This document shows positions 1 through 64,000 of a stretch of DNA of 64,000 bases, one piece after another. The stretch is from Candidatus Latescibacterota bacterium. GTDB lineage: Bacteria; Latescibacterota; UBA2968; GCA-2709665. Both the position numbers and the translations under genes were made by a program. The notes beneath the pieces are model-generated. The model made no database searches, had not been told where the DNA came from, and saw only the letters and a list, made by a program, of their open reading frames with translations. Within the stretch, counting starts at the first letter, position 1. Every line of letters starts with the position of its first letter. The stretch lies in contig OZ244744.1 of the NCBI GenBank assembly GCA_965219455.1, positions 1,312,001-1,376,000 on the forward strand. Reading direction: 5' to 3'.

Positions 1-541
1 CCGTCTCGAACGTCATCTTATGTACAAGAATAGTGGAGAGATTCGTAGCACCGGGATCCGATGGAATAATGCCGTCATACCGGAGGTCAACAGTCGCATT
101 CGTCGCACCCCCTAATAGACGACCTGTCTTCAATTCGGGAGCGCCTGCGGAAAAGTGCGTTTCCGGTGTTGTGACAAATAGAGAGACCTGCTGAAGACCG
201 TCAGGGTCGCTGAGTTCCAGTTGGATAGGGACGCTTGTTGCACCTGTCCGATATGAACGCGACGAAAGGATCTGGCACGTTGGCAAATCCAGCACATATT
301 CCTGATACGTTGAACTATCGGAATTGAAATGGGGGTGTACGGCCAAATGCCCGGCGCTGAACTCGGATAACCTGGTTCGTCCACGACCATAAGACATGAT
401 GTAGGCATCATTGTTGAAATTGTGCCACAATCCGAAAGCGTGTCCCAGTTCGTGGGCTGCTCTGGCAACGAAATTCGGGTCGATATATTGCCTCAACATC
501 GCCCATCCACTATTTCTTGACGTTTGCAAACCAAGCCCTAA
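1..541 (-). pseudogene. Downstream part of an IS-interrupted secreted metzincin-type zinc peptidase (paralog of 14726-16975 and 17526-20030); runs off the window edge
   Basis: Translating the minus strand from 541 gives LGLGLQTSRNSGWAM...AAHELGHAFGLWHNFNNDAYIMSY, with an HExxHxxGxxH motif and Met-turn. It is in frame with 2223-2718 once the IS and one CTAA copy are removed. Confidence 0.85.
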
Positions 542-2222
542 CCTGACTAATTCATGAAACTGAACGGAACAGTGTTTTTGGAAGTAGAAAGTGATCTGTA
601 GAAGGGAAAATAGTCGAATGACGTGTTGGTGACGCGATGATGAGTAATTTTGGGTGTGCCGTCAGCATTGAGGGGTGTCGAGTGCTTTGATTTGTGGTTG
701 GAAAGGACAGACGGATGCCTTGGTCTTACTTCGTGGCGATGAGAAAGGGATGGATCGGCCGGCGTGAAACGGCGTTATGGATATGCCTTTGCCAAATTAC
801 AGAGGATGGTGTCATAGAGGTGTTTCAAGGGAAATGAGGTTGGCAAATGGAGTTTGATTTTGGTTTTGAGTTCGGACACTCTCCCGGCGACTTTGAGAAT
901 GCGATTCTGAATGGTATTAAACTGGGCGTGCGTCCATTGGGTAGCCCGGAGTCCTTTTTCGGTAAGGGTCTGCATCAAGACATAAGCGGCACTATGCAGG
1001 AAGAGACGGAAGTGATTGGCTTCGAAGGTGTGACAGGAGGTACGATCGGAATGGAGAAAGGTTTTGTGATTCTTGATGAAGTTTTCCATCCTGCCGCGCG
1101 CGCAATAGACGGTTTTGTAGATGAATGAGGGCTGGCTACTTTTCAGGTTGGTGACGACAAAGCGTGTATTGGCTTGTCCGGAAGCGGTGATTTCAGCTTT
1201 GTAGATGATGCGCCTTGGCACGGCCCAGGTATGGGCTTGGTAAGCGAAACAGGTAAATAACTGCACGGGCTGTCCGGTTTCCCGATACTGGGCCTTTGCC
1301 TGCTCGATCAACGCGTGTCCCCGTTGTGCAAGCCTGGCATTGCCCGTCTGTCCCAGCACAAAATACACGTCTTGCTCGTCGCAAAAGTCGTGGACCTCAG
1401 GACAGGAAAAATGGCCATCGCCACGCAAAAAGATACGCACGTCCGGCCACGCCTCACGAAGGATTTTCACCAGTCGCTTAAGAATGCTGACAATCTGTTT
1501 GCCGGTAGGACGGGCGCCCGGACGCAGCAGCGTCGTGATCAGTCTTCCTGTCCGGCCTTCATAAATGTGCAAGGGACAGTAACAGCGTTCATCGTAATAG
1601 CCATTGAACAACGACAACTGTTGCTTGCCGTGAACCTCGTCATCGGTGTCATCGATATCCAGAACGACCGCGTCGGGAGGCCTATCGTAGGACGCGATAA
1701 ATCCGTCCACAAGGGCCTCGGCAATACGATATAAGTCCCTGCGACGAATCCCGTTTTCCAATCGACTCATCGTGGGTTGGCTGGCCAACGGCGCCCCTGA
1801 TATCGGCAACCGATCACAGGCCGCCTTGAACGCAGGGTCCTCGCGCAACACATTGCAATCGTTCGCGTCTTCATACGCGCACGCGATCTGAAAGACACGC
1901 TGGCTGATCAGGTCCACCATCGTGTGATCCACATAACTTGGATGCCGACGGTCCGTTAACGCCTCGACGATCCGAGACAGGATGCCGATTCTGGACGCCA
2001 CCTCACGAAGCAGCATCAACCCGATATCGCTGGTGAGCACACCGCCATCGAAGACGGCTTCCACCTGCTTGCCCGAAACACTTGCGAAAGGAAGTGCGAG
2101 TTGACTATCTTGAACTTCCACGGTAGTTTCCTCCCGGTTCATTGTTGTATGGTTATCGGTCTAACCATAATATAATACAATGACTTGGGTAAGGAAACTA
2201 CCTTTTTTATGAATTATTCGGG
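542..2222 (-). mobile_element. IS1380-family insertion sequence
   Basis: Terminal inverted repeats CCTGACTAATTCATGAAA (542-559) and CCCGAATAATTCATAAAA (reverse complement, ending 2222). Target duplication CTAA at 538-541 and 2223-2226. Encodes a transposase. Confidence 0.93.
775..2142 (-). CDS. IS1380-family DDE transposase
   Basis: 455 aa. Motifs FDGGVLTSD, YEDANDC, LASQPTMSRLE, VLDIDDTDD, RGDGHF and RGRMENFIK are typical of IS1380 transposases. Confidence 0.95.
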   Translation of the reverse strand: MNREETTVEVQDSQLALPFASVSGKQVEAVFDGGVLTSDIGLMLLREVASRIGILSRIVEALTDRRHPSYVDHTMVDLISQRVFQIACAYEDANDCNVLREDPAFKAACDRLPISGAPLASQPTMSRLENGIRRRDLYRIAEALVDGFIASYDRPPDAVVLDIDDTDDEVHGKQQLSLFNGYYDERCYCPLHIYEGRTGRLITTLLRPGARPTGKQIVSILKRLVKILREAWPDVRIFLRGDGHFSCPEVHDFCDEQDVYFVLGQTGNARLAQRGHALIEQAKAQYRETGQPVQLFTCFAYQAHTWAVPRRIIYKAEITASGQANTRFVVTNLKSSQPSFIYKTVYCARGRMENFIKNHKTFLHSDRTSCHTFEANHFRLFLHSAAYVLMQTLTEKGLRATQWTHAQFNTIQNRILKVAGRVSELKTKIKLHLPTSFPLKHLYDTILCNLAKAYP

Positions 2223-2718
2223 CTAATACATTTCGAAGTTGAATGTCTTCCTCGTTGCCCAGGACGATGAAGTAAATATTTGATTCGAGATCATATCCAT
2301 ATTCCCATCTAATTCTCTGAAGCGCACGCGCATAGTCGTAATTACCTCCGGTACCATATACGACATGAACCATGGGTTCACCTGGTGCATCTGTTTCATA
2401 ATTGAAGGTTCTTTCTCCGAACCCGTGCGCGCTTATCTGGTCTTCATAAATGCGCTGTACTTCCCGAATGGTTGTCTTCATCTTATCGACCACTTCTTGC
2501 CTGAACCCCTGCGGGTCGGACACGAAGTAGATCATCCTTACGGTGCGCGGCTCTCCCGCATCCAGGAGGGCCGGCTTGGCCGCTGCAGGTTGAGTTTGGC
2601 GATAGTGCTCAAGTTTCGCCAAATCGACCGGGACGCAAAAATGACTACTATCCTCCGCAGCATCGCTCACTGACGAGATCAGCAGGCATAAGGACAGGTT
2701 AAATATGAACTTTTTCAT
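2223..2718 (-). pseudogene. N-terminal part of the IS-interrupted secreted metzincin-family gene
   Basis: RBS GGAGG, then ATG at 2718. Signal peptide MKKFIFNLSLCLLISSVSDA. The motif GEPRTVRMIYF is shared with both intact paralogs. Confidence 0.85.
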
Positions 2719-3092
2719 GATTTGGCCTCCTGACGGTGGATTTATATTCCTTCCCGCCGCAATGAATCGTACCCTGTCCACTGACACGTCAATTCCTCCA
2801 TCGGTGCCAGACGCCCCGGCACTTTCCCATATCAAACACCCGGCTTCAACCCCTTGTTGGAAGTTTGTCTGATGACACATTTGTACTTATATTGTGAAAT
2901 ATAAGGAATTTCTGTGAACTTCTAGTGATCGTAGGACCAATGGAGATGATCTTTTGGTGTGCAATCGCCAATGGCGTTAAAAATCTCCGAAAAAGTAAGG
3001 ATGCCGGTCGATAAATAACCGGTTTCTTCACGTTGCCGGAATTCTGACGACGGCGAAGACTAGTGCGCCTGACGCCCGGTGTGGAGGGAAAA

Positions 3093-5469
3093 ATGGAACG
3101 AGCCGAAGCGTTGGAACGAGAGGTAAAGACGCTGCGGGAGCGGCTGTCGCGGCTGAGCGATGCGAGCCTCCGCATCAACGAGAGTCTCGACTTCGAGACT
3201 GTGTTACAAGGGGTCCTGGACAGCGCGCGTGTGCTGACCGGCTCGCGTTACGGCGTGATGACGCTCAGTGACGTAACGGGACAGCCGCGGGACTGCGTGG
3301 CATCCGGAATGACACCCGAGCAGAGCAGGCAGTTCTGGAAAATGCCGAACGGCCTGTAGTTCTTCGCGGCAATGCAGAAAATTAAGGAACCGCTGCGGCT
3401 GCGCGACTTCCACAGCCATACCCGGGAGATGGGCCTTCCCGCGTTCCGCCCGCCGATACCGGTAGGCGATGTTCTTACCTTTCTGGCGGCGCCGGTCCGG
3501 CACAGAGGGGAATCCGTCGGCAACATCTATCTCGCCGAGAAGGAGGGTGGCTGTGCGTTCACACAGGAAGACGAAGAAACGCTGGTGATGTTTGCGTCAC
3601 AGGCCGCATTGGTCATCGCCAACGCGCGGCGCTACAGGGACGAAAAAAAAGCCAAGGCCGATCTCGAGGCCCTGATCAACACGTCGCCGGTTGGCGTTGC
3701 TGTCTTCGACGTCAGTACCGGAAAGGCGGTATCGTTCAACCGCGAGGCCGTGAGAATTTTCGAGAATCTGCGGACCGGGGATCATCCTCCTGAGGAACTC
3801 CTGGAAGTTCTCACTTTCCGCAGGGCCGACGGGCGGAACGTCTCACTCCGAGACGTCTCACTGGCCCAGGCTCTCAGCACCGGCGAGACGATCCGCGCCG
3901 AGGAAGTCGTCTTCGAGGTTCCCGACGGCCGTATGATACGCGCCCTCATCAACGCCACCCCGATACACGCGGATGACGGCAGGGTCGCGTCCTTCGTCGT
4001 CACGCTGCAGGACATGACCCACCTCGAGGAATTGGAGCGGATGCGGGCGGGGTTCCTGGCCATGGTAAGCCACGAGTTGCGGGCGCCGCTGGCTGCCATC
4101 AAGGGTTCCTCCACAACGGTACTGGGCGACGCCGTCTCCCTGGGCACCTCGGAAATGGTCCAGTTCTTCCGCATTATAGACCAGCAGGCCGACCATATGG
4201 GCGTCCTGATCAACGACCTGCTGGACGTGGCGCGCATCCAGGCAGGCACCCTGACGATCAATTCCGAAGCGATGGCGGTTATCACACTGGTGGAGCAGGC
4301 CCGGAATACCATTCTGAGCGGGTGGGGCAGAAACAACATTCACATTGAACTGGCGCCCGCCCTTTCCCCTGTGATGGCGGACCGCCGGCGCATCGTCCAG
4401 GTACTCGACAATCTCCTTTCGAACGCGGCCCGGCACTCGCCCGATGAGTCGCCTATCGTCGTGACCGCCGTACAGGAAGGGGTCCACGTCGTGTTCTCAG
4501 TAACCGATAAGGGTCGTGGGGTGGCTCCCGATCGGCCTGCCGCATCTTTTTCAGAAGCCCTCCGAGGTCGACGCGAATGGCGCGGACGATACGGGTTCAG
4601 GCCTGGGTCTGGCCATCTGCAAGGGCATCGTGGAAGCCCATGGCGGCAGAATTTGGGCAGAGAGTCAGGGAGTGGGCCTGGGAACACGGGTCACGTTCAC
4701 GATTCCGATTGCCGAGGATGCCGGGCATGTCGCACCCGCCGGACCTACCGTCTCTCACGCGCAGAAGAAGGGGCGAAACCGAACACGAATCCTGGTCGTA
4801 GACGATGACCCGCAGACGCTGCGCAACTTGCGGGAGGCACTCTCGAAATCGGGTTATGTTCCGGTCGTGACCGGCGATCCGCACGAAGTGCCGACCCTTA
4901 TTGAGGAGCACCGTCCCCAGCTCGTATTGATGGACCTGGTTCTGCCGGGTATCGACGGAATTGAGGTGATGAAGCGCATCCTGGAAGACACGGTCATCCC
5001 GATCATTTTCCTTTCCGCCTACGGTCACGAGGAAGCGATCGCCCGGGCCTTCGACGCCGGGGCCGACGATTACGTCATCAAGCCGTTCTCGCCGACGGAA
5101 CTCACGGCCAGGATCAGGGCCGCCCTCCGAAAGCGGCCTGCGCAAGCTTCGCCCGCGCCGTTAACGCCTTTTGTGCTGGGGAATTTGACCATCGACTACG
5201 CCGCGCGCAAGGTGGCCGTTGAGGGACACACCGTACGGATGACCGACATCGAGTACCGGCTGCTGGTGGAACTTTCGATCAACGCTGGCCGGATATTGAC
5301 ATACAATTATCTTCTGGAACGGATATGGCTGGCCTGGGGATCCACCGATAACCGGCGATTACGCTCGGCCGTGAAGAACATCCGCCGCAAACTCCACGAC
5401 GAGGCGAGCAACCCCACCTACATCTTCAACGAGCCTCGCGTCGGCTATCGTTTGGGAATGCCTGAGTAA
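3093..5469 (+). pseudogene. Hybrid GAF-PAS-HisKA-HATPase-REC-winged helix sensor kinase/response regulator, disrupted
   Basis: H-box SHELRAPL, N-box QVLDNLLSNA, G2-box GSGLGLAICK, receiver ILVVDDD...GADDYVIKPF, OmpR-type C-terminus EPRVGYRL. In-frame TAG at 3357-3359 and an extra C near 4536 split the ORF into three pieces. Confidence 0.85.
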
Positions 5470-5899
5470 ACAGGACTCGCGCCGGTGACGATCGGGCCAA
5501 TGACCGACGCCCGGGTCAGGCGAATTCAGCCCGACAGGCACGCACGATTCGTCCGCAGTGTAATTCATCAGCAAAGTCTGCTTGACGGGATCTCAAGAAT
5601 CCGCATTTCTTTCGTCTTCCGTACGTGGACTTTCGCTCTGTGCGTAGGGGTTCGATACGGGTTTCCCGATTGCTTTATGCGGATCTCCGTTTCAACGGGA
5701 TTGTACCGAACAACGCCATCGTGACGAGGGCCGTGACGTCCAATCGCTACTGGCGCGAGGTGAGGTCGGAAGGCCTGGACCAGGCCATGGTGGATGCGGA
5801 GGCAGACGCCGGCAAGATGCTGAATGCGGGAAGGACCAAAGCCGCCTGAAGACGGCTGTCAACAGGACTGTAGAGACAGGAGGATGGGGGACCGGGCAA

Positions 5900-5924
5900 G
5901 GGCAACCACAAGGGTTGCCCGTAC
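5900..5924 (-). repeat. GTAG/GTAC-type REP palindrome
   Basis: GGGCAACCACAAGGGTTGCCCGTAC. Inverted near-copy at 9955-9979 and a variant at 17398-17422. Confidence 0.75.
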
Positions 5925-6014
5925 AACGGGTGTGGTTTGGATAGAGAAACCAAAACAGGCTGGCTTCGGGAGTACTGGCACAAACGATCCGAATTCGCGA
6001 TGGCCCCGCCGGTT

Positions 6015-8177
6015 TCACTCGGCTGGCGCCACTGAGTCTCCCGTCCCCGCCCGGATGCGTTGGGGCAGCGAGGTGTACCGGTCGGCCACGCGGTTGTTCT
6101 TGATGGCGATCGCCAGGGCTTTCCGCGTACCGACGATGACGACCAGGTCCCGGGCTCTTGTCACGGCCGTGTAGAGCAGATTTCGCTGGAGCATCATATA
6201 ATGCTGGGTGGTCAGCGGCAGTACGACCACGGGATACTCCGACCCCTGGCTCTTGTGCACGCTGGTGGCGTAGGCAGGCACGATCTCATCCAGTTCGGTG
6301 AATTCGTACCCCACGGTCCGCTCCGGGTACCGCACCGCCAGGGCCTGGTTCGTCGAATCGATCCCCGCGACCCGTCCGATATCCCCGTTGAACACGTCCC
6401 TGTCGTAATTGTTGCGCACCTGCATCACCTTGTCCCCCACCCGGAACCGCACGCCGCCGCGCTGCAGTTCCTGCCCGTTCGGATTGAGCCGCTCCTGGAG
6501 CACCCGGTTCAGGTTCGTCGCGCCGGTCTCGCCTCGATACATCGGCGCCATCACCTGAATATCGTCAATCGCATCCACGCCGTAGGCGCGAGGGAGCCGG
6601 TCCTTGCAAAGCCCGCAGACCGTCTCCGCCACCTCCTCCGGATCCTCCACCTGCGAGAAAAAGAAATCCGAACCCCGGCTGTTATCCAATTCCGGAAGTT
6701 CGCCGGCCAGGATCCGGTGTGCGTTCATCACAATCCGGCTTTCCCGCGCCTGCCGGAAAATCTCGGTCAGCGCCACGACAGCCGCCTCCCCGGAGCCGAT
6801 GATATCCTTCAATACATTCCCCGGCCCCACCGAAGGCAGCTGGTCCACGTCCCCCACCAGAACCACCGTAGCGCTCAGCGGTACCGCCTGCAGGAGACTG
6901 TTCATCAATGCCACGTCCACCATCGAGACTTCGTCCACGATGATCGCATCGCACGTCAGAGGGTTATCGAAGTTCATATCGAATTTCAACTCGCCCGGGC
7001 TGAACTTGAGCAGCCTGTGGATGGTTTTGGCGTCCCGCCCCGTGGCTTCCGCCATCCGTTTTGCCGCCCGTCCGGTGGGCGCAGCCAGCAACACGCCTTT
7101 GTCCCGCGCCTCGAAGAGGGCGATCAAGCCCCTGATGGTCGTGGTCTTGCCAGTCCCGGGGCCACCGGTAAGCACGAGCAGGCTGTGGGAAAGGGCCTTC
7201 TCCAGCGCAACCTTCTGCAGAGAGGCGAACCGGATCCCGTCGCGTTTCTCGATCGCCGCGATCTCCGCATCGATATTGCGCGTTTCAACGCGCCGGATGC
7301 TGGAGAACTGATGCACCCGCGTCGCCACGCCCTTTTCGGCATAGTAAAGAGATGGAATGTAGATCCGGTCCTCCTCGACAACCACCTCCTCGGTTTCGCG
7401 TAGCAGGTCGATACACGGGGCGATCAATTCGTGCGACACTTCAAGCGTCTCCGCGCACCGGTCCATCAACTCCATCACCGGCAGATAGACGTGCCCGTCG
7501 GACTGCGCCGCGGTCTCCAGCACATAGCGGATACCCGCGAGGACCCGTTGCTCCGAGTGGGGTTCCACGCCCAGTTTCTGAGCGATCCGGTCGGCGGTGG
7601 CGAAACCGATACCCCAGACGTCGCGGGACAGGCGGTACGGATTCTCCTGAATCAGTGAAACCGAGTCCTGCCCGTATTGCTTCCAGATCTTCACGGCGTG
7701 CCCCGTGCCCACGTCGTGCGACTGCAGAAACAGCATCACGTTGTGGATCTCGCGCTGCTCCTTCCAGGCATCCTCGATCATCCTGGCGCGCTTTCTGCCC
7801 AGCCCCTCCACCTCCACCAGCCGCTTCGAGGCCTTCTCGATCACTTCCAGCGTTTTCTTGCCGAAATGATCCACGATTCGTCCGGCCATCACCGGTCCGA
7901 TACCTTTGATCAGCCCCGAGCCCAGGTACTTTCGCATTCCATGCACGGTGGATGGATATACCTTTTCGTATGACTCGATCTTGAACTGGCGGCCGTACCG
8001 GGCGTGGTCCGTCCATTCGCCGTCCAGGGCCACGCACTCCCCCGCGGTCAGCGAAAGCGTTGTGCCCACAACGGTGACCTCCTCACCCGAACCTTCGGGT
8101 TGCAGCTTGGCAACCGTATAGCCGCTTTCTTCACTCTGAAACGTAATCCGCTCCACAATGCCCTGAAGCCGCTCCAT
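6015..8177 (-). CDS. recD2: ATP-dependent RecD-like DNA helicase (RecD2)
   Basis: 720 aa. N-terminal OB/HhH region, Walker A TGGPGTGKTT, APTGRAAKR, IIVDEVSMVD, VGDVDQLPSVGPG, HKSQGSEY, YTAVTRAR. Confidence 0.95.
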   Translation of the reverse strand: MERLQGIVERITFQSEESGYTVAKLQPEGSGEEVTVVGTTLSLTAGECVALDGEWTDHARYGRQFKIESYEKVYPSTVHGMRKYLGSGLIKGIGPVMAGRIVDHFGKKTLEVIEKASKRLVEVEGLGRKRARMIEDAWKEQREIHNVMLFLQSHDVGTGHAVKIWKQYGQDSVSLIQENPYRLSRDVWGIGFATADRIAQKLGVEPHSEQRVLAGIRYVLETAAQSDGHVYLPVMELMDRCAETLEVSHELIAPCIDLLRETEEVVVEEDRIYIPSLYYAEKGVATRVHQFSSIRRVETRNIDAEIAAIEKRDGIRFASLQKVALEKALSHSLLVLTGGPGTGKTTTIRGLIALFEARDKGVLLAAPTGRAAKRMAEATGRDAKTIHRLLKFSPGELKFDMNFDNPLTCDAIIVDEVSMVDVALMNSLLQAVPLSATVVLVGDVDQLPSVGPGNVLKDIIGSGEAAVVALTEIFRQARESRIVMNAHRILAGELPELDNSRGSDFFFSQVEDPEEVAETVCGLCKDRLPRAYGVDAIDDIQVMAPMYRGETGATNLNRVLQERLNPNGQELQRGGVRFRVGDKVMQVRNNYDRDVFNGDIGRVAGIDSTNQALAVRYPERTVGYEFTELDEIVPAYATSVHKSQGSEYPVVVLPLTTQHYMMLQRNLLYTAVTRARDLVVIVGTRKALAIAIKNNRVADRYTSLPQRIRAGTGDSVAPAE

Positions 8178-8254
8178 GGATCCTTCCTCTGAATCTGTCT
8201 GCGTGCGCGGATTGATCGCCGAAAAAACCGGCGCATCGCACCGTCACCGGAATC

Positions 8255-9418
8255 TCACGCCTTGTACACGACCTCACCCCGGACGATCGTCGCCACGATG
8301 GATAGCGCGGGCTGTCCCTCCGCCCAGCGGAACAGCGTCAGGCTCGCGTCCATTCCGGGCGCCACGCGGCCCAGCCTGCCGTCAACGCCCAGCAGCCGCG
8401 CCGGGTTGATGGTTGCCGTCTCCAACGCCTCGGCCAGCGTGGCGTCGGTATAGGCGACCGTATTCGGAATCCCGTAATCCAGAAACAGCGACGCCCCAGC
8501 CAGGTACGGCGTGCCCGCCAGGGAGATCTTCCCGTTCTCGTGTATCTCCACCTCGTCGCTTCCATAGCTCCGGCCGTAAATGCCGGGCGGCAGCCCGGCA
8601 ATGGACGACACGTCGCTGACCAGGCAGATCCGCTCTTTCTGCTTGGTCCTGTAGAAACTCTTCAACACAGGCGGCGGAAGATGGTGACCGTCCGGGATGA
8701 TCCCCGCCCAGAGTTCGTCGGCGGCAAGCTGCTCCCAGATATAGTTATCGTGGCGGGGAATCTCCGCGTGCGCTCCGTTGCCCAGGTGGGTGGACATCCG
8801 CGCGCCGGCCGCCACCGCCTCCCGGATCCGGGCCCGGCTGGCCCCGGTATGCCCCAGGGCGACGATGACGCCCGCGTCCGATGCCTTCTCGATAAAGGCC
8901 AGGGATCCCTTCCGTTCCGGCGCAAGGGTCAGAATCCTGATCCGGCCGCCGGCCGCCTCCTGGTAACGGCAGAACTCATCCCAGTCGGGATCCCGCGTGT
9001 GCACCAGGGGATGCGCCCCTCTGGGACCGTCCTCGGATGCGATATAGGGCCCCTCAACGTGAAAACCCACAAACGACGCATTTGCGGTATCCGACTGCTC
9101 GCATGCCATGGCCAGCGCCCGCAAACCCGAAATCGCCTGTTCCGCAGGGGACGTCGTTACCGTGGGACAGAAAAGCGCCGTACCCGCCCTGTACGGCCAT
9201 TCACTGGCCTGCAGCACCCGCTCCACCGTCAGATCCCCGGAACTGTAGTTGATCCCGCCGGCCCCGTTGACCTGAACGTCGAATAATCCCGGCGAAATCC
9301 ACACGTCATCGCCCCCCAACGCCGGCGCGCCGTCGTCTTCGATGCTTGCGATTCGACCGTCTTCTATCGTTACCGACACGGGCGCTTCCGTACCCACAAT
9401 TTTACCCCGAAGAACCAT
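8255..9418 (-). CDS. nagA: N-acetylglucosamine-6-phosphate deacetylase-like amidohydrolase
   Basis: PGLFDVQVNG, FHVEGPYI, RGAH, TLAPE, LGHT, THLGN, DGHH, LAGAS. Confidence 0.85.
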   Translation of the reverse strand: MVLRGKIVGTEAPVSVTIEDGRIASIEDDGAPALGGDDVWISPGLFDVQVNGAGGINYSSGDLTVERVLQASEWPYRAGTALFCPTVTTSPAEQAISGLRALAMACEQSDTANASFVGFHVEGPYIASEDGPRGAHPLVHTRDPDWDEFCRYQEAAGGRIRILTLAPERKGSLAFIEKASDAGVIVALGHTGASRARIREAVAAGARMSTHLGNGAHAEIPRHDNYIWEQLAADELWAGIIPDGHHLPPPVLKSFYRTKQKERICLVSDVSSIAGLPPGIYGRSYGSDEVEIHENGKISLAGTPYLAGASLFLDYGIPNTVAYTDATLAEALETATINPARLLGVDGRLGRVAPGMDASLTLFRWAEGQPALSIVATIVRGEVVYKA

Positions 9419-9574
9419 TGTTTCTCCTTTGCATGTACTGTCCTGTTTCCGAAATATTCAGCCGCCGGTTCAACCTCCCTCGCTACGTTGTTTACGTTGC
9501 GCTTGTCGGAACGGCCTGTCGAAACCAGTTCGCGATTCGGCGTCCATGAGACTGAATATCCCCCACCCTTTAAC

Positions 9575-10100
9575 GTCCCCTATTTCCTTGCCCTTTTTCT
9601 TGCATCGCCCAAGAAAAAGGGCGAAAAAGAAGGGCGCCGCTCGGCGCGGAGCCGGTTTTTCCGTGAATCGCTTCAGTGGTACAAATGGGAATTGGGTGCC
9701 CTACAAGCCCTCCCGGAACTCCCGGCTTACGGAGATGTACGGAATGACACGGAAAAACCCCCAACTCCACCTCCGGACGGTCGTGTGTATTCCTGGCAAG
9801 GATCCCCGTCTGGATTTGCGTTTGTACCGCTCTTGGCTGACTGCTCTTCTTAGTTTCTTCGTGTCTCTGCGTGAGCCCGGTTTTCCTGGCTTTCCTCCCC
9901 CTTTCCTTTAGGAGAGGGGGCCGGGGGGAGAGGTCTCGCGCCGCGTTTGAGATTGTAGGGGCAACCCTTGTGGTTGCCCGCATTTCGGCGCTGAAGTCAA
10001 TCGCTTTGGATTTTGATTCAAGCTGATGGCTGACAGCCAATGGCTGGTTCTCGGTGTGGACCTCTCCCGTCTACCGTCTTCCCGCTTTCCACGTTCCGCT
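9575..10100. repeat. Mosaic intergenic array of several unrelated short repeat/hairpin types
   Basis: GCCCTTTTTCTTG...CAAGAAAAAGGGC hairpin (~9590-9622); ACGGA iterations (~9728-9755); CCCCC...AGGGGG hairpin (~9895-9935); REP at 9955-9979; GCTGATGGCTGACAGC (~10023-10046); CCGTCT iterations (~10065-10085). Confidence 0.6.
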
Positions 10101-10148
10101 TCCAACTAACGATAACACCCGGCCAACCGATCCGCAATATGTTTTGTC

Positions 10149-10177
10149 TTGACATCACCGAGGGAATTTGGTATACT
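10149..10177 (+). promoter_or_regulatory. sigma70 promoter for the 10266 operon
   Basis: TTGACA-17 bp-TATACT with an extended -10 TG. Confidence 0.75.
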
Positions 10178-10265
10178 CAATATTTGTTCGATCCTGCCTT
10201 TGTATGAGTCATATTAGTCCCGGAAAAACACAAAGTTAACTCACTTTACGTGGAAGGAATCACGA

Positions 10266-11213
10266 ATGGGTGACGATCAGGTTTTCGAAAACAGAATCGG
10301 TAACTTCAGTAGGACCGATAATGTAGACGACCTCACGGCGCTCGGCCTGGCGATCGTGGCGGAAACCCTGGATATTCTGCACGACTTGCAGGGCAAGGCC
10401 AGCGGCGCCATGGTCATCCGCACCCGCGAGGGCGATTACAAGAATTGGGACGCCGAGATCTTCGGTGTGGACGAAGCAGCTGAAGGGGCATACATTGGAA
10501 GGCTGAAGGAAAGCCCGCATCCGGTTGTGCTGCTTTCCGAAGAAGCCGGCATGGTCGATCTCACCGCCGGCAAAGAGGGAGACAAACTCTATGGCGTCTC
10601 CGATCCCTTCGACGGCAGCTGGTTGTACAAGAGGGGGCTGCCGTTCATGCAATACAGTTCCCTGGCGCTCTTCGACGCCAACTTCAATCCTCTTGTTTCC
10701 GTCACCGGCGACGTTTTCAACAAAGACCTGGCGTTTGCCAATGGTACCGGCGCCTATATGGCCAGGCTGGACGGAAACGGCTTAACCGGCGTGGAGATGC
10801 TGGATGAAAGCTATCGCAGGCAACGGCACGGGGAGGCGGCCTCCGGCATCAATGACGCCTGTGTCGAATCGTACCTCCTGAAACCGGCCAAATTCCTCAT
10901 GCCACTCATCGATGAATACAGGCCGGTCATCGATGCATTCAAAATGCTCCACCCCAACGGCGGCCCGTACGCATTCGCCGAGGCCGCGGCAGGGCAGATC
11001 GACGTCTACTTTGCCAGGCAGCAGCCCTACGTCGACGTCTTCTCCGGTATCCAGATCGCGGAACAGGCCGGCCTGGTTGTTACCGATTTCGACGGTAACG
11101 ACGTGCCGAAGCCCACTGAAGATTACGAGACCGTCTTCGACGTCCTGGTCAGCCGGACGCAGACCCTGCACGACCAAACCCTCGAGAAAATCTCGGAATG
11201 CAGAAAGGAATAA
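10266..11213 (+). CDS. Inositol monophosphatase/FBPase-superfamily protein
   Basis: LLSEE, SDPFDGS (DPxDGT-like), AAAGQID and YVDVFSG...EQAGLVVTDFDG. Confidence 0.85.
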   Translation: MGDDQVFENRIGNFSRTDNVDDLTALGLAIVAETLDILHDLQGKASGAMVIRTREGDYKNWDAEIFGVDEAAEGAYIGRLKESPHPVVLLSEEAGMVDLTAGKEGDKLYGVSDPFDGSWLYKRGLPFMQYSSLALFDANFNPLVSVTGDVFNKDLAFANGTGAYMARLDGNGLTGVEMLDESYRRQRHGEAASGINDACVESYLLKPAKFLMPLIDEYRPVIDAFKMLHPNGGPYAFAEAAAGQIDVYFARQQPYVDVFSGIQIAEQAGLVVTDFDGNDVPKPTEDYETVFDVLVSRTQTLHDQTLEKISECRKE

Positions 11214-11216
11214 CTG

Positions 11217-12188
11217 ATGGCCCATAACGGAACTGGCACGAAGGACGATCCGGTCATCGTTACCGAACTGGCGGGGGAAGATGTTCCCGGCGAGTTGAGA
11301 CCTTCCAACTTCTTCGACCTCGACAGATATCCGTTCGAGCACCGCGCGCTGGTGGACGGGGCAAGGTCGGTCGTGGATCTCATCGGCAAAGACGGAATCG
11401 AAAAATACGCAAGGGAATGGCTGGCCGAAAAAATCGGTTCGGCGGAAGGCGTGGAAGAACGGACCGGCCTCACCGGAATCGGGAACTACACCGTGCTGGT
11501 CGAACCCGGCGCCGTATGCGAACCTCTCTTCGTGCACGGATCGCTCGATGGCGGGGGCCACACGCTCTACGTCGCAAGAAACGCAAAGGTGGTGGGTGCG
11601 GTCGTCTACCTCGACAGTGGGGACATCTACGTCGGTTCCGGAGCCGTTATCGAGCCCACGGCCGGCGTGAAGGGCCCGGCCATCATCGGCCCGAATAACG
11701 AAATCCGTCAGGGCGCTTATCTCCGGGGCAACACCATCCTGGGCGGTCACAGGAAACAGGGTGACAACGCCATCCGGGGCGAACTCAAAAACGTTCTGTT
11801 GCTAAACGAAGCCAATTTCCCCCATCCCTCGTATCTCGGCGACAGCCTCTGCGGGTACGCCACCCACTTCGGCAACCAGGCCACGGCCGCGAACCTGGGC
11901 ATCATCCAGGGCGTTCGTGAACGGGACAAGCGCGTCAACCTGAAGGTCGAAATCAACGACAAATGGTACGACCTCGGCGGATCCAAAATGGGCGTGGTTC
12001 TCGGCGACAGAACCCAACTGGCCTGCGGATCCCTCACGGATCCAGGCACCCTGCTGGGGCCGACGTGCATCTCCTACGGCCTTGCGTACGTCAAAGCCGG
12101 CTACTATCCCGCCGGCACCATGTTCAAAACCCGGTCCGAGAGGGTCGTCGAGACGCAGAAAGGCATCTTCGATCCGGACAAGCTCTAG
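11217..12188 (+). CDS. Left-handed beta-helix (hexapeptide) protein, GlmU C-terminal/acetyltransferase-like
   Basis: IEPTAGVKGPAIIGPNNEIRQGAYLRG, ELKNVLL, HPSYLGDS, KMGVVLGD. Confidence 0.75.
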   Translation: MAHNGTGTKDDPVIVTELAGEDVPGELRPSNFFDLDRYPFEHRALVDGARSVVDLIGKDGIEKYAREWLAEKIGSAEGVEERTGLTGIGNYTVLVEPGAVCEPLFVHGSLDGGGHTLYVARNAKVVGAVVYLDSGDIYVGSGAVIEPTAGVKGPAIIGPNNEIRQGAYLRGNTILGGHRKQGDNAIRGELKNVLLLNEANFPHPSYLGDSLCGYATHFGNQATAANLGIIQGVRERDKRVNLKVEINDKWYDLGGSKMGVVLGDRTQLACGSLTDPGTLLGPTCISYGLAYVKAGYYPAGTMFKTRSERVVETQKGIFDPDKL

Positions 12189-12190
12189 TA

Positions 12191-12229
12191 TGCTGTCCCG
12201 GAAACAGGTTGCCTAAATTCGGGACAGCA
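12191..12229. repeat. Short palindromic repeat, second copy at 37005-37037
   Basis: GTCCCGGAAA(C/T)AG(G/A)TTGCCTAAATTCGGGACAG is present at both sites. Confidence 0.7.
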
Positions 12230-12425
12230 CACTGGAAGACGTCCCGGCGAGGTCCGGCGGCGTCTTCCCATTCCAGAACAAGAACGACAACGCATTTCGA
12301 ATCCATCGGAAGCGTTGTCGTTTTCTCTTTTCGTCCGTCAACGTCCGCGGCGCGTCGGGATGTGTCCCAGAAGGCGGCCGAGAGAGGCCGCTTCCCGATC
12401 TCCGCGATTCCGGAAGGACAACTGG

Positions 12426-14009
12426 ATGATTGGCCAGAAAAACACGCATGAATGGATCCGGGCGATTCGCGGCCGGGACAACGATCTGATCTCCCGCCTT
12501 CAGTCCATCTACGGCAACAGCGAGAGCCTTCTTGAAGAACGTCTGAACGCCCTGTCGGAAACGGCGACCCGATTCGGGGAAGCCTACGGCGACAGGGGCA
12601 TCAGTTTTGTCAGGTCGCCGGGAAGATTGAACACCGTGGGCATGCACGCCGACCACCGGGGGGCCTTTATCAACCCCATCTCCCTGGACAAAGAGATCCT
12701 CATCTGTTTTTCCCGCAGAGACGACGACCGGGTTGAAGTCCACAATTTGGACCCGGCCTATGGAACCCGGCGTTTCCATTTGTCGGAAACGTACCCGGAC
12801 GCGCCGATCCGTTCTGACGCCGAGTGGCTGGACTGGACGCAGGAAAAAACCGACGAACGCAAGGCGGCGGGCGTAAACGAGGACTGGATTACAAAACTGC
12901 AGGCCCCGCCGGCCTACCTGCACACCCGCTATCCCGATAAACAGCTCATGGGCTTCGACGGGGTCCTGGGAAGCAGCATTCCCGACCAGGGCGGCTTGAG
13001 CTCCTCGTCTGCGGTTGTGGTTGCGTTGATCGAAATCATGACACACGTCAACGACATCGATCTGGACGACGGGCAGTTCGTAAGGTATGCGGGCACCGCG
13101 GAATGGTACGTGGGGACCCGGGGCGGCTTCGGCGACCACGCCGCGATCAAGTGCGGCCAACTGGGAAAAATCACCCACATGAAGACCCTGCCCGAGTTGA
13201 TGATCGACGCCTATCTTCCGTTCCCGGACGGTTATCAGATCGTCATCTTCGACTCGGGTGTCCAGGCCAACAAAACCGGAGCCGCCGGGCAGAAATTCAA
13301 TGAAAAGACGGCAACCTACGAGATTGGAGAGGTCTATCTCAGAAACCACCTGGAAGCACACCACCCGGACGTCATCCGACGGGTGGTGGAGGCCAGAAAA
13401 GATCTGGAAATCGAAAAAAAGTTCCACCTCGCCGACGTGGTCGAGTGCCTGGACCAGTCTCAGATTTATGAATTGATCGGGGGCCTGCCTGAACAGATTG
13501 ACCGCCGGGGGCTGCTGCGCCAGTTGCCTGAACAGAAGCGATTTCTTGAACAGCAATTCGCGACCCACGATGAACCTGCAAACGGCTACCAGGTCCGCAT
13601 GGTCATCACGTACGGGATCGCCGAGTCCGAACGCAGCAGAAATCTGAAGGACGTGTTGAACCGGAACCGGGTGGACCTCTACGGCCAGCTGATGAATGTC
13701 TCCCACGACGGCGACCGAGTGCACCTGGACGCGCCCCGATTCGACCCGGGAAAAGACCTCCACCTCCAGCCGGGCGACTACAATTGCAGCATCCCGCAGA
13801 TCGATGAAATGGTCGACGTCGCCCTGGATGCCGGCGCCGAGGGCGCGCAAGTATCCGGCGCCGGCCTGGGCGGAAGTATGATGGTCCTGGTCAAATCAGA
13901 CGGCGTGCAGGGTATCATCGAAGCCATGCGCGATAGGTACTACACCCTCCGCGGGATCGAGGAACGACTGACGGTTGCGTCTCCCGTTCAGGGCGCCGGG
14001 GTTTTGTAG
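12426..14009 (+). CDS. Galactokinase-like GHMP sugar kinase
   Basis: SPGRLNTVGMHADH, GHMP motif IPDQGGLSSSSA, GGFGDH, GAQVSGAGLGG. Start set to the ATG at 12426 after AAGGA. Confidence 0.85.
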   Translation: MIGQKNTHEWIRAIRGRDNDLISRLQSIYGNSESLLEERLNALSETATRFGEAYGDRGISFVRSPGRLNTVGMHADHRGAFINPISLDKEILICFSRRDDDRVEVHNLDPAYGTRRFHLSETYPDAPIRSDAEWLDWTQEKTDERKAAGVNEDWITKLQAPPAYLHTRYPDKQLMGFDGVLGSSIPDQGGLSSSSAVVVALIEIMTHVNDIDLDDGQFVRYAGTAEWYVGTRGGFGDHAAIKCGQLGKITHMKTLPELMIDAYLPFPDGYQIVIFDSGVQANKTGAAGQKFNEKTATYEIGEVYLRNHLEAHHPDVIRRVVEARKDLEIEKKFHLADVVECLDQSQIYELIGGLPEQIDRRGLLRQLPEQKRFLEQQFATHDEPANGYQVRMVITYGIAESERSRNLKDVLNRNRVDLYGQLMNVSHDGDRVHLDAPRFDPGKDLHLQPGDYNCSIPQIDEMVDVALDAGAEGAQVSGAGLGGSMMVLVKSDGVQGIIEAMRDRYYTLRGIEERLTVASPVQGAGVL

Positions 14010-14040
14010 GGAGTACCGCGTGCCATCGGCATGTCGAGAC

Positions 14041-14677
14041 GTTGAGGAGGCGCGTGTGAAGGTGGGGTAGACATTCCTGTCTGCCCTTCTCATTGTCCGC
14101 CTGCCGCCTGAAGAGGGATGGCAACCTCTCCCCCGGCCCCTCCCCGACGCGGGGAGGGGAGCAGTGCCTCACGTGCCGCCTGGCAGGCCGCGCGAGTGAC
14201 GGACGCTCAGGTCTCATTCGACGCTGCAGTAGATCCTTCGTCAGCCTGGCGCCTGCCTGTGCCGGGCACGGCAGACAGGGCTTCCTCAGGATGACAGTTT
14301 GTGCCGAGACCTGACAGACAGGTTTCGCGGATGCTGATTGCAAAGCATGTCATTCTGAGCGAAGTCGAAGAATCTCCCGTCTTCACGCTTGTCCTTAACG
14401 CCAAACACGCGGTAAACACATTTGCGCGGAGACGTCGTCGGCATCGAAGCGGGCAGACAGGAATGTCCGCCCCACCTTCAAAAACGTTCCGTCCTCAGGA
14501 TGACAGGTTGTGCCAAGACCTGACGGACAGGTTTCGCCAATGGTTATTGCAAAGCATGTCATTCTGAGCGAAGTCGAAGAATCTCCCGTCTACTCGATTG
14601 GCCTTAACGCCAAAAACGCGGTAAACACATTTGCGCGGAGACATCGTTGGCATCGGGGCAGGCAGGCCCCACCTTCA
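14041..14677. repeat. Composite repeat region (REP-like hairpins plus a 209-bp tandem duplication)
   Basis: 14283-14480 is repeated at 14492-14677. Includes TGTCATTCTGAGCGAAGTCGAAGAATCTC, CCCCTCCCC...GGGGAGGGG and GGGCAGACAGGAATGTC(T/C)GCCCCACC units. Confidence 0.85.
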
Positions 14678-14725
14678 GACTTGTCTCCTCCGCATGACAG
14701 TTGCAACTATCGACCCCCTGTCATT

Positions 14726-16975
14726 CTACGCCGCCTTGCCGAAGGCCCAGGCGAAGACCAGGAAGTCCGCAAAGCCGATTGTCCCGTCCCGGTCCAGGTC
14801 AAAGCGCGGGTCGTAACCGACCTCGCCCCGGCTGAATCCGAACTTCGCGGCGAATTTGACGAAATCGCCAAAACCCACCTCGCCGTCGCCGTCGAAGTCC
14901 GGGACACGCGATTGTGTGGACGTAAACGAAGCCGTATCCCACAAATAGATCCAGAAGTCGGATGCGGCGGCCAACACGCCGCCGTCGGGCGAGAACGCTA
15001 TCGATTTGACCCAACTTGGCTGGGCGAACGTGTCAACTAACTTTTCACTCGTCACGTCCCACAGGTCGACCCTCCCAAGGCCTGAATCGGCTGCCAGGGC
15101 GCCGCCGTCGGGCGAGAACGCCACGTCCCCTACTCTTCGGTCACCCGCATCGAGCGTGGCGATGTGTTGCCGGGACGCCACGTCCCACAGTCTGACGGTA
15201 CCTTCCGTCGACCCCGAGGCCAACAGGCCGCCGTCGGGCGAGAACGCCACGGAATTGACGTGGTTGCCATGACCTTCCAGCGTGGCGATCTCTTCCCGGG
15301 ACGCCACGTCCCACAGCTTGATCGTCCTATCACCAGACCCCGAAGCCAGGGTGGTCCCATCGGGCGAGAACGCCAGAGACCTGACGCCTTGTGAAGTAGT
15401 ATGCCCCTTCAACGTCGCGATCTCTTCCCGGGACGCCACGTCCCACAGTATCACGGTACTATCCGATACCGAGGCCAACAGGTCGCCGTCCGGCGAATAC
15501 GCCACGGACCTGACGTAGTTGCCATGCCATTCCAGCGTGGCGACCTCTTCCCGGGACGCCACGTCCCACAGTGTGACGTTACCCTGCCACAATCCCGACG
15601 CCAGAGTGCTCCCATCGGGCGAAAACGCCACAGACGCGACCCCGTAAGTGTTAGGCGCTTCGAGCGTGGCGAGGTGTTGCCGGGACGCCACGTCCCACAG
15701 TCTGACGGTACCTTCCGTCGACCCCGCGGCCAATAGGCCGCCGTCAGGCGAGAATGCCACAGAGGTGAAAGCATCACAAGATTGATCCTTAAGGGACGCC
15801 AGGTGATACGGCGACTGTTGCGCAATCACAGACGAGACGGTTCCCGTGTTCCCATGCGTATCCGTAGATATACCCCACAAGAAATGCGCAGGGGAATCCG
15901 AAAGACTCGAATTGCGCTGGCCTGGTATAACGCCGTCATACTCGAACGCGACGATGGTCTCCGTTTCGCCTGCCAACATACGGCACGCCTTGACGTTCGG
16001 GATTGCACCCACTCGCCATTGGCGGGGGCTGCGAACCATCAGGATCACCTGGTGAACGCCATCCGGGTCGCTCACCCTCATCGGGATGGTCACGTGCGTC
16101 GAGCCGGCAGGATACCAGCGCGTGGGGGCGATGAATTCGATGGTGGGCCGCGATGACCAATCGGTTTCCTGTGAGATCTCGGGATTGAACCAGGACGCCA
16201 CCGACAGATATCCCGCCGAGCAGGCCGACAACCGCCACCGACTTCTTCCGCCAGACGACATGACGTGGTTTTTATCGCGGTAATCGTGCCAATCTATCCC
16301 GAAAGCATGGCCCAGTTCATGGGCGACTGTATTGAATCCGAAGCCTGCCGAAACGAACGCATAACCGTTGTTCTTATTCCCATTTCCCATTCCTGACCAC
16401 CCTCCGCCAGAGATATCGTAAATATGATCTTTACTGTTGTCAACAACGACAAGGTACACGTGGTAACGTCTTTCATACTCCCGAAAAATCTCGTTCAAGG
16501 AACGGTTACTCGTGGCTTTGAGATAATAGGCGTCGCCGTGATCGCCGTCCACGCGGTGCACCAGGGGCTCACCCTCCGAATCCGTCTCATAGCGGAAGTT
16601 CATCCCCCCGTACCCGTGCGCAGCCATCTGCTCTCCGAAGAACGTATGCGTCAGACGCATCATCGTCTTCATCGAATCCACCACCTCCTGACGATAGGGA
16701 CGGTCGTTCGGCAGAAAGTAGATCATGCGCACCGTGCGCGGCTCTCCCGCGTTCTTTTCCGCCGCCGCCTTCCCCGCATGCGGCAGATCCTCCCGCAGCC
16801 ACGCCTCGTCATCCACCACCGCGCCTGCCTGCGTACCGCGGACAGACAGGCAGAAGTGCACGCCGTCGGCAGGCGGCGACGAAACAGTAGCCACCGTCGG
16901 CAGACAGAGCACTACCAGTAAACACGCCGCCAGCGTGAACATCGACGTCAGCCAACGATCGCTCGATCTCTTCAT
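14726..16975 (-). CDS. Secreted metzincin-like peptidase + WD40 beta-propeller + dockerin/EF-hand-like C-terminus
   Basis: Signal peptide; HELGHAFGIDWH...HVMS; about 7 SVAFSPDG...LWDV repeats; PDFDGDGEVGFGDF...DLDRDGTIGFADF. Confidence 0.9.
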   Translation of the reverse strand: MKRSSDRWLTSMFTLAACLLVVLCLPTVATVSSPPADGVHFCLSVRGTQAGAVVDDEAWLREDLPHAGKAAAEKNAGEPRTVRMIYFLPNDRPYRQEVVDSMKTMMRLTHTFFGEQMAAHGYGGMNFRYETDSEGEPLVHRVDGDHGDAYYLKATSNRSLNEIFREYERRYHVYLVVVDNSKDHIYDISGGGWSGMGNGNKNNGYAFVSAGFGFNTVAHELGHAFGIDWHDYRDKNHVMSSGGRSRWRLSACSAGYLSVASWFNPEISQETDWSSRPTIEFIAPTRWYPAGSTHVTIPMRVSDPDGVHQVILMVRSPRQWRVGAIPNVKACRMLAGETETIVAFEYDGVIPGQRNSSLSDSPAHFLWGISTDTHGNTGTVSSVIAQQSPYHLASLKDQSCDAFTSVAFSPDGGLLAAGSTEGTVRLWDVASRQHLATLEAPNTYGVASVAFSPDGSTLASGLWQGNVTLWDVASREEVATLEWHGNYVRSVAYSPDGDLLASVSDSTVILWDVASREEIATLKGHTTSQGVRSLAFSPDGTTLASGSGDRTIKLWDVASREEIATLEGHGNHVNSVAFSPDGGLLASGSTEGTVRLWDVASRQHIATLDAGDRRVGDVAFSPDGGALAADSGLGRVDLWDVTSEKLVDTFAQPSWVKSIAFSPDGGVLAAASDFWIYLWDTASFTSTQSRVPDFDGDGEVGFGDFVKFAAKFGFSRGEVGYDPRFDLDRDGTIGFADFLVFAWAFGKAA

Positions 16976-17051
16976 ACCAGCATCACTCCTTTCGGGTCAT
17001 TGCCAACGTCACATCAAACACAGTCTCTTGACGCGCGACCGGACGGCGACC

Positions 17052-17422
17052 CCTCCCCCGGCCCCTCCCCGACGCGGGGAGGGGAGCAGTGCCTCACGTG
17101 CCGCCTGGCAGGCCGCGCGAGTGACGGACGCTCAGGTCTCATTCGACGCTGCAGTAGATCCTTCTTCAGCCTGACGGCTTCCTCAGGATGACAGTTTGTG
17201 CCGACGGGTGGCCGACACAGTTCGCCAATCGCTATCGCAATACATGTCATTCAGAGCGCAGCGAAGAATCTCCCGTCTTCTCGATTGGACGTGGAGCGGA
17301 AGCCTTCACCAGCCCATTTGCGCGGAGACATCGTCGGGCATCGAGGCGGGCAGACAGGAATGTCCGCCCCACCTTCACACACGCTTCCTCACAGTGCGGG
17401 CGCCCACAAGGGACGCCCCTAC
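17052..17422. repeat. Composite repeat, direct copy of ~14128-14480
   Basis: Near-identical run from CTCCCCCGGCCCCTCCCCGACGCGGGGAGGGGAGCAGTGCC to CCTCAGGATGACAGTTTGTGCCGA, then GTCATT...GAAGAATCTCCCGTC and a REP. Confidence 0.85.
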
Positions 17423-17525
17423 ACTGGCATCGGGGCGTGATGCGCATGGCCTGCCTGACAGGTGGGGTGGGTGTGTCGTGAAATGCGTCGCTGCTGTCAC
17501 ATTTTGCGACAGTGGGAGGGACATA

Positions 17526-20030
17526 TTACGACGTCGATTTACCGAAGGCCCCGGCGAAGATGAGAAAGTCCGCGAACCCGATCGTCCCGTCCCCATCCAG
17601 GTCGCACCGGACGTCGTACCCTTCGTCGCCCTGACGTTGTCCGAACTTTGCCGCAAACAGCACGAAATCGCCAAAGTCTATCTCCCCGTCGCCATTCACG
17701 TCGGGGCTGCCATGGGCACGCGCCGTAAAGACCGCCGGCTCGAGATCGGCCGCGCGCGCCACCACGGTGTTCATCCCCGCCTCCCTGCCCAGCGTCAAGG
17801 TCGTGGTGGCGTTCCCGCTCGTATCGGCCCTGGCGGCCGTTGCCGATACCGCGCCGCCGCCGTCGGTTACGGTAAACAGCACGGGCATGTCCGGAAACGG
17901 GTCTCCGTGCTCGTCACGCACCGACACCACGAACGGCGCGGCCAATGCCGACGCCACCGCACCCTGCTGCCCATCGCCAGAGACCGTCCTCACGAGAACG
18001 GGACGCCGGCGCACCCACTCGGAGGTGTCCCACACCTCTATCCTGCCTCTGTAGGTTGACGCCGCCAGCACGGACCCGTCGTGCCAATAGGCCAGCGAAG
18101 AGATCGAGCCGGTATGCGGCAGCCTCTCGTAGAGCTTCCCCGTGGCGGCGTTGCGCAGGATCACCGTACCTTCCGGGCCCCCCGAGGCCAGGATCTCCCC
18201 GTCCGGCGAAAACGTCAGATAATTGACCGTAGGCGCATGCACCATGGGCAGGTCCGCGATAATGTTCCGCGCGGCCGCGTCCCACAGCGCGATCAACCCC
18301 TCGGCCCCCGCGGTGGCAGCCAGCACGCGCCCGTCAGGCGAGAACGCGATTGAATTGATGCCTCTCCCGCCGGGCCGCACAAGCCGGTACCGTACCTTGC
18401 GCGCGGCCACGTCCCAGAGCCCGATGGAATAGTCGTATGAAGCCGACGCCAGGATGCTGCCGTCAGGCGAAAACAGCAACTGTGAAATTGAGCCGGTATG
18501 CCCTTTCAGGACGCCCATCAGTTCTCCGGTGGCCACGTCCCATACCTTCATCTTGTCCTCGTCGGAAAATGCGCCCGAGATCAGCGTCGCGCCGTCGGGA
18601 GAGAACGCCAACGCAAGCGTCCACCACGTATGCCCTGCCAGCGTGCCCGTCCGCTCCCGCGACGCCACGTCCCACAGCGTGATCCAGCCGTCTACGGTTC
18701 CCGCGGCCAGCATCGACCCGTCCGGCGAGAACGCCAGCGACCGAATCTCGCTGTCGCTCCCGCTCAGGGTGGCCGTCTCTTCATACGTCTTCGTATCCCA
18801 CAGCTTGATGGTGCTGTCCCCCGATCCCGATGCCAGCGTCGTCCCGTCGGGGGACATTGCGAGCTGTCGGACGAATTTCGTATGTCCTTCCAGCGTGGCC
18901 AGGTGATACGGCGACCGCTGTGCGAACGTCCACCCCTCGTAGCCCTGATCACCTCGCTTGTCCACCGCCAGGAATCCGATATAATGGGATGGCGGATCCG
19001 ACAACGACGTGATGGTTCTACGGCCGGGTACCACGCCGTCATACTCGTACTCGATGACCGCTTCCTTCCCCCCCGACAGCGTGCGGCACGCCTTGAGTTC
19101 GAGAATAAAGCTCCCGCCGATGGGGTCCGAAATCAACATGGTCAGCTGATGCAGGCCGTGACGCGCCTTGAGCTTCAGACGCACGGTAATGCTTTGCGAA
19201 CCCTCTTCATACCACAAGGGCGACAGCAGCTCAACCGTGGGGCGTGCGTCCCAATCCCATTCAAGGGGGACCTCCGCGTTGAAAAAAGGGTGCACGGACA
19301 GGAACGCCGCGCTGCACGCCGATAGACGATCTCTTCCGCGCACTATCGAGAGGATGTGCGCGTGATCCCGGGAATCGTGGTAGAGCATCCCGAAGGCGTG
19401 CGCCAGTTCGTGCGCGGCTGTGTCGAAGCTGACACCGCCGGGAACGTACACCATCCCTCCATCCTTGCCACCGGCCGCCCTGCCTGCCGGGGCGCCAAAA
19501 GGACCCAGTCTGTGTCCGAAGCGGTTGTCGATCACGATGAACAGAACGACGTTGGCCGGATCATACGCGTCCCTGACCTCCCTTTGCACCGTTTCCGTCA
19601 TACGGTTGTCATAATAGCGGTCCGCGTGGGCGCCGTCCAGGCGGTGCACCACGGGCTCGCCATCCGCGTCCGCCTCATAGCGGAACGTCGTATAACCATA
19701 CCCGTGCGATTCCATCTGCTGTCCGAAGAACCGCTGCAGACGCACCATCATCGCCTTCATCGTATCCACCACCGACTGCCGGTACGGACGGTCGTTCGGC
19801 AGAAAGTAGATCAGTCGCACCGTACGCGGCTCGCCTACGTTCAACTCCGACGCAACCTTGCCCGCAACAGCAGCATCGTCCCGCCGCGCCTCGTGATCCA
19901 GCACCTCGCAGCGGTACTCACCCACGGCAGGCGGCGACGCGGGACCCGGAGCCGGGTAGCAGAGCAATGCCAGAAAGCACGTCGCCAGCGTCAACGTTAC
20001 TTGCAAACGATCAACAATCCATCTATCCAC
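17526..20030 (-). CDS. Secreted metzincin-like peptidase + WD40 + invasin-type Ig domain + dockerin/EF-hand-like C-terminus
   Basis: HELAHAFGMLYH; WD40 repeats; VSGDGQQG...PFVVSVRD...VLFTVTDGGG Ig module; PDVNGDGEIDFGDF...DLDGDGTIGFADF. Confidence 0.9.
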   Translation of the reverse strand: MDRWIVDRLQVTLTLATCFLALLCYPAPGPASPPAVGEYRCEVLDHEARRDDAAVAGKVASELNVGEPRTVRLIYFLPNDRPYRQSVVDTMKAMMVRLQRFFGQQMESHGYGYTTFRYEADADGEPVVHRLDGAHADRYYDNRMTETVQREVRDAYDPANVVLFIVIDNRFGHRLGPFGAPAGRAAGGKDGGMVYVPGGVSFDTAAHELAHAFGMLYHDSRDHAHILSIVRGRDRLSACSAAFLSVHPFFNAEVPLEWDWDARPTVELLSPLWYEEGSQSITVRLKLKARHGLHQLTMLISDPIGGSFILELKACRTLSGGKEAVIEYEYDGVVPGRRTITSLSDPPSHYIGFLAVDKRGDQGYEGWTFAQRSPYHLATLEGHTKFVRQLAMSPDGTTLASGSGDSTIKLWDTKTYEETATLSGSDSEIRSLAFSPDGSMLAAGTVDGWITLWDVASRERTGTLAGHTWWTLALAFSPDGATLISGAFSDEDKMKVWDVATGELMGVLKGHTGSISQLLFSPDGSILASASYDYSIGLWDVAARKVRYRLVRPGGRGINSIAFSPDGRVLAATAGAEGLIALWDAAARNIIADLPMVHAPTVNYLTFSPDGEILASGGPEGTVILRNAATGKLYERLPHTGSISSLAYWHDGSVLAASTYRGRIEVWDTSEWVRRRPVLVRTVSGDGQQGAVASALAAPFVVSVRDEHGDPFPDMPVLFTVTDGGGAVSATAARADTSGNATTTLTLGREAGMNTVVARAADLEPAVFTARAHGSPDVNGDGEIDFGDFVLFAAKFGQRQGDEGYDVRCDLDGDGTIGFADFLIFAGAFGKSTS

Positions 20031-20116
20031 GTCGCCATCACTCCCTTCACGTTATTGGCGACATCACATCACCCTCAGTCCCTCATTGGAGTACAATCAG
20101 CCTTCAATCACAGTAA

Positions 20117-23100
20117 TCATTGTCCGCTTTGCGCCGCCGCGTCGCTCTCGATATAGCCCGTCAGGATCACGAAATCCGCGTAGTTGATCGTCCCGTCGCC
20201 GTTCAGGTCCATCCGCCTGTCAAACCCCGCATCCGACCTGCCCAGCCCCATCTTCTTATTGAACAACGCCGCATCCGCGGCATCCCGCCTCCCGTCGCCA
20301 TTGAAATCCCCCGGCAGCGCGACGGTCATCCTGAACGACGTGGTTACCCGCCGGTCGTCCTCGTCGTCGACGACAACCGTTACCGTGGCGCTGCCCAGTT
20401 GCGTAGGGGTGCCGCCGATACGCCCGCTTGACGAAATGGAGATGCCGGCGGGTTCGCTTTCCAGGTCATACGTATACGATCCCCTGCCACCGGATACCGA
20501 CACCTGGATCGGGTCCATGTCAAGCTGCCACGTCACCACCACGTCCGAAATCGAGGCGATGGTCAACGGAGCACTGACACGCAACTGAAACGACGGGGTC
20601 GTCGCCGTTACGCCCTTCTTATCGGTGACCGTCACCGTCGCCGTGGACGTGCCCGTGCTTGTCGGCGTGCCGCTGATACGTCCGCTGGATCGGTTGAAAT
20701 TTACCCACGAAGGCTTGCCCGACATCGTGAACGCAAACGGTGTCTCACCTCCGGACGCCGACGCCGCTCTTGCAGGCATCTCCTGCCCCACGGTCGCCTC
20801 CACGTCGCGGATGTCGGCAATCTCCAGCGGCGGATCTACGACCTCGATCTCGAACGTTGTCGTGCCCCAACAGCCGCCGGCATCCGTCGCCTTCACCGTC
20901 ACGAGGTATGTGCCGGTTGTGTTCGGGGCCCTGCCGCTGATGGCCCCGCCGGTGGATACCGTCACCCACGACGGTCCGATCTCCTTCCTGAACGTATACG
21001 GCGACTGACCTCCGGAGGCGCGGGCCGTCATCGAAGGCATATTCTCATCCACCTCCACCTTCACGTTATCCAGGCCGCCCACAGTTATTGTCGGACATGT
21101 TACGGTGACATTGATTGAACCCGGGCCGGTATTCCCTTCCGCGTCCGTCGCCGTCACGCCGAAGGTGTAGGGGCCAGGCGCCGTGCCTGACGGCGGTTCA
21201 ACGGTGTATTCGTTGCTCCCCGTTTTTCTCACCCAACCCAGCCCGCCTGGATCCCCAAATGTCTTCGTCCCGCATCCCCCTTCCGCGCTCACGGTCACCG
21301 TCGCCGTCTCCCCGGCCGGCACCACCACCGGATCCGGGTTCTGCGTGACCGTGATCGGCGGACATTCAACCTCGATCTCGAATTCTTCATCGTCGGAATT
21401 GTTCCTATTGTCTCTGTCCGTCGCCGTCACCGTAACGTCGTAGGTTTTCTCGATGGGCCCCACGTTGCCTTCGATAAACCCCGTGTCAGAGACAATCCCT
21501 ACGCCCGTCGGCTGGCCTGATATGGAAAATTCAGCCGTCGGGCATGCAGGAATCACACTGGCCGTGAGCCCTATCTCCGTACGTGGCGTCACCTGCATAT
21601 TCTGGATCTCCCGGATGACGAACGGCGCGCAGACAACAGTGATCATGAAATCCTCGTCGTCGGTATTGTTCCTATTGACCATGTCCCTCGCCGTCACCCT
21701 CACGTTGTATTCACGGACGTCGTCCCCCACGCTACCGGTGATGACCCCGGTGTTCCGATCAATCTCTAAACGTCCAGGCGCGCCCGTCATCGACCATTTA
21801 ATCGACCCGCATCCCCCGGACGCATGCGGCGTGATTGTGATGCGTGTATTCACCGGCACCGTCTTGTTTGAGATCGGATCGATGACAACCGGCTCACAGA
21901 CGGTGATTTCAAACGAACACGTTGCCGTACTGTCAGGCGCATCCTCGACGGTCACCTCGACATTGTATTCGCCTGCCGGCGTCGCCGTCCCGCTGATCGT
22001 TCTATCCCCATCGTTTGATGGTTGTGTTGATATACCCAGAGTTAATTCCGACGGGCTGATAGACAAAGGATCAAACGTATACGGCGTAGTACCCCCTGAC
22101 GCCGTCGCCGTCAGCGAGATGGTCGCACCCTCCTTTACCGTCTGGTCCGCCGGGCACGTGATGGTCAGGTCTCGAATTTCGTCGAGTGTCGTCACCGTTT
22201 TGCTCGTCGAGCCGCCTTCACCGCAAGGGTTCCACGCAAGCACCTCGAAGGTATACGCAGTCCCTGCGTTTAAATTTGGCACCGTATGGCTCGTCGTGAG
22301 GCCTATCCCGGTCCAATTCTCCGGCAAATCCACTGTAGATTTCGCATATCTGACTCGATTTTCTGTGATCATGCCGCTCGGATTGGTCCACGACAATACC
22401 ACCTGCCTGACTCCCGCGGTCGCATTCAGGTTGGTCACGTCTCCTGGAACGGACCCCGTCGTGGTTGCCGTCGCGATGTCCGCATCGCCTACACTGTTAT
22501 TGGGGCAATCGTTCTTCGCGCGCACCTGGAATGTATATTCCTCGCAGACGTCCAGACCTTGCACCGTATGGGTCGTCGTTTCGCCTATGCTGGTCCACGT
22601 CGACCACAGGGGTGTGTCTGATACCTTATATCTGACGTGATTGTCTATAATCGTGCCACTCGGATTGGTCCACGACAATGCCACCTGTCCGACTCCCGCG
22701 GTCGCATTCAGGTTGCTCACCGCCCCTGGCGCTAAGCATGGCGGCGGCGGCGGAGGTGGAGGTGGCGGTGGCGGCGGCGGTGTGACGGTCTCCTGCCGTG
22801 GCGTCGCCATTGCCCTTGCCGAGTCGCCGTGGACCATCCCTGCTTTCGCGCGCGCCTCGAACGTATACTCGATCCGGTTGGTCAACCCCGTCACTACGTG
22901 GCGCGTCGTGTTGGGACCGCTATCGGTTATTTCGCTCCAATCAGGCAGCGCCAACGTGCTTCTGGCATATCGGAGCTGATAACCAATTACGGCGGCGTCA
23001 CGAGGATCAGACCACGTCAGCGTCACCTTCCTGTTTCCTGACGCCGCCCTGAAATTGGCGGGCTTCGCAGGCACGGGCGTGGCCGTCACGCGGGCCGAAG

Positions 23101-26100
23101 CGCCTTCATCGTCCCCTGCTTTCGCGCGCACCTCAAAGGTATACTCGATCCCGTTCGTCAGCCCCGGCACCGTGTGGCGCCTGGCCGTGGCATCGTTCGG
23201 ATCGATATCCAGCCACACGGGATTGGCGGGCGGGCTTCCGCGATAACGGTGGTACTGATAGCCGGAGATGTCGGTGTCACCGGGATCATCCCACGTCAGC
23301 GTCGCCTGCCTGTCCCCCGGCGATGCCTCAAGCCCCGCCGGCGCGTCTGGCGGCAGGGTAACGGTCACGCTGGCACGTGCTCCGGGACCCGTTGCGTTTA
23401 CGGCCCGCACCTCGAACGTATTCACGGTTCCGTTGGTCAACCCCGTCACTATGTGGCGCCTCGCGGCGGCATCGTTTGGATCGATATCCACCCACACGGG
23501 ATTGGCGGGCGGGCTTCCGCGATAACGGTGGTACTGATAGCCGGAAATGTCGGTGTCACTGGGATCATCCCACGTCAGCGTCACCTGTCCGACGCCCGCC
23601 GCCGCGTTCAGGCCCTCAGGCGGCGGCCCGGTGTGGAACATGACGGTTACCGTATTCGACCAGTCGCTGAACTCTTCACCACGGCTGGCGAGCACCTTGT
23701 ATGCGATGTATGGATACCCCCGCTCACGGGCAATGGTGTCCACCGTACGCGTATCGGCGTCTGGCGTACCAAAGATCCCGTGACGCATCACATTCACGCC
23801 GTCCGACGAGAGACTGTAATGGAAATGATAACTCGTCACGGATGCGAGGTCGGCCGTCGGCGCCTCCCAGGTCAACACCACAGTGCCGTTGTCGATCGTC
23901 GCTTCGAGATTGACGGGCGCGCGGTTCCCCGGCATCGCCGTAACGCTGGCCGGTGCGCCAGGATACGCACCCGCAACCGCACGCACCTCGAACGTATACT
24001 CGATGCCGTTCGTCAACCCCGGCACCGGGTGCGTCGTCGTAACGGCTATATCATGCCAACTTTCCGGTAGCGACGTGGGGTCGTCCCCATAGCGCACCTG
24101 ATAACCCGTGATGGCGTCGTCCTCCGGGTCAGCCCACGTCAGCGTCACCATCCGGTCATCCTCCCTCGCCGTGAGGTTGCCCGGCGGCGGGGGCGGCGCA
24201 GGCACGTCGATACGCGCGGCGTTGGACGAACCGCTGAGATAGATGTCGCGCTGCGTCTTCACCCGGTACACGTAGCTGTGTCCCGCCTCCGCGCCGGCGT
24301 CGACGTACGTGGTTTCCGTGGCGCCCGTGGCGCCGATCGAGTGAGAGACACCTGCCGCGTCAACGTCCGGCCGCCGCCGCAGAACCCGGTAGCCCGTAAT
24401 CGGCGCGGCGACGGTGGCCGGCGCCTCCCAGGTGAGGGTGACCGCGCCGTTGACCAGGGACGCGTTGAGATTGCGCGGCGGCGGCAGGTCAGGGGTGGCC
24501 CTCACACTGGCCGGCAGGCCATGAACGTCCCCGCTTATCGCGCGTACCTGGAACGTATACTCGACCCCGTTCGTCAAGCCCGTCACCTCGCGCGTCGTCG
24601 TGCTCGCTCCGGGCTCCGGGCTCACGGAAATGACGGTCCATTCCGCCGGTGCTTCACCCACGCCGTAGCGTATTTCATACCCGGTCACGTCGGGTGTATC
24701 CAAATTGTCCCACGTCAGCGTCACCGCCCTGTCACCCGCCGACGCCGTGAGGTTGTCCGGCGCGGCGGGCGGCGGCACATCAAGCATCACCGTCACGCTG
24801 GCCGTTTTGCCGGGATAATCACCCGCAACCGCACGCACCTGGATCCTATACTCGACCCCGTTCGTCAGATTTCCAACCGTGTGTTCCGTCGTGTTGGGGC
24901 CGCTGGGATCGATTGCCGTCCAATCGGGATCCCACGCGCCGTTTGCACGATAGCGGATCTCGTACCGGATGATGGCATCGTCGTCCGGATCCACCCACGT
25001 CAGCGTCACGGCGCCGTCACCCACCACGGGCGATCCCACCCATACGGGCGGATCGGGGACCGGCACCGCCGTCACGCTGGCCGATAGGCCCTCGACGTCG
25101 TCCACCCTTGCGCGCACCTCGAACGTATATTTCCTGCCGTTGTTCAGACCTTCCACGATATGTTCCGTCGTCGCCGGGCCGCTGTCGCCGATGATATGGG
25201 CATCGCTCCACTCCGGCAGGGCCATCGAACTCTCCGCCCAGCGTACCTGATACCGGGTGATATACGGGTTTTCCGGATCCCGCCACGTCAGCGTCACCTC
25301 CCCGTCACCCGGCAACGCCGTGAGGTTGTCCGGCGCGGCCTGCCGCGCCCCCGGCGTCGCCGTCGCGCGCGACGCTTCGCTGTAGCCGCCCGCGTTCCGC
25401 AACTGCACCTGGAACCAGTACTCGACCTCGTTCGTCAGGTCCTCCACCGTGCGCGTCATCGTGCGCTCACCGCTTGCAACGTCATCTTCAACGATCGAAT
25501 CAAGCGTGCCCGACACGCGTGTCCGATAACGCACCAGGTATCCCGTTATCGCGTGGTCGCCCGGCACGTCCCACGTCAACGTCACCTCACCGTCACCCGC
25601 CGTCGCCATCAGGCCCTCCGGCCGCGGCGGCGGCGCGGGCACGTACACGAGAACCTCGGCGGAACCACGGCTGAGCGTTTCGCCGTACATCGCCTTCACC
25701 TGATAGATAATGCTATCGTCAAACCCCACGTCCTCGTCCGTATACGTCCGCACCATGGCCCCGGTTGCGGCGAGCACGCGGAAACCCCCCTCGGCATTGT
25801 CTCCCGGAAAACGCCACAGCACCTGGTACCCCGTAACCGACCCGGCGGCGAGTGCGGGCGCGTCCCACGTCAGCACCACGATGCCATCCGCCACCGTGCC
25901 CCTCAGATTGGCCGGCGGCGGCGGCGCCGTCCTCACCGTCACGCTGTCCGATGCGCCGGGAACCTCCCCCGCAACCGCGCGCACCTCGAACGTATACCGG
26001 GTACCGCTCATCAGATCCACCACCGTGTAGATCGTGGTCGTGCCGATTTCAAGGACGGAATCGTCGCTCCAGGCCGGACGATCGGCGCCGGCCACACCAT

Positions 26101-26605
26101 AACGGATCTCGTATCCCGTGATGTACGCGTCCTCAGGATCGGACCACGTCAGCGTCACTTCCGTCAACCCAGGCGACGCCCGGAGGCGTTTCGGCTCCGC
26201 AGGCGGCATCCTGACCGTCACCCTGGCCGATGCGCCGGGAACCTCCCCTGCCATCGCACGCACCTCGATCGTATACTCTTTACCGTTCCTCAACCCCACC
26301 ACCGTGTGCTCCGTCGTGTTCGCAGGGCTGTCAACGTAATGATCGTGGCTCCACTCAGGCATTGACGTACCGGTTTCCCAATAGCGGACCTGGTATCCCG
26401 TCACGCGGGGGTCTTCCGCAGCTACCCACCTCAGCCATACCATCCGGTCCAGGGCAATCGCTTCCAACTCGACCGGCGGCTCAGGCGACGGCGCCGTCCT
26501 CACCGTCACGCTGTCCGATGTGCCGGGAACCTCCCCCGCAACCGCGCGGAACGGGATGCGGAAGGCCAGAGGGACCACGGGCGGTTTGCGATGATCGGGT
26601 TGCAA
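20117..26605 (-). CDS. Giant fibronectin type III/putative Ig repeat surface protein with C-terminal dockerin-like module
   Basis: 2162 aa. Many VTLTW...GYQ/YEI...GLTNG.EYTFEVRA Fn3 units, a poly-Pro linker (~22740-22780), Ig repeats with SGG..PYTF, and C-terminal GDFNGDG...DLNGDGTINYADF. Confidence 0.9.
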   Translation of the reverse strand: MQPDHRKPPVVPLAFRIPFRAVAGEVPGTSDSVTVRTAPSPEPPVELEAIALDRMVWLRWVAAEDPRVTGYQVRYWETGTSMPEWSHDHYVDSPANTTEHTVVGLRNGKEYTIEVRAMAGEVPGASARVTVRMPPAEPKRLRASPGLTEVTLTWSDPEDAYITGYEIRYGVAGADRPAWSDDSVLEIGTTTIYTVVDLMSGTRYTFEVRAVAGEVPGASDSVTVRTAPPPPANLRGTVADGIVVLTWDAPALAAGSVTGYQVLWRFPGDNAEGGFRVLAATGAMVRTYTDEDVGFDDSIIYQVKAMYGETLSRGSAEVLVYVPAPPPRPEGLMATAGDGEVTLTWDVPGDHAITGYLVRYRTRVSGTLDSIVEDDVASGERTMTRTVEDLTNEVEYWFQVQLRNAGGYSEASRATATPGARQAAPDNLTALPGDGEVTLTWRDPENPYITRYQVRWAESSMALPEWSDAHIIGDSGPATTEHIVEGLNNGRKYTFEVRARVDDVEGLSASVTAVPVPDPPVWVGSPVVGDGAVTLTWVDPDDDAIIRYEIRYRANGAWDPDWTAIDPSGPNTTEHTVGNLTNGVEYRIQVRAVAGDYPGKTASVTVMLDVPPPAAPDNLTASAGDRAVTLTWDNLDTPDVTGYEIRYGVGEAPAEWTVISVSPEPGASTTTREVTGLTNGVEYTFQVRAISGDVHGLPASVRATPDLPPPRNLNASLVNGAVTLTWEAPATVAAPITGYRVLRRRPDVDAAGVSHSIGATGATETTYVDAGAEAGHSYVYRVKTQRDIYLSGSSNAARIDVPAPPPPPGNLTAREDDRMVTLTWADPEDDAITGYQVRYGDDPTSLPESWHDIAVTTTHPVPGLTNGIEYTFEVRAVAGAYPGAPASVTAMPGNRAPVNLEATIDNGTVVLTWEAPTADLASVTSYHFHYSLSSDGVNVMRHGIFGTPDADTRTVDTIARERGYPYIAYKVLASRGEEFSDWSNTVTVMFHTGPPPEGLNAAAGVGQVTLTWDDPSDTDISGYQYHRYRGSPPANPVWVDIDPNDAAARRHIVTGLTNGTVNTFEVRAVNATGPGARASVTVTLPPDAPAGLEASPGDRQATLTWDDPGDTDISGYQYHRYRGSPPANPVWLDIDPNDATARRHTVPGLTNGIEYTFEVRAKAGDDEGASARVTATPVPAKPANFRAASGNRKVTLTWSDPRDAAVIGYQLRYARSTLALPDWSEITDSGPNTTRHVVTGLTNRIEYTFEARAKAGMVHGDSARAMATPRQETVTPPPPPPPPPPPPPPCLAPGAVSNLNATAGVGQVALSWTNPSGTIIDNHVRYKVSDTPLWSTWTSIGETTTHTVQGLDVCEEYTFQVRAKNDCPNNSVGDADIATATTTGSVPGDVTNLNATAGVRQVVLSWTNPSGMITENRVRYAKSTVDLPENWTGIGLTTSHTVPNLNAGTAYTFEVLAWNPCGEGGSTSKTVTTLDEIRDLTITCPADQTVKEGATISLTATASGGTTPYTFDPLSISPSELTLGISTQPSNDGDRTISGTATPAGEYNVEVTVEDAPDSTATCSFEITVCEPVVIDPISNKTVPVNTRITITPHASGGCGSIKWSMTGAPGRLEIDRNTGVITGSVGDDVREYNVRVTARDMVNRNNTDDEDFMITVVCAPFVIREIQNMQVTPRTEIGLTASVIPACPTAEFSISGQPTGVGIVSDTGFIEGNVGPIEKTYDVTVTATDRDNRNNSDDEEFEIEVECPPITVTQNPDPVVVPAGETATVTVSAEGGCGTKTFGDPGGLGWVRKTGSNEYTVEPPSGTAPGPYTFGVTATDAEGNTGPGSINVTVTCPTITVGGLDNVKVEVDENMPSMTARASGGQSPYTFRKEIGPSWVTVSTGGAISGRAPNTTGTYLVTVKATDAGGCWGTTTFEIEVVDPPLEIADIRDVEATVGQEMPARAASASGGETPFAFTMSGKPSWVNFNRSSGRISGTPTSTGTSTATVTVTDKKGVTATTPSFQLRVSAPLTIASISDVVVTWQLDMDPIQVSVSGGRGSYTYDLESEPAGISISSSGRIGGTPTQLGSATVTVVVDDEDDRRVTTSFRMTVALPGDFNGDGRRDAADAALFNKKMGLGRSDAGFDRRMDLNGDGTINYADFVILTGYIESDAAAQSGQ

Positions 26606-26890
26606 AGCGTTTCTCCCTTCCTGAGTTGAACGATTCCGGTTCGCTATGGTGAATTATTCACGAAGACCGGTGGTTGTGTTGTATAACCGGTTGTATTTCA
26701 ATAAATTCAGCGAAGTCTTGTACGACAGCATCTAACGAAATGCGGAATCTGATGGGTCAGGGTGACGTTGCGCGGTCTACAGAGGTAAGGATTCATCGCT
26801 TTGGCCCGGAAAAGTGAGCATTTGTCCTGCTTTTGGTTTTTATCCTGTCCATCCATGCAAGTTTGGGTTTTTGAATGAACGAGGCTATAA

Positions 26891-26919
26891 TTGACATCGC
26901 GACACAGGTTCCATATATT
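26891..26919 (+). promoter_or_regulatory. sigma70 promoter of duplicated RNA unit, copy 1
   Basis: TTGACA-17 bp-TATATT. Confidence 0.7.
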
Positions 26920-27046
26920 CCCGTATAGTGAGGGCCGCATTCCGTCTCACGGCGCAAAAGCGCTACGGGATAAAAAAGGATGTGCGCCTTCCTGGATAAC
27001 CGTCGGTTTTGACTCTGGCAGGTCAGGGAACCGACGGTTTTTTTTT
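26920..27046 (+). ncRNA. Putative structured small RNA of unknown family, copy 1
   Basis: Lies between the promoter and a terminator hairpin (AACCGTCGGTT...AACCGACGGTT + T-tract). Near-identical copy at 63486-63611. Confidence 0.6.
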
Positions 27047-27359
27047 GGTTGTCGGGTTAACAGCCCGTTGAGCTATGGACGTTGGGCTTCAGCGCCTTTT
27101 CGTATGACCCGGAATATAGGGGTCACGCGCGGGATGTGCAAAATATTTATTAATTTTCATTGGCAGATATATAAACAAAACTTTACGTTGTTATCTACTT
27201 TTTTCCGTATTCGTCTACAAATCCTGACGGTCCTGCACGCGATTTCTCCGGCGGCGGCGGACTTTCACGGTCACGACCGACTCGTCGCCGTTGTGGGCAG
27301 CACTCGACGACCGGGTGCAAGTGTCGCATTTTGCGACAGTCGATGCCTGGCGCACACAT

Positions 27360-27397
27360 AAAAAAAAGGAGCCGGAAAATCCGGCTCCTTTTTTTTC
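27360..27397. terminator. Bidirectional intrinsic terminator ending the methyltransferase operon
   Basis: A-tract-GGAGCCGGA-AAA-TCCGGCTCC-T-tract. Confidence 0.85.
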
Positions 27398-27416
27398 TAT
27401 CAGCCAGTTGGGGCCT

Positions 27417-27689
27417 TTACTCTTTGCGACCCCGTTCGTCGTAAGCCCGTTCGAGGTCCTGTACGACCGCCTGCAGAACCACCCGCGGGTTGCCGGGACG
27501 CTCCTGACATTCGCTCCACTGCCAGTGCGCCAGGTACGCGTCCGTTCCGGCCAGACCCTCCTTCATCGCACGCCGGTCGATCGCCTCCTGAAACCTGGGC
27601 GGCATCTGCCGCGAAACGCGACGTCTACCGTCGAAGACCCGCACCTGCGCTGGGATATCCTTCCAGTAGAGCACCTGGTACTCGGCCAC
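27417..27689 (-). CDS. Small 'Virulence_fact'-family protein, often found with split methionine synthase genes
   Basis: YQVLYWKDIPAQV...RFQEAIDRRAM...DAYLAHW. Confidence 0.8.
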   Translation of the reverse strand: MAEYQVLYWKDIPAQVRVFDGRRRVSRQMPPRFQEAIDRRAMKEGLAGTDAYLAHWQWSECQERPGNPRVVLQAVVQDLERAYDERGRKE

Positions 27690-27752
27690 CTGTCACCCCT
27701 TCTCGCGTCTTCAGCGCCCCGCGTTTGGCCACTCGCCGGCGCCGGTCGTTTC

Positions 27753-28772
27753 TCAGGCGTTCCCGTTCTTCGCGGACCCCCCGTTCAACATCCCCCGGAA
27801 AGCCCGGATATGCGACGGACCCGTCCCGCAACAGCCTCCGACGATATGGGCGCCCGCGGCGATCAGATCGGGGACGGAGCGCGCCATATCCTCCGCCGTC
27901 TGGGAATACGTCGTCCGGCCGGTCTTTCTTTCCAGTTGCGGCAGCCCCGCGTTGGGATAGGCCATTAATCTGATCCCTTCAATTCCCCTGGCCTCCATCG
28001 CCTCCCGAAACTGCCGGATCCCGTTGATCGCGTATGACATTCCGGTATGTTCCACCCGCCGGGTCTCTGCGCCGCAGTTCATCCCGATGACGTGCACGTG
28101 ATCCAGGAGATTATCCCCGTCCGAAAACGCTCCGGAACTCAGGAATTCCAGAAGGCTCTCCGCTGAATGCCCCCAGTCCGTCCGGTAAATCACCTCGCCG
28201 GTCTTGCGGTCCTTCGTGTACTTGCAGGTCAGGTTTATGGCAACGGGCAACCCGGTCTTCCTGGCGACGTCCGCCACAATGGCGGCCTCCTTCGCGGAAA
28301 ACATGGTCTCGATGCAAATGAGATCCGCCTCTGCCTCCGCCAGCGCGTGGATCACCTGCTCGTGCGCCGCCCTGACCTTCCCGTCCGCGATACCGAACAC
28401 CGTATCCCCCGCGTCCGACTCGATAGCCCCCGGAGACGGACCGATAGAACCCGCAATATAGACGTCCCTGCCGCTCTTTTCGACTGCCGTTCTCGCGTGT
28501 TCCATGGCCAGCCGGGCAATCGCCCCGGCCTGGGACCCCTCTTTGCCCGCCATTTCCAGGTGCAGGGGCGAAGCGACGAACGTATTGGTCCCTATAACGT
28601 CGGTTCCCATTTCAATATAGGCAGAATGGATATCGACTACCGCAGCCGGATGCAATTCATTCGCAAGCGCGCTGTTCGTCAATTCGATACGCCCTTTGAA
28701 CAACTCCGAACCAAATCCCCCATCGTAAACCATCGGCCTGGAATCTTCCAACCGTTCGAGAAAAGTCTTCAT
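27753..28772 (-). CDS. Homocysteine S-methyltransferase (MetH Hcy-binding module)
   Basis: YDGGFGSEL, TNTF, AGSIGP, IETM, GMNC, YPNAGLP, VGGCCGTGPSHI (Zn ligands). Confidence 0.9.
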   Translation of the reverse strand: MKTFLERLEDSRPMVYDGGFGSELFKGRIELTNSALANELHPAAVVDIHSAYIEMGTDVIGTNTFVASPLHLEMAGKEGSQAGAIARLAMEHARTAVEKSGRDVYIAGSIGPSPGAIESDAGDTVFGIADGKVRAAHEQVIHALAEAEADLICIETMFSAKEAAIVADVARKTGLPVAINLTCKYTKDRKTGEVIYRTDWGHSAESLLEFLSSGAFSDGDNLLDHVHVIGMNCGAETRRVEHTGMSYAINGIRQFREAMEARGIEGIRLMAYPNAGLPQLERKTGRTTYSQTAEDMARSVPDLIAAGAHIVGGCCGTGPSHIRAFRGMLNGGSAKNGNA

Positions 28773-28791
28773 TTCCTTCCCAATTCCTCCC

Positions 28792-29838
28792 CTAACGGTA
28801 AACGTCCAGCGCGCCTTTTCGATAGGCACGCAGATAGCTCTTGCACATAGGATCGCGTCCCAGGAGCATGTCTTCCGCCAGCCGGTAGGGTTCCGTTTCC
28901 CGGTCCATGGAAAAAACGCGTTGCGGGCTGCTGGTTACGGGGTCGACAATCCCGCTGTCCGCTCCGGCCTCGACGGCCAGAATCGTGAACACGTCGTTGA
29001 TGAGACGCCGGCACGGCAGCCCGAATGACACGTTGCTGAACCCGCCCGTGACGTGAATCTCCGGGCCGAACGTCTCTCGAAGCCTCCGGATCGCCTCGAA
29101 ACTGTGATTACCGAACGTGCCGTCCACCGAGATCGGAAAGACCAGAATATCCACGAAGATATCCTGAATACCAATCCCCCGGGCAAGCGCCGCGTCCACC
29201 ATACGTGACGCATTGGCGACACGCTCTCCAGCGTCCTGAGGCATGCCGCTCCCCCCGGCAGCCGTCACAATCACCCTGGAATTGTAGCGCCGGGCCAGAT
29301 CCAGGGCTTCAAGGCGCTCCAGTGAGGCCGAGTTCAGCAGCGCACGGCCGGCCCTGCCGTCGCAGGCTTCCAGCCCCACCTGAATCGTTTCGACATTGGA
29401 GGAGTCCACGGACAGCGGAACCGGGCACACCTCCTGCACGGCCCGCACCAGCCATTGCATGGACGCCTTCTGATCGTCGAGGCGCAATGAGACTTCGTCC
29501 ACGTTCAGATCCAGGTAGCCCGCCGCCGCATCCACCTGGCGCTGCACCAGCCGGTGCAGGTACGCCAGCCCGTCACCTGCGTGCGGCTCCCGCCCGGACA
29601 TCGCCGCATGCAGGGCGATCTTCACGTATTTGACACGTCCCTCTTCGTAGTCCCGGGTCCGCTTGACATCTTCGGGAATCGTGAGGAAGCGTCGTTTCCT
29701 GTGCGTGTCGTAAAAGCGGACCGCCTCCACCCCCGCAGGACGCTTCACGACGAGCTTTCCCTTTCTGAGAACCACCCTTGTGGTGTGGATGTTCTCACCG
29801 ATCACGATAAACTCGCCGTCTCGACCGTCCAATTTCAT
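28792..29838 (-). CDS. Pterin-binding methyltetrahydrofolate:corrinoid methyltransferase (MetH folate module/AcsE-like)
   Basis: VIGENIH, LDLNVD, PLSVDSS, LLNSAS, GFSNVSFGLPCRRLIN. Confidence 0.88.
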   Translation of the reverse strand: MKLDGRDGEFIVIGENIHTTRVVLRKGKLVVKRPAGVEAVRFYDTHRKRRFLTIPEDVKRTRDYEEGRVKYVKIALHAAMSGREPHAGDGLAYLHRLVQRQVDAAAGYLDLNVDEVSLRLDDQKASMQWLVRAVQEVCPVPLSVDSSNVETIQVGLEACDGRAGRALLNSASLERLEALDLARRYNSRVIVTAAGGSGMPQDAGERVANASRMVDAALARGIGIQDIFVDILVFPISVDGTFGNHSFEAIRRLRETFGPEIHVTGGFSNVSFGLPCRRLINDVFTILAVEAGADSGIVDPVTSSPQRVFSMDRETEPYRLAEDMLLGRDPMCKSYLRAYRKGALDVYR

Positions 29839-29848
29839 CGGGTTGCCC

Positions 29849-31489
29849 TCATTTCACGCGGCCGTGGTGGTCCCGCTCCAGAAATGCGTTCGCCCATGCG
29901 CTCGTTCCCTTCAAGGCGCCGTCCTTGAAGACCGCCGGCCCGTCCAGCATCTTCTCTTCCTCTCCGTATGCCTTGAGCCGTTCGTAGGCCAGCGACCAGA
30001 TGCACGCCTTCTCCCCCACCTCGCATCGTCCGTTTCGCGTTCCGCCGCAGGGGCCGTTGCGCTGGTTCTTGACGCATTGCGACTCGGGGCAGAGAAACGC
30101 GATATCGGGGAGCGAGCAATCGCCGCAGTCCCGGCAATCGAAGCCCGGAATCTTCACCGCCTGCTCCGCTCCATGCACGGCCCTCCGGAGGCGGCTTCCG
30201 GCGCGATCCACGGCCTCGAAGAACTTCTTGCCGATACGAAAAGCGGGGCGACCCTTTTCGAAGACGTGTTCGTGCACGAAGCGGTTGACCTTGTAGCCCG
30301 TGGAAACGCGGCTCCTGGCGGCCCTCAACACCTCGGGATCCTTCGAATGGCGATACTGGCGGTTGACCTCGTCCGAACCCAACCCCGTCGACTCGTCGGG
30401 TTCGAAGAAAAAAAACTCGTCGGGCTGCTGGAAGAGAAACTCATGAACGAAGTCTTTCCAATCCGCTTCACCGAAGCCGCCGGAAATCTCCAGGATTCGC
30501 GCGTAGTCCTCGAACTTCAGGTGTCCGCCAAGATAAGCCCCGCGATATCCCAGCCCCCTGGCGATAGCGCACTGCTTCGCGGCGAACTCCAGGAAGAAGG
30601 CCTTGCCCTTGTCCCGGGAACGGGCGTGCTTCCGCGTCAGCGCGAGCAACTCATCGGTGACAATCACGCCGGGAATGTTGCCCGCGTGAAAAAACCTGGC
30701 CGACGCGGGGCTGAGCACGTACACGTTGGCCAACACCGGCGCCCGTAGATCCTGAAGGGCCATATACTTCAGCAACTCGTCCTGCTTGCGCGCGTCGTAC
30801 CCGATCTGGTTGATGATGAAACCGGCGCCGCTCTCAACCTTTTTCGCCAGCTTGAAATACTGCGGCATCACCTCGCGTTCGTATCGCTTGTGGTTGTTCA
30901 CCACCGCACCCAGAAAGAAATGCGTGGGTTTCAGAAGCTGTTCGCCTCTGCCGCCTTCGAGGCGCATACCGGAATTCATCTCCGAGAACATCTTCAACAG
31001 ACCAACCGAATCGGTATCGAACACGCCGCCTGCCTGCCCGCGATATCCGCTTGCGGGATAGTCGCCCGACAGCGCCAGCACGTTTTCGAATCCTTCGCTT
31101 GCAAGTTCCCAGCCTCTGCTCAGCAGCGCATTCCGGTTCCAGTCCTTGCACGAAACGTGAATGATGACCTCCTGCCCCCGACCGAGCAGGTCGATCCCCA
31201 TCGTGTCCGCGCTGTTCGTGGCATTCCCACCGGGATTGTCGGTAATGCTCAGGGCGTCCACGCCCGGATGGTCGGCAAGCGCTCGCGCGAGATCCAGAAC
31301 GTGGCGCCCGCGGCGCTCGGTAATCACCCCCCGGGAATTGACCAGTTCCACGCAGACGACGAACCCGTCCGTGTCCTGGATCAGGTCGCGCAGGGAGCGT
31401 TTCTTCGTCGCGCTCCGGCCGTGGTTCACTCTGTCGGGAGACGTGGCCATATGGATATTCTCAAGAAGTGATTCGACGTTACGCGTCAC
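29849..31489 (-). CDS. metF: Methylenetetrahydrofolate reductase with fused C-terminal Cys-rich MetV-like domain
   Basis: SITDNPGG, HVSCKDWNR, LALSGDYP, KKVESGAGFIINQIGYD; C-terminal CRDCGDC...CPESQCVKNQRNGPCGG...CEV...CIW. Confidence 0.85.
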   Translation of the reverse strand: MTRNVESLLENIHMATSPDRVNHGRSATKKRSLRDLIQDTDGFVVCVELVNSRGVITERRGRHVLDLARALADHPGVDALSITDNPGGNATNSADTMGIDLLGRGQEVIIHVSCKDWNRNALLSRGWELASEGFENVLALSGDYPASGYRGQAGGVFDTDSVGLLKMFSEMNSGMRLEGGRGEQLLKPTHFFLGAVVNNHKRYEREVMPQYFKLAKKVESGAGFIINQIGYDARKQDELLKYMALQDLRAPVLANVYVLSPASARFFHAGNIPGVIVTDELLALTRKHARSRDKGKAFFLEFAAKQCAIARGLGYRGAYLGGHLKFEDYARILEISGGFGEADWKDFVHEFLFQQPDEFFFFEPDESTGLGSDEVNRQYRHSKDPEVLRAARSRVSTGYKVNRFVHEHVFEKGRPAFRIGKKFFEAVDRAGSRLRRAVHGAEQAVKIPGFDCRDCGDCSLPDIAFLCPESQCVKNQRNGPCGGTRNGRCEVGEKACIWSLAYERLKAYGEEEKMLDGPAVFKDGALKGTSAWANAFLERDHHGRVK

Positions 31490-33113
31490 CGTGGCGATGA
31501 AAAACGGCTGGCATCGGCTTGAACTGGCAACCTTCCACGAACACCTCGAAGAAATCCGGTGTTGTCTCGAGTTCGATATGTTCGATCTGTTTCACCAGCG
31601 CCTCGGCGGACGCCCTCTTTTCACGGGAAAGCAGCACCTCCCGAGCCCCCTGGACCGCCGCGTTCCCGATCTTCACGACGCGGTCCTCCACGATTGGCGC
31701 CAGAAAACCGATCTCAATTGCATTTTGCACGTTCACGTAATTGGCGAATCCCCCGGCCAGGTAGAGCGTGTCGATATCTTCCGGCCCGATGCCGAGGTGT
31801 CGCATCAGGATAAACTGACCGCAGAAATTCGCCGCCTTGGCCTGCGCAAGATTGCTGGCGTCTTCACGGGACAGCGTAATCCCGTACTCCGGGACAACCG
31901 TCACCTCGTAGGACCTGTCCGCAAACATTCCCTTCGGCGCCATAAGGTCATGCCGCCTGAGTTCCGCCAGCAGATCGATCAACCCGGATCCGCATATTCC
32001 CTCCGGTTCAACGTGCCCGATGGTCTGGTATTCGAACCCGCCGTCTTTCAGCCGCATCGACTCGATGGCGCCTTCATGGCCGGGCATCCCGTACCGGATC
32101 AGGCCCCCCTCGAACGCGGGTCCGGCCGGACAGGAAGCGGTCAGCAATCGGTCGGGGCTTCCCACCACCACCTCGGTATTGGTCCCCACGTCAACAAGCA
32201 TCACCAGGCCATCCGCAGACGTCAGGTCCATCGCCACGAGGTCGGCCGCGGTATCCGCCCCCACGTGGCTGGCAATCAGCGGCATCCCGTATACCTTCGC
32301 CCGCGGATTGGCGCGCAGCCCCAGGCGCCGGGAACCCTGCAGCAGCGACGTCGTTTCCCGTTCACCCTCGAGATAGGCATGTTCCACGCCGGATTTGTAC
32401 GGTCTCTGGCCGATGCTCTGCACATCCAGCTTGAAGAAGATGTCCCGCATCGTGGAGTTTGCCGCCACAACCACCTCGTAAATCTCCTGGCGTACAAACC
32501 CGAAGCGTTTTCCCAGTTCAAGGATTTCGTGGTTGATCGCGTTGACAACCGTCTTCTGCAGTTCGCCCTGAAACTCCCCGTCGTAGGAGATGCGGTTCAT
32601 CACGTCGCTGCCGCCGAAGCGCTGGGGATTCTCGAAGGAACTCACGTGGACGCTCTTCCCGGTGGCCAGGTCCACAAGATCCATTACCACTGTTGTCGTG
32701 CCCAGATCGATCGCGATGCCGAACAGGTGGCCACGATACCTGTCAACGGCCACACCGTCGTAATAAACAACGTCCCCCCGGCGCGTGACCAGGGGGTCCG
32801 GATCGAGGGGTTTTTCCAGGGTACTGGAGAGAATCTTGGGCTTGCGTCTCAGCGGCGAGAATTCGATATCGGCCCCGGCGTCTTCGACCACCGCCTGGCA
32901 GGCGAGGCGGTAATCCTCCCGCAAGAACGACTCCACGTCGTTTCGGGGTCGCAACGCGTCCATCCCGCACCTGATTTCAACCACACACTCGTGGCAGTGT
33001 CCGGTGCGCCCGCACGACGTGGGCACCTGAACCGCCAGTTCATCCGCATAGTCAAAAACCGTCTTCCCGGCTGCCAGCGCCCTCCTGTTCCCGTCGTGAG
33101 TTATGGTACCCAT
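31479..33113 (-). CDS. ASKHA-type ATP-dependent reductive activator of corrinoid proteins (RamA/RACo-like) with N-terminal 2Fe-2S domain
   Basis: SCGRTGHCHEC...RLACQA ferredoxin domain; IAIDLGTTT, VDVGTNTE, AGPAFEGG, GICGSGLID, LAGGFANY. Confidence 0.9.
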   Translation of the reverse strand: MGTITHDGNRRALAAGKTVFDYADELAVQVPTSCGRTGHCHECVVEIRCGMDALRPRNDVESFLREDYRLACQAVVEDAGADIEFSPLRRKPKILSSTLEKPLDPDPLVTRRGDVVYYDGVAVDRYRGHLFGIAIDLGTTTVVMDLVDLATGKSVHVSSFENPQRFGGSDVMNRISYDGEFQGELQKTVVNAINHEILELGKRFGFVRQEIYEVVVAANSTMRDIFFKLDVQSIGQRPYKSGVEHAYLEGERETTSLLQGSRRLGLRANPRAKVYGMPLIASHVGADTAADLVAMDLTSADGLVMLVDVGTNTEVVVGSPDRLLTASCPAGPAFEGGLIRYGMPGHEGAIESMRLKDGGFEYQTIGHVEPEGICGSGLIDLLAELRRHDLMAPKGMFADRSYEVTVVPEYGITLSREDASNLAQAKAANFCGQFILMRHLGIGPEDIDTLYLAGGFANYVNVQNAIEIGFLAPIVEDRVVKIGNAAVQGAREVLLSREKRASAEALVKQIEHIELETTPDFFEVFVEGCQFKPMPAVFHRHGDA

Positions 33114-33121
33114 GCGGCGTC

Positions 33122-33397
33122 CTAGTCCTTGCTCCCGACGAACGCACCCTGTTTCGCCTCCGTCTCCCACGCGCCGCGATAGTCCAGCTTGTCGTCTCCG
33201 CCGCACATCAGCAGCGTTCCGCCCGGACGGGGCTTCCGCTGATTTCTGCAGCCGAACCTGGCCGTACACTCGTCGAAACGGTTCTTGTACGGGCAACGCA
33301 CGGTGGACAGTTCATCGGCATGGGCGATCATGCCGGCGAACAGCTCCGTGATCCTATCCAGCCGTTTCTGATAGTCGTCTCTGTCGATCTTTCGCAT
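33122..33397 (-). CDS. Small Cys-rich hypothetical protein
   Basis: ATG at 33397, tightly packed in the operon. Contains RCPYKNRFDECTARFGCRNQ...MCGGD. Confidence 0.7.
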   Translation of the reverse strand: MRKIDRDDYQKRLDRITELFAGMIAHADELSTVRCPYKNRFDECTARFGCRNQRKPRPGGTLLMCGGDDKLDYRGAWETEAKQGAFVGSKD

Positions 33398-33405
33398 GGT
33401 CGGGC

Positions 33406-34176
33406 TCACGCGTTCAGGTTGGTCTCTTCCTTCATCTCGTCCAGCAGTTGTTTGGCCAGGTCCACGCACGCCATCGCATCCTTGCCGTACCCGTCGGCGC
33501 CCATATCGTCGGCGAATTCCTGGGTGACTGGCGCCCCCCCCACCATAATTTTCACGTCTTCCCGCAAGTCGGCATCGATGAATGCCTCAATCGTTTTGCC
33601 CATATTGGGCATGGTTGTCGTCAGCAGCGCCGACATCCCCAGCAGCGGCGCGCCGTGTTCCTCCACGGCATCCATGAATTCGTCTTCCGACGTGTCCACT
33701 CCCAGATCGTGGACGACAAACCCGGTGCCGCGAAGCATCATAATGCAGAGGTTCTTTCCGATATCGTGCAGATCGCCCTTTACCGTGCCCATAATTACCG
33801 TTCCGACCGGCTCGATGCCCGACGCGGAGAGAATGGGTTCGATATACGCCATGCCGGCCTTCATCGCCCGGGCGCAGGCCAGCACTTCCGGAACGAAGAT
33901 GAAATTTTCGCGAAACTTGATCCCCACAATGCCCATTCCCGCGATCAACCCGTCGTCCATCACCTCCAGCGCCTCGGTGCCTGCATCCAGGGCGACCCTG
34001 GTCAATGCGTCCACCTCGTGATGGGCGCCGTCGATCAAGGCCGCGGCAATCGCCTGCATTTTCGGACTGACTCCGGCAAACGTGTCGATCGTCCGCTCCC
34101 GCTCGTCTTCCCGCTCCAGAAACTCCTCGATCTCGTCGCGGATGAATTCGTTTTCGATATCGTTGATTTCCGCCAT
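33406..34176 (-). CDS. Corrinoid (B12-binding) methyl-carrier protein
   Basis: Cap domain GLIAGMGIVG..F...FVPEVL; GTVKGDLHDIGKN; MSALLTTT; MVGGAP. Confidence 0.93.
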   Translation of the reverse strand: MAEINDIENEFIRDEIEEFLEREDERERTIDTFAGVSPKMQAIAAALIDGAHHEVDALTRVALDAGTEALEVMDDGLIAGMGIVGIKFRENFIFVPEVLACARAMKAGMAYIEPILSASGIEPVGTVIMGTVKGDLHDIGKNLCIMMLRGTGFVVHDLGVDTSEDEFMDAVEEHGAPLLGMSALLTTTMPNMGKTIEAFIDADLREDVKIMVGGAPVTQEFADDMGADGYGKDAMACVDLAKQLLDEMKEETNLNA

Positions 34177-34263
34177 CGTGTTCCTGTCCCTTTCGACCCG
34201 CCATCGCCGCTCGCGAAAATGAGCGATACTGGATTCCCTTGATACCTGCTCCGTTCCGATCAG

Positions 34264-35310
34264 TTAGTTCGCCGCCTGTTCCCGGTGCCAGTCCCGGACC
34301 GCCCCGGGAATTTCCTTAAGGTTCTCTATTGACGTCTGCAGCGGTATCGCGCACTCAGGTCCGACGAGGTGTACACCGGCGTCCAGGTTACTGAAGACCT
34401 CCTGGCGGACCGCTTCGGGCCCTTTTGAAAACAGCGTTTCGGGATTGTTGATGTTGCCCACCAGCGAGATCCGCTCCTTCACCGCCGCCATGGACTCTCC
34501 CGGCTCGTTTTTCGAGTCGTAATGGAACGCGGACATCCCCGTCTGCGCGATATACTCCATCCGATCCACCGTCCGCCCGCAGATGTGCAGAATCAGCGGA
34601 ATCGGAATCCGCTCCACGAATTCGATGTGCAGATCCCGAAGATACCGCTTGTAATACTCCCCGCTCACCAGGTCGCCCGTCGCGTGATCGGGCAGCGTGA
34701 GCGCATCCGCGCCCGCCTCGATCTGCGCCACCCCGAAATCCACCGTGACTTCCTTCATCCTGTCCAGGCATGCCTTCGTCTTGTCCGGGTCGTCCAGCGA
34801 CATCAGCAGAAAGGGTTCCACGCCGAAACAGTGATATCCCAGCGACCAGGGGCCCATCGTCTTCCCGATGATGGCCACGTCATCCCCGAATTCCTTTTTC
34901 AGAATCCGGATCGCATCCAGCACGCACTTCGTATCCTGGTGCGTGAGCAGGTCGGCCGGAATCCGGATGTCGTCCACGTCCTCCCAGATGGGCTCGCGCA
35001 TCTTCACCGTGGGCCAGTTGTCTTTCTGCTCCCACTGAACCTTGCAGCCAAGCGCCGCCGACTCCTGGATAATTGTAAACACGGGCATGATCGTATCGAA
35101 CCCCAACTCGGTATGCCCCGTCGCGGCAAGCCGCGCCATCAGTTCCGGGTTCCTGTTCGCGTCCGGGAAAGGCGCGTCCACGAGATCCATCAGTTCCACC
35201 GTTGCCACGGATGTCGGATTGCAAACCGGCGTCCGGTCCACCGGCTCTCTCTTCAACGCCGCCAGAACACGCTCGCGGCTGGTCATCGGACCCGCGGTTT
35301 GAGTCCCCAT
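34264..35310 (-). CDS. MtaA/CmuA-family (uroporphyrinogen decarboxylase fold) methyltransferase
   Basis: SRERVLAAL...VDRTPV, ESAALGC, AQIEAGAD, ILHICG, VGNIN, GPECAIP. Confidence 0.88.
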   Translation of the reverse strand: MGTQTAGPMTSRERVLAALKREPVDRTPVCNPTSVATVELMDLVDAPFPDANRNPELMARLAATGHTELGFDTIMPVFTIIQESAALGCKVQWEQKDNWPTVKMREPIWEDVDDIRIPADLLTHQDTKCVLDAIRILKKEFGDDVAIIGKTMGPWSLGYHCFGVEPFLLMSLDDPDKTKACLDRMKEVTVDFGVAQIEAGADALTLPDHATGDLVSGEYYKRYLRDLHIEFVERIPIPLILHICGRTVDRMEYIAQTGMSAFHYDSKNEPGESMAAVKERISLVGNINNPETLFSKGPEAVRQEVFSNLDAGVHLVGPECAIPLQTSIENLKEIPGAVRDWHREQAAN

Positions 35311-35357
35311 TTTTCTGGCCTCCTGTCCAAAACCTTGTTTGTGCTGCACGGCGGCGC

Positions 35358-35987
35358 TTACCTTTGCTGGCTGGGTGCGGCCAGAACGCCGCGGGACCCC
35401 GCCGTGTCCTGCTCACGAACCGCCGCCCGGACGTTCGGGGCGCGAACGAGAAGCAGTCCCACCGCCGCGTCGTGGTCGTATCCGCACGAAAACGCGACCG
35501 TGTCCAGACTCCGGGATTGCATTTCTCCAAGCTTGACCAGCCCGCCGGCAACCACCGGGATCCTTCGTGCTCCGTCTTTACCCTCACCTTCGGCGCCGAC
35601 GCGGTACGCACCCTCCCCCAGGCCGGACACCGTCATATTCAAACCCGACTTCCTGTCGAGGATCGTCAACGGGCGAGCGACAACCTCGGTTCCGGACGCC
35701 AGCTTGCACGCTTCCAGAAAAATACGCCGGCAGGCCGGTTCGTGCGCCTCTCCGCACGGAAGGCGCAGCAGCCCGTCGGGTGCTCGCTCCATGCCGCCGA
35801 GCACCGTCATCGCGTCCGCGACAAACGCGATTCGCTCGTCTGACCCGGTTCTTCCGCTATACGTGTACACGCGATACACGGGACCCCCGTCCCGCTCCTG
35901 CCGGTACAGCCCGATCGTGATTTCATGAAAATGCGGATCCATCGGCACCAGTTCGATGCGCGTTCCGATATCGAGTGTTCGGCCCAT
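35358..35987 (-). CDS. Hypothetical protein, first gene of the methyltransferase operon
   Basis: GGAGG RBS followed by ATG at 35987; co-oriented with the operon. No family recognised. Confidence 0.7.
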   Translation of the reverse strand: MGRTLDIGTRIELVPMDPHFHEITIGLYRQERDGGPVYRVYTYSGRTGSDERIAFVADAMTVLGGMERAPDGLLRLPCGEAHEPACRRIFLEACKLASGTEVVARPLTILDRKSGLNMTVSGLGEGAYRVGAEGEGKDGARRIPVVAGGLVKLGEMQSRSLDTVAFSCGYDHDAAVGLLLVRAPNVRAAVREQDTAGSRGVLAAPSQQR

Positions 35988-36055
35988 CGCGCCATCCTCC
36001 GGCAAGTTTTCTCTTGACAGCAGGGAACCCGGTCTGTTCTTTTGCTATTGTGATG

Positions 36056-36109
36056 ATGGTCAGACCAATTCTGGACTATAAGATTAACCCAAAAGCGGAT
36101 CTTTGTAAA
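36056..36109 (-). promoter_or_regulatory. Operon promoter with downstream FadR-subfamily operator
   Basis: Minus-strand TTTACA (36104-36109)-17 bp-TAATCT (36081-36086). Palindrome TGGTCAGACCA at 36057-36067. Confidence 0.7.
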
Positions 36110-36203
36110 GCGAAAACTTGCCGTCGTGACAGATTGTTGGCCCCGTACAACCGGGATCGTATTTTAATAGTTATAAAATAAAGATTTACAAAGGGATGAT
36201 CAC

Positions 36204-36971
36204 GTGAATCGCCAACGGAAGGCCCCGGCCGTCGAGCAGATGACGCCCGTCAGGCGCACCTCCCTGAGCGACGAAATTGTCGCTCAGATCATCGACCTGA
36301 TCTCCCGGGACGTGCTGAAACCGGGCGATCGGCTGCCGCCGGAAAGAAGCCTGTGCAAACAATTCCACGTCGGCCGGACCTCCCTGAGGGAAGCGCTGCG
36401 CTCCCTCTCCGTAATGGGTATCCTGGAAGGCCGCGTCGGCGAGGGCACGTTCGTTAGCGACAACACCGGCCGATACCTGGAAAATTCCCTCCGATGGGGT
36501 CTGCTGCTGGACCCGAAGGAAGTCAAGGATCTCGTGGAGACCCGGCTCATGCTGGAAACCCGGAACGCATTTCTGGCCGCGAGGCGCGCAACTGAAGATG
36601 ACTTCCTGGAACTCGAACGGACAATCCTTGGAATCGAAGCATCTCTCGACCGGCCCGCGGAATTCCTGGAATTCGACGTTCAATTCCACATGGCCGTTGC
36701 CCGGGCCACACAGAATTCGATCCTCTGCAACCTTCTTGTGATGATCCGCAACTACCTTCAGCAGTGGATCGGAGCCAGCCTGGAGGAACCCGCAACCCAC
36801 ACGGTGGAAGCGCGCGCCCGGATGTCGCTGGATGAACACGGGGAAATCCTGCGCGCCCTCCGGGATGGCGATGCCGAAGCCGCGCAGCAGGCCATGGAAG
36901 ACCACATTCTGTCCAGCAGCGTGGACCTGCGGGCGCGGATCAAGGAAGATTCCGAAAACCGATCGGAGTGA
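36204..36971 (+). CDS. GntR/FadR-family transcriptional regulator
   Basis: LKPGDRLPPERSL..FHVGRTSLREAL HTH; FCD domain FDVQFHMAVARATQN. Confidence 0.93.
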   Translation: MNRQRKAPAVEQMTPVRRTSLSDEIVAQIIDLISRDVLKPGDRLPPERSLCKQFHVGRTSLREALRSLSVMGILEGRVGEGTFVSDNTGRYLENSLRWGLLLDPKEVKDLVETRLMLETRNAFLAARRATEDDFLELERTILGIEASLDRPAEFLEFDVQFHMAVARATQNSILCNLLVMIRNYLQQWIGASLEEPATHTVEARARMSLDEHGEILRALRDGDAEAAQQAMEDHILSSSVDLRARIKEDSENRSE

Positions 36972-37022
36972 AACTCTACCCGTTCAGTACATACCCAGTG
37001 TCCCGTCCCGGAAATAGATTGC

Positions 37023-37886
37023 CTAAATTCGGGACAGAACACGAGCCACCGTTTTTGAAAACCCGTCATCCTCCAGCGACTCGGCCATCCGCACCCCCGC
37101 AGCTGCGGCGGAATCCCTCGTCAGGCTATCCGCGTTTCCCATCAGCACGCCAATGCCCGCCGCCCCCAACATCGGAAGATCGTTGTCCCCGTCCCCGACC
37201 GCCAGCGCCTGCGAAGGGGAAACGTCGCACGCCTCGCAAAGCTTCCGCAGTGCCACCGCTTTGTTCACCTCCGGATGCATAATTTCGATCCGGTCATTCC
37301 CCGTACGAGCCAGATAGAACCGTCGCCCGAACGCCGCCTGCATTCCCGCGAACACCTCTTCCCTCCGCGACGGCCCAGGCAGTACGATCATCTTCGGCGG
37401 CGGACCAAGTTCCCGCCGCTGCATCCTGTCGAACAGATGCTCGTCAAGCAGGATATCCACGCCCGTCATACGAACCAGATTTCGAACCCACTCTGTCTCC
37501 TCGTCGGTCAGATAGGATTCGTTCAGGCCGTGACTGTCCGTCTCGCACCGGCAGTAGATGAAATTCAACCGCCAATCGGCGATTAAACGCAACAGATCGG
37601 GAAGACCATCCCGCGGCAATCGCTGTTCGTGCAACAACGGCCGCTCGTTGTCCGGCCCGTTTCCCAGTACCATCGCTCCATTGTAGCTCCCCACCATCAG
37701 CGCCGCCCTCAGATCGGGCGAAAACGGCGCCAGGCTTTTCCCCACGTTTCGTCCGCTGATAGAAGCCAGGGGAATTTCTGCTTTTATCAGACGCCGAAGC
37801 GCGTCGACCGAAGCTCCTGAAATCCGGCCCCTGTCGTCGAGCAGCGTGCCATCCAGATCAAACGCCACCAGCCGCACGTCACCCAT
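37023..37886 (-). CDS. Cof-type HAD hydrolase
   Basis: FDLDGTLL, VNKAVAL, VGDGDNDLPML. Confidence 0.9.
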   Translation of the reverse strand: MGDVRLVAFDLDGTLLDDRGRISGASVDALRRLIKAEIPLASISGRNVGKSLAPFSPDLRAALMVGSYNGAMVLGNGPDNERPLLHEQRLPRDGLPDLLRLIADWRLNFIYCRCETDSHGLNESYLTDEETEWVRNLVRMTGVDILLDEHLFDRMQRRELGPPPKMIVLPGPSRREEVFAGMQAAFGRRFYLARTGNDRIEIMHPEVNKAVALRKLCEACDVSPSQALAVGDGDNDLPMLGAAGIGVLMGNADSLTRDSAAAAGVRMAESLEDDGFSKTVARVLSRI

Positions 37887-37921
37887 TTTGCCTCTCTCTC
37901 GGCGACACCCCGAGACTCGAT

Positions 37922-38938
37922 TCAGAATTCCGTCACCACCTTCGCGGGCTTACCGGTTTTGATCGATTCCGCCACCGCGAAACACGCAGCCATCGTCCGC
38001 GCGCCGTCCCTTACGTCGATCGTTGGCGCCTCACCCGTATCCAGGCAGTGCAGGAAATGCGACAGTTCCTCGCCGCAGGCGTGCACTTCGCCCAGCACCG
38101 GGAACGGGATATCCGCGAATGCCTCGATTTCTCCGAATTCCTTCAGATAGAGCCGGTTCTCCTCCACCGTACCCTCCGTTCCGTACAGATTGAACGTCAT
38201 GGAATACGGACGGGGTGCTCCCACGGAAACCAGGCACTTTCCAACCGCGCCGTTCCTGAACTTCAACGACGCAATCACCGTGTCGTGCCAATCCACGTCG
38301 TGCAGGACCTTCGTGACGCCGTAGGCCGATACCTCCTCCAGTTCCCCCACAATCCAGCGCATCAGGTCCAGCGGATGGCACGCCCCGCCGATCACCGCGA
38401 ATTGCCCTTCGCCACGGTGCCGCCACCACTGGTGTCCCGGACCCCGCAGGAACGGCCCCAGCGAATGCACGTAATCCGACTCGCAGAAACAGGCCTCTCC
38501 AAGCTTGCCGGAAACGTACAGATCCTTCACCGCCCGGTGCAACTGTCTGAAACGCGCCCCATGCCCCACCATCAACTGCCGGCCGGACCGTTCGACCGCG
38601 GCAACCATCCGACGGCAATCCCGCAACGTGGTCGCCATGGGCTTTTCGCAGAACACGTGCTTGCCGGCCTCCAACGCCGCCACGGCCTCATCGGCATGCA
38701 GCCGGTTCGGCGTGCAAAGATAGACCACGTCGACCGCTTCGTCCGAAACAATCTCGCCGTAGTCCGTCGTCACCCTTTCGGCCCCGTATTCCGCCTTCAT
38801 CTCCTGCAATCGACCCGCGCTGCGCTCCGATCCACAGATCGCACGCAACCTGGCCTGCGGATGCCCCGCAATCGCCTTGATATGCTCCAGGCCGATATAC
38901 CCTGTACCCACGACCGCGATTTGGTATTCCAATGCCAC
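37922..38938 (-). CDS. Gfo/Idh/MocA oxidoreductase
   Basis: VVGTGYIG, CTPNRLH, GKHVFCEKPM. Confidence 0.9.
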   Translation of the reverse strand: MALEYQIAVVGTGYIGLEHIKAIAGHPQARLRAICGSERSAGRLQEMKAEYGAERVTTDYGEIVSDEAVDVVYLCTPNRLHADEAVAALEAGKHVFCEKPMATTLRDCRRMVAAVERSGRQLMVGHGARFRQLHRAVKDLYVSGKLGEACFCESDYVHSLGPFLRGPGHQWWRHRGEGQFAVIGGACHPLDLMRWIVGELEEVSAYGVTKVLHDVDWHDTVIASLKFRNGAVGKCLVSVGAPRPYSMTFNLYGTEGTVEENRLYLKEFGEIEAFADIPFPVLGEVHACGEELSHFLHCLDTGEAPTIDVRDGARTMAACFAVAESIKTGKPAKVVTEF

Positions 38939-39022
38939 GACTCCGTTCCTTTCGGATTATTGCAAGGACTTAAGGTCAACGATCAACGGCTGGCGGAACG
39001 CCTAACCGCCGGGGCCGTGCGA

Positions 39023-40066
39023 TCAATCCACCAGGGGCAGATGCACCACGCCGCCCCGTTCCACGGATCTGAACACCGCCTCGGTAAACGCCATATACTT
39101 CAAGCCCGCGTTAAAGGTTGTGTCCCCCGGAGGTCCGCCCTGAATCGCACTCACAAAATCCTGCTCCACGGTCCACTCGCGGGCTTCGGCATCCGGAATG
39201 GGAATCTCCGACAGCCCGTCGTCTCCTGCCCTCCCGCCCAGAATGGTATCGCTGTCCAGCTTGTAGATCAACGTCCCATTGCTGCCGTAAATCTCCACCT
39301 GGGGATCCGCGCCAAACCGCGCCACCGAGGAAAACAGAAACACGGCCTGCGCGCCGTTCTCCATCTGACCCATTATATGCACGGCATCGGGGCGCTCCAC
39401 GGGCCCCATTCCCTGGCCGGCGGCAAGCGGCCGGGCCCTGATAAACGTCTCCGCCTGCGCCGATACCGTCTTCATCTGGCCGGCCCAGCGTTGCACGATT
39501 TCCACCAGGATGCCCATGTTCAGCGCGTTCAGGCCGGAATACCGGTCGACCTGACGCCAGTGCAGCGGTTGATCCGGATCGCAGTTGTCGCCGCTGAACG
39601 ACCGGGTATAGATGTGGTAGACGTCGCCCAGGTATCCCTCGCGGATCAGCCGCTGGATGAACCAGTCACCCTTCATCGCCATGGGCGACGGACAGATCTG
39701 CGCGACCAGGCCCGTCTCCTTCGCCCTGGCGTACATGGCCTTTGCCTCGCGCAGATTCATTGCCATCCGCGCCTGTACGAATGCATGCTTTCCCGCGTCC
39801 AGGGACGCCAGCACGTATTCGCAGTGCCGGTACGGCCAGGTACCGATCATCACCGCATCCACGTCTTCGCTGGCGATCAACGCGTAGGGATCCGTCATCA
39901 GTCTCGGCGAAAGGTCGAACTCACGGGCGATTGCTCCCGCGCTCGCCTCGCTCCGGTTGCAGATGGCAACCACTTCCGCATTCCCGATCTTCGCCAACCC
40001 CGGAAAATGCCGGCTGCGGAAAATGCCGCCGGCGCCGATTATCCCGATACGTACCTTTTCGGACAT
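39023..40066 (-). CDS. Gfo/Idh/MocA oxidoreductase
   Basis: IGIIGAGGI, IGTWPYRH, GKHAFVQARMA (variant of EKP). Confidence 0.85.
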   Translation of the reverse strand: MSEKVRIGIIGAGGIFRSRHFPGLAKIGNAEVVAICNRSEASAGAIAREFDLSPRLMTDPYALIASEDVDAVMIGTWPYRHCEYVLASLDAGKHAFVQARMAMNLREAKAMYARAKETGLVAQICPSPMAMKGDWFIQRLIREGYLGDVYHIYTRSFSGDNCDPDQPLHWRQVDRYSGLNALNMGILVEIVQRWAGQMKTVSAQAETFIRARPLAAGQGMGPVERPDAVHIMGQMENGAQAVFLFSSVARFGADPQVEIYGSNGTLIYKLDSDTILGGRAGDDGLSEIPIPDAEAREWTVEQDFVSAIQGGPPGDTTFNAGLKYMAFTEAVFRSVERGGVVHLPLVD

Positions 40067-40136
40067 ATTTCCTCCTCGTATATTTCAGGCCGGACGTCGG
40101 CCCGTTTTCCACGTTCAAACCGATCCGTGCCGGCGT

Positions 40137-41411
40137 CTACGTTTTATACAACGCCTCCAGCAGGCCGCCGGCCGCATCCACGATCCGCTCGCCCGAACCC
40201 GGCGTGAACAGGGCCGCTTCGGGTTCGTAGCCGCCCTCATTAAAAGCCTGTTCGTCGGGCAGATATCCCACGCTGTCGTTAGCCAGTTCCAGCACCATCG
40301 TGTGCCCGAACGGAGACCGTTTCTTGATATCCAGCCCGAGTCTCACCAGCAGTTCTCCCGGAACGCCCACCAGGGCCAGGTCTCCGATCCGTAACGCCTG
40401 CACCCACGTTCGCGCTTCCTCAGGCGCTTCCGCCATCCGTCGTAGAATCCGCCGGGCGAATGCCCGCTCCGCCATGGTTCCTCGCCCCTTCTCATCGATT
40501 TCCTGAGCCCGGGCGACGTCCGCCGGCGAAGGGCCGGCCTTCCGCTGCAGCGACACTTCGACCATCTCGGCGCCCAAAGTCAGATCGCCGGCGAATTCCA
40601 TCTCGTTCCATGCCCAGAAGGCCTGGGCCGCCACCAGCGCGGCGACGCGTTCCGTATGCTGGTATCGGTCGTTGGCGCCTCTGCTTCCACCCATGACGTC
40701 GTGATTGTTGATGTCGCCCGAAGCGCCGTTCGAAAGCGCCGCCGTAAACCGATGACCTCGCATCCGCTGGATGAGACGCGTAAAGTACCCGAAATAGTCC
40801 GCCGAAATCGCCCGCTCGTGGTCTCCCCCACCCACGTAGTGCAACGCGTAGTTGCACAACAATCCCAGGGGAACGCCATCCGGTTTCCGGAGGCAGAGCA
40901 CCCCCACCTCAGGATCCACGGGGCCGGCGGGCCGTACCACGTCCGGATTGCCCAGGCCGGGGTTGGTCCGCACCGTGCCGTCGGCCATATGGAAACGCCG
41001 GTTGAATACCGGCCGCCCCTCTTCCGCGCGCCCCCAGCCCGCCGCCACCGGTTCGCGCCCGCGCCAGGCCAGACGCACGGAATCCGCAATACGATCCACG
41101 AGGAATTCCGTGTAGGCGTCCTCTCCCGTCTGCGCGCCCGTGTGCGTGTGCGTGCAGCAGATCAGCACCCGTTCGGGCGCCAGCGGGGTGGTTTCAGCAA
41201 TCCGCGCTTTCGCCGCGTCCAGGTATGCCCGCGCCACGCCGACCAGGTCGCATACGACAATCGCGATACCCGAGCCGTCGCGTTCCAGCACGAAACTGTG
41301 TACGTTCAGTGGATCGTGAACCGCCTCCACCCTGCGTTCGTGAAACAGACCCGGAATCATCGTTCCCAGCGGCGGCGTGATGTCCAGGCTGATTGCGCCT
41401 CCGTTCAACAT
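40137..41411 (-). CDS. Neutral/alkaline ceramidase-like metallohydrolase
   Basis: DITPPLG, VHDPL, CTHTHTG, FNRR, GPVDPEV, NYALH, ISADY, GYLPD...GGYE. Confidence 0.8.
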   Translation of the reverse strand: MLNGGAISLDITPPLGTMIPGLFHERRVEAVHDPLNVHSFVLERDGSGIAIVVCDLVGVARAYLDAAKARIAETTPLAPERVLICCTHTHTGAQTGEDAYTEFLVDRIADSVRLAWRGREPVAAGWGRAEEGRPVFNRRFHMADGTVRTNPGLGNPDVVRPAGPVDPEVGVLCLRKPDGVPLGLLCNYALHYVGGGDHERAISADYFGYFTRLIQRMRGHRFTAALSNGASGDINNHDVMGGSRGANDRYQHTERVAALVAAQAFWAWNEMEFAGDLTLGAEMVEVSLQRKAGPSPADVARAQEIDEKGRGTMAERAFARRILRRMAEAPEEARTWVQALRIGDLALVGVPGELLVRLGLDIKKRSPFGHTMVLELANDSVGYLPDEQAFNEGGYEPEAALFTPGSGERIVDAAGGLLEALYKT

Positions 41412-41422
41412 GGTGTCTCCTC

Positions 41423-43708
41423 TCAACTCATCAATCGCCGCAGCCAGGCCTTCCCCCGGCCCTCGCGCTTTCTTACCAGCATTACCGAAGTCTTGGCGAA
41501 ACGCCCCACCCGGTCCGGCACCTCGCCGAACAGAAGCTGCTGGAACAGGCCTGTATTCGCCGCGCCCATCACCACCAGATCGAAGTCCGCTCCCGCCCTG
41601 ACAATGCCCGCCGGTACGGACCGGGAACGGATCGCCCGGCATTCCACCTCGCCCAGGTTCGCATCCCGCAGCGTGTGTTGCATCCACCTCATGGCCTCCC
41701 GTTCCCGCTCCTCGTCCGCATCTGCGGGTATCACGTAGCAGGCCGTCACCCGTGAGCCGTAAGCCGCGACAATAGGCTCCAGCAATTCAACGGCGAACCG
41801 CGTATGGGGCCCGCCGGCGGTCGGCAGGAGTATTCGATCGAAGCTGGTCTGCTCCTGTAACTTGGCAACCACCACGTCGGCGGTGGCGCGGTTCACAACC
41901 CTGTCGAGCACTTCGCCGAAAATCCGTTCCCGCGTGGTGGTAAAACCCTTCCATCCTATCACCAGCAGGTCCACGTGCTCGTCCGATACCGCCGAAAGAA
42001 TGCCTTCGTCCAGACGGTGCGCCACCCGGATGTCCGACACCACGCGCAGGTTCTGCTTCTTCGCATAGGCCTGCGCCGCCCGCAACAACGGCATCCGGTG
42101 GTTGATGTACTTCATGCCTTCCTGGATGGGCAACTGGATCGGCACCTCCACGGTGGTACTCACGATCAGATCGCCATCTTTGGCCTTTACAACGGGAATG
42201 GAAATATCCAGCAACGACGCGATCGTATTCGGATTGGCCACGGGCACCAGCACCCGGAAGGGCGCACGAGCGGTCTCCAGGGGCAGCGCATCCAGAACGT
42301 GAGGCTCGGTCTCCCCCGATTCCTTTTGGAAATAGATGGAATACGCGAAAAATCCCACCGCGATCCACCCCAGCGCAACGTACCACGCCATCGGATCGAA
42401 CCGGAACTGATAGATCGCCAGGAACATATTGGAAGCCGCGCCAATCAGCGGCACCCACGGAAAGAGCGGCACCCGGTACTTGCGCTCAATTTCCGGCGCC
42501 CGCCGCCGAAGCACAACCAGTGACAGGTTAACGAGCGTGAACGTGAGCAGAAACATCAGGCTTGCCGCCGACCCGACCACGTGGATGGGCAAGAGCAGCG
42601 AGATGCCCATCATAATCAAACCGGTGACCAGAATCGCTATATGCGGGGTCCGCCTGTCGGAATGTATCCTGGCCATGCCCGGCGGCAGCCACCGGTCTCT
42701 GCCCATGGAAAAGGCCACGCGACTGGAGGCCAGCACCGTCGCGTTCAGCGCGGACATAGTGGACAGTAACCCGCCGAAGACGATGGTTGCCACGCCAAAC
42801 GCCGGCATGAAACTGTCTGCGGCTTTCACAATCGCCGTTTCCTGGTATCGTCCCAGAAACTCCCACGACGTGGTGGACTCCGGTTGAACCGCGCCCAGGG
42901 AAACAAAGACGATCAGCAGATAGACAACCATGGTCACGCCCAGGGAAATGAACGTGGCCTTCGGAATATTCGTTTCGGGCTGTTTGATTTCCTCGGCAAC
43001 GGTCGCGATGAGATCGTACCCTTCAAACGCGATGAACGTCAGCCCCATGGCCACCAGCACACCGCCCAACCCCTTCGGGAAAAATGGGGAGAAATTACGT
43101 GCCGCCTGTTCTGGGGCCGCATAGATATACATGAGCCCGTACCAGACAAAAACCAGAAGCACGAGAATCTTGGAGATGGTGATCACGTTCTCCGCCTTGC
43201 CCGTCACCTCCGTGCCGCGTACGTTCAACCAGACAAAGACGCCGCCGACGATCAACGTCACCAGCGCAACCGACGGCTGGACACCGACCGTCGCCTGAAT
43301 CGTATGGCTGACGTCCGGCAGGTACTTGTGGAAAAACTCCCAGAAATATCCCGCAAACCCCAACGCGTAGAGACTGCACGCCACCGTGTAGGCGAACCAG
43401 AGCATCCATCCGGACAGAAACCCCACGGGACCGGGAAACGCCTTCTTAACGAACGAATAGCCCCCGCCTGCCTCGGGAATCGCCGATGAGAGTTCAGCAT
43501 AGCAGAACGCCGTCATCAGGGTCACCAGGCCGTTGAGCGCGAATGCCAGAATCGACGCCGGGCCCGCCTCGCCAGCCGCGATGCCCGTCAGCACGAAGAT
43601 CCCCGCGCCGATCATCGCTCCGATTCCGATCATCGACGCGTCGAAACAACCCAGACTCCGGGCGAAGGTGACCCGGTTGGATTCCGGCGGACGGGAAGAA
43701 ACAGCCAC
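41423..43708 (-). CDS. APC-family amino acid permease with C-terminal universal stress protein domains
   Basis: IGAMIGAGIF, PEAGGGY, FIAFEGY, many transmembrane segments; RVLVPVAN and RILLPTAGGP USP-like starts. Confidence 0.9.
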   Translation of the reverse strand: MAVSSRPPESNRVTFARSLGCFDASMIGIGAMIGAGIFVLTGIAAGEAGPASILAFALNGLVTLMTAFCYAELSSAIPEAGGGYSFVKKAFPGPVGFLSGWMLWFAYTVACSLYALGFAGYFWEFFHKYLPDVSHTIQATVGVQPSVALVTLIVGGVFVWLNVRGTEVTGKAENVITISKILVLLVFVWYGLMYIYAAPEQAARNFSPFFPKGLGGVLVAMGLTFIAFEGYDLIATVAEEIKQPETNIPKATFISLGVTMVVYLLIVFVSLGAVQPESTTSWEFLGRYQETAIVKAADSFMPAFGVATIVFGGLLSTMSALNATVLASSRVAFSMGRDRWLPPGMARIHSDRRTPHIAILVTGLIMMGISLLLPIHVVGSAASLMFLLTFTLVNLSLVVLRRRAPEIERKYRVPLFPWVPLIGAASNMFLAIYQFRFDPMAWYVALGWIAVGFFAYSIYFQKESGETEPHVLDALPLETARAPFRVLVPVANPNTIASLLDISIPVVKAKDGDLIVSTTVEVPIQLPIQEGMKYINHRMPLLRAAQAYAKKQNLRVVSDIRVAHRLDEGILSAVSDEHVDLLVIGWKGFTTTRERIFGEVLDRVVNRATADVVVAKLQEQTSFDRILLPTAGGPHTRFAVELLEPIVAAYGSRVTACYVIPADADEEREREAMRWMQHTLRDANLGEVECRAIRSRSVPAGIVRAGADFDLVVMGAANTGLFQQLLFGEVPDRVGRFAKTSVMLVRKREGRGKAWLRRLMS

Positions 43709-43783
43709 TCAGACCTCGGATTGGAGACCAAAAAGATCAGGGGCGCGAAAATCGCACCCCTGCTTGTATCCACCCGCGAGATT

Positions 43784-44791
43784 TCACGTCGCGGGATTGG
43801 AGATATTGTCGTACCCGGTCAGATGATAGTCGTACTCCAGATAATCCAGGAGGCGACAGAGGCTGCGAAAGGCCACGCCGAACCCGTCCACCCCGCTGAC
43901 GCCGCCGAACTGGCCACCCCCCTTCACGTGCGGCTCCAGATCCACGAATACGCCCGGCACACCCAGTGGGGAAAGGCGATCCCGGATTTCCGGCACCAGG
44001 GTCCGGAAGTCGCGCAACACCTGCTCGTGCCCCGAATCGCCCCGGTCCACGGGGATGAACCGGGTCAACCCCCGCTCTCCGGCGGCGGCCAGCATGGCCT
44101 GGTTCGACGGGTTGTTGAAACCCTTGATGTGTATCCAGCCCACGCCGGGCTTCATCTTGACATAATGCTCGTATGCGCTGTCCGGGCTGTGACCCTTGGA
44201 CTCCATATTCCCCACGTCCGGAATAATGCAGACGTACGGACTATCGACTTTTTCGTACAACGCGATCAACGTGTCGCCATCGCCGCCAACCAGGTCGGCC
44301 TCCACCTCCATACCGTAAACCAGGCCTGCCGACGCGCACTTCTCCACAATCTGCCCGAGTTGCTCCGCCGCCCTGTCCAGGTATGCCCACGGATCCTCTC
44401 CGTTCGGATGGTAATAGCTGAACCCCCTGAGCAGTTTGGTGTCGAACGCGTGGGCAAGGTCGATCGCCCGCTGCACGTCGTGTTTCAGATAGGACTCAAA
44501 CGGGACGTACCGATTCTGTGTCCCGTCGTCCTTGTCCACGAGCTTGACCTTGCCCAGCGGAGAACCCACGCTGGACACGTTGATCCCGAACGCGCCGTGA
44601 AGATCCTGAAGCCGTTGCACTTCCTCGTCTGACAGTTCCATGACGTTCTTCACGCCATTGCCAAGATCGATGAACCGGATCGTGTAATACGACAGCCCGA
44701 GGGCGGACATCATCGTCAGTTGCTCTTCGGCCCGCTTGCTCACCGGACCTTCATCCGCAAAACCGGAAAGAATGACTTCAGGTTTAGCCAT
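43784..44791 (-). CDS. Sugar phosphate isomerase/epimerase (xylose isomerase-like TIM barrel)
   Basis: LSGFADE, GSPLGK, RGFSYY, DVGN, IHIK, LEPH. Confidence 0.8.
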   Translation of the reverse strand: MAKPEVILSGFADEGPVSKRAEEQLTMMSALGLSYYTIRFIDLGNGVKNVMELSDEEVQRLQDLHGAFGINVSSVGSPLGKVKLVDKDDGTQNRYVPFESYLKHDVQRAIDLAHAFDTKLLRGFSYYHPNGEDPWAYLDRAAEQLGQIVEKCASAGLVYGMEVEADLVGGDGDTLIALYEKVDSPYVCIIPDVGNMESKGHSPDSAYEHYVKMKPGVGWIHIKGFNNPSNQAMLAAAGERGLTRFIPVDRGDSGHEQVLRDFRTLVPEIRDRLSPLGVPGVFVDLEPHVKGGGQFGGVSGVDGFGVAFRSLCRLLDYLEYDYHLTGYDNISNPAT

Positions 44792-44958
44792 AGCAGGACA
44801 CCTCTAATGATAAGAATAGATCGACAGCCTGTCTCGTGGGGGGACAACTCCGTATCTGCGCTGTCCGAAGGCACGACGGAAACGATATGAGCGCATCCGG
44901 CCGGCGCCCTCTGAATCTCCGTTTCCGTTTTCCACGATCCTCGTCCCGAGACGTTGCT

Positions 44959-45675
44959 CTACACAATCAACTCCGGCGTGAGATGAGCCACGAGACTCAG
45001 ATAGCGGACCTGCACCCACCCCTTGCCATTGAAATCCAGACGGCTGATTGCCGTATTTGGGTTTTCGAAATAAATGCTGTCCGGCATTCCGGCGAACACG
45101 GCATGGAGCAGGTCGTTGGCGAATCCGCCGTGACACACCAGCGCAATCCGCTCCTCATTGCCCGCAAAACGTTCGTGCAGTACGGATGCCACCCTCCTTG
45201 CCCGCGCGCGCCACTCCGCTTTGATCTCCGCAGGCCGGTTCCACCAGCCCTGATCCGTGATGGTATCGGGCACCGCGAAATCAGGGAACCGCGCCGCGAT
45301 CTCGCTCCGTGTCAGGCCCGGGTAACCCACCTCTCCCCGACCGTCGCCTTCATCCAGAAAGATCCCGCCCTCCTCGTGAATATCGATCCAGATTTCGGGC
45401 CGGATTCCCATCGCCCTTCCAACGGGCGCCGCTGTCTGTATCGCGCGCAGCATCGGGCTCGTAAATATCCGGTCAAATTCAAAGCCGGCGCAATTCTGCT
45501 GCATTCCCGCGGTGTGGATCCTATCTACCCCATCGCCGGCCGGGGTCAGGTAACGGGCCAGCCGGTCGGCCTGCGCCTCGCCGATATCGGTCAGGGGAGG
45601 GTCGCACACCCGCTGACCTCCTTCTTCCAGCGCGTTGTTCGCCGACTGCCCGTGCCGGATAATATAGAGTTCCAT
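44959..45675 (-). CDS. Histidine phosphatase (phosphoglycerate mutase family)
   Basis: IIRHGQS, SPMLRAIQTA, LVCHGG. Confidence 0.9.
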   Translation of the reverse strand: MELYIIRHGQSANNALEEGGQRVCDPPLTDIGEAQADRLARYLTPAGDGVDRIHTAGMQQNCAGFEFDRIFTSPMLRAIQTAAPVGRAMGIRPEIWIDIHEEGGIFLDEGDGRGEVGYPGLTRSEIAARFPDFAVPDTITDQGWWNRPAEIKAEWRARARRVASVLHERFAGNEERIALVCHGGFANDLLHAVFAGMPDSIYFENPNTAISRLDFNGKGWVQVRYLSLVAHLTPELIV

Positions 45676-45790
45676 CCATTCCCTTTCGGACGAAAAAAAG
45701 CCCGGCAGCGACGCCGGAGTTGGCATTCCTATACGGAAGAACGGATCGGAAAATACCACATTCCCCAAACACGATCAAGCCATTTCTGGA

Positions 45791-46186
45791 TTACGATGAA
45801 ACCGGATCGAACGTCGCCACGTTTCGCAGCCCGGCTACGCTTTCCCGTGCTTCGAATTCCACCGTCAACGTCACGTGTCGGACCGCACCGGGCTCCATAT
45901 TCCCGTCAAACTGTTTCGACGCCTGCCCCACAGTCGCATTCTGGTCGTCGGTCAGCCTCCAGATCAGGATAAAGGGTACGTCGATCGGAACCTCGCCCAC
46001 GTGGACCACGTCCGCGTCGATGCGCACCGCGACGATCAGGGGCGGGTTGGCCTGATTCAGAACCGGCTGCGCCGAGAGATTCGTTATGGACAGCATGTTC
46101 GACAGATCTTCGGCGTCCAGTACGTTTGAATTCCTGCCACAGCCCAAAACACCAACGAGAACAGCGCAAACGATCCTCATCCGCAT
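45791..46186 (-). CDS. Hypothetical lipoprotein
   Basis: MRMRIVCAVLVGVLGC lipobox-like signal; packed between neighbouring genes. Confidence 0.65.
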   Translation of the reverse strand: MRMRIVCAVLVGVLGCGRNSNVLDAEDLSNMLSITNLSAQPVLNQANPPLIVAVRIDADVVHVGEVPIDVPFILIWRLTDDQNATVGQASKQFDGNMEPGAVRHVTLTVEFEARESVAGLRNVATFDPVSS

Positions 46187-46196
46187 AACGAAATCC

Positions 46197-46982
46197 TCAG
46201 GGACGCAACCAGAGCGTCGTTAACGCCACCAGGCCAAGCGCCCAGCAGTAATAGGAGAAGCGATCCAGCCGGCCGCCCTGCAGCAGGGTGAACAGCCAAC
46301 GGATCGCCACCACACCGGAAACGAGAGCCGCAGCCAGACCGACAAGCAGGGTCCCGACGACGTTCCAGTCCGGAGGATCGGCAATCAGGTCCCCCGCCTT
46401 CAACGCCGTGGCGCCCAGGATCACGGGAATCGACAGCAGGAACGAAAAGGACGCCGCCTCCCTGCCATCGATGCCCCGCCACAGTCCCGCGCTGATTGTG
46501 AGACCCGAGCGCGAAATCCCGGGCAGGATCGCAAACCCCTGCGCGAGCCCGATCAACAAGGCGTCGCCAACACCTATTTCCGGCTTCGTGCCTGAGACAA
46601 ATCGGGTGCTCCACAACACCACGCCCGTTGCAACCAGGCAACCGGCCGCCGCCGTGGGGCTGCGGAACGCCAGTTCCAGGTAATCTTCGAACAATATCCC
46701 CACCGTACCGGCCGGAACCGTGCCGACCAGCAACAGCAGCACCATTCGCCACGACGCCGCTTCCCGCCGGATACATCCGGTTACCAGCCGCTGAATCCGT
46801 TCCCGGAGTACCGTGAGCACGGCCAGCAAGGTACCGAAGTGGACGATAACCTCGAACACCAGGTCGCCCGACTGTACGCCAAGCAAGGCCTGGCCAAGCA
46901 CGAGGTGCCCCGAACTACTCACCGGCAGGAACTCGGACAATCCCTGCACCAATCCCAGAAGGACTGCCTCATGGACCGTCAC
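46197..46982 (-). CDS. uppP: Undecaprenyl-diphosphate phosphatase
   Basis: QGLSEFLPVSSSGH, HFGTL, PGISRSG, FSFLLSIP. Confidence 0.95.
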   Translation of the reverse strand: MTVHEAVLLGLVQGLSEFLPVSSSGHLVLGQALLGVQSGDLVFEVIVHFGTLLAVLTVLRERIQRLVTGCIRREAASWRMVLLLLVGTVPAGTVGILFEDYLELAFRSPTAAAGCLVATGVVLWSTRFVSGTKPEIGVGDALLIGLAQGFAILPGISRSGLTISAGLWRGIDGREAASFSFLLSIPVILGATALKAGDLIADPPDWNVVGTLLVGLAAALVSGVVAIRWLFTLLQGGRLDRFSYYCWALGLVALTTLWLRP

Positions 46983-47071
46983 CTCGATCTATCTCCAATC
47001 GTGACAATGGACGAGGATTCGCTGAATAAGTCATAATAAAAATAACCCTTAATCTTTCTCTCTGCAAATGA

Positions 47072-47095
47072 AAACGTCCCTCGTCGGGGACGTTT
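47072..47095. terminator. Hairpin downstream of the PIN gene
   Basis: AAACGTCCC-TCGTCG-GGGACGTTT, with a short T-run on the minus strand. Confidence 0.5.
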
Positions 47096-47263
47096 GATAT
47101 TTCGAAAATTGCCGTGGGTCTCAGCGCTTGGAAAAGTAAATCAATGATCCGACGATAAACTCGCCACGTAGTTTGTTGCTCCGCCATTCCCGTAGTCGCC
47201 GGGCGCCGTTCCATGACTACTGCGCTTGACAATCGCGTTCCCTAATCTCAATCCAGTTGTCCT

Positions 47264-47728
47264 TTATGGGCAGGTATCTTTTGTCAACATACGTTTGTGT
47301 TCTTTTCGTGTGTACACTTTACCGCCGACTAAATTCTTTTCTCTAAAGTCGTCAAATAACTTCCTGTCCCCTATTGCACCACTCCGACGTCCTCCGTGGC
47401 GTGGACCTTCGGAGTATGAAACCAATACTTCTACTTTGGCAACAAGAGCCAAGGCAATAATGTGTTCGTCGTCCGATTTTATTTTTCCTTTAAGTTCATT
47501 TTCCTTTTCCTGGACTCCTTCGGTTACTAGCCTGAGTTGATTAGCCCGGCTGCGCTCCCTAACCCAGAGTTCCATTCCGGCTTTTTTCCATTCAGTACTG
47601 AACTTCTCCGTATTGGAATAAACGATTTTACCGTTTTTTTTTGCCAGCCACTTCCGAACTGGCTCCAAGTTTTCGTCGCGTGGGTCCCTGAGTTTACTCA
47701 GAGTATTTGTATCTACGATGACACACAT
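47264..47728 (-). CDS. PIN-like nuclease domain protein
   Basis: N-terminal IVDTN, then DDEHIIALAL and a downstream D: the acidic PIN pattern. Confidence 0.7.
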   Translation of the reverse strand: MCVIVDTNTLSKLRDPRDENLEPVRKWLAKKNGKIVYSNTEKFSTEWKKAGMELWVRERSRANQLRLVTEGVQEKENELKGKIKSDDEHIIALALVAKVEVLVSYSEGPRHGGRRSGAIGDRKLFDDFREKNLVGGKVYTRKEHKRMLTKDTCP

Positions 47729-47731
47729 CGC

Positions 47732-49066
47732 TTAATCCTCAAATCCCATAAGCCGGTCGGACTCATGCAGAAAAAACTCCCTATAATGCGGCGGAACGCC
47801 ATCCATATTGCCCAATTTGTCAAAACGGATATTATGTACCATGACGATATTCGCTCTTGGTTCAAAATAGATCAGTGAAACATCTTTGTGATCTATGTTG
47901 CCCTTCCTTATCTCAATGCGTGCACGATCGATCATATAGTCACTGTGCGTTTCAACAAGAAACGATCCGTTTTCTTGACCAGCCGACTTTACAAGAAGAG
48001 AAGAAAGCTCTGCTTGCGCTCTCGGATGCAAGTGGACTTCCGGCTGTTGCAACAAAAAAAACGGCATCGACTCTGGAACAAATCGAGATGTACTCGGAAA
48101 CTCGCTATGCAAGATATGCACCAGAACAGGCAGAATCTGACTGACGCCGTAGCCTACATCAACGATATTGGCGGTAGGTCCCCTGACCTTGAATTTCAAC
48201 TGAAATGGGGCACCTAAAGATCTGCCAAGGTTTCTTATTTGGATATCCTTAAATAGACCTGATCGCCTGCCAAACTTGACCAATTGCATTGTCAACTTTT
48301 CCCATTCCGCCTTTTGCGTGGCTTGCGTTCGCATCAATAGCATTGGTACGTCACTGCCCTCAGGATCTTTAAACTCCCTCGTCGGATCATAAGTCCGCTT
48401 AGGTCGAGAGCGAATCGCGGACGTACTAAAAACTGATGGAGAATAATTATATTCCCAACCCCAGTCGAATAAGTCCTTCTTCTTGCGTGACTTCAGATAT
48501 GTTGCCAGAGCGATTTCATTATCATCAGTCAGCTCTTCTGAATCATCCATACGTTCTCGGGTGAGGAAATGAAAATTTAAACCAATTCTGTGTTGTTCGA
48601 GGAAAAATGGATCGCAATCAATCACGTACTCGTTCTGTTCTTTATCAACTTTGATTACGTTAAAGCCCCCCAAGGCTTCAGAATTCGATCGGTAGATAAT
48701 CTTGCCATCAGAGAATTTCTGAGTGACCGTACCTACAGTGGGTTCAATTCCCTCCTTTTTTTGCACAAATTCCACTGTGGTCTCATAGATGTCACCTTCG
48801 AGTTTGAAAGCAAAACCAAGTTTGAATACTTTTGCTTTTTTTCTGCTATTTCTAACTATTTCCTTAAACGTCCCCATAGAATAAGGATATGAATTAAAAT
48901 CGACGCCTTCACTTCGAAAATAGTCTGCAAGTACATGAAAACAAGCTAGAGCGGTGGTCTTTCCGGTACTATTTTCCCCGACCAAAAACGTCAGTGGTCG
49001 AATCTCAAGCTTCTGTGATTCCGCGAAACAGCGTACCTCTTCCATCGTGAACTGGGTAATTTGCAT
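47732..49066 (-). CDS. ABC-type (AAA_21/AAA_15-like) ATPase with DUF3696-like C-terminus
   Basis: Walker A GENSTGKT, signature-like VGYGVSQ, Walker B/D-loop LLQQPEVHLHP, H-loop ETHS. AT-rich. Confidence 0.85.
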   Translation of the reverse strand: MQITQFTMEEVRCFAESQKLEIRPLTFLVGENSTGKTTALACFHVLADYFRSEGVDFNSYPYSMGTFKEIVRNSRKKAKVFKLGFAFKLEGDIYETTVEFVQKKEGIEPTVGTVTQKFSDGKIIYRSNSEALGGFNVIKVDKEQNEYVIDCDPFFLEQHRIGLNFHFLTRERMDDSEELTDDNEIALATYLKSRKKKDLFDWGWEYNYSPSVFSTSAIRSRPKRTYDPTREFKDPEGSDVPMLLMRTQATQKAEWEKLTMQLVKFGRRSGLFKDIQIRNLGRSLGAPFQLKFKVRGPTANIVDVGYGVSQILPVLVHILHSEFPSTSRFVPESMPFFLLQQPEVHLHPRAQAELSSLLVKSAGQENGSFLVETHSDYMIDRARIEIRKGNIDHKDVSLIYFEPRANIVMVHNIRFDKLGNMDGVPPHYREFFLHESDRLMGFED

Positions 49067-49550
49067 TGTTAGATCTCCACCGGTCTTTGTCTAATTCGCC
49101 GTCTATTTTACCCCAATTTTACTAACTGCGTTCTTGATAAGGCGACCCATCAAAGTAACACATTTATTGAAAGAGAGTCAAGACGAAGCCGGTCGTAAGC
49201 GCCTGTAAGCGCTCGCTATTAACTGTCAACACCGTAAGCAACGTGCCGGAGTTGCGATGACCTCGAAAAACAGATCACACGGCCGCACACCCAGTATGGC
49301 CTGGCCTGATTAGGGCGATCAGTGACAATCGCCACAAACTCGGAGCATCCGCGTACAAATCCCCGAAGGGCAACCGGCAAGGGCGTAACACAAGCCTCTC
49401 CCCGATCACCATAGCCGCAAATGTCTCCGAATCCGAAAGCATTCTCTGTGCCTGGTGAATCTGCCTTCGAGGAACGCGATCCGTGCATTTTATGATTGCA
49501 TGCGTTAAAACGATAAACTTTCTATGAATAATTCAATAAAAGGGTTGAAA

Positions 49551-50010
49551 AGGTGGAGCAGACATTCTTGTCTGCTCACATACATCAAATGATCCCGTTG
49601 TACGCAGCGAAAAGCAGTAATAGCGCTTCGGCCGCTACATCGCCGAAAGCCCTGCAAAAGCCGGACTGTGCGACCGCGAGTATTGGCTCAATGAAGGCGG
49701 CGCAATCCTTTCTTGTGTCTGCATTCCGACAGAAGGACCTCCCCCCCGGCCCCCTCTCCTGCGAGGAGAGGGGGAGTCGAACGAAGCGTTGCTTAAACAC
49801 GAGATGGGCAGACAGGAATGTCTGCCCCACCTTCACACACGCTTCCTCAACGGCTCGAGGTTGTCGAGGCGCCCCTGTATCGGCTTTCCCTTCGCGCCGA
49901 CCCTTCGACCCTTCGACAAGCTCAGGGACCGCAGGCTCAGGGAGCGGCTCAGGGTGCTCGCGCCCATCTGCCTGCCGTGCCGGGCACGGCGCAGGCAGGG
50001 CTGAGCATAG
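49551..50010. repeat. Mosaic REP-like repeat cluster
   Basis: GGTGGAGCAGACATTCTTGTCTGCTC; CCCCCTCTCC...GGAGAGGGGG; GGGCAGACAGGAATGTCTGCCCCACCTTCACACACGCTTCCTCAAC; CCCTTCGACAAGCTCAGGG; CTGCCTGCCGTGCCGGGCACGGCGCAGGCAG. Confidence 0.8.
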
Positions 50011-50123
50011 CGAAGCCGCGCTACGGGCGACCACCGTTTCCCGTCGCCTCACCGAACGGAAACACCCTGTTATCCGTATACGTGTCGTCACATAAAGGCT
50101 TTGTCATTGGCGATGCAACTACT

Positions 50124-51044
50124 TTATTTCCGCTCACCGCACCAATGTCCGGATATATAACGGGCGACGCCGTCGGCTTCATTGGTGTCGATGATCCCGG
50201 TGGCGCGTTCCTTGAGGGCGGGAATGGCATTGGCCACGGCCAGGGCCTCATCTGCCAACTTGAACATTCCCAGGTCGTTTACTTCGTCGCCAAAGACGAC
50301 CAGACGGCGGTCTTCCAGGTCTTTCATGCGCTTGAGGAATAGTATGCCGTGTTCTTTGGTGGCACGGGCATCCTGGATAGTCAGCCAGTGCCAGCCGGGC
50401 GAAGACTGATTTTCGTAACATTGGGTCTGGATCCGCCCGGCGTGCCGATGTTTCATCTCGTCAGCCAATTTCTCCAGTTCCGGTTCCGGTCCAATTACGG
50501 TGAGACAGACCACCTGGTCGTCCAGGCCGCGCTCCAGGTCGGGTAGATAGCACATGCGCGGGTCCTGCTTGAGCCGCCTGTTCCGCACGTACCAGGCCAT
50601 GCCGTCATTGGTGATATCGCGGTAGTAGCAACGGTCCGCCGTGCCGTCGTAAGTCGAGATGAAGGGCACGTAGCCGGCGTCGGTTATTTGTTGCCACAAC
50701 CCGGGCAAAATATCGCCGTGCAGTTCTTGGATCAGATAGTGCCGGCCGCTGGCCGGATCGGAGACGAAAGCGCCGTTGAATTCAACCACCGGCAGACGGA
50801 GAAGCAGACCGGCCAGCAAGTGGCGCATGGAGGCGATGCTGCGAGCGCTGGCCACGGTAAAGAGCAGACCCTGATCCAACATAGAGTTAAGGGTATCCTT
50901 GCTGTACTGGGACAGCGACGTATCGCTGCCCAGTAGCGTGCCGTCCAGATCGGAAACGTAGAGGGTAGAATCGCCGGGATTCAAGATATCTCCTGCCGCG
51001 GCTTCACATAGCTCGGTCGCAGCTGAATTGGTCATGGTCAACAC
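50124..51044 (-). CDS. Cof-type HAD hydrolase
   Basis: SDLDGTLL, ASARS, ATKEHG, FGDEVNDLGMF. Confidence 0.9.
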   Translation of the reverse strand: MLTMTNSAATELCEAAAGDILNPGDSTLYVSDLDGTLLGSDTSLSQYSKDTLNSMLDQGLLFTVASARSIASMRHLLAGLLLRLPVVEFNGAFVSDPASGRHYLIQELHGDILPGLWQQITDAGYVPFISTYDGTADRCYYRDITNDGMAWYVRNRRLKQDPRMCYLPDLERGLDDQVVCLTVIGPEPELEKLADEMKHRHAGRIQTQCYENQSSPGWHWLTIQDARATKEHGILFLKRMKDLEDRRLVVFGDEVNDLGMFKLADEALAVANAIPALKERATGIIDTNEADGVARYISGHWCGERK

Positions 51045-51297
51045 GAGGTTTCGTTGTTATCGGGCATGCAGAGCGGCGTTCAACCTCTATGATCGAGGCG
51101 ACATCCAACATCGAAGAGGTCCGCAATGCTGGCGCCCATGCCAGTCAGATAGGCGCGAGCCCGATCAACCGTCCAATCACTCAGCCCAACACGAAACACC
51201 ATGAATGTTCAATTGCGCATTTCGCGTGGAAGTCTTACTGTGAGACTTCAATTGCACTCATTAATTCAACGTCGTAATCGAACCGGAGTCTATTGCA

Positions 51298-51789
51298 ATG
51301 ATTAAACCACTTATTCGCAAGTGGTTTTTTCCCCTCGCGAGAGCCTACTGGAGGATTTTTCGCCCAAAGACGTTCGGTGTAAAGGGCGTTGTTCCACATC
51401 CGGATGACGATCGGCAAGTCCTGTTGATCCGAAACACTTACGGAAACACGATGCTCTGGAATCTTCCCGGAGGGGGCTACTGCCCGAAACGGGAAGCGCC
51501 GGACCGCGCAATTGATCGGGAGATCAGGGAGGAGTTGTCTCTCACACCGCACGGCACGGAACAATTGGGGGAGTACCGTACTGATGCGGAGCGTAAGCGC
51601 GACACAGTGAACCTATTTCTTTGTCGGATAACTTCAGATCACGTGAAAGTCAATTCCGAAATCGCCGAAGCCAGATGGGTTTCGCTGGACAATCTCGACC
51701 GGATTCGAAACATCGCCCGCGTGGCCCTCCGCGGTATTGAACTCTACAAACGATCTCTCAATCAACAAGGACGAGACGGCTTAAGATAG
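51298..51789 (+). CDS. NUDIX hydrolase
   Basis: Nudix box WNLPGGG....EAPDRAIDREIREEL. Confidence 0.88.
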   Translation: MIKPLIRKWFFPLARAYWRIFRPKTFGVKGVVPHPDDDRQVLLIRNTYGNTMLWNLPGGGYCPKREAPDRAIDREIREELSLTPHGTEQLGEYRTDAERKRDTVNLFLCRITSDHVKVNSEIAEARWVSLDNLDRIRNIARVALRGIELYKRSLNQQGRDGLR

Positions 51790-51930
51790 GCCTTTCGATC
51801 CGGGGAGGCGATTCTTCCGCCAGAATTGCGTCACGAGAGTGAATCAGCGTGAGCGAATCAGGCGGCGGAATTGGGAATTCCGAGATAGTTGATCGAATAT
51901 TCGTTTCGTTCTATTCAGATTGGAGGAATA

Positions 51931-52476
51931 GTGAGACAGTTGCTATTGATCAGGCATTGTCAATCGTCGGGGCAGGAAGCGGAGGCTGAGCTGACGGAAA
52001 CCGGGCGAGCGCAGGCGGAAAGACTCGCCGGTTTCCTGTCTGACTGCCCGATTGACATGATTGCCTCCAGTACCTATGCCCGGGCGCGGCTGAGCATTGC
52101 GCCATTCGCCGCCAGGAACGGTTTGCCCATCCACCTGGATCAGCGGCTGATCGAGCGCAGGCTGTCAACTCACGCGATGGACAACTGGCGGGAGGTCATC
52201 CGCGATTCCTTTGACGACAGGTCGTTGCGCGCACCCGGTGGCGAGTCGGGGCGCGAAGCGTTTGACCGTGGATGGACAGCCATAACCGACCTGTTTAACG
52301 GGGACTACCGTTTCCCGGTAGCAGTGACTCACGGGAACCTGCTGAGTATTATATTGAACTCGATAGACGGCAATTTCGGTTACGACGGATGGGCCTCTCT
52401 GTCGAATCCGGATGTTTTCCATCTGAGAGAAGCCGGCCGGGGACGCTTGGAATTCGAGAGACTCTGGTCGGAATAG
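51931..52476 (+). CDS. Histidine phosphatase family protein
   Basis: GGAGG RBS and GTG start; LIRHCQS, PGGES, VTHGN. Confidence 0.88.
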   Translation: MRQLLLIRHCQSSGQEAEAELTETGRAQAERLAGFLSDCPIDMIASSTYARARLSIAPFAARNGLPIHLDQRLIERRLSTHAMDNWREVIRDSFDDRSLRAPGGESGREAFDRGWTAITDLFNGDYRFPVAVTHGNLLSIILNSIDGNFGYDGWASLSNPDVFHLREAGRGRLEFERLWSE

Positions 52477-52830
52477 GCTCGGCAGTTGCGATTCTGCGGT
52501 TCACGGATTCCTGAGAATTGGTAAATGAATTTTTGCACATCAGAAGAATTCGACCGAATGCGAGACTGCCAGGGGCGATTTACGAGGCTTCTGCGCCAAA
52601 AGTGCATTGACATTTCGAAAATCTCCTGTATATATTACAGACGCATTTGGTCTGCCTGCGGAGTTCAATTTACGGTATTGCACCTCGCGAAATCCTCTTG
52701 AGGTTCCGTAGTCATTTCCTTGCACTTGCGCACATTGTCGATTCCAATTTGCGTGACGACAAGGCGCGAAATGCACAAGCTAAAACGCCACGGGGAAAAG
52801 AGTAGACTCACAGGCAAAGGATGGTGAATA

Positions 52831-53160
52831 ATGCAGGCCCGTTACAAGATACGCGTCCGAGTTATTGTAGAGCCGGATGAAGATCAATACTATGTCAGTG
52901 CGCCCGCCCTGCCGGGTCTACACATTGACGGGCCAACGAGGCAAACAGCCCTTCGGCGAACAAGAGACGGAATCAGGGCCTATTTGGATTCACTAAGAAA
53001 ACACGGAGAACCATTGCCTGTCGGTCCGGATTTAATTATTGAGAAGGTTGAAGACATGGATATGGGCTTCAGAAGTATCGGAGAGCCTTCCAACTCCAGG
53101 CCCAACGAATGGACAGGGTTGACATGGCCCGCTATGGCAGGCACGCGTGGAGTCAGATAA
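52831..53160 (+). CDS. hicB: HicB-family antitoxin
   Basis: YYVSAPALPGLHIDGPTRQTAL...AYLDSLRKHGEPLP. Confidence 0.85.
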   Translation: MQARYKIRVRVIVEPDEDQYYVSAPALPGLHIDGPTRQTALRRTRDGIRAYLDSLRKHGEPLPVGPDLIIEKVEDMDMGFRSIGEPSNSRPNEWTGLTWPAMAGTRGVR

Positions 53161-53378
53161 AGGGAATTTCGGTAGAGAAGCTCATGCGTGCGCTAAGGGC
53201 GGATGGATGGGCAGAGGAAAAAAGGAGAAGTGGTACCAGGCCATTTTATAAGGATGGTGCGCGGATCGTAATCCACTATCATCCAGGAAAGACATTTGGC
53301 CCAAAAATTCTTAAGGGTATTCTCAACAGCATTGGGTGGTCGGAAGAAGACCTGAAGCGACTCAAGCTCATAAAATGA
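53124..53378 (+). CDS. hicA: HicA-family toxin
   Basis: KLMRALRADGW...IVIHYHPGKTFGPKILKGIL; overlaps hicB. Confidence 0.75.
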   Translation: MARYGRHAWSQIKGISVEKLMRALRADGWAEEKRRSGTRPFYKDGARIVIHYHPGKTFGPKILKGILNSIGWSEEDLKRLKLIK

Positions 53379-53807
53379 CTGTCGAATGACGACGACCGAA
53401 TTGTCGATCCCATGGTCCCTTTGTGGACAATGGGATTTTTTTACTTCAATTTCGCCAGCGATATCGCCGTCGTCGGAGACATATGGTCATCTTATTCTCT
53501 ACGCTGCCGGATTCTCGATCGCTATCACTCCGTTCAGATTCCAATACCGTCGACTTTACTTGGAAGAATAGTCGGATTACTGCACCGAGGAGCAAAAGAG
53601 TTTTGACCCCGATATTTCCGAAAAATAGAAGCCGAGGCTGTGTGCCCCGGCCCGTGGGTTCTGGATAGGGATTGACTTCAGTTCTCATATCCATTCTTGA
53701 GAAAAGGCGGAGCTTCCTTAAATCCCTGCTCTCCCTTCTTCTTCTCTTCCGCGATCCACGCGGCGATTTTTTCGTCCCGTTCCCTCATCCCTTCCTTTCG
53801 TCCTTTT

Positions 53808-54353
53808 TCAAACCTGCATCCGGTTTTTAACATACTGTTTTACTTGATCATATACTTGATCCTCGTCGCCGCTGGCGTCGACGAAATGAACCCCGGGACG
53901 ATTGAGGTCTTGAAGGTATTTCCAGATATCGCTGACCTTCTGCTCATCCCTGAAGTATTCCGGAGCGGCGTACGCCTCCGGCATCGCACGGTGCCGTGCC
54001 CCAAGTCGCTCCATACACTCTGCATACGAACAACGGAGAATAACGGGCAGGAAAAGCGTCTGTTGATGCCATTCCAATATTCCATCCAGTTTCCGCCATT
54101 GGAACTCCCATCCCAGTGACATATCCAGCACCACCGAAACCCTGGACTCAATGAACTTCTCGCAAAGGCGGAAGAGTACGTCGTACGCAACCCGGTACGT
54201 GTCAATTTGGCCGGCTTTGATTCCAGGCGACCTCTCGATCGCGCGACCGATGATATCGGAACTCAGGCAGGGCAGATTGAACTCAAGCGAAAGTCTCCCG
54301 CATATGGTCGTCTTCCCGGCGCCCGGGAATCCACCGATCGCAATCAGGGCCAT
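53808..54353 (-). CDS. AAA_33-like P-loop kinase
   Basis: GFPGAGKTT, LSSDII, VVLD, ERLGAR. Confidence 0.8.
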   Translation of the reverse strand: MALIAIGGFPGAGKTTICGRLSLEFNLPCLSSDIIGRAIERSPGIKAGQIDTYRVAYDVLFRLCEKFIESRVSVVLDMSLGWEFQWRKLDGILEWHQQTLFLPVILRCSYAECMERLGARHRAMPEAYAAPEYFRDEQKVSDIWKYLQDLNRPGVHFVDASGDEDQVYDQVKQYVKNRMQV

Positions 54354-54428
54354 CCGATTCCCTCTATCCGGGTCAATACGCGCTGAAATCGATCCGGGAA
54401 CTGGTAGGCGTTTCGTTCTATTCAGCGG

Positions 54429-55559
54429 CTATGCCAACTCCACTTTGAACAGGAAACTCGCCCGTGAGTGGTTATCCGATTCGGCCACGATGAATGTTCT
54501 GGCGTCCACCATACACATATGGTGCGCCAGCCAGCACCGCGTCCCGTCCTGCGTATCCCGGATCGGCCCCAGGTCGTTGAACAAGCCCGACCCGCGGTCG
54601 TACGTGAAGAAGTGCGTATCGTAGTCGCCCCCGCTGACGCCGTAGATCAGTCCGTTGGGACCCTCGATCAAACCCTTCATGCGCGGCGCGACGTATGGTT
54701 TTCCCAGATACGTCGCCCTCACCCCCGGACCCCGGTGGTCCAACTGCACCAGCGCCCCGGCGGTCGTGCCGATGTACAGCGTCCCATCTTCCGTCAGCAG
54801 CGCGGTATCCATCTGGTTGGAACCCGGTTTTCCAGGCCCGACGTCGGGAAGGTCCACGTTCGTGAAATCGATCTCGTCCCGGTCGGGGTCGTATCTCAAT
54901 AGTGGATATCGTCCTGCCCACTGCATCAATTCGTACGTGTGCCAGGCGCCTCCGTCCGCATCCAGCGCCAGATGCTCGGTGGAAACGTCACCCAGCATGG
55001 TCAACTCCCGCGCGGCGCCGCTTCCGATATCGTATCGGAACATCTTTCTTCCGGGAAACGTATCCCCGTAGATGATGCCGCGCCGGCGGTCCATCACGAA
55101 TCCCTGGACGTAGTCGTGCTCGATCGGGATGCACAGAAACTCGTACTCCCTGGTGCCGGGATCGTAACGAAAGATGGGGCCACCCGTGGCCTTGGGCCAG
55201 ATATCGGCGTCGCCCAGCGTGGCGACACCGGCGTAAACGCGCCCCTCTTCGTCCACCTCCAGGCCCTGGTGGATCTTGCTGCCGTACCGGTCCCGTTCAC
55301 CGGGATAATTCAGGGACTCCCACGTATGCGTCGCGGGATCGAAGGTATAAAAGATATCCCTGTCGAGCGCGGTCAGCCCCACGTAGACCAGGCCATCGGT
55401 CGGATTGAAGCACACGCAGGTCGGAGAAATCCACTTCTTGCCGAAGACTTCGTCCTCAATCCAGTCCTCGCTTGCCTTCCATTTCGTGAAATGCGTCCAC
55501 TTCTCCATACTGATTTCGCATTCCCGGAGCCGATGGGTGGAAATTCGTTCAATCTTCAT
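54429..55559 (-). CDS. Beta-propeller hypothetical protein
   Basis: Repeated DG.VY.G / FRYDP blade motifs; start set to the ATG at 55559. Confidence 0.7.
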   Translation of the reverse strand: MKIERISTHRLRECEISMEKWTHFTKWKASEDWIEDEVFGKKWISPTCVCFNPTDGLVYVGLTALDRDIFYTFDPATHTWESLNYPGERDRYGSKIHQGLEVDEEGRVYAGVATLGDADIWPKATGGPIFRYDPGTREYEFLCIPIEHDYVQGFVMDRRRGIIYGDTFPGRKMFRYDIGSGAARELTMLGDVSTEHLALDADGGAWHTYELMQWAGRYPLLRYDPDRDEIDFTNVDLPDVGPGKPGSNQMDTALLTEDGTLYIGTTAGALVQLDHRGPGVRATYLGKPYVAPRMKGLIEGPNGLIYGVSGGDYDTHFFTYDRGSGLFNDLGPIRDTQDGTRCWLAHHMCMVDARTFIVAESDNHSRASFLFKVELA

Positions 55560-55621
55560 TGTAATACCCTCAATTCTGGACGTCAGTTTGCCGTTGCCGC
55601 TTTCACCTCGGTGCGGCGTTT

Positions 55622-56428
55622 TCAGTCTGTGTCTGCGCCGCTGGACGGAAGGACGGCGATCAGCCGGCACGGCGACGCGCAAGCCCCGCGGATCTTCATC
55701 GGCAGGGCGATCAATTGGATGCGGGGTGCGGTAATCTCCGCCACGTTCAACAGCGAACCGATCACCAGCACGCCGGACCTCATGAGCATGGGCCAGAAAC
55801 TCGGTTCTTCCTCGCCATCATGCCAACTGGCCATGTCCGACGCCAGAATCGAAGGCCTTCGATTCACCGCCCATTCAATCGCGTCGTAGCTGAAATGCGG
55901 CGTTAGATCGCAGCGAATGTCGTTGCTGCCAAACCGATTGTAACCCGTGGAGACCAGGATCGCATCCCCCGGATGGATCGTTTCTCCAAGACTCGCCAGT
56001 GCGCGATCCAGGTCGGCGGCGGTCACCTTTTCATCTTTCCCCCTGGGAAGTTGCATCACCACCGCGGATACAAACAGCCGTTCCAGGCCGATATCGGCAA
56101 CCGACTCCATTTCGGGATAGAGATGCGCCCCCGTCTCCAGGTAGTTGCCGGCCTGAACGCACATCCGGACTTCCTGGGTGTAACTGCGGTACTCGCGGCC
56201 CCGGCACAGGGCCTCCATTTCTTCGTCCAGTTCCCGCATCCGGAACGACGGCAGCGTTCCCGTCATGTCCACGGGCATCCCGTTGAAGTAATCGCACGTC
56301 AGATCGACCAGCCGTCCATATCCCAGGTCTGATTCAATTCGATTCCGGCGTTTCCGCCGGCATCCGATTCCGGGGTTCTGTCCGCGTTCATTTCTGCCCT
56401 CCGTTTCGTGATCCGGTCGCTGGAGCAA
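55622..56428 (-). CDS. Cyclase/kynurenine formamidase-family protein (start uncertain)
   Basis: LVDLT, GDAILVSTG, PHFS.DA.EW, ALPMKI.GACASPCRLIA. The metal motif is degenerate. Confidence 0.7.
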   Translation of the reverse strand: MLQRPDHETEGRNERGQNPGIGCRRKRRNRIESDLGYGRLVDLTCDYFNGMPVDMTGTLPSFRMRELDEEMEALCRGREYRSYTQEVRMCVQAGNYLETGAHLYPEMESVADIGLERLFVSAVVMQLPRGKDEKVTAADLDRALASLGETIHPGDAILVSTGYNRFGSNDIRCDLTPHFSYDAIEWAVNRRPSILASDMASWHDGEEEPSFWPMLMRSGVLVIGSLLNVAEITAPRIQLIALPMKIRGACASPCRLIAVLPSSGADTD

Positions 56429-56467
56429 GCGCCCGGTGGTGGAGATTCATTTTCACGAGTGTCGGCC

Positions 56468-58432
56468 TTACGCGTAGGGAAAGAACATATTCGAGACCGT
56501 CCCCGTAAAGTAGTCCACGGCAATCCACAGCCCCGTGCAAACGGCCTCCCCGAGGATAATCCCCATAAAGAAAGGCCGGGTCGACCGGTAGAGCCTCGCG
56601 CCTCCGAACCTCAACACCAGGCTCTTGACGCCCCAGGCCAGAAGAACATTGATAAAGAAGTAATCCGTATACGCAATGGTGCTGACGGGAAGCGCGACGG
56701 GATGCAGCGGCCACCACACAAACCGGGCTCGCATCGCCGCCAGAAGCGCCGCAATGGCGCCCCCCATCCCCAGGTACAGAAACCCCCGGGTGAAGATCGG
56801 ACTCGGCTCGAGCATGCGGCGGCCCACAAAGGCATCGAACGGGAGGCGCGCATAGTCCAGAAAGTGCCGGTCCAGGTTGAGCCCGCCATGGGCGTAGCCG
56901 AGTTTGAGCGTCATCGTGCTCGCAGTGATCAGGCCCACCGCCAGGGCCAGACCCATTGCCCAGACCAGGCCGCGCTTACGTGGGATCCTGCGGGCAAGCC
57001 AGAGCGCGCCCACCGCACGGGGCATCAGCGTGCTCGTCCGCGTCATCGTCCATGCGTAGCCGAACCCCAGCGTCACGAGGCCGGCCGGGCTGAAAGCAGA
57101 AGACCCGACCATACAGACGGCAAACTCGGCGGGATTGATGGGCGAGTACGCGGTCACAAATCCGGTCTCGCTCACGATTCGCGCCATCACAAGGAACACC
57201 ACGAAACAGGAGGCGAACAACACCAGAATCACCGGTGGAGACATCCCGGCCTGATACAGCCAGCACCCAAGATACAGCGTTCCGCCTCCAATTCCGATCA
57301 CCGCGGTCCGGTAGGACATAACCTCGTTCGAATCGTCCGCCCCCGATGGCCTGCCCAGTACTTTTGCCGCGACATGGCGCAGGTGTTCACGCCCCACCCA
57401 CAGGCTGTACGCTGCCAGGATCACCATGTACCCCATGCCCATCAGGGCCAGGGACGCGTGTCCCTGAGAACTGAACCGCCCCACCACGCCCGATACATTG
57501 TAGCGTTCCGCTCCCAGGACTGCCAGTATACCACGGACAATCTTGGAAATGACGTTGAACACCCAGATGCTCAGGCTCACGTCCGTATTCACGAAATAGG
57601 AGTAACCCAGAATAGCGAAGTGGAGCCTGAGACGTAAGGGCGTCGTACCGTTGAAGATCCAGATATCGTGAACCAGGCCGATCCGGGGGACGGTGTGGAA
57701 GTAGTGGTGCAGTGCGTTGATCGACCCGATCACGAACGGAATCGCGAACCCCGCCCACATCAACCGGCTCCTGAACAGCCGTCCCAACCTGCCATTTCCG
57801 GTCTCACTCAACTCCAGGGGTACCTGCATGATCGGAAAGGCGAACCGTTCGTGGTCCTCCCACTGTTTCCGCACAATGACTGCCAGGCAGATCAACACCC
57901 CCAGGAGCACCAGCAGGAACACGCCCCAGCTGACAAGAGGAACGAACCACGCCTCCCAGGGCGGCGATACCCCGTCGGGCAGCCCCTCGTAGAGACCCCG
58001 CACGACCTCGGCGTCCCCCGGGGCCGTCCAGGGGACGATATTGGGCAACACGGCCTCCAGGTCGCGCCGCTCGGGAGTCGCGTAGTAGGTGACGCCGGTC
58101 AGGTAGGAGATCAGATGTTTGACCATTTGCGAAACGGGCAACAAAAACAGGAACATCACGTAAATGGCCAGCAGTTCGCCCCGGTTCAGGGCGAATCGTT
58201 TCCTCAGCGCGGCGAGCAGTGGATTGGCGAACAGGACAAGAAGGAACAGGAGTACGAGCGCGCCGCGGTCGATGAAATACGCGTTCAGCCACCGTCCCTG
58301 GATCACCATTCGGTTGTACGGCAGCACCAGTCCCAGAAATCCGCAAAGGGCGAGGCCGATCAGAAAGGCTCGCGGGGTCAGGCCGTCCCGCACATCCTCG
58401 TCGGGCGCATGGAGACTGCGTTCGCGGTTCAT
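56468..58432 (-). CDS. Multi-pass membrane protein, DUF6785/DUF6784-like putative transporter
   Basis: LNRGELLAIY, W..W..PL..W, RKQW...ER..FPI, WWPLHPV, RPFFMGIILGE. Confidence 0.75.
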   Translation of the reverse strand: MNRERSLHAPDEDVRDGLTPRAFLIGLALCGFLGLVLPYNRMVIQGRWLNAYFIDRGALVLLFLLVLFANPLLAALRKRFALNRGELLAIYVMFLFLLPVSQMVKHLISYLTGVTYYATPERRDLEAVLPNIVPWTAPGDAEVVRGLYEGLPDGVSPPWEAWFVPLVSWGVFLLVLLGVLICLAVIVRKQWEDHERFAFPIMQVPLELSETGNGRLGRLFRSRLMWAGFAIPFVIGSINALHHYFHTVPRIGLVHDIWIFNGTTPLRLRLHFAILGYSYFVNTDVSLSIWVFNVISKIVRGILAVLGAERYNVSGVVGRFSSQGHASLALMGMGYMVILAAYSLWVGREHLRHVAAKVLGRPSGADDSNEVMSYRTAVIGIGGGTLYLGCWLYQAGMSPPVILVLFASCFVVFLVMARIVSETGFVTAYSPINPAEFAVCMVGSSAFSPAGLVTLGFGYAWTMTRTSTLMPRAVGALWLARRIPRKRGLVWAMGLALAVGLITASTMTLKLGYAHGGLNLDRHFLDYARLPFDAFVGRRMLEPSPIFTRGFLYLGMGGAIAALLAAMRARFVWWPLHPVALPVSTIAYTDYFFINVLLAWGVKSLVLRFGGARLYRSTRPFFMGIILGEAVCTGLWIAVDYFTGTVSNMFFPYA

Positions 58433-58464
58433 CCCTGGTCCGGTCCCTTCACTACGTTAACGCA

Positions 58465-60558
58465 TCACACCCATTCCACAACCACCGGGACGACGCCGTC
58501 GGCGTGGGTGATCCGTAGACGATATCGGATGGATTCCGAATCGACCGAGGCGTCCGCCATGCAGGATTCGTCCGTCAGACCGTTGAAGATTCGCAAAGGC
58601 CGTTTCCCCTCGGGTATCCGGAATCGAATCGACACGGTTGCCTCCGCTCCGACGTAAGACGCGACAATCGCGATGGCGTAACGAGCTCCGATCTGGGGGA
58701 AAAACTGAAACGTATTGATCCCCCGCCGGTCCCAGGCCCGAAGGCGCTGATACGCCGTTACCGGCGGAAAATCCTCCACCTCGATCCCCGCCGGCCTGCA
58801 CGCCAGAAATCTGATCACATTCCCGACCAGCCGACGCGTATGGTTTGGAAGCTTGACCAGGGGTTCATATCCGGGCTCGCGATGATGGAGCACGGGATCG
58901 CCCGCCAGGTAGACAAACCTGCCCTCGCCCACGCGGCTGGACACCAGGCCCGGCGCGCCCGTGTCGCGCCCCTGGGCGTCCACGAGCGTCGCCCAGACCT
59001 CCCCTTCGACGTGACCGACTTCATACGGATTCTCCACCACCACCGGAGCCTCGATATTTTCTCGCAACGGGCAGGCGTCCGTGAACGAGAGGCGATACTG
59101 GCCCTCCAGCCTGTCCCCGGAAAGCGCCACCCCCCAGCGAGACGACAACCCCTCCGCGACGGTCCGTCCTTCCCCGTCGAGACGGCCCAGATCCGCGATT
59201 GCCAGGATCGATCCCCCGTCCTCGATATATGACGTGAGCCGGCTTCTCTGTGACGCGGAGAGACAGCAGACGTGGGGCATCACCAGCGGCGCGTTCCGAG
59301 TCAGATCCGTTTCATCCAGACGGCTGTCCCAGACAAACGCATACGGCAGCCCCTCGTCCCGCAGCATCTGCGCGAACGGATGAATCGCCATTGCGTCGTA
59401 GTCCACGTCGTGATACTGCCAGACCTCGCTCTGGATGGAGTGGAACAGGCTGCAGGCGAATTCCGGCTCCGTCTCCTTGAGATAGGGGTCCAGCCGGAGC
59501 GTCTCCATATACCCCTCGTACTGCGCCGGCGAAGCCCTCAACGTCTCGTAACACCACGGACTCACGTACTCCGCGCCCACGGCATAGGGCAGGATACCGA
59601 TCCACTGGCCGTCCTTACGCGTCATCTCCAGCGACGTGCCGGGGCAGAATGCCTGTACCGCGAGTCGCAACGGCTTTCCCTGAAGCGCCCCGATGAAGAT
59701 CGAGGCCATGTCCAGGACGATCGTAAACCGGGGCGCGAAATGATGCGTGCCGCGCGTGGAGCCGTGGTAAATTCCCGTATTCATCGAATCCAGGACCCGG
59801 CTCATCGCACCCAGATCCACGGCGGATGCCCACGGCCGGATCCCCATCAACTCGGTACACGCCGTGGCCATTCCCACACCCAATTCCGGGCGCACGGCCC
59901 GCACCGCCTCCCGGAAATCCGCGTGCACCGCCGTCCATTGCTCGAAGCGCCATTTGATCCAGTTCCGCCACAGCGTGTCCTTCCAATCGATCCGGATCGG
60001 CGGCTCCTCGCCAAAGTGTTCCGCAAAGCGCCCGCAGCAGGATTTGCAGTAGCAGGCCATCTCGCCGTACGCGCCCAGAAAGCCCTCATCGTTTAGGTAG
60101 ACGAACCGGAGCGCCGGAATCCCCGCCAGCAGTCGGAGTTCGTCCTTGTACTGCCTCTTATTGGCTTCGTTGAAGGGACAGAGCCAGTTCACGTTCCTGA
60201 TGCGTCCTTCAACCGAGGTCAACGGCGGGGGCGCCTGCCCCGGACGGGTCTCCCCGTTCCGGTCCGCGGTTCCGTCGTCCCGAAGAACCATCCGCCGCTC
60301 CGGGTGGGCCAGCACGACCTGCTCGTGATACTTCATGTACCCCGTGTTCACCAGCACGCCCATCCCCTCTTTTTCGGCCAGCCTCCCGACTTCCATCGCC
60401 GTCGATAGACGGAGTCCCCCGATATCGACGCCGGATTCCACCTTATTCACGAAAAAGTAAAGGTCGGTGAAGCCCAGTCTTCTGGCTTCCGGCACGATCT
60501 CCTCCGGTTCCCAATCCCCGGGGATATGCAAATGGGCCAGCCGTCGTATGTCACGCAT
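58465..60558 (-). CDS. GH42-like glycoside hydrolase with beta-galactosidase trimerisation-like domain
   Basis: LC.FN, YLNDEG, CYCKSC..RF, W..WR; C-terminal LVMPHVCCLS...YIEDGG.ILA...GEGRFVYL. Confidence 0.65.
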   Translation of the reverse strand: MRDIRRLAHLHIPGDWEPEEIVPEARRLGFTDLYFFVNKVESGVDIGGLRLSTAMEVGRLAEKEGMGVLVNTGYMKYHEQVVLAHPERRMVLRDDGTADRNGETRPGQAPPPLTSVEGRIRNVNWLCPFNEANKRQYKDELRLLAGIPALRFVYLNDEGFLGAYGEMACYCKSCCGRFAEHFGEEPPIRIDWKDTLWRNWIKWRFEQWTAVHADFREAVRAVRPELGVGMATACTELMGIRPWASAVDLGAMSRVLDSMNTGIYHGSTRGTHHFAPRFTIVLDMASIFIGALQGKPLRLAVQAFCPGTSLEMTRKDGQWIGILPYAVGAEYVSPWCYETLRASPAQYEGYMETLRLDPYLKETEPEFACSLFHSIQSEVWQYHDVDYDAMAIHPFAQMLRDEGLPYAFVWDSRLDETDLTRNAPLVMPHVCCLSASQRSRLTSYIEDGGSILAIADLGRLDGEGRTVAEGLSSRWGVALSGDRLEGQYRLSFTDACPLRENIEAPVVVENPYEVGHVEGEVWATLVDAQGRDTGAPGLVSSRVGEGRFVYLAGDPVLHHREPGYEPLVKLPNHTRRLVGNVIRFLACRPAGIEVEDFPPVTAYQRLRAWDRRGINTFQFFPQIGARYAIAIVASYVGAEATVSIRFRIPEGKRPLRIFNGLTDESCMADASVDSESIRYRLRITHADGVVPVVVEWV

Positions 60559-60655
60559 CCTGGAACACTCCTTTCGAAGCCGTCAATCCGCCGGACGCGC
60601 CCCCCCGGGACCCGGCCTCGGAAACGCACACGCGGGGCGGATAATTAGCCCGCGT

Positions 60656-61759
60656 TCAGCCGGCGTACGCAACCTCGGTGTACCTGTCTTTCTCCAACGG
60701 ATACGGGTGCACGCGCATCCTCCGGTCCCTGGAAGTCAAAAAGATCGCGTGCGAGGTAAGCCAGTTCGCAATATTGGCCCCAGGCATCTGCAGGATCCGC
60801 CCCGGATCGTGTACGTCGAACGAAAAATCGACAAGCTCCTCGAGCGTCCGCATCCGTTTGAACTTCTCCCGGTAGTATTTCAGGTATTGTACACGATTCT
60901 GGGAGTTGTAAAAATAGGGGCTTACCCAATAATCGCGTTGATTCTCGCGGGCGGGGCGCTGCAGATCCGGGTGCTGCCAGTGGTTCACCTCCAGCACCAT
61001 GCCGTCGCGAGGTTCACGAAAGGCGATATTTTCCGATTCCAGTTCGAAACCCAGGATATTCCCCCGGGCGTCGACAGCGGTACCGGTAAGCCCTTTCAAG
61101 CCTGAAATCCGGTACTGGGTGAGAAAGCGCCTGACGTCCTCGCAGTCCTTGCAATGCTGGGGCACAAGCCCCGTTATCTGAAAGAGGTTGACGTGTTCCG
61201 GATTGTCGGGCCAGTGGAATTTCGGCGCCCCCGACGCCCAGCCCGTCAGCAGGCCCGCGTCGTTGACGGAAGTGTGAACCACACAGAAATGATGCCCGCC
61301 CTGGCCGACGTATCCGTGCGGTTTGCAATCGGGAAACGCGGCCACGAAGCGATCTTTCAGGAAATAGTCTTTTCCGGTGGAATCGGAAGGATCGTACGTC
61401 CTCAACAGGGCGGGCCCGTCCTCCTGAAGCAGGATTCCGAATGCGGAACACGCTTCTTCGTCGCGGCCCGTGTTGACCATGTGCAGATAGTAGGTGTGAT
61501 CGAAATTCTCGATGCCGGCCGCCGCGCCATAGGCCTCCATCCGTTCCATGAAATCCGGAAACTCACGCCGCATAAATGCCATGTTCTTTCGAAAATACGG
61601 GTGATCGAAATCGTGAGGCCACGTCAGCCATTCGTCGAGCCGCATGCGCACAAAGTCCGGGTCGAGCGAACCGTGCGCCCGGCCTGCCTCGGCCGGGCTT
61701 CCCCGGAACACATGGAATTTCACCTCTCCTTCGCGGAGCAATACCACGGGATCGCCCAT
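60656..61759 (-). CDS. Peptidase C45-like Ntn hydrolase (acyl-CoA:6-APA acyltransferase family)
   Basis: G...E.GRAHG, autocleavage site ACSAFG, RTYD, VNDAGL, VNHW, S.NR. Start set to the ATG at 61759. Confidence 0.75.
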   Translation of the reverse strand: MGDPVVLLREGEVKFHVFRGSPAEAGRAHGSLDPDFVRMRLDEWLTWPHDFDHPYFRKNMAFMRREFPDFMERMEAYGAAAGIENFDHTYYLHMVNTGRDEEACSAFGILLQEDGPALLRTYDPSDSTGKDYFLKDRFVAAFPDCKPHGYVGQGGHHFCVVHTSVNDAGLLTGWASGAPKFHWPDNPEHVNLFQITGLVPQHCKDCEDVRRFLTQYRISGLKGLTGTAVDARGNILGFELESENIAFREPRDGMVLEVNHWQHPDLQRPARENQRDYWVSPYFYNSQNRVQYLKYYREKFKRMRTLEELVDFSFDVHDPGRILQMPGANIANWLTSHAIFLTSRDRRMRVHPYPLEKDRYTEVAYAG

Positions 61760-62133
61760 TGCGAATCTCCTCCCGATTCCCGGCCACGGGACATTGTGGC
61801 AAAGCAGGACCACGCGCCGGTCGGAAGCGGACAGTTCAAAGAAAAGGCAGCCCGCAAAGGCTGCCGTCCGTACGGCGTAAATCCGATGAAAATCCATAAA
61901 GAACATCGAACGCGTACGGGCACCGTATCGATTCGACAGCGGCGCCCCACCGCCATTACATAGCCCGCGAGAAGCCTGAATCAACCAAACCCACCGAATT
62001 CCAAAGAATCGGCAACCGGAATTCCATTACGGCGCGTCCCATTCCGTTTTCACGTTTCGCAGAACCGGGACGTCAATATTGCGCGGCGGAAGGCAAATGT
62101 CAAGCCCAATTCCACGCTCGCGGTCTTCGAAAC

Positions 62134-62296
62134 GTGCCACAAACTGTCAGTTTGTGGCACACAGGAAAAATGTGAATTTCGTGCCGAAAGACAAATCGAC
62201 CAGTGAATTATTATCTCCACCCCCGCACAATGGCTTGTCGACCCGTTGAGGAAGCGTGTGTGAAGGTGGAGCAGACAGGAATGTCTGCTCCACCTT
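62134..62296. repeat. Two palindromic REP-like elements
   Basis: GTGCCACAAACT-GTC-AGTTTGTGGCAC (62134-62160); AAGGTGGAGCAGACA-GGAA-TGTCTGCTCCACCTT (62263-62296) preceded by GTTGAGGAAGCGTGTGTG. Confidence 0.75.
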
Positions 62297-62449
62297 TTCA
62301 AGCTTTTGCTACCGCTTGATCGCCCGGATCAATACGATTCATTATAGCACTTGACATTTCTTCTGACAATTGACTTTGTCTACTGGATCGAACACTAAGC
62401 CGGGCCGCAGGCGCACTGGACGTCAATCTTGTTAGTCTGGAGGTGTAAG

Positions 62450-62683
62450 ATGGACGTATATTCCTACTCGGAAGCCAGACAGAATTTCTCGCGCGTGCTT
62501 GACAAAGCCGAGTCAACGGGAAAGGTCCTTATACGCAGAAAAGACGGCAGGACTTATGCCCTGGTGCCGGAACGCCCCACCGCCTCGCCTCTGGATGTGC
62601 CCTCTATCGAGGCGGACATCTCTACGCGTGAAGTCGTCACACTCATAAGACACCAGAGACGCAGAATGAGAGGGCGGCGTTAA
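62450..62683 (+). CDS. Phd/YefM-family antitoxin (orphan)
   Basis: GGAGG RBS; YSYSEARQNFSRVLDKA...VLIRRKDG...SPLDV. Confidence 0.85.
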   Translation: MDVYSYSEARQNFSRVLDKAESTGKVLIRRKDGRTYALVPERPTASPLDVPSIEADISTREVVTLIRHQRRRMRGRR

Positions 62684-62959
62684 TGGACCGAATGACATAC
62701 GGTTCGGCCCGATCGTGAATGGCTTCGGCTGTGCTTGCCACTACACGTTTCCTCGGGACTGATTTCCGGCGGTAGTTGGGCGGCTGCAACCGCGAACAAC
62801 CCCAGCAAAGCTTGAACGCATCCTATTAATCCGCGCATGGTCTCTCTACGTTCCCCGAACTTCGCGATTGATGCGGGAATATGCTCGTGCCGCACATTGT
62901 ACTTCGAGCATTCTCAGGATACCATTGACTTTCAGGTGTGATCCCGTATTTTTTTTACG

Positions 62960-63260
62960 CGGAGCCACACCCTCTCTCCCAGGGCATCGGGTGCTTGTGC
63001 AATACAAAGTGATCCGGCTGAGTGAACTGGAAGGTCAACGGATTCTCGATGCGGGCCACGCCGGACTGATCGCCTTTACGCCGTTGATGAAGCCGCCGGA
63101 AGGGATGGCTTCCCAGGCATGGTTGCGCCGCTGTATGCACGCGGCTCATGCGCGGCCAATGGCTCAGGCGGAGGTGGCCGACTACCTGGCAGGCATGTCG
63201 TTGCTCAGCGGGCTGGTGTACGCGCCGGAAACCATTTCTGACGTCATTTCGGCGGAACTG
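62960..63260 (+). pseudogene. Internal fragment of an Rpn-type (recombination-promoting nuclease/YhgA-like) gene
   Basis: QYKVIRLSELEGQRILDAGHAGLIAFTPLMKPP...LSGLVY. No credible start or end. Confidence 0.55.
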
Positions 63261-63456
63261 AAACTCCAGAATACGAATCGAACAGAAATACGCTGTAGCG
63301 CACGCACACTCTCGTTCCTTCCTGATACGTCGTTGCCTGGCCATGGGAGGAGGTGCGATCAACGACGGTGCTGTACGTTCCAATTCTCCATCAAGCCTAC
63401 ATTATTGAGGGCGAGAATCATGAAAAGTTACGGCGCTCGATTCCGGATGACTGTAT

Positions 63457-63485
63457 TTGACATCACAACACAGGTTCCATATATT
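63457..63485 (+). promoter_or_regulatory. sigma70 promoter of duplicated RNA unit, copy 2
   Basis: TTGACA-17 bp-TATATT. Confidence 0.7.
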
Positions 63486-63611
63486 CCCGTATAGTGAGGG
63501 CCGCATTCCGTCTCACGGCGCAAAAGCGCTACGGGACAAGAAGGGATGTGCGCCTTCCTGGATAACCGTCGGTTTTCGACTCTGGCAGGTCAGGGAACCG
63601 GCGGTTTTTTT
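63486..63611 (+). ncRNA. Putative structured small RNA of unknown family, copy 2
   Basis: Near-identical to 26920-27046, ending in a terminator hairpin and T-tract. Confidence 0.6.
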
Positions 63612-64000
63612 ATCCGGCCGGGCTGAGCCTTTAGCGACCAATAACCAGGCGCACTCGTCCGGCGTTTGAAATTCGCAACGGCGGAGGGGAAGATAATTCT
63701 GCTCGCGGTACGGTTCGGGCACTCGAAGATGCGGCCTGGAAGAACAAAGCGATCGATTGGAACGGGTCCTTCGGCCGCTGGCCGTACAGCAATCTGTGCC
63801 TGAAAACAGAAAACAGGACAATGCACTCACCTGGTGTGTTGTCCTGTTCCAATACAAAAACGACCTGATATGCCGTACCTTGACTACTGAATCCGGATCC
63901 GGCAGGTATCAACTCATTTTCTCTCCACGTATACCTATCCGATCCTTCCGAAATTGTCCGGGCGTTAATCCCTCCTGTCTGCGGAAGGCTTCGGAGAATC

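Follow-up and report, generated by a model that had tools for sequence, protein, structure and literature searches.

The window, as the whole stretch of DNA analyzed here is called, covers 64 kb of the 5.84-Mb genome G000 (contig C1, positions 1312001-1376000). A short cassette on its plus strand, at 26891..27046, lies between two minus-strand genes. The gene to the left (20117..26605) codes for an fn3/He_PIG/dockerin repeat protein of 2162 aa according to Pfam, and is oriented such that its start faces the promoter of the cassette, 285 nt away. To the right follows a homocysteine S-methyltransferase gene, also on the minus strand, in agreement with the earlier note, according to which this copy of the cassette (copy 1) has no downstream sense gene. 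The cassette begins with a promoter (26891..26919, plus strand; 11/12 matches in the promoter scan) composed of TTGACA (26891-26896), a 17-nt spacer, and TATATT (26914-26919). This is followed by a putative small RNA of ~120 nt (26926..27046, plus strand), delimited by nhmmer and covariance-model matches and by its fold, with the 5' end placed from the -10 box. The 5' domain (26930..26991, plus strand) is predicted from the consensus fold and pair counts to form one long irregular hairpin, with GAGGGC/GCCUUC, CGCAUUC/GGAUGUG, and GUCUC/GGGAU as successive helices from the outside in and an apical GGCGC-AAAA-GCGCU hairpin. The 3' domain (26999..27046, plus strand; inverted repeat I5) folds into a 10-bp stem, ACCGUCGGUU/AACCGACGGU, with an inner GACU/GGUC helix, ends in a T-run at 27039-27046 (plus strand), and looks like an intrinsic terminator.

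Beyond the RNA gene, the promoter scan identified a promoter-like site on the minus strand (TTTGCA-18-TATATT, 27113..27142), which reads back across the RNA gene in the direction of the fn3/dockerin gene and has a -10 context that forms an inverted repeat with the small RNA's own -10 (I6). It is adjoined by an AT-rich block (27143..27230, unstranded) with two direct repeats (~27182-27198 and ~27202-27218) of 19- to 20-nt period, supported by its further copies in the genome and by their minus-strand consensus. Together with two WD40 genes and the fn3/dockerin gene, copy 1 and this block belong to a genome-specific island of ~13.3 kb (14020..27360, unstranded), delineated by genome comparison and Pfam. 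The island is absent from three congeners (G003, G007, and G009), in which the same flanking genes join directly.

A BLAST search of 26891-27046 against the whole genome confirmed the duplication reported in the earlier note: copy 2 lies at 63457-63611 of the window (genome positions 1375457-1375611) and is 95% identical to copy 1 (E = 1.6e-65). Pairwise alignment bore out the limits of homology, which extends from the -35 hexamer to the T-tract between nonalignable flanks, as well as all of the differences that had been listed between both copies. The promoter spacer differs at two positions and the A-rich linker at three; the 3' hairpin has a 1-nt indel in its internal loop, and the terminator stem an A/G exchange (U-A versus U-G). 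Like copy 1, and as had been proposed for both, copy 2 has its own TTGACA-17-TATATT promoter (63457..63485, or L016 5007-5035, plus strand; 11/12 in the promoter scan). The putative RNA (63492..63611, plus strand; alignment, BLAST, and covariance model) comprises a 5' hairpin at 63496-63557, a terminator hairpin at 63565-63605, and a T-run extending to 63611, all on the plus strand. After the 10-bp stem, 8 or 9 T are present in copy 1 and 6 or 7 T in copy 2. A third full-length copy (copy 3, L016 6217-6372) was found 1.2 kb past copy 2, just outside the window. The terminator rule of the scan tool (loop of 3-8), which misses the whole two-tier hairpin, flagged nothing at copies 1 and 2 and the inner part alone at copy 3. 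Copy 2 lacks the AT-rich block and has no opposite-strand gene on its 5' side, and thus looks like an orphan copy.

The whole-genome search further revealed that two copies had been too low a count. Iterated nhmmer yielded 18 matches in G000, of which 12 were full-length and 6 were partial (one with the 5' part only and five with the 3' hairpin only). Copies within the genome are 75-95% alike. Within the family, a covariance model built from the 12 full-length copies matched 13 of 22 genomes, and within the order 24 of 53; there were 15 matches in G000 and at most 5 in any other genome, and in a second family, 11 of 31 genomes had one match each. The small RNA is single-copy in most genomes carrying it, and in more distant genera it is both single-copy and shorter. 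Relatives matching the hairpin pattern were five Candidatus Latescibacterota metagenome-assembled genomes (MAGs) and one MAG labelled Gemmatimonadota, and metagenome contigs contributed one member (L118). The element was found neither in viral contigs (0 matches) nor in the plasmid and phage collections searched. The earlier failure to recognize a known RNA family was upheld by a covariance-model search of the 64-kb window, which gave 0 Rfam 15 matches at gathering thresholds; in 18 further loci, Rfam 15 matched two tRNAs only and nothing at the element. The best subthreshold matches were ctRNA_pT181 (RF00242; 21.4 bits against a threshold of 56, E = 1.8) and mir-1324 (14.6 bits against a threshold of 70). 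Neither Rfam 15 nor the literature search contained a small RNA described for Latescibacterota. On the basis of these searches, the small RNA family is undescribed and confined to one order of Latescibacterota.

Copy 1 is predicted to fold with -53.6 kcal/mol (z = -4.4), and 0 of 200 shuffles were as stable. The consensus fold consists of two parts: a long irregular 5' hairpin, with outer strands that are rich in purines (5' side) or resemble CCUUC (3' side), and a two-tier 3' hairpin followed by a U-run. In an alignment fitted to the model and comprising 41 distinct sequences, pairing held in 89.7% of cells versus 38-49% for slid partners, and two-sided changes occurred in 21 of 39 pairs; 0 of 500 shuffles reached the observed values, in an alignment that leans towards the covariance model and is the source of the strongest covariation counts. 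An unfitted MAFFT alignment of 30 sequences gave 87.8% paired cells versus 31-44% for slid partners and two-sided changes in 12 of 33 pairs versus 6.2 ± 1.6 in shuffles (0/500), with a covariation score that 10 of 500 shuffles reached. For helix 1, two-sided changes were seen in 11 of 14 pairs in the model-fitted alignment versus 4 of 13 in the MAFFT alignment. When only the 12 in-genome copies were compared, covariation did not exceed chance (2 two-sided pairs, equaled by 94-447 of 500 shuffles). Overall, these comparisons lend moderate support to a structured RNA. Within the fold, the 3' domain is the portion that survives in partial copies and distant genera; its pairing holds in 96% of cells of the model-fitted alignment, and its loop sequences are kept across genera.

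Several helices suggested before from the two window copies fared differently. GTGAG/CTCAC and GGCGCA/TGCGCC were not sustained, as 67.6% of cells paired, the same as in shuffles (equaled by 183-407 of 500). CCCGTA/TACGGG is present in copies 1 and 2 as described and absent elsewhere, because the 5' stretch varies in other copies. The proposed pseudoknot GCATTCC/GGATGT turned out to be an ordinary nested helix of the one long irregular hairpin. As to the strand, G-U cells outnumbered A-C cells (179 versus 64, in an alignment fitted to the plus strand), and for this reason, as well as because of the promoter, the plus strand is favored. At least 9/12 promoter matches were found in 34 of the 41 members and the exact TTGACA-17-TATATT in 19 of them. 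Exact hexamers and spacing were kept even in members with a quite different 5' domain; the T-run was interrupted in several copies. Taken together, we consider it probable that the cassette represents a genuine family of transcribed small RNAs.

The cassette is part of a larger module. Most copies have ~70 nt upstream of the -35 box in common. This stretch is more plausibly a relic of the initial codons of an AraC-type response regulator gene on the opposite strand. Next to copy 3, the regulator gene is still intact, with its ATG overlapping the -35 box, and a pseudogene with stop codons lies upstream of two other copies. In tblastn, a C-terminal helix-turn-helix remnant was detected at one copy with E = 4e-9, and the N-terminal codons themselves gave only E = 0.007-0.015. 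On the other side, 16 AT-rich blocks were found in the genome, nearly all of them 70-100 nt past a full or partial RNA copy; a block follows 10 of the 12 full copies and most of the partial ones. Their minus-strand consensus contains two direct repeats with a 19-nt period and then a TTGNAT-16/17-TATATT promoter facing the RNA gene. A minus-strand promoter-like site equivalent to that at 27113..27142 was predicted after another copy, and near copy 3 the opposite-strand promoter prediction was weak only. In relatives, the block accompanies only some copies, and regulator-linked copies lack it. Sequences downstream of the block belong to four or more unrelated groups and share no conserved open reading frame (ORF); a conserved small ORF was not found nearby, and the frames downstream of the block differ between copies. 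Two other readings of these parts were discarded. The upstream block was considered as the C terminus of a plus-strand protein, for which the frames were only 4-86 codons long and no intact gene with such an end exists in the genome, and the AT-rich block as a plus-strand promoter, for which no hexamer pair fits by eye, the minus-strand reading fitting better.

Many of the copies ride on strain-variable DNA. Besides the ~13.3-kb island, the copy at genome position 3054834 lies within a 5.5-kb segment with a leucine-rich-repeat (LRR) operon that is present in G000 and G011 only among 15 genomes of the genus, and neither the RNA nor the AT-rich block was found at eight empty sites of this segment. 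Copies 2 and 3 are located within a variable segment of ~6 kb. The module comes to lie at an island end because it forms the promoter-proximal end of the leftward operon. The suggestion of a mobile RNA unit therefore held insofar as copies travel with strain-variable islands. It found no backing in terminal inverted repeats, none of which surround copy 1, or in the viral, plasmid, and phage collections searched, and no transposase domain was detected in the neighboring ORFs scanned. Likewise, nothing points to a ribozyme or an antitoxin, both of which had been put forward.

The gene neighborhoods share a pattern. Of the 39 loci, 32 gave a call for the 5'-side neighbor and 7 did not; the neighbor lay on the opposite strand in 27 of the 32, a proportion that was obtained with a crude GC-frame gene filter and overstates the independent support, since the loci are related by descent. 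On the 3' side, 20 neighbors were on the opposite strand and 16 on the same strand (36 called). An opposite-strand start codon was located within ~70 nt of the RNA promoter region in 12 of 39 loci. The description of the two window copies as lying in unrelated contexts thus has to be revised: besides having the larger module in common, the copies strongly tend to be head-to-head with a gene on the opposite strand, antisense to its leader. Pfam assigned 10 such 5'-side genes to LRR proteins (four, with fn3/Calx-beta, cohesin, or dockerin domains), an AraC-type response regulator (one), a sigma-54 activator (one), and no match (four). Large repeat proteins facing other copies include an LRR/fn3/Calx-beta protein of 1426 aa, an LRR/cohesin protein of 1279 aa, and the products of an LRR operon; in two relatives, copies face LRR/dockerin and LRR/cohesin genes. 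Several flanking ORFs had no Pfam or NCBIfam match. A same-strand gene on the 5' side was found at copy 2 and at the copy at genome position 5330224, and no convincing opposite-strand gene was seen at the copies at 4759982, 4769246, and 4784356. The view of the earlier note that the cassette is a stand-alone unit and not a leader agrees with its own promoter, its terminator-like end, and the convergent 3'-side neighbor in 20 of the 36 called cases.

In G020 (L073), the RNA gene (1625 to 1501, minus strand) lies between a MerR-family gene (972-1487, plus strand) and a sigma-70-family gene (1670-2518, plus strand), and its 11/12 promoter immediately precedes the start codon of the sigma gene. 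Between both genes, no plus-strand promoter was predicted that would start upstream of the sigma ATG; a weak 9/12 plus-strand site (1642-1671) overlaps the ATG, and a promoter was predicted before the merR-like gene. On this layout, the two genes would form an operon, and the RNA would be antisense to the spacer separating them. A convergent merR-like gene after the RNA was also found in G015, G016, G017, G018, and G021, for which flanks were read, and the full merR-like/RNA/sigma layout recurs in G045, a member of the second family. In genus g6, a 98-nt member fills a spacer of ~125 nt between two codirectional genes on the opposite strand. In G000, no merR-like gene was detected anywhere by tblastn (E = 1e-5), and the leader of the sigma orthologue yielded no RNA (best covariance-model score, 6.8 bits) and a weak resemblance, by eye, to a complementary remnant. 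The long form of the RNA lies head-to-head with an AraC-type response regulator in G000 (copy 3), G011, G006, and G012 according to Pfam, and in G013 according to DNA homology. Genes downstream of the regulator-linked RNA differ and encode a hybrid kinase, adenosine deaminase plus PRPP synthase, or a sigma-54 activator.

Based on this arrangement, we propose that the cassette is the gene of a cis-encoded antisense small RNA of the countertranscript type, placed in the leader of an opposite-strand gene and amplified with its module in G000, a reading to which we give about an even chance. An RNA of about 100-130 nt would be made from its own sigma-70-type promoter and would end at the two-tier hairpin and U-run. 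Its gene would sit inside the leader or an intercistronic spacer of the opposite-strand gene, such that its promoter abuts or overlaps the opposite-strand start codon, and its terminator would abut the upstream gene or the opposite-strand promoter and stop the RNA short of the latter. The opposite-strand transcript would cross the RNA gene and, owing to the placement inside the leader, complementarity between the RNA and the 5' leader of the opposite-strand mRNA would be complete. Control of the opposite-strand gene could then be exerted by duplex formation, by convergent-transcription interference, or by both, and RNA processing is a further conceivable route. For copy 1, the likely target transcript is that of the 2162-aa fn3/He_PIG/dockerin gene. 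The form within the merR-like to sigma factor gene pair would be basal, and a longer form would later have become paired with the AraC-type response regulator. In G000, the RNA together with the remnants of the first regulator codons, and often with the AT-rich block as a putative activator site and promoter, would have been copied to at least 12 places, most of which would precede, on strain-variable islands, operons for LRR, fn3, WD40, or cohesin-dockerin repeat proteins. From the DNA we infer transcription of the RNA, the crossing transcript from the opposite strand, and the regulatory outcome.

Alternatively, the cassettes might constitute a stand-alone family of trans-acting small RNAs with targets elsewhere, for which the head-to-head placement is a mere by-product of duplication. 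In favor of this reading are the promoter and terminator of the RNA, its conservation as a single-copy gene across many genomes of the order, and orphans such as copy 2, with no opposite-strand partner. The 3' hairpin sequence, which is kept beyond pairing needs, also agrees with what is expected of a protein- or chaperone-binding module. However, a conserved unpaired seed was not found, the 5' tail and linker being variable, and the antisense-in-spacer layout occurs in three unrelated gene contexts and in two families, which is hard to explain by duplication history alone. We therefore rate trans action as rather unlikely compared with the antisense proposal.

It seems distinctly unlikely that the cassette is a DNA-level repeat with no RNA function, either as the leftover regulatory region of duplicated or transferred islands or as a recombination site at their ends. 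Its copies lie near the ends of strain-variable islands, partial copies exist in a genome rich in other short repeats, and the in-genome copies show no more covariation than expected by chance. In addition, short-read contigs from four DNA runs broke off or had loose ends near 26876 and 27042/27043. What speaks against this reading are promoter hexamers kept in 34 of the 41 members while the adjoining sequence diverges, two-sided changes in excess of shuffles across genomes, and single-copy orthologues conserved across two families; moreover, neither terminal inverted repeats nor viral-contig, plasmid, or phage matches were found.

A further possibility is that the complementary strand is the functional one, in which case a structured cis-regulatory element would reside in the long leader of the opposite-strand genes, and the plus-strand promoter and T-run would be incidental. 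The opposite-strand genes and the promoter upstream of the element are indeed its most consistent neighbors, and a helix can form on either strand. Against this stand the excess of G-U over A-C cells, counted in the plus-strand-fitted alignment, and the conservation of TTGACA-17-TATATT on the plus strand and of the T-run that follows the hairpin, and we regard this strand assignment as very unlikely. Finally, a riboswitch-like leader or attenuator, acting on same-strand downstream genes by conditional termination at the hairpin, could hardly explain the data: same-strand genes do follow some copies by 90-650 nt (a hybrid kinase gene, AAA-ATPase/PD-(D/E)XK genes, and Rpn-like genes) and some T-runs are weak, but the 3' neighbor is convergent in the majority of called cases, including both window copies and the basal merR-linked loci, the same-strand downstream genes are unrelated to each other, contrary to what a riboswitch or cis-leader calls for, and no riboswitch family matched.

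Countertranscripts and other cis-antisense control RNAs are represented by RNA-OUT of IS10, SymR-symE, and the ctRNAs of plasmids. With these, the antisense RNA proposed here would share its small size, a high degree of structure, a strong promoter of its own, and a terminal hairpin, all predicted here from sequence, as well as its location opposite the 5' leader of a presumed target, with two promoters facing each other. The cassette falls short of the Rfam model of ctRNA_pT181, the one countertranscript compared directly, with 21.4 of the 56 bits required. Its presumed partners are chromosomal regulator and repeat-protein genes instead of replication or transposase genes, the start codon is covered by the promoter of the cassette and not by the RNA, and the family is multicopy with diverged paralogues. 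Multicopy families of paralogous small RNAs in bacteria act in trans on shared targets; the cassette resembles them in that a genome can contain several diverged copies, all equipped with a promoter and a terminator of their own, whereas the placement of the copies argues for partners in cis. Reused or "mobile" promoters of prokaryotes are reported to be highly similar promoter-bearing segments that occur before unrelated genes of one genome and are shared between related genomes (PMC3575422). The cassette is similar in being a repeated, promoter-bearing segment before unrelated genes, and goes beyond a promoter by comprising a complete RNA gene with fold and terminator and a second, opposite-strand promoter with tandem repeats. 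The predicted small RNA family is undescribed, and its amplification alongside repeat-protein operons is unusual.

The family provides a concrete candidate regulator across an order, with a basal form at a sigma factor operon and an amplified form before large repeat-protein genes in G000. If the antisense reading is true, it would offer a testable handle on the control of strain-variable "eukaryotic-like" protein genes in uncultivated bacteria and an example of a regulatory RNA gene that was copied as one module with promoters. Cross-pairing between operon leaders is conceivable because copies are so similar, and the diverged antisense RNAs, each in the leader of a different repeat-protein operon, might thereby form a network with the other leaders, an extension we consider quite doubtful. 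Within such a network, expression of the variable LRR/fn3/WD40/cohesin-dockerin repertoire would be coupled or mutually exclusive, and the module of promoter, antisense RNA, and activator site would move together with the islands, forming a portable control cassette complete in itself.

Two minor observations concern the right-hand side of copy 1. Right of the AT-rich block, the conserved segment ends in a sequence that, by eye, resembles the empty site in G003. Moreover, a low-depth joint, 27038>27191, was present in one DNA contig each of two runs.

RNA copy 1 of the candidate antisense sRNA family is followed by the AT block, an AT-rich segment with two direct repeats, and on the right side of this block lies a conserved segment of ∼110 nt (window 27231-27345) that ends in a TGTCGCA-TTT-TGCGACA hairpin. 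The same segment was found at four other loci of the Latescibacterota genome under study (genome positions about 1059026, 1268580, 1271966, and 1545008). Comparison by eye revealed a resembling sequence of ∼25 nt at the "empty" site of the related genome G003, where the flanks of the island carrying copy 1 join directly, and this likeness is a hint that the island may have an attachment-like site. On its right side, the island is bordered by a 17-bp inverted repeat without mismatches that has A-runs and T-runs at its flanks (window 27360-27396). This predicted bidirectional terminator is located at the end of the methyltransferase gene and is kept in relatives. Two public runs each contain one contig that joins window position 27038 to 27191 at low depth; this skips 152 nt and fuses the terminator end of copy 1 directly to the first direct repeat.

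Partial copies consisting of the 3' hairpin only (genome positions about 1059300-1059420, 1268850-1268970, 1272240-1272360, and 5590880-5590980) carried a different conserved sequence 5' of this hairpin, with a GC-rich hairpin whose loop is AAGAU. It may represent a second 5' domain or belong to another RNA with the same terminator module.

Several RNA copies are adjoined by a paralogous family of 208-340-aa proteins (L022:4626-5507, L023:6217-7134 and 8468-9490, and, at the locus of copies 2 and 3, L016:4418-5044), whose similarity to Rpn-family PD-(D/E)XK recombination-promoting nucleases is weak and lies below the threshold (TIGR01784, E 1e-4). Two other copies are followed by AAA-ATPase_like and PDDEXK_9 genes. 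At the copy at genome position 3054834, a 168-bp repeat (L018:5464-5632; genome about 3055297-3055465), present in dozens of copies with 88-98% identity in this genome and each congener searched, behaves like a MITE. A 373-bp repeat (L018:5629-6002) between the AT block and a heparinase gene has many copies genus-wide (about 80-98% identity); since it is absent from the corresponding site of G011, it appears to be a recent insertion into this interval.

Downstream of purH in two other related genomes, G020 (L073) and G045 (L123), a gene for a MerR-family regulator whose C-terminal tail is rich in cysteine (L073:972-1487) lies shortly before a sigma-70-family gene; this pair is kept across two families and is absent from the genome under study.

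Follow-up and report, generated by a model that had tools for sequence, protein, structure and literature searches.

Nine co-directional, tightly spaced genes on the minus strand, between positions 27417 and 35987 of the window (the whole 64-kb stretch of DNA analysed), form one regulated operon for corrinoid-dependent methyl transfer, in which an MtaA-like zinc methyltransferase is accompanied by a 209-aa protein of a new family. Our preferred reading, which we hold at about even confidence, is that a methylthio or methylseleno compound methylates the corrinoid protein and that the methyl group moves onward to homocysteine and, here, also to folate; we infer both the donor and the direction of transfer. 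Pfam and NCBIfam profile searches, together with direct reading of the terminator, bear out the natures of the nine genes given in an initial annotation, as well as the operon's own regulator and terminator. The features are as follows:

27360..27388, minus strand: intrinsic terminator, read directly (8-bp GC-rich stem GGAGCCGG / CCGGCTCC, 5-nt loop, T8 run)
27417..27689, minus strand: Virulence_fact small protein (PF13769, 78.8 bits)
27753..28829, minus strand: zinc homocysteine S-methyltransferase, MtgE/MetH-module type (PF02574, 178.8 bits)
28792..29838, minus strand: pterin-binding methyl-H4folate:corrinoid methyltransferase, MtgD/AcsE/MetH-module type (PF00809, 75.4 bits)
29849..31489, minus strand: MTHFR fused to a MetV-like DUF5981 domain (PF02219, 32.3 bits; PF12225, 88 bits)
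31479..33113, minus strand: RACo/RamA-type ATP-dependent reductive activase with a 2Fe-2S ferredoxin domain (Fer2, Raco_middle, RACo_C_ter; open frame to 33296, likely start 33113)
33122..33397, minus strand: small Cys-rich protein with four invariant Cys (open frame to 33469, likely start 33397)
33406..34176, minus strand: corrinoid (B12-binding) carrier protein (Pfam B12-binding_2 and B12-binding)
34264..35307 (end also given as 35349), minus strand: MtaA/CmuA-family zinc methyltransferase, URO-D fold (PF01208, 230.5 bits)
35358..35987, minus strand: 209-aa partner of the MtaA-like enzyme, new family without Pfam/NCBIfam match
36057..36067, no strand assigned: operator-like palindrome TGGTCAGACCA in the intergenic region 36005-36204
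36204..36971, plus strand: GntR-family regulator carrying an FCD ligand domain, transcribed divergently from the operon (Pfam GntR 69.5 bits, FCD 87.7 bits)

The arrangement is far beyond chance, since the synteny survey called for by the initial annotation found all nine genes together in 17 of 80 related loci, whose genomes carry the labels of several phyla, and the first two genes together in all 80. The terminator lies directly beyond the stop codon of the operon; its hairpin is absent from the list of a consensus terminator scan, and because an A-run flanks it, it is possibly bidirectional. At the other end, the regulator has NanR, LldR and PdhR as its nearest NCBIfam models, all under their cut-offs, and adjoins the partner/MtaA-like pair in 40 of the 80 loci. 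The palindrome occurs once in the window and presumably resembles FadR/PdhR-type boxes, and the same TGGTNNNACCA box lies between regulator and first gene in 19 of 41 regulator-bearing loci. The operon is probably controlled by this GntR/FCD repressor, which would sense a carboxylate, a ligand that we infer. The RNA evidence consists only of RNA-library contigs from relatives and falls short of proving transcription.

The corrinoid carrier (median identity 84.5% across 45 loci) is the only methyltransferase-type one in the genome; the other strong B12-binding match is of the mutase type, since it lies beside MeaB. RACo is present in single copy by tblastn and a search of the genome for the MetH activation domain PF02965 found none, which agrees with the earlier proposal of ATP-type reactivation without that domain. 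The Cys-rich protein is present as annotated but is better described as a detachable N-terminal domain of the activase: many relatives carry it fused in frame to RACo in proteins of 630-653 aa. The four Cys of its C-x8-C-x5-C-x14-C pattern are invariant in 23 sequences, and its AF2 model is of low confidence (pLDDT 69).

The gene content also supports the proposed link to both methionine and folate. The homocysteine methyltransferase carries MNCG and GGCCG Cys motifs, as read in translation, and the MTHFR-MetV fusion is the sole PF02219 match in the genome. The pterin-binding protein, with 195.9 bits against NF005719 (under the 259 cut-off), is the only MeTr-type enzyme in the genome; the only other Pterin_bind match, at 280.7 bits, we take to be dihydropteroate synthase. 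In 35 of 80 loci, and likewise in marine loci, the Virulence_fact gene has the pterin-binding or the homocysteine methyltransferase gene as a neighbour, and it thus travels with MetH-type modules. The initial annotation had seen no recognisable MtaB, MttB or MtgB, and this holds, with MttB absent from the whole 5.84-Mb genome.

Much of this is familiar. Phaeobacter inhibens has a three-part split MetH reactivated by RACo/RamA (Price 2018, PMC5764234), and in Ruegeria pomeroyi a hub of MtgBCDE, MetF2, RamA and DUF1638 feeds folate and methionine (Mausz 2025, PMC12478193), the logic of its bidirectional pterin enzyme and MetF2 being shown genetically in the portion of that paper used here. As far as the sections consulted of the two papers describe them, these aerobic bacteria have, like the present operon, a stand-alone corrinoid protein common to donor, bidirectional pterin and homocysteine methyltransferases, an extra MetF, and an ATP-type RamA/RACo that replaces the SAM domain, and classical MetH is often lost. 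By sequence, about six of the nine genes match these systems (among them corrinoid protein, pterin-binding methyltransferase, homocysteine methyltransferase, extra MTHFR and RamA/RACo activase), so the operon is in part an already characterised pathway, an outcome that the initial annotation had named as counting against its proposal. The donor module differs: in the parts of PMC12478193 drawn on, the Ruegeria donor enzyme is MtgB (MttB family, glycine betaine), whereas here it would be an MtaA-family zinc enzyme with the 209-aa partner. DUF1638 was looked for and is absent here, a Cys-rich domain being attached to or beside RACo instead; MTHFR is fused to a MetV-like domain, and all genes lie in one regulated operon.

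Is the operon, then, simply a split methionine synthase plus MTHFR, with the pair as an accessory (in cofactor loading, repair or removal of a wrongly placed methyl, for example) that has no link to another substrate? The genome lacks a classical MetH, so carrier, pterin enzyme and homocysteine enzyme must double as a split methionine synthase, and its only MTHFR, MeTr-type enzyme, methyltransferase corrinoid protein and activase all lie in the operon. That a split MetH can work with a RamA-like activase is well documented (PMC5764234), and the MtaA-like gene is near-universal and single copy in the class (126 of 131 genomes; median conservation 84%), as expected of a housekeeping gene. We nevertheless give this reading a slim chance. 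The split synthase of Phaeobacter and Ruegeria runs without an MtaA-like protein as described in PMC5764234 and PMC12478193, and the main text of PMC12478193 does not mention 'MtaA' at all (0 occurrences). Moreover, many genomes retain the pair, corrinoid protein, RACo and homocysteine methyltransferase beside full-length MetH, and the strictly conserved catalytic zinc site argues for a substrate-turning enzyme.

A central question is what this enzyme acts on. The UroD-fold MtaA-like protein appears from gene content to be the only candidate donor-side enzyme of the operon, a role for which it had already been put forward. It scores 251.9 bits against TIGR01463 (cut-off 235.4), falls under the NCBIfam MtaA and MtbA equivalog cut-offs, and aligns full length with M. 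mazei MtaA (PDB 4ay7, E 2.5e-55). H241, C243 and C319, which make up a His-Cys-Cys zinc site, and D264 are invariant in 33 of 33 aligned sequences. His-Cys-Cys marks UroD-superfamily S-methyltransferases and, it is argued, Se-methyltransferases, and O-demethylases of the superfamily lose one or both Cys (Kountz and Balskus, sections of PMC10418091). Since the site is invariant, a sulfur or selenium substrate is favoured over a methyl halide or ether; of the donor types first suggested, the sulfur compound gains and the halide loses ground. The motif would still accommodate halides, since CmuA, a methyl-halide enzyme, is presumably also a zinc protein.

The pair could instead act as an MT I, in the manner of O-demethylases or CmuA, and demethylate O-methyl sugars, inositols, aromatics or methyl halides. 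Direct substrates of UroD-superfamily MT I include methoxy-aromatics (for MtvB, OdmB, VdmB and MtoB) and haloalkanes (for CdmB, CmuA and MecC/E), and the CmuA/CmuB, CdmBCA and four-component O-demethylase systems share the layout of UroD-fold MT I acting directly on the donor, corrinoid protein, pterin-binding MT II and activating enzyme (PMC13222342, in part). In the source's order, moreover, the cluster continues from GFO/IDH/MocA oxidoreductase and Cof-type HAD phosphatase genes, so an O-methyl sugar would suit it; in three genomes of the genus g11 an inositol-dehydrogenase-like GFO and the Cof-type HAD phosphatase lead into the partner, with an 18-nt gap between tblastn hits, and other hydroxy-acid dehydrogenases recur nearby in other lineages. 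We consider this reading distinctly unlikely, however. Invariant His-Cys-Cys is the signature of sulfur and selenium (PMC10418091, in part); in the same portion of PMC13222342, the MT I of these systems have an incomplete Cys-Cys zinc site or no zinc at all (the haloalkane enzyme CdmB is zinc-free), delivery is only to folate, and CmuA, unlike the protein here, is fused to its own corrinoid domain. The sugar-type neighbours are restricted to one order (GFO2 and HAD each in 12 of 80 loci, GFO1 in 9), and the MtaA alignment stands far above the next PDB matches, uroporphyrinogen decarboxylases at E 1e-15 or weaker.

Methylthiol systems of Methanosarcina, which besides MtpA/MtpC include MtsA/MtsB and MtsD/F/H, use MtaA-family His-Cys-Cys zinc enzymes that act directly on a methyl thioether and a corrinoid protein and are not known to need an MtaB/MttB-type activating subunit. 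They belong to strict anaerobes, deliver their methyl groups to coenzyme M and are not known to involve a partner subunit. In the present operon a homocysteine methyltransferase (plus folate) would take the acceptor role, the hosts seem to be aerobes and the MtaA-like enzyme has an obligate partner. A precedent among the Methanosarcina systems is MtpA, a specific methylthio-compound:cob(I)alamin methyltransferase of the MtaA family that requires a second methyltransferase for the acceptor (10.1101/548461, in the part consulted). Type 1 mlp clusters are also similar: they encode bacterial His-Cys-Cys proteins of the MtaA-like (SCMT-like) type together with a corrinoid protein and an activase of the RACE/Ram type, have a proposed sulfur or selenium substrate and lack a folate methyltransferase. 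They differ in encoding two or three different Mlps, in obligate anaerobes that are mostly Firmicutes, and neither a homocysteine methyltransferase module nor the 209-aa partner is in their Results description (all from portions of PMC10418091); the single MtaA-like protein here has much stronger MtaA similarity.

Direction is a further consideration. Moving a methyl group from a thioether onto Co(I) is thermodynamically uphill (a point made for MMPA in part of 10.1101/548461), so the MtaA-like enzyme could equally be acceptor-side. The pair would then work like methanogen MtaA, passing the methyl group of the carrier to a thiol, sulfide or selenide; the carrier would receive its methyl group from methyl-folate or, with the reaction running backwards, from methionine, and a methylthio metabolite would be made, or sulfur or selenium volatilised, without SAM. 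The closest solved relative is indeed a methylcobamide:thiol methyltransferase, transfer from methyl-Co(III) to a thiol is the favourable direction (same part of 10.1101/548461), in vitro an Mlp from Clostridium transfers the methyl group of methylcobalamin to selenide (PMC10418091, in part), and the operon here holds its own methyl-folate supply. In clusters without the pterin enzyme, however, the carrier could be loaded only from methionine via a reversed homocysteine enzyme, which is also uphill, and the homocysteine methyltransferase of the conserved core fits better as a methyl acceptor route than as a donor. On balance we regard acceptor-side action as unlikely.

The first gene had been annotated as an unknown protein, and Pfam and NCBIfam searches indeed gave zero family matches, as did a fold search with its AF2 model (pLDDT 88.4) no significant match; it is, however, no bystander. 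Its open frame spans 35358-36005; since 80 relatives begin at the ATG at 35987, that codon is most likely the genuine start. In all 80 related loci the partner gene is directly followed by the MtaA-like gene, with the hit ends of the pair less than 100 nt apart in 68. A subfamily about 30% identical to the partner (hhalign probability 100, E 3e-46) occurs up to about 1.3 kb upstream of an MtaA-like gene (64-72% identical) in 16 of 17 marine metagenome loci, which also hold the corrinoid and Cys proteins, with RACo in the three loci reaching that far. Cys/His motifs are missing in a few members (L043, L047, L073), so the partner has no universal metal site. A model of the partner with the MtaA-like enzyme passed its controls, scoring 0.79 against 0.00 for the best of 3; among solved complexes 116 of 157 attain that mark, among mismatched pairs 2 of 215, counts that hold only roughly here since the alignments were custom. 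At least 4% of contacts are shared between the runs, with partner pLDDT at least 78, and one of the three scored 0.16, which counts against the pair. On the MtaA-like side the modelled interface comprises the invariant segments 37-46, 94-98 and 322-331, the last just after the zinc ligand C319. The protein is thus best described as an obligate, predicted binding partner of the MtaA-like enzyme.

Across lineages, the constant core is partner, MtaA-like enzyme, corrinoid protein, Cys-domain/RACo and homocysteine methyltransferase. Five genomes with a lone pair keep the rest of it (corrinoid protein, Cys, RACo and homocysteine methyltransferase) elsewhere. Within g11, the MtaA-like gene is found in 20 of 21 genomes and a PF02965 match in 21 of 21, with an open frame of about 1220 aa in each among the matches listed. 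Three g11 genomes show the order GFO-HAD-partner-MtaA-CP-Cys/RACo-HcyMT; the 20-kb stretches fetched from them contain no MTHFR and no pterin gene, and the only thing in these genomes that matches the pterin enzyme is the domain within MetH. A congener of the source genome has both MetH and all nine genes. Across lineages, no gene for a substrate, a transporter or a catabolic step that would point to a donor is conserved beside the cluster, which counts against the preferred reading.

We hypothesize that the operon encodes an MtgBCDE-type hub in which three methyltransferases share one B12 carrier, while the RACo/RamA activase maintains that carrier in active form with ATP and a reductant. In the donor step, a heterodimer of the MtaA-family enzyme and its 209-aa partner would move a methyl group onto the Co(I) of the carrier, candidate donors being methanethiol, dimethylsulfide and 3-methylthiopropionate; in the acceptor step, the methylated carrier would yield methionine via the homocysteine methyltransferase. 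In this lineage, the pterin-binding methyltransferase would exchange methyl groups with tetrahydrofolate, and the MTHFR-MetV fusion would connect that exchange to methylene-folate. The earlier proposal that the system feeds both folate and methionine thus stands for this operon, but the folate/MTHFR module is a lineage-specific add-on to a core that leads to homocysteine and that, being kept beside full-length MetH and without a stand-alone pterin methyltransferase, is independent of MetH.

Nine open reading frames lie head to tail on the minus strand, from 36005 down to 27417, and are listed here in the direction of transcription with their family matches and flanking elements.

Features of the corrinoid methyl-transfer operon and its flanks
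36204-36971, divergent from the operon: GntR/FCD regulator
35358-36005, minus strand: first gene (partner protein), without Pfam or NCBIfam match
34264-35349, minus strand: URO-D-fold MtaA/CmuA-family methyltransferase (TIGR01463 251.9 bits, cut-off 235.4)
33406-34176, minus strand: corrinoid protein (Pfam/NCBIfam; PF02607 and PF02310)
33122-33469, minus strand: small Cys-rich gene, without Pfam or NCBIfam match
31479-33296, minus strand: RACo-type activase with N-terminal 2Fe-2S ferredoxin domain (Fer2, Raco_middle and RACo_C_ter)
29849-31489, minus strand: MTHFR fused to a MetV-like DUF5981 domain (Pfam/NCBIfam)
28792-29838, minus strand: pterin-binding methyltransferase (PF00809)
27753-28829, minus strand: homocysteine S-methyltransferase (PF02574)
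27417-27689, minus strand: Virulence_fact protein (PF13769)
27360-27388, directly past the last stop codon: terminator, hairpin and T8, read by eye

Alignment with relatives moved three starts, to 35987 for the 209-aa partner, 33397 for the Cys-rich protein and 33113 for the RACo activase, and once these corrected starts are applied the intergenic gaps are 0-90 nt or slight overlaps. The terminator is not among the elements listed by a consensus promoter/terminator scan, though it is visible by eye. A palindrome at 36057, TGGTCAGACCA, occurs once within the window, and this box is kept in 19 of the 41 related loci that carry the regulator. The initial annotation had described a nine-gene corrinoid methyl-transfer operon with its own regulator and terminator, and the reading frames, family matches, GntR/FCD gene and hairpin-T8 of that description are all seen.

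Which of these proteins would bring a methyl group into the operon? The second gene encodes a protein that also exceeds the PRK06252 family cut-off (264.1 bits vs 244) and can be aligned over its full length with MtaA of M. mazei (PDB 4ay7, E 2.5e-55). It scores below the cut-offs for MtaA proper, the methylcobamide:CoM methyltransferase (NF040654, 243 bits vs 400), and for MtbA (NF041608, 202.1 bits vs 600). By these profile scores it is a member of the MtaA/CmuA family and not an orthologue of MtaA or MtbA. There are 3147 homologues at E ≤ 1e-20, the best 120 of the 3147 sharing 83-95% identity, and a tblastn search of plasmid sequences gave no match above 27% identity and none of CmuA type. 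Residues H241, C243, C319 and D264 are invariant across 33 aligned sequences, and the first three line up with the HxC...C motif of 4ay7, which provides the zinc ligands of MtaA.

The window's protein keeps both cysteines, which speaks against its belonging to the corrinoid O-demethylase and haloalkane MT I enzymes (OdmB, MtvB, CdmB and CmuA), of whose members replaced Cys ligands or absent zinc, and a clade apart from the CoM methyltransferases, would be expected. Kountz and Balskus (PMC10418091) describe His-Cys-Cys as the mark of UroD-superfamily S-methyltransferases, argue that it marks Se-methyltransferases too, and report that O-demethylases replace one or both cysteines; the haloalkane enzyme CdmB is described as being without zinc (PMC13222342). 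The latter source further names MT I enzymes of the UroD fold that work on the donor directly, and the lack of MtaB/MttB therefore does not imply the lack of a donor enzyme. A direct precedent for a donor-side enzyme of this family is MtpA of Methanosarcina, an MtaA-family protein reported to be a specific methylmercaptopropionate:cob(I)alamin methyltransferase that depends on a second methyltransferase to serve the acceptor (10.1101/548461). A Type 1 mlp cluster requires at least Mlp2 and Mlp3 beside a corrinoid protein and Ram/RACE, whereas the window's genome holds this one MtaA-like gene besides hemE.

The gene preceding the MtaA-like gene was followed through 80 related loci from a species-level genome collection (one genome per species), drawn from a search in which at least 513 of the 601 candidate stretches were confirmed. 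In all 80 loci the gene immediately upstream of the MtaA-like gene is the 209-aa one, with hit ends less than 100 nt apart in 68 of them, and the taxa given in the record titles are Latescibacterota, Poribacteria, Acidobacteriota, Gemmatimonadota and Opitutales. The partner family is small: a profile search of 1.84 billion representatives returned 281 proteins of about 200-230 aa or fragments, with no informative fusions among them; one 345-aa match with a URO-D start was considered as a fusion and looks like read-through. A distant subfamily, about 30% identical (hhalign probability 100, E 3e-46), is present in marine metagenome contigs, and in loci gathered with one of its members as query it is followed within about 1.3 kb by an MtaA-like gene (64-72% identical) in 16 of 17 cases. 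The corrinoid and Cys-rich proteins then follow, as does RACo in the three marine loci that reach that far, and the homocysteine methyltransferase and Virulence_fact genes often lie upstream of the distant partner.

The AF2 model of the partner is confident (pLDDT 88.4). Searches for relatives gave a best E of 0.09 against the PDB (Foldseek), a best Z of 6.8 over 87 residues against 48,161 chains (VIA-align), which is inside that tool's stated noise, no usable match in the ESM Atlas, and no match in Pfam or NCBIfam. Two FPCGxxH motifs and repeated secondary structure hinted at an internal duplication, to which a BLASTP comparison of the two halves (E 0.67) lends no support. A complex model of the partner with the MtaA-like protein scored 0.79, the best of three controls scoring 0.00; this mark is reached by 116 of 157 solved complexes vs 2 of 215 mismatched pairs, counts that are rough, custom alignments having been used. 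The runs share at least 4% of contacts with a partner pLDDT of at least 78, and one of the three scored 0.16. The modelled interface involves the invariant segments 37-46, 94-98, 288-296 and 322-331 on the enzyme side, the last just past zinc ligand C319. On the partner side it takes in the N-terminal sheet together with the beginning of the C-terminal tail (RGVLxAPSQQ), which is strictly conserved. The complex model supports binding of the partner to the MtaA-like protein, and we conclude that the two probably make up one enzyme, whose substrate site the partner may shape or gate.

Which other genes accompany the pair formed by the partner and the MtaA-like gene? Presence in the 80 loci was scored with identity floors of 40%, or 45% for the homocysteine methyltransferase, GFO and GntR, which keeps paralogues out. 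Downstream of the pair, the corrinoid protein is found in 45 loci, the Cys-rich protein in 44 and RACo in 44; MTHFR and the pterin enzyme each occur in 38, the Virulence_fact protein in 35, the homocysteine methyltransferase in 19 and the regulator in 40, and the full nine-gene set is present in 17. The pair stands alone in 28 loci, each with at least 3 kb of sequence downstream, and all five lone-pair genomes checked carry a separate operon of corrinoid protein, Cys-rich protein, RACo and homocysteine methyltransferase. Median identity is highest for the corrinoid (84.5%) and MtaA-like (84.1%) proteins and lower for RACo (72.8%), MTHFR (68.7%), the homocysteine methyltransferase (64.9%), the pterin enzyme (64.6%) and the partner (57.6%).

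The MtaA-like gene is found in 140 of 168 genomes surveyed from the window's phylum and in 126 of the 131 among them from its class, always as one match, and the MetH activation domain PF02965 has a match in 68 of the 168 phylum genomes, 66 of them over the cut-off. In g11, a genus of the same phylum, the MtaA-like gene is found in 20 of 21 genomes and PF02965 in all 21, within an open frame of about 1220 aa in each genome listed. Three g11 genomes carry the order GFO, HAD, partner, MtaA-like, corrinoid protein, Cys/RACo and homocysteine methyltransferase, with no MTHFR, pterin or Virulence_fact gene within the 20-kb stretches examined; in these three, as in two lone-pair genomes, the pterin enzyme has no match other than the pterin domain of MetH. 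In a congener of the window, all nine genes occur together with PF02965, the latter in a 1352-aa open frame. The constant core comprises the partner, MtaA-like protein, carrier, activase and homocysteine methyltransferase, and is retained even by genomes that already have a methionine synthase. In such genomes without a separate pterin enzyme, only the MtaA-like heterodimer besides the homocysteine methyltransferase can load or unload the carrier. This is the main argument that the pair would link the carrier to another substrate. The window's folate/MTHFR module is an addition to the core, and it let this genome lose MetH. Five further genomes (G173-G177, those of loci L024, L027, L029, L032 and L035) have the full cluster and a stand-alone PF02965 whose open frame spans about 281-291 aa, so that two reactivation routes may exist there.

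The Cys-rich protein has four invariant cysteines (C-x8-C-x5-C-x14-C) and corresponds to the N-terminal portion of a 630-653-aa RACo in many relatives, for which reason we count it as part of the activase, where it probably serves as a module for a metal or an Fe-S cluster. The AF2 model of the Cys-rich protein is weak (pLDDT 69, pTM 0.37) and unfit as a search query.

The window sits in one 5.84-Mb contig of a 100%-complete genome, in which PF02965, the MttB family PF06253 (MtgB type) and DUF1638 (PF07796) have no match. The operon holds the sole MTHFR, the sole RACo and the sole MeTr-type pterin enzyme of this genome; the other Pterin_bind match, at 280.7 bits, is presumably dihydropteroate synthase. 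A second methyl carrier was sought in the genome's one other strong B12-binding protein, which adjoins MeaB and is hence mutase-type. Given the missing MetH activation domain and the sole-copy MTHFR, pterin enzyme, carrier and RACo, the operon must also act as the B12-dependent methionine synthase of this genome. Four single-domain MetE-like (PF01717) proteins of 333-413 aa (own-genome loci L003-L006) all fall under the NCBIfam methionine-synthase equivalog cut-offs (best 246.6 vs 406). About nine more stand-alone PF02574 homocysteine S-methyltransferase paralogues are scattered over the genome (tblastn; e.g. L106:6528-7400 and L107:6666-7601), and such an expansion is unusual and might indicate that there are several donors or acceptors of methyl groups.

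Several other features of the window and its relatives were observed. The stretches 20117-26605 and 14726-20030 contain a 2162-aa protein with about 12 fn3 domains, He_PIG domains and a C-terminal dockerin, adjoining two large WD40-repeat proteins; eukaryote-like repeat proteins of the fn3/WD40 kind are known from sponge symbionts. Positions 46000-54000 have a GC content of 0.49-0.55 vs about 0.60, with an AAA_15/AbiEii-like ATPase (47732-49066) and several reading frames without family; a mobile or defence island is a possible explanation. There is also a DDE transposase at 775-2142. Close relatives of the operon, mostly 90-99% alike, are represented by contigs from RNA libraries (four libraries, from four studies), which span the junctions from the homocysteine methyltransferase through the pterin enzyme to MTHFR, from the corrinoid protein to the MtaA-like gene, and from the MtaA-like gene through the partner to the regulator. 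As contigs cannot show transcription, strand or ends, and such libraries can contain DNA, these are a hint only. One RNA-library contig joins window position 27699 to 28490, and a close relative appears to be without most of the homocysteine methyltransferase gene in this interval.

How does this operon compare with known corrinoid hubs? In Phaeobacter inhibens, fitness genetics identified a methionine synthase made of three genes (PF02574, PF00809 and B12-binding), reactivated by a RamA-like protein bearing a ferredoxin domain and a DUF4445 domain, and by a DUF1638 protein (Price et al. 2018, PMC5764234). In Ruegeria pomeroyi, MtgC and the bidirectional pterin enzyme MtgD are common to methionine synthesis (MtgE) and glycine betaine demethylation (MtgB, of the MttB family), a second MetF, MetF2, oxidises methyl-folate, and genomes with this type of hub are often without classical MetH (Mausz et al. 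2025, PMC12478193). The window resembles both in having the carrier, pterin methyltransferase and homocysteine methyltransferase as three separate genes, and a ferredoxin-bearing RACo activase in a genome without PF02965; about six of its nine genes are counterparts of MtgC, MtgD, MtgE, MetF2 and RamA. It is unlike the Ruegeria hub in that its genome is without MtgB and the DUF1638 accessory, the MtaA-like and 209-aa proteins holding the donor place. Two earlier proposals, that RACo replaces the SAM-dependent reactivation domain and that methyl groups are supplied to both folate and methionine, are right but, given the work of Price et al. (PMC5764234) and Mausz et al. (PMC12478193), not new. 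The hub is of a known kind. For the donor module, in which an MtaA-family enzyme and its obligate partner from a new family would pass methyl to the homocysteine methyltransferase in apparently aerobic hosts, literature searches found no paper describing the pair. The main text of PMC12478193 has zero mentions of MtaA, uroporphyrinogen, Poribacteria or SAR202, and its supplements (Dataset S2 and a neighbourhood figure) might show such clusters.

In the proposed mechanism, the MtaA-like·partner enzyme would transfer methyl from R-S-CH3 or R-Se-CH3 to the Co(I)-carrier, giving R-SH and CH3-Co(III)-carrier. The methyl-carrier would convert homocysteine to methionine and, in the window, would also exchange methyl between H4folate and CH3-H4folate, with the MTHFR-MetV fusion connecting to CH2-H4folate. 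Co(II) would be repaired by RACo with its Cys domain, and the GntR/FCD protein would bind the palindrome at 36057 in response to a carboxylate. Thioether-to-cobalt methyl transfer is uphill (10.1101/548461), and for this reason the main rival to the first step is the reverse direction, in which the pair methylates a thiol or selenide from the methyl-carrier. The preferred reading is a methylthio or methylseleno donor, and for the methylthio case MtpA is a precedent. Because the pair is small, predicted soluble and highly conserved, the donor question is directly testable in vitro.

Neighbouring genes are weak, lineage-bound hints to the donor. In g11 relatives, a GFO/IDH/MocA oxidoreductase and a Cof-type HAD phosphatase precede the partner gene (L125:17293-19812, L126:1-2466 and L127:17942-19897), and, with 18 nt between the tblastn hits in L126, they probably share an operon with the partner. 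Such sugar-type GFO and HAD neighbours are found in the window's order; in the window itself, GFO and HAD genes at 37023-40066 lie upstream of the operon and are separated from it by the inserted regulator gene. Three divergent marine metagenome loci have a short PGDH/glyoxylate-reductase-like 2-hydroxyacid dehydrogenase 28-85 nt after RACo (L112:14048-15055, L123:12666-13667 and L124:12491-13492) and a divergent alpha/beta hydrolase upstream of the cluster, and Ldh_2 genes occur near the cluster in some relatives. The interval between RACo and MTHFR repeatedly holds, in one lineage, a gene for a PhyH-type Fe/2-oxoglutarate dioxygenase (L022:14542-15216, L027:15293-16090 and L032:14128-14925), other insertions at this place being transposases and restriction-modification genes. 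Operon insertions were considered as a substrate clue and, being mostly mobile or restriction genes and the recurrent PhyH, name no substrate.

We tentatively propose, as a possible if rather doubtful reading in its full detail, that the heterodimer is a hitherto undescribed aerobic demethylase of a methylthio compound from DMSP or methionine salvage, e.g. converting 3-methylthiopropionate to 3-mercaptopropionate, or acting on methanethiol/DMS. Joined by the carrier, activase and homocysteine methyltransferase, it would amount to a methionine synthase that depends on B12 but not on folate. Such a system would belong to the core traits of Poribacteria-type sponge symbionts and be present also in Acidobacteriota, Gemmatimonadota, Opitutales and deep-sea lineages. 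If the preferred methylthio or methylseleno reading is right, hundreds of uncultured species would turn an environmental methyl-sulfur (or methyl-selenium) compound directly into methionine and C1-folate via B12, adding a sink to the marine and soil organosulfur cycle and giving sponge symbionts another need for cobalamin. A methanogen-type enzyme would then have a partner from a new protein family, and the 2025 finding that one corrinoid protein is common to methionine synthesis and methyl-donor catabolism would extend beyond glycine betaine to a second donor class.
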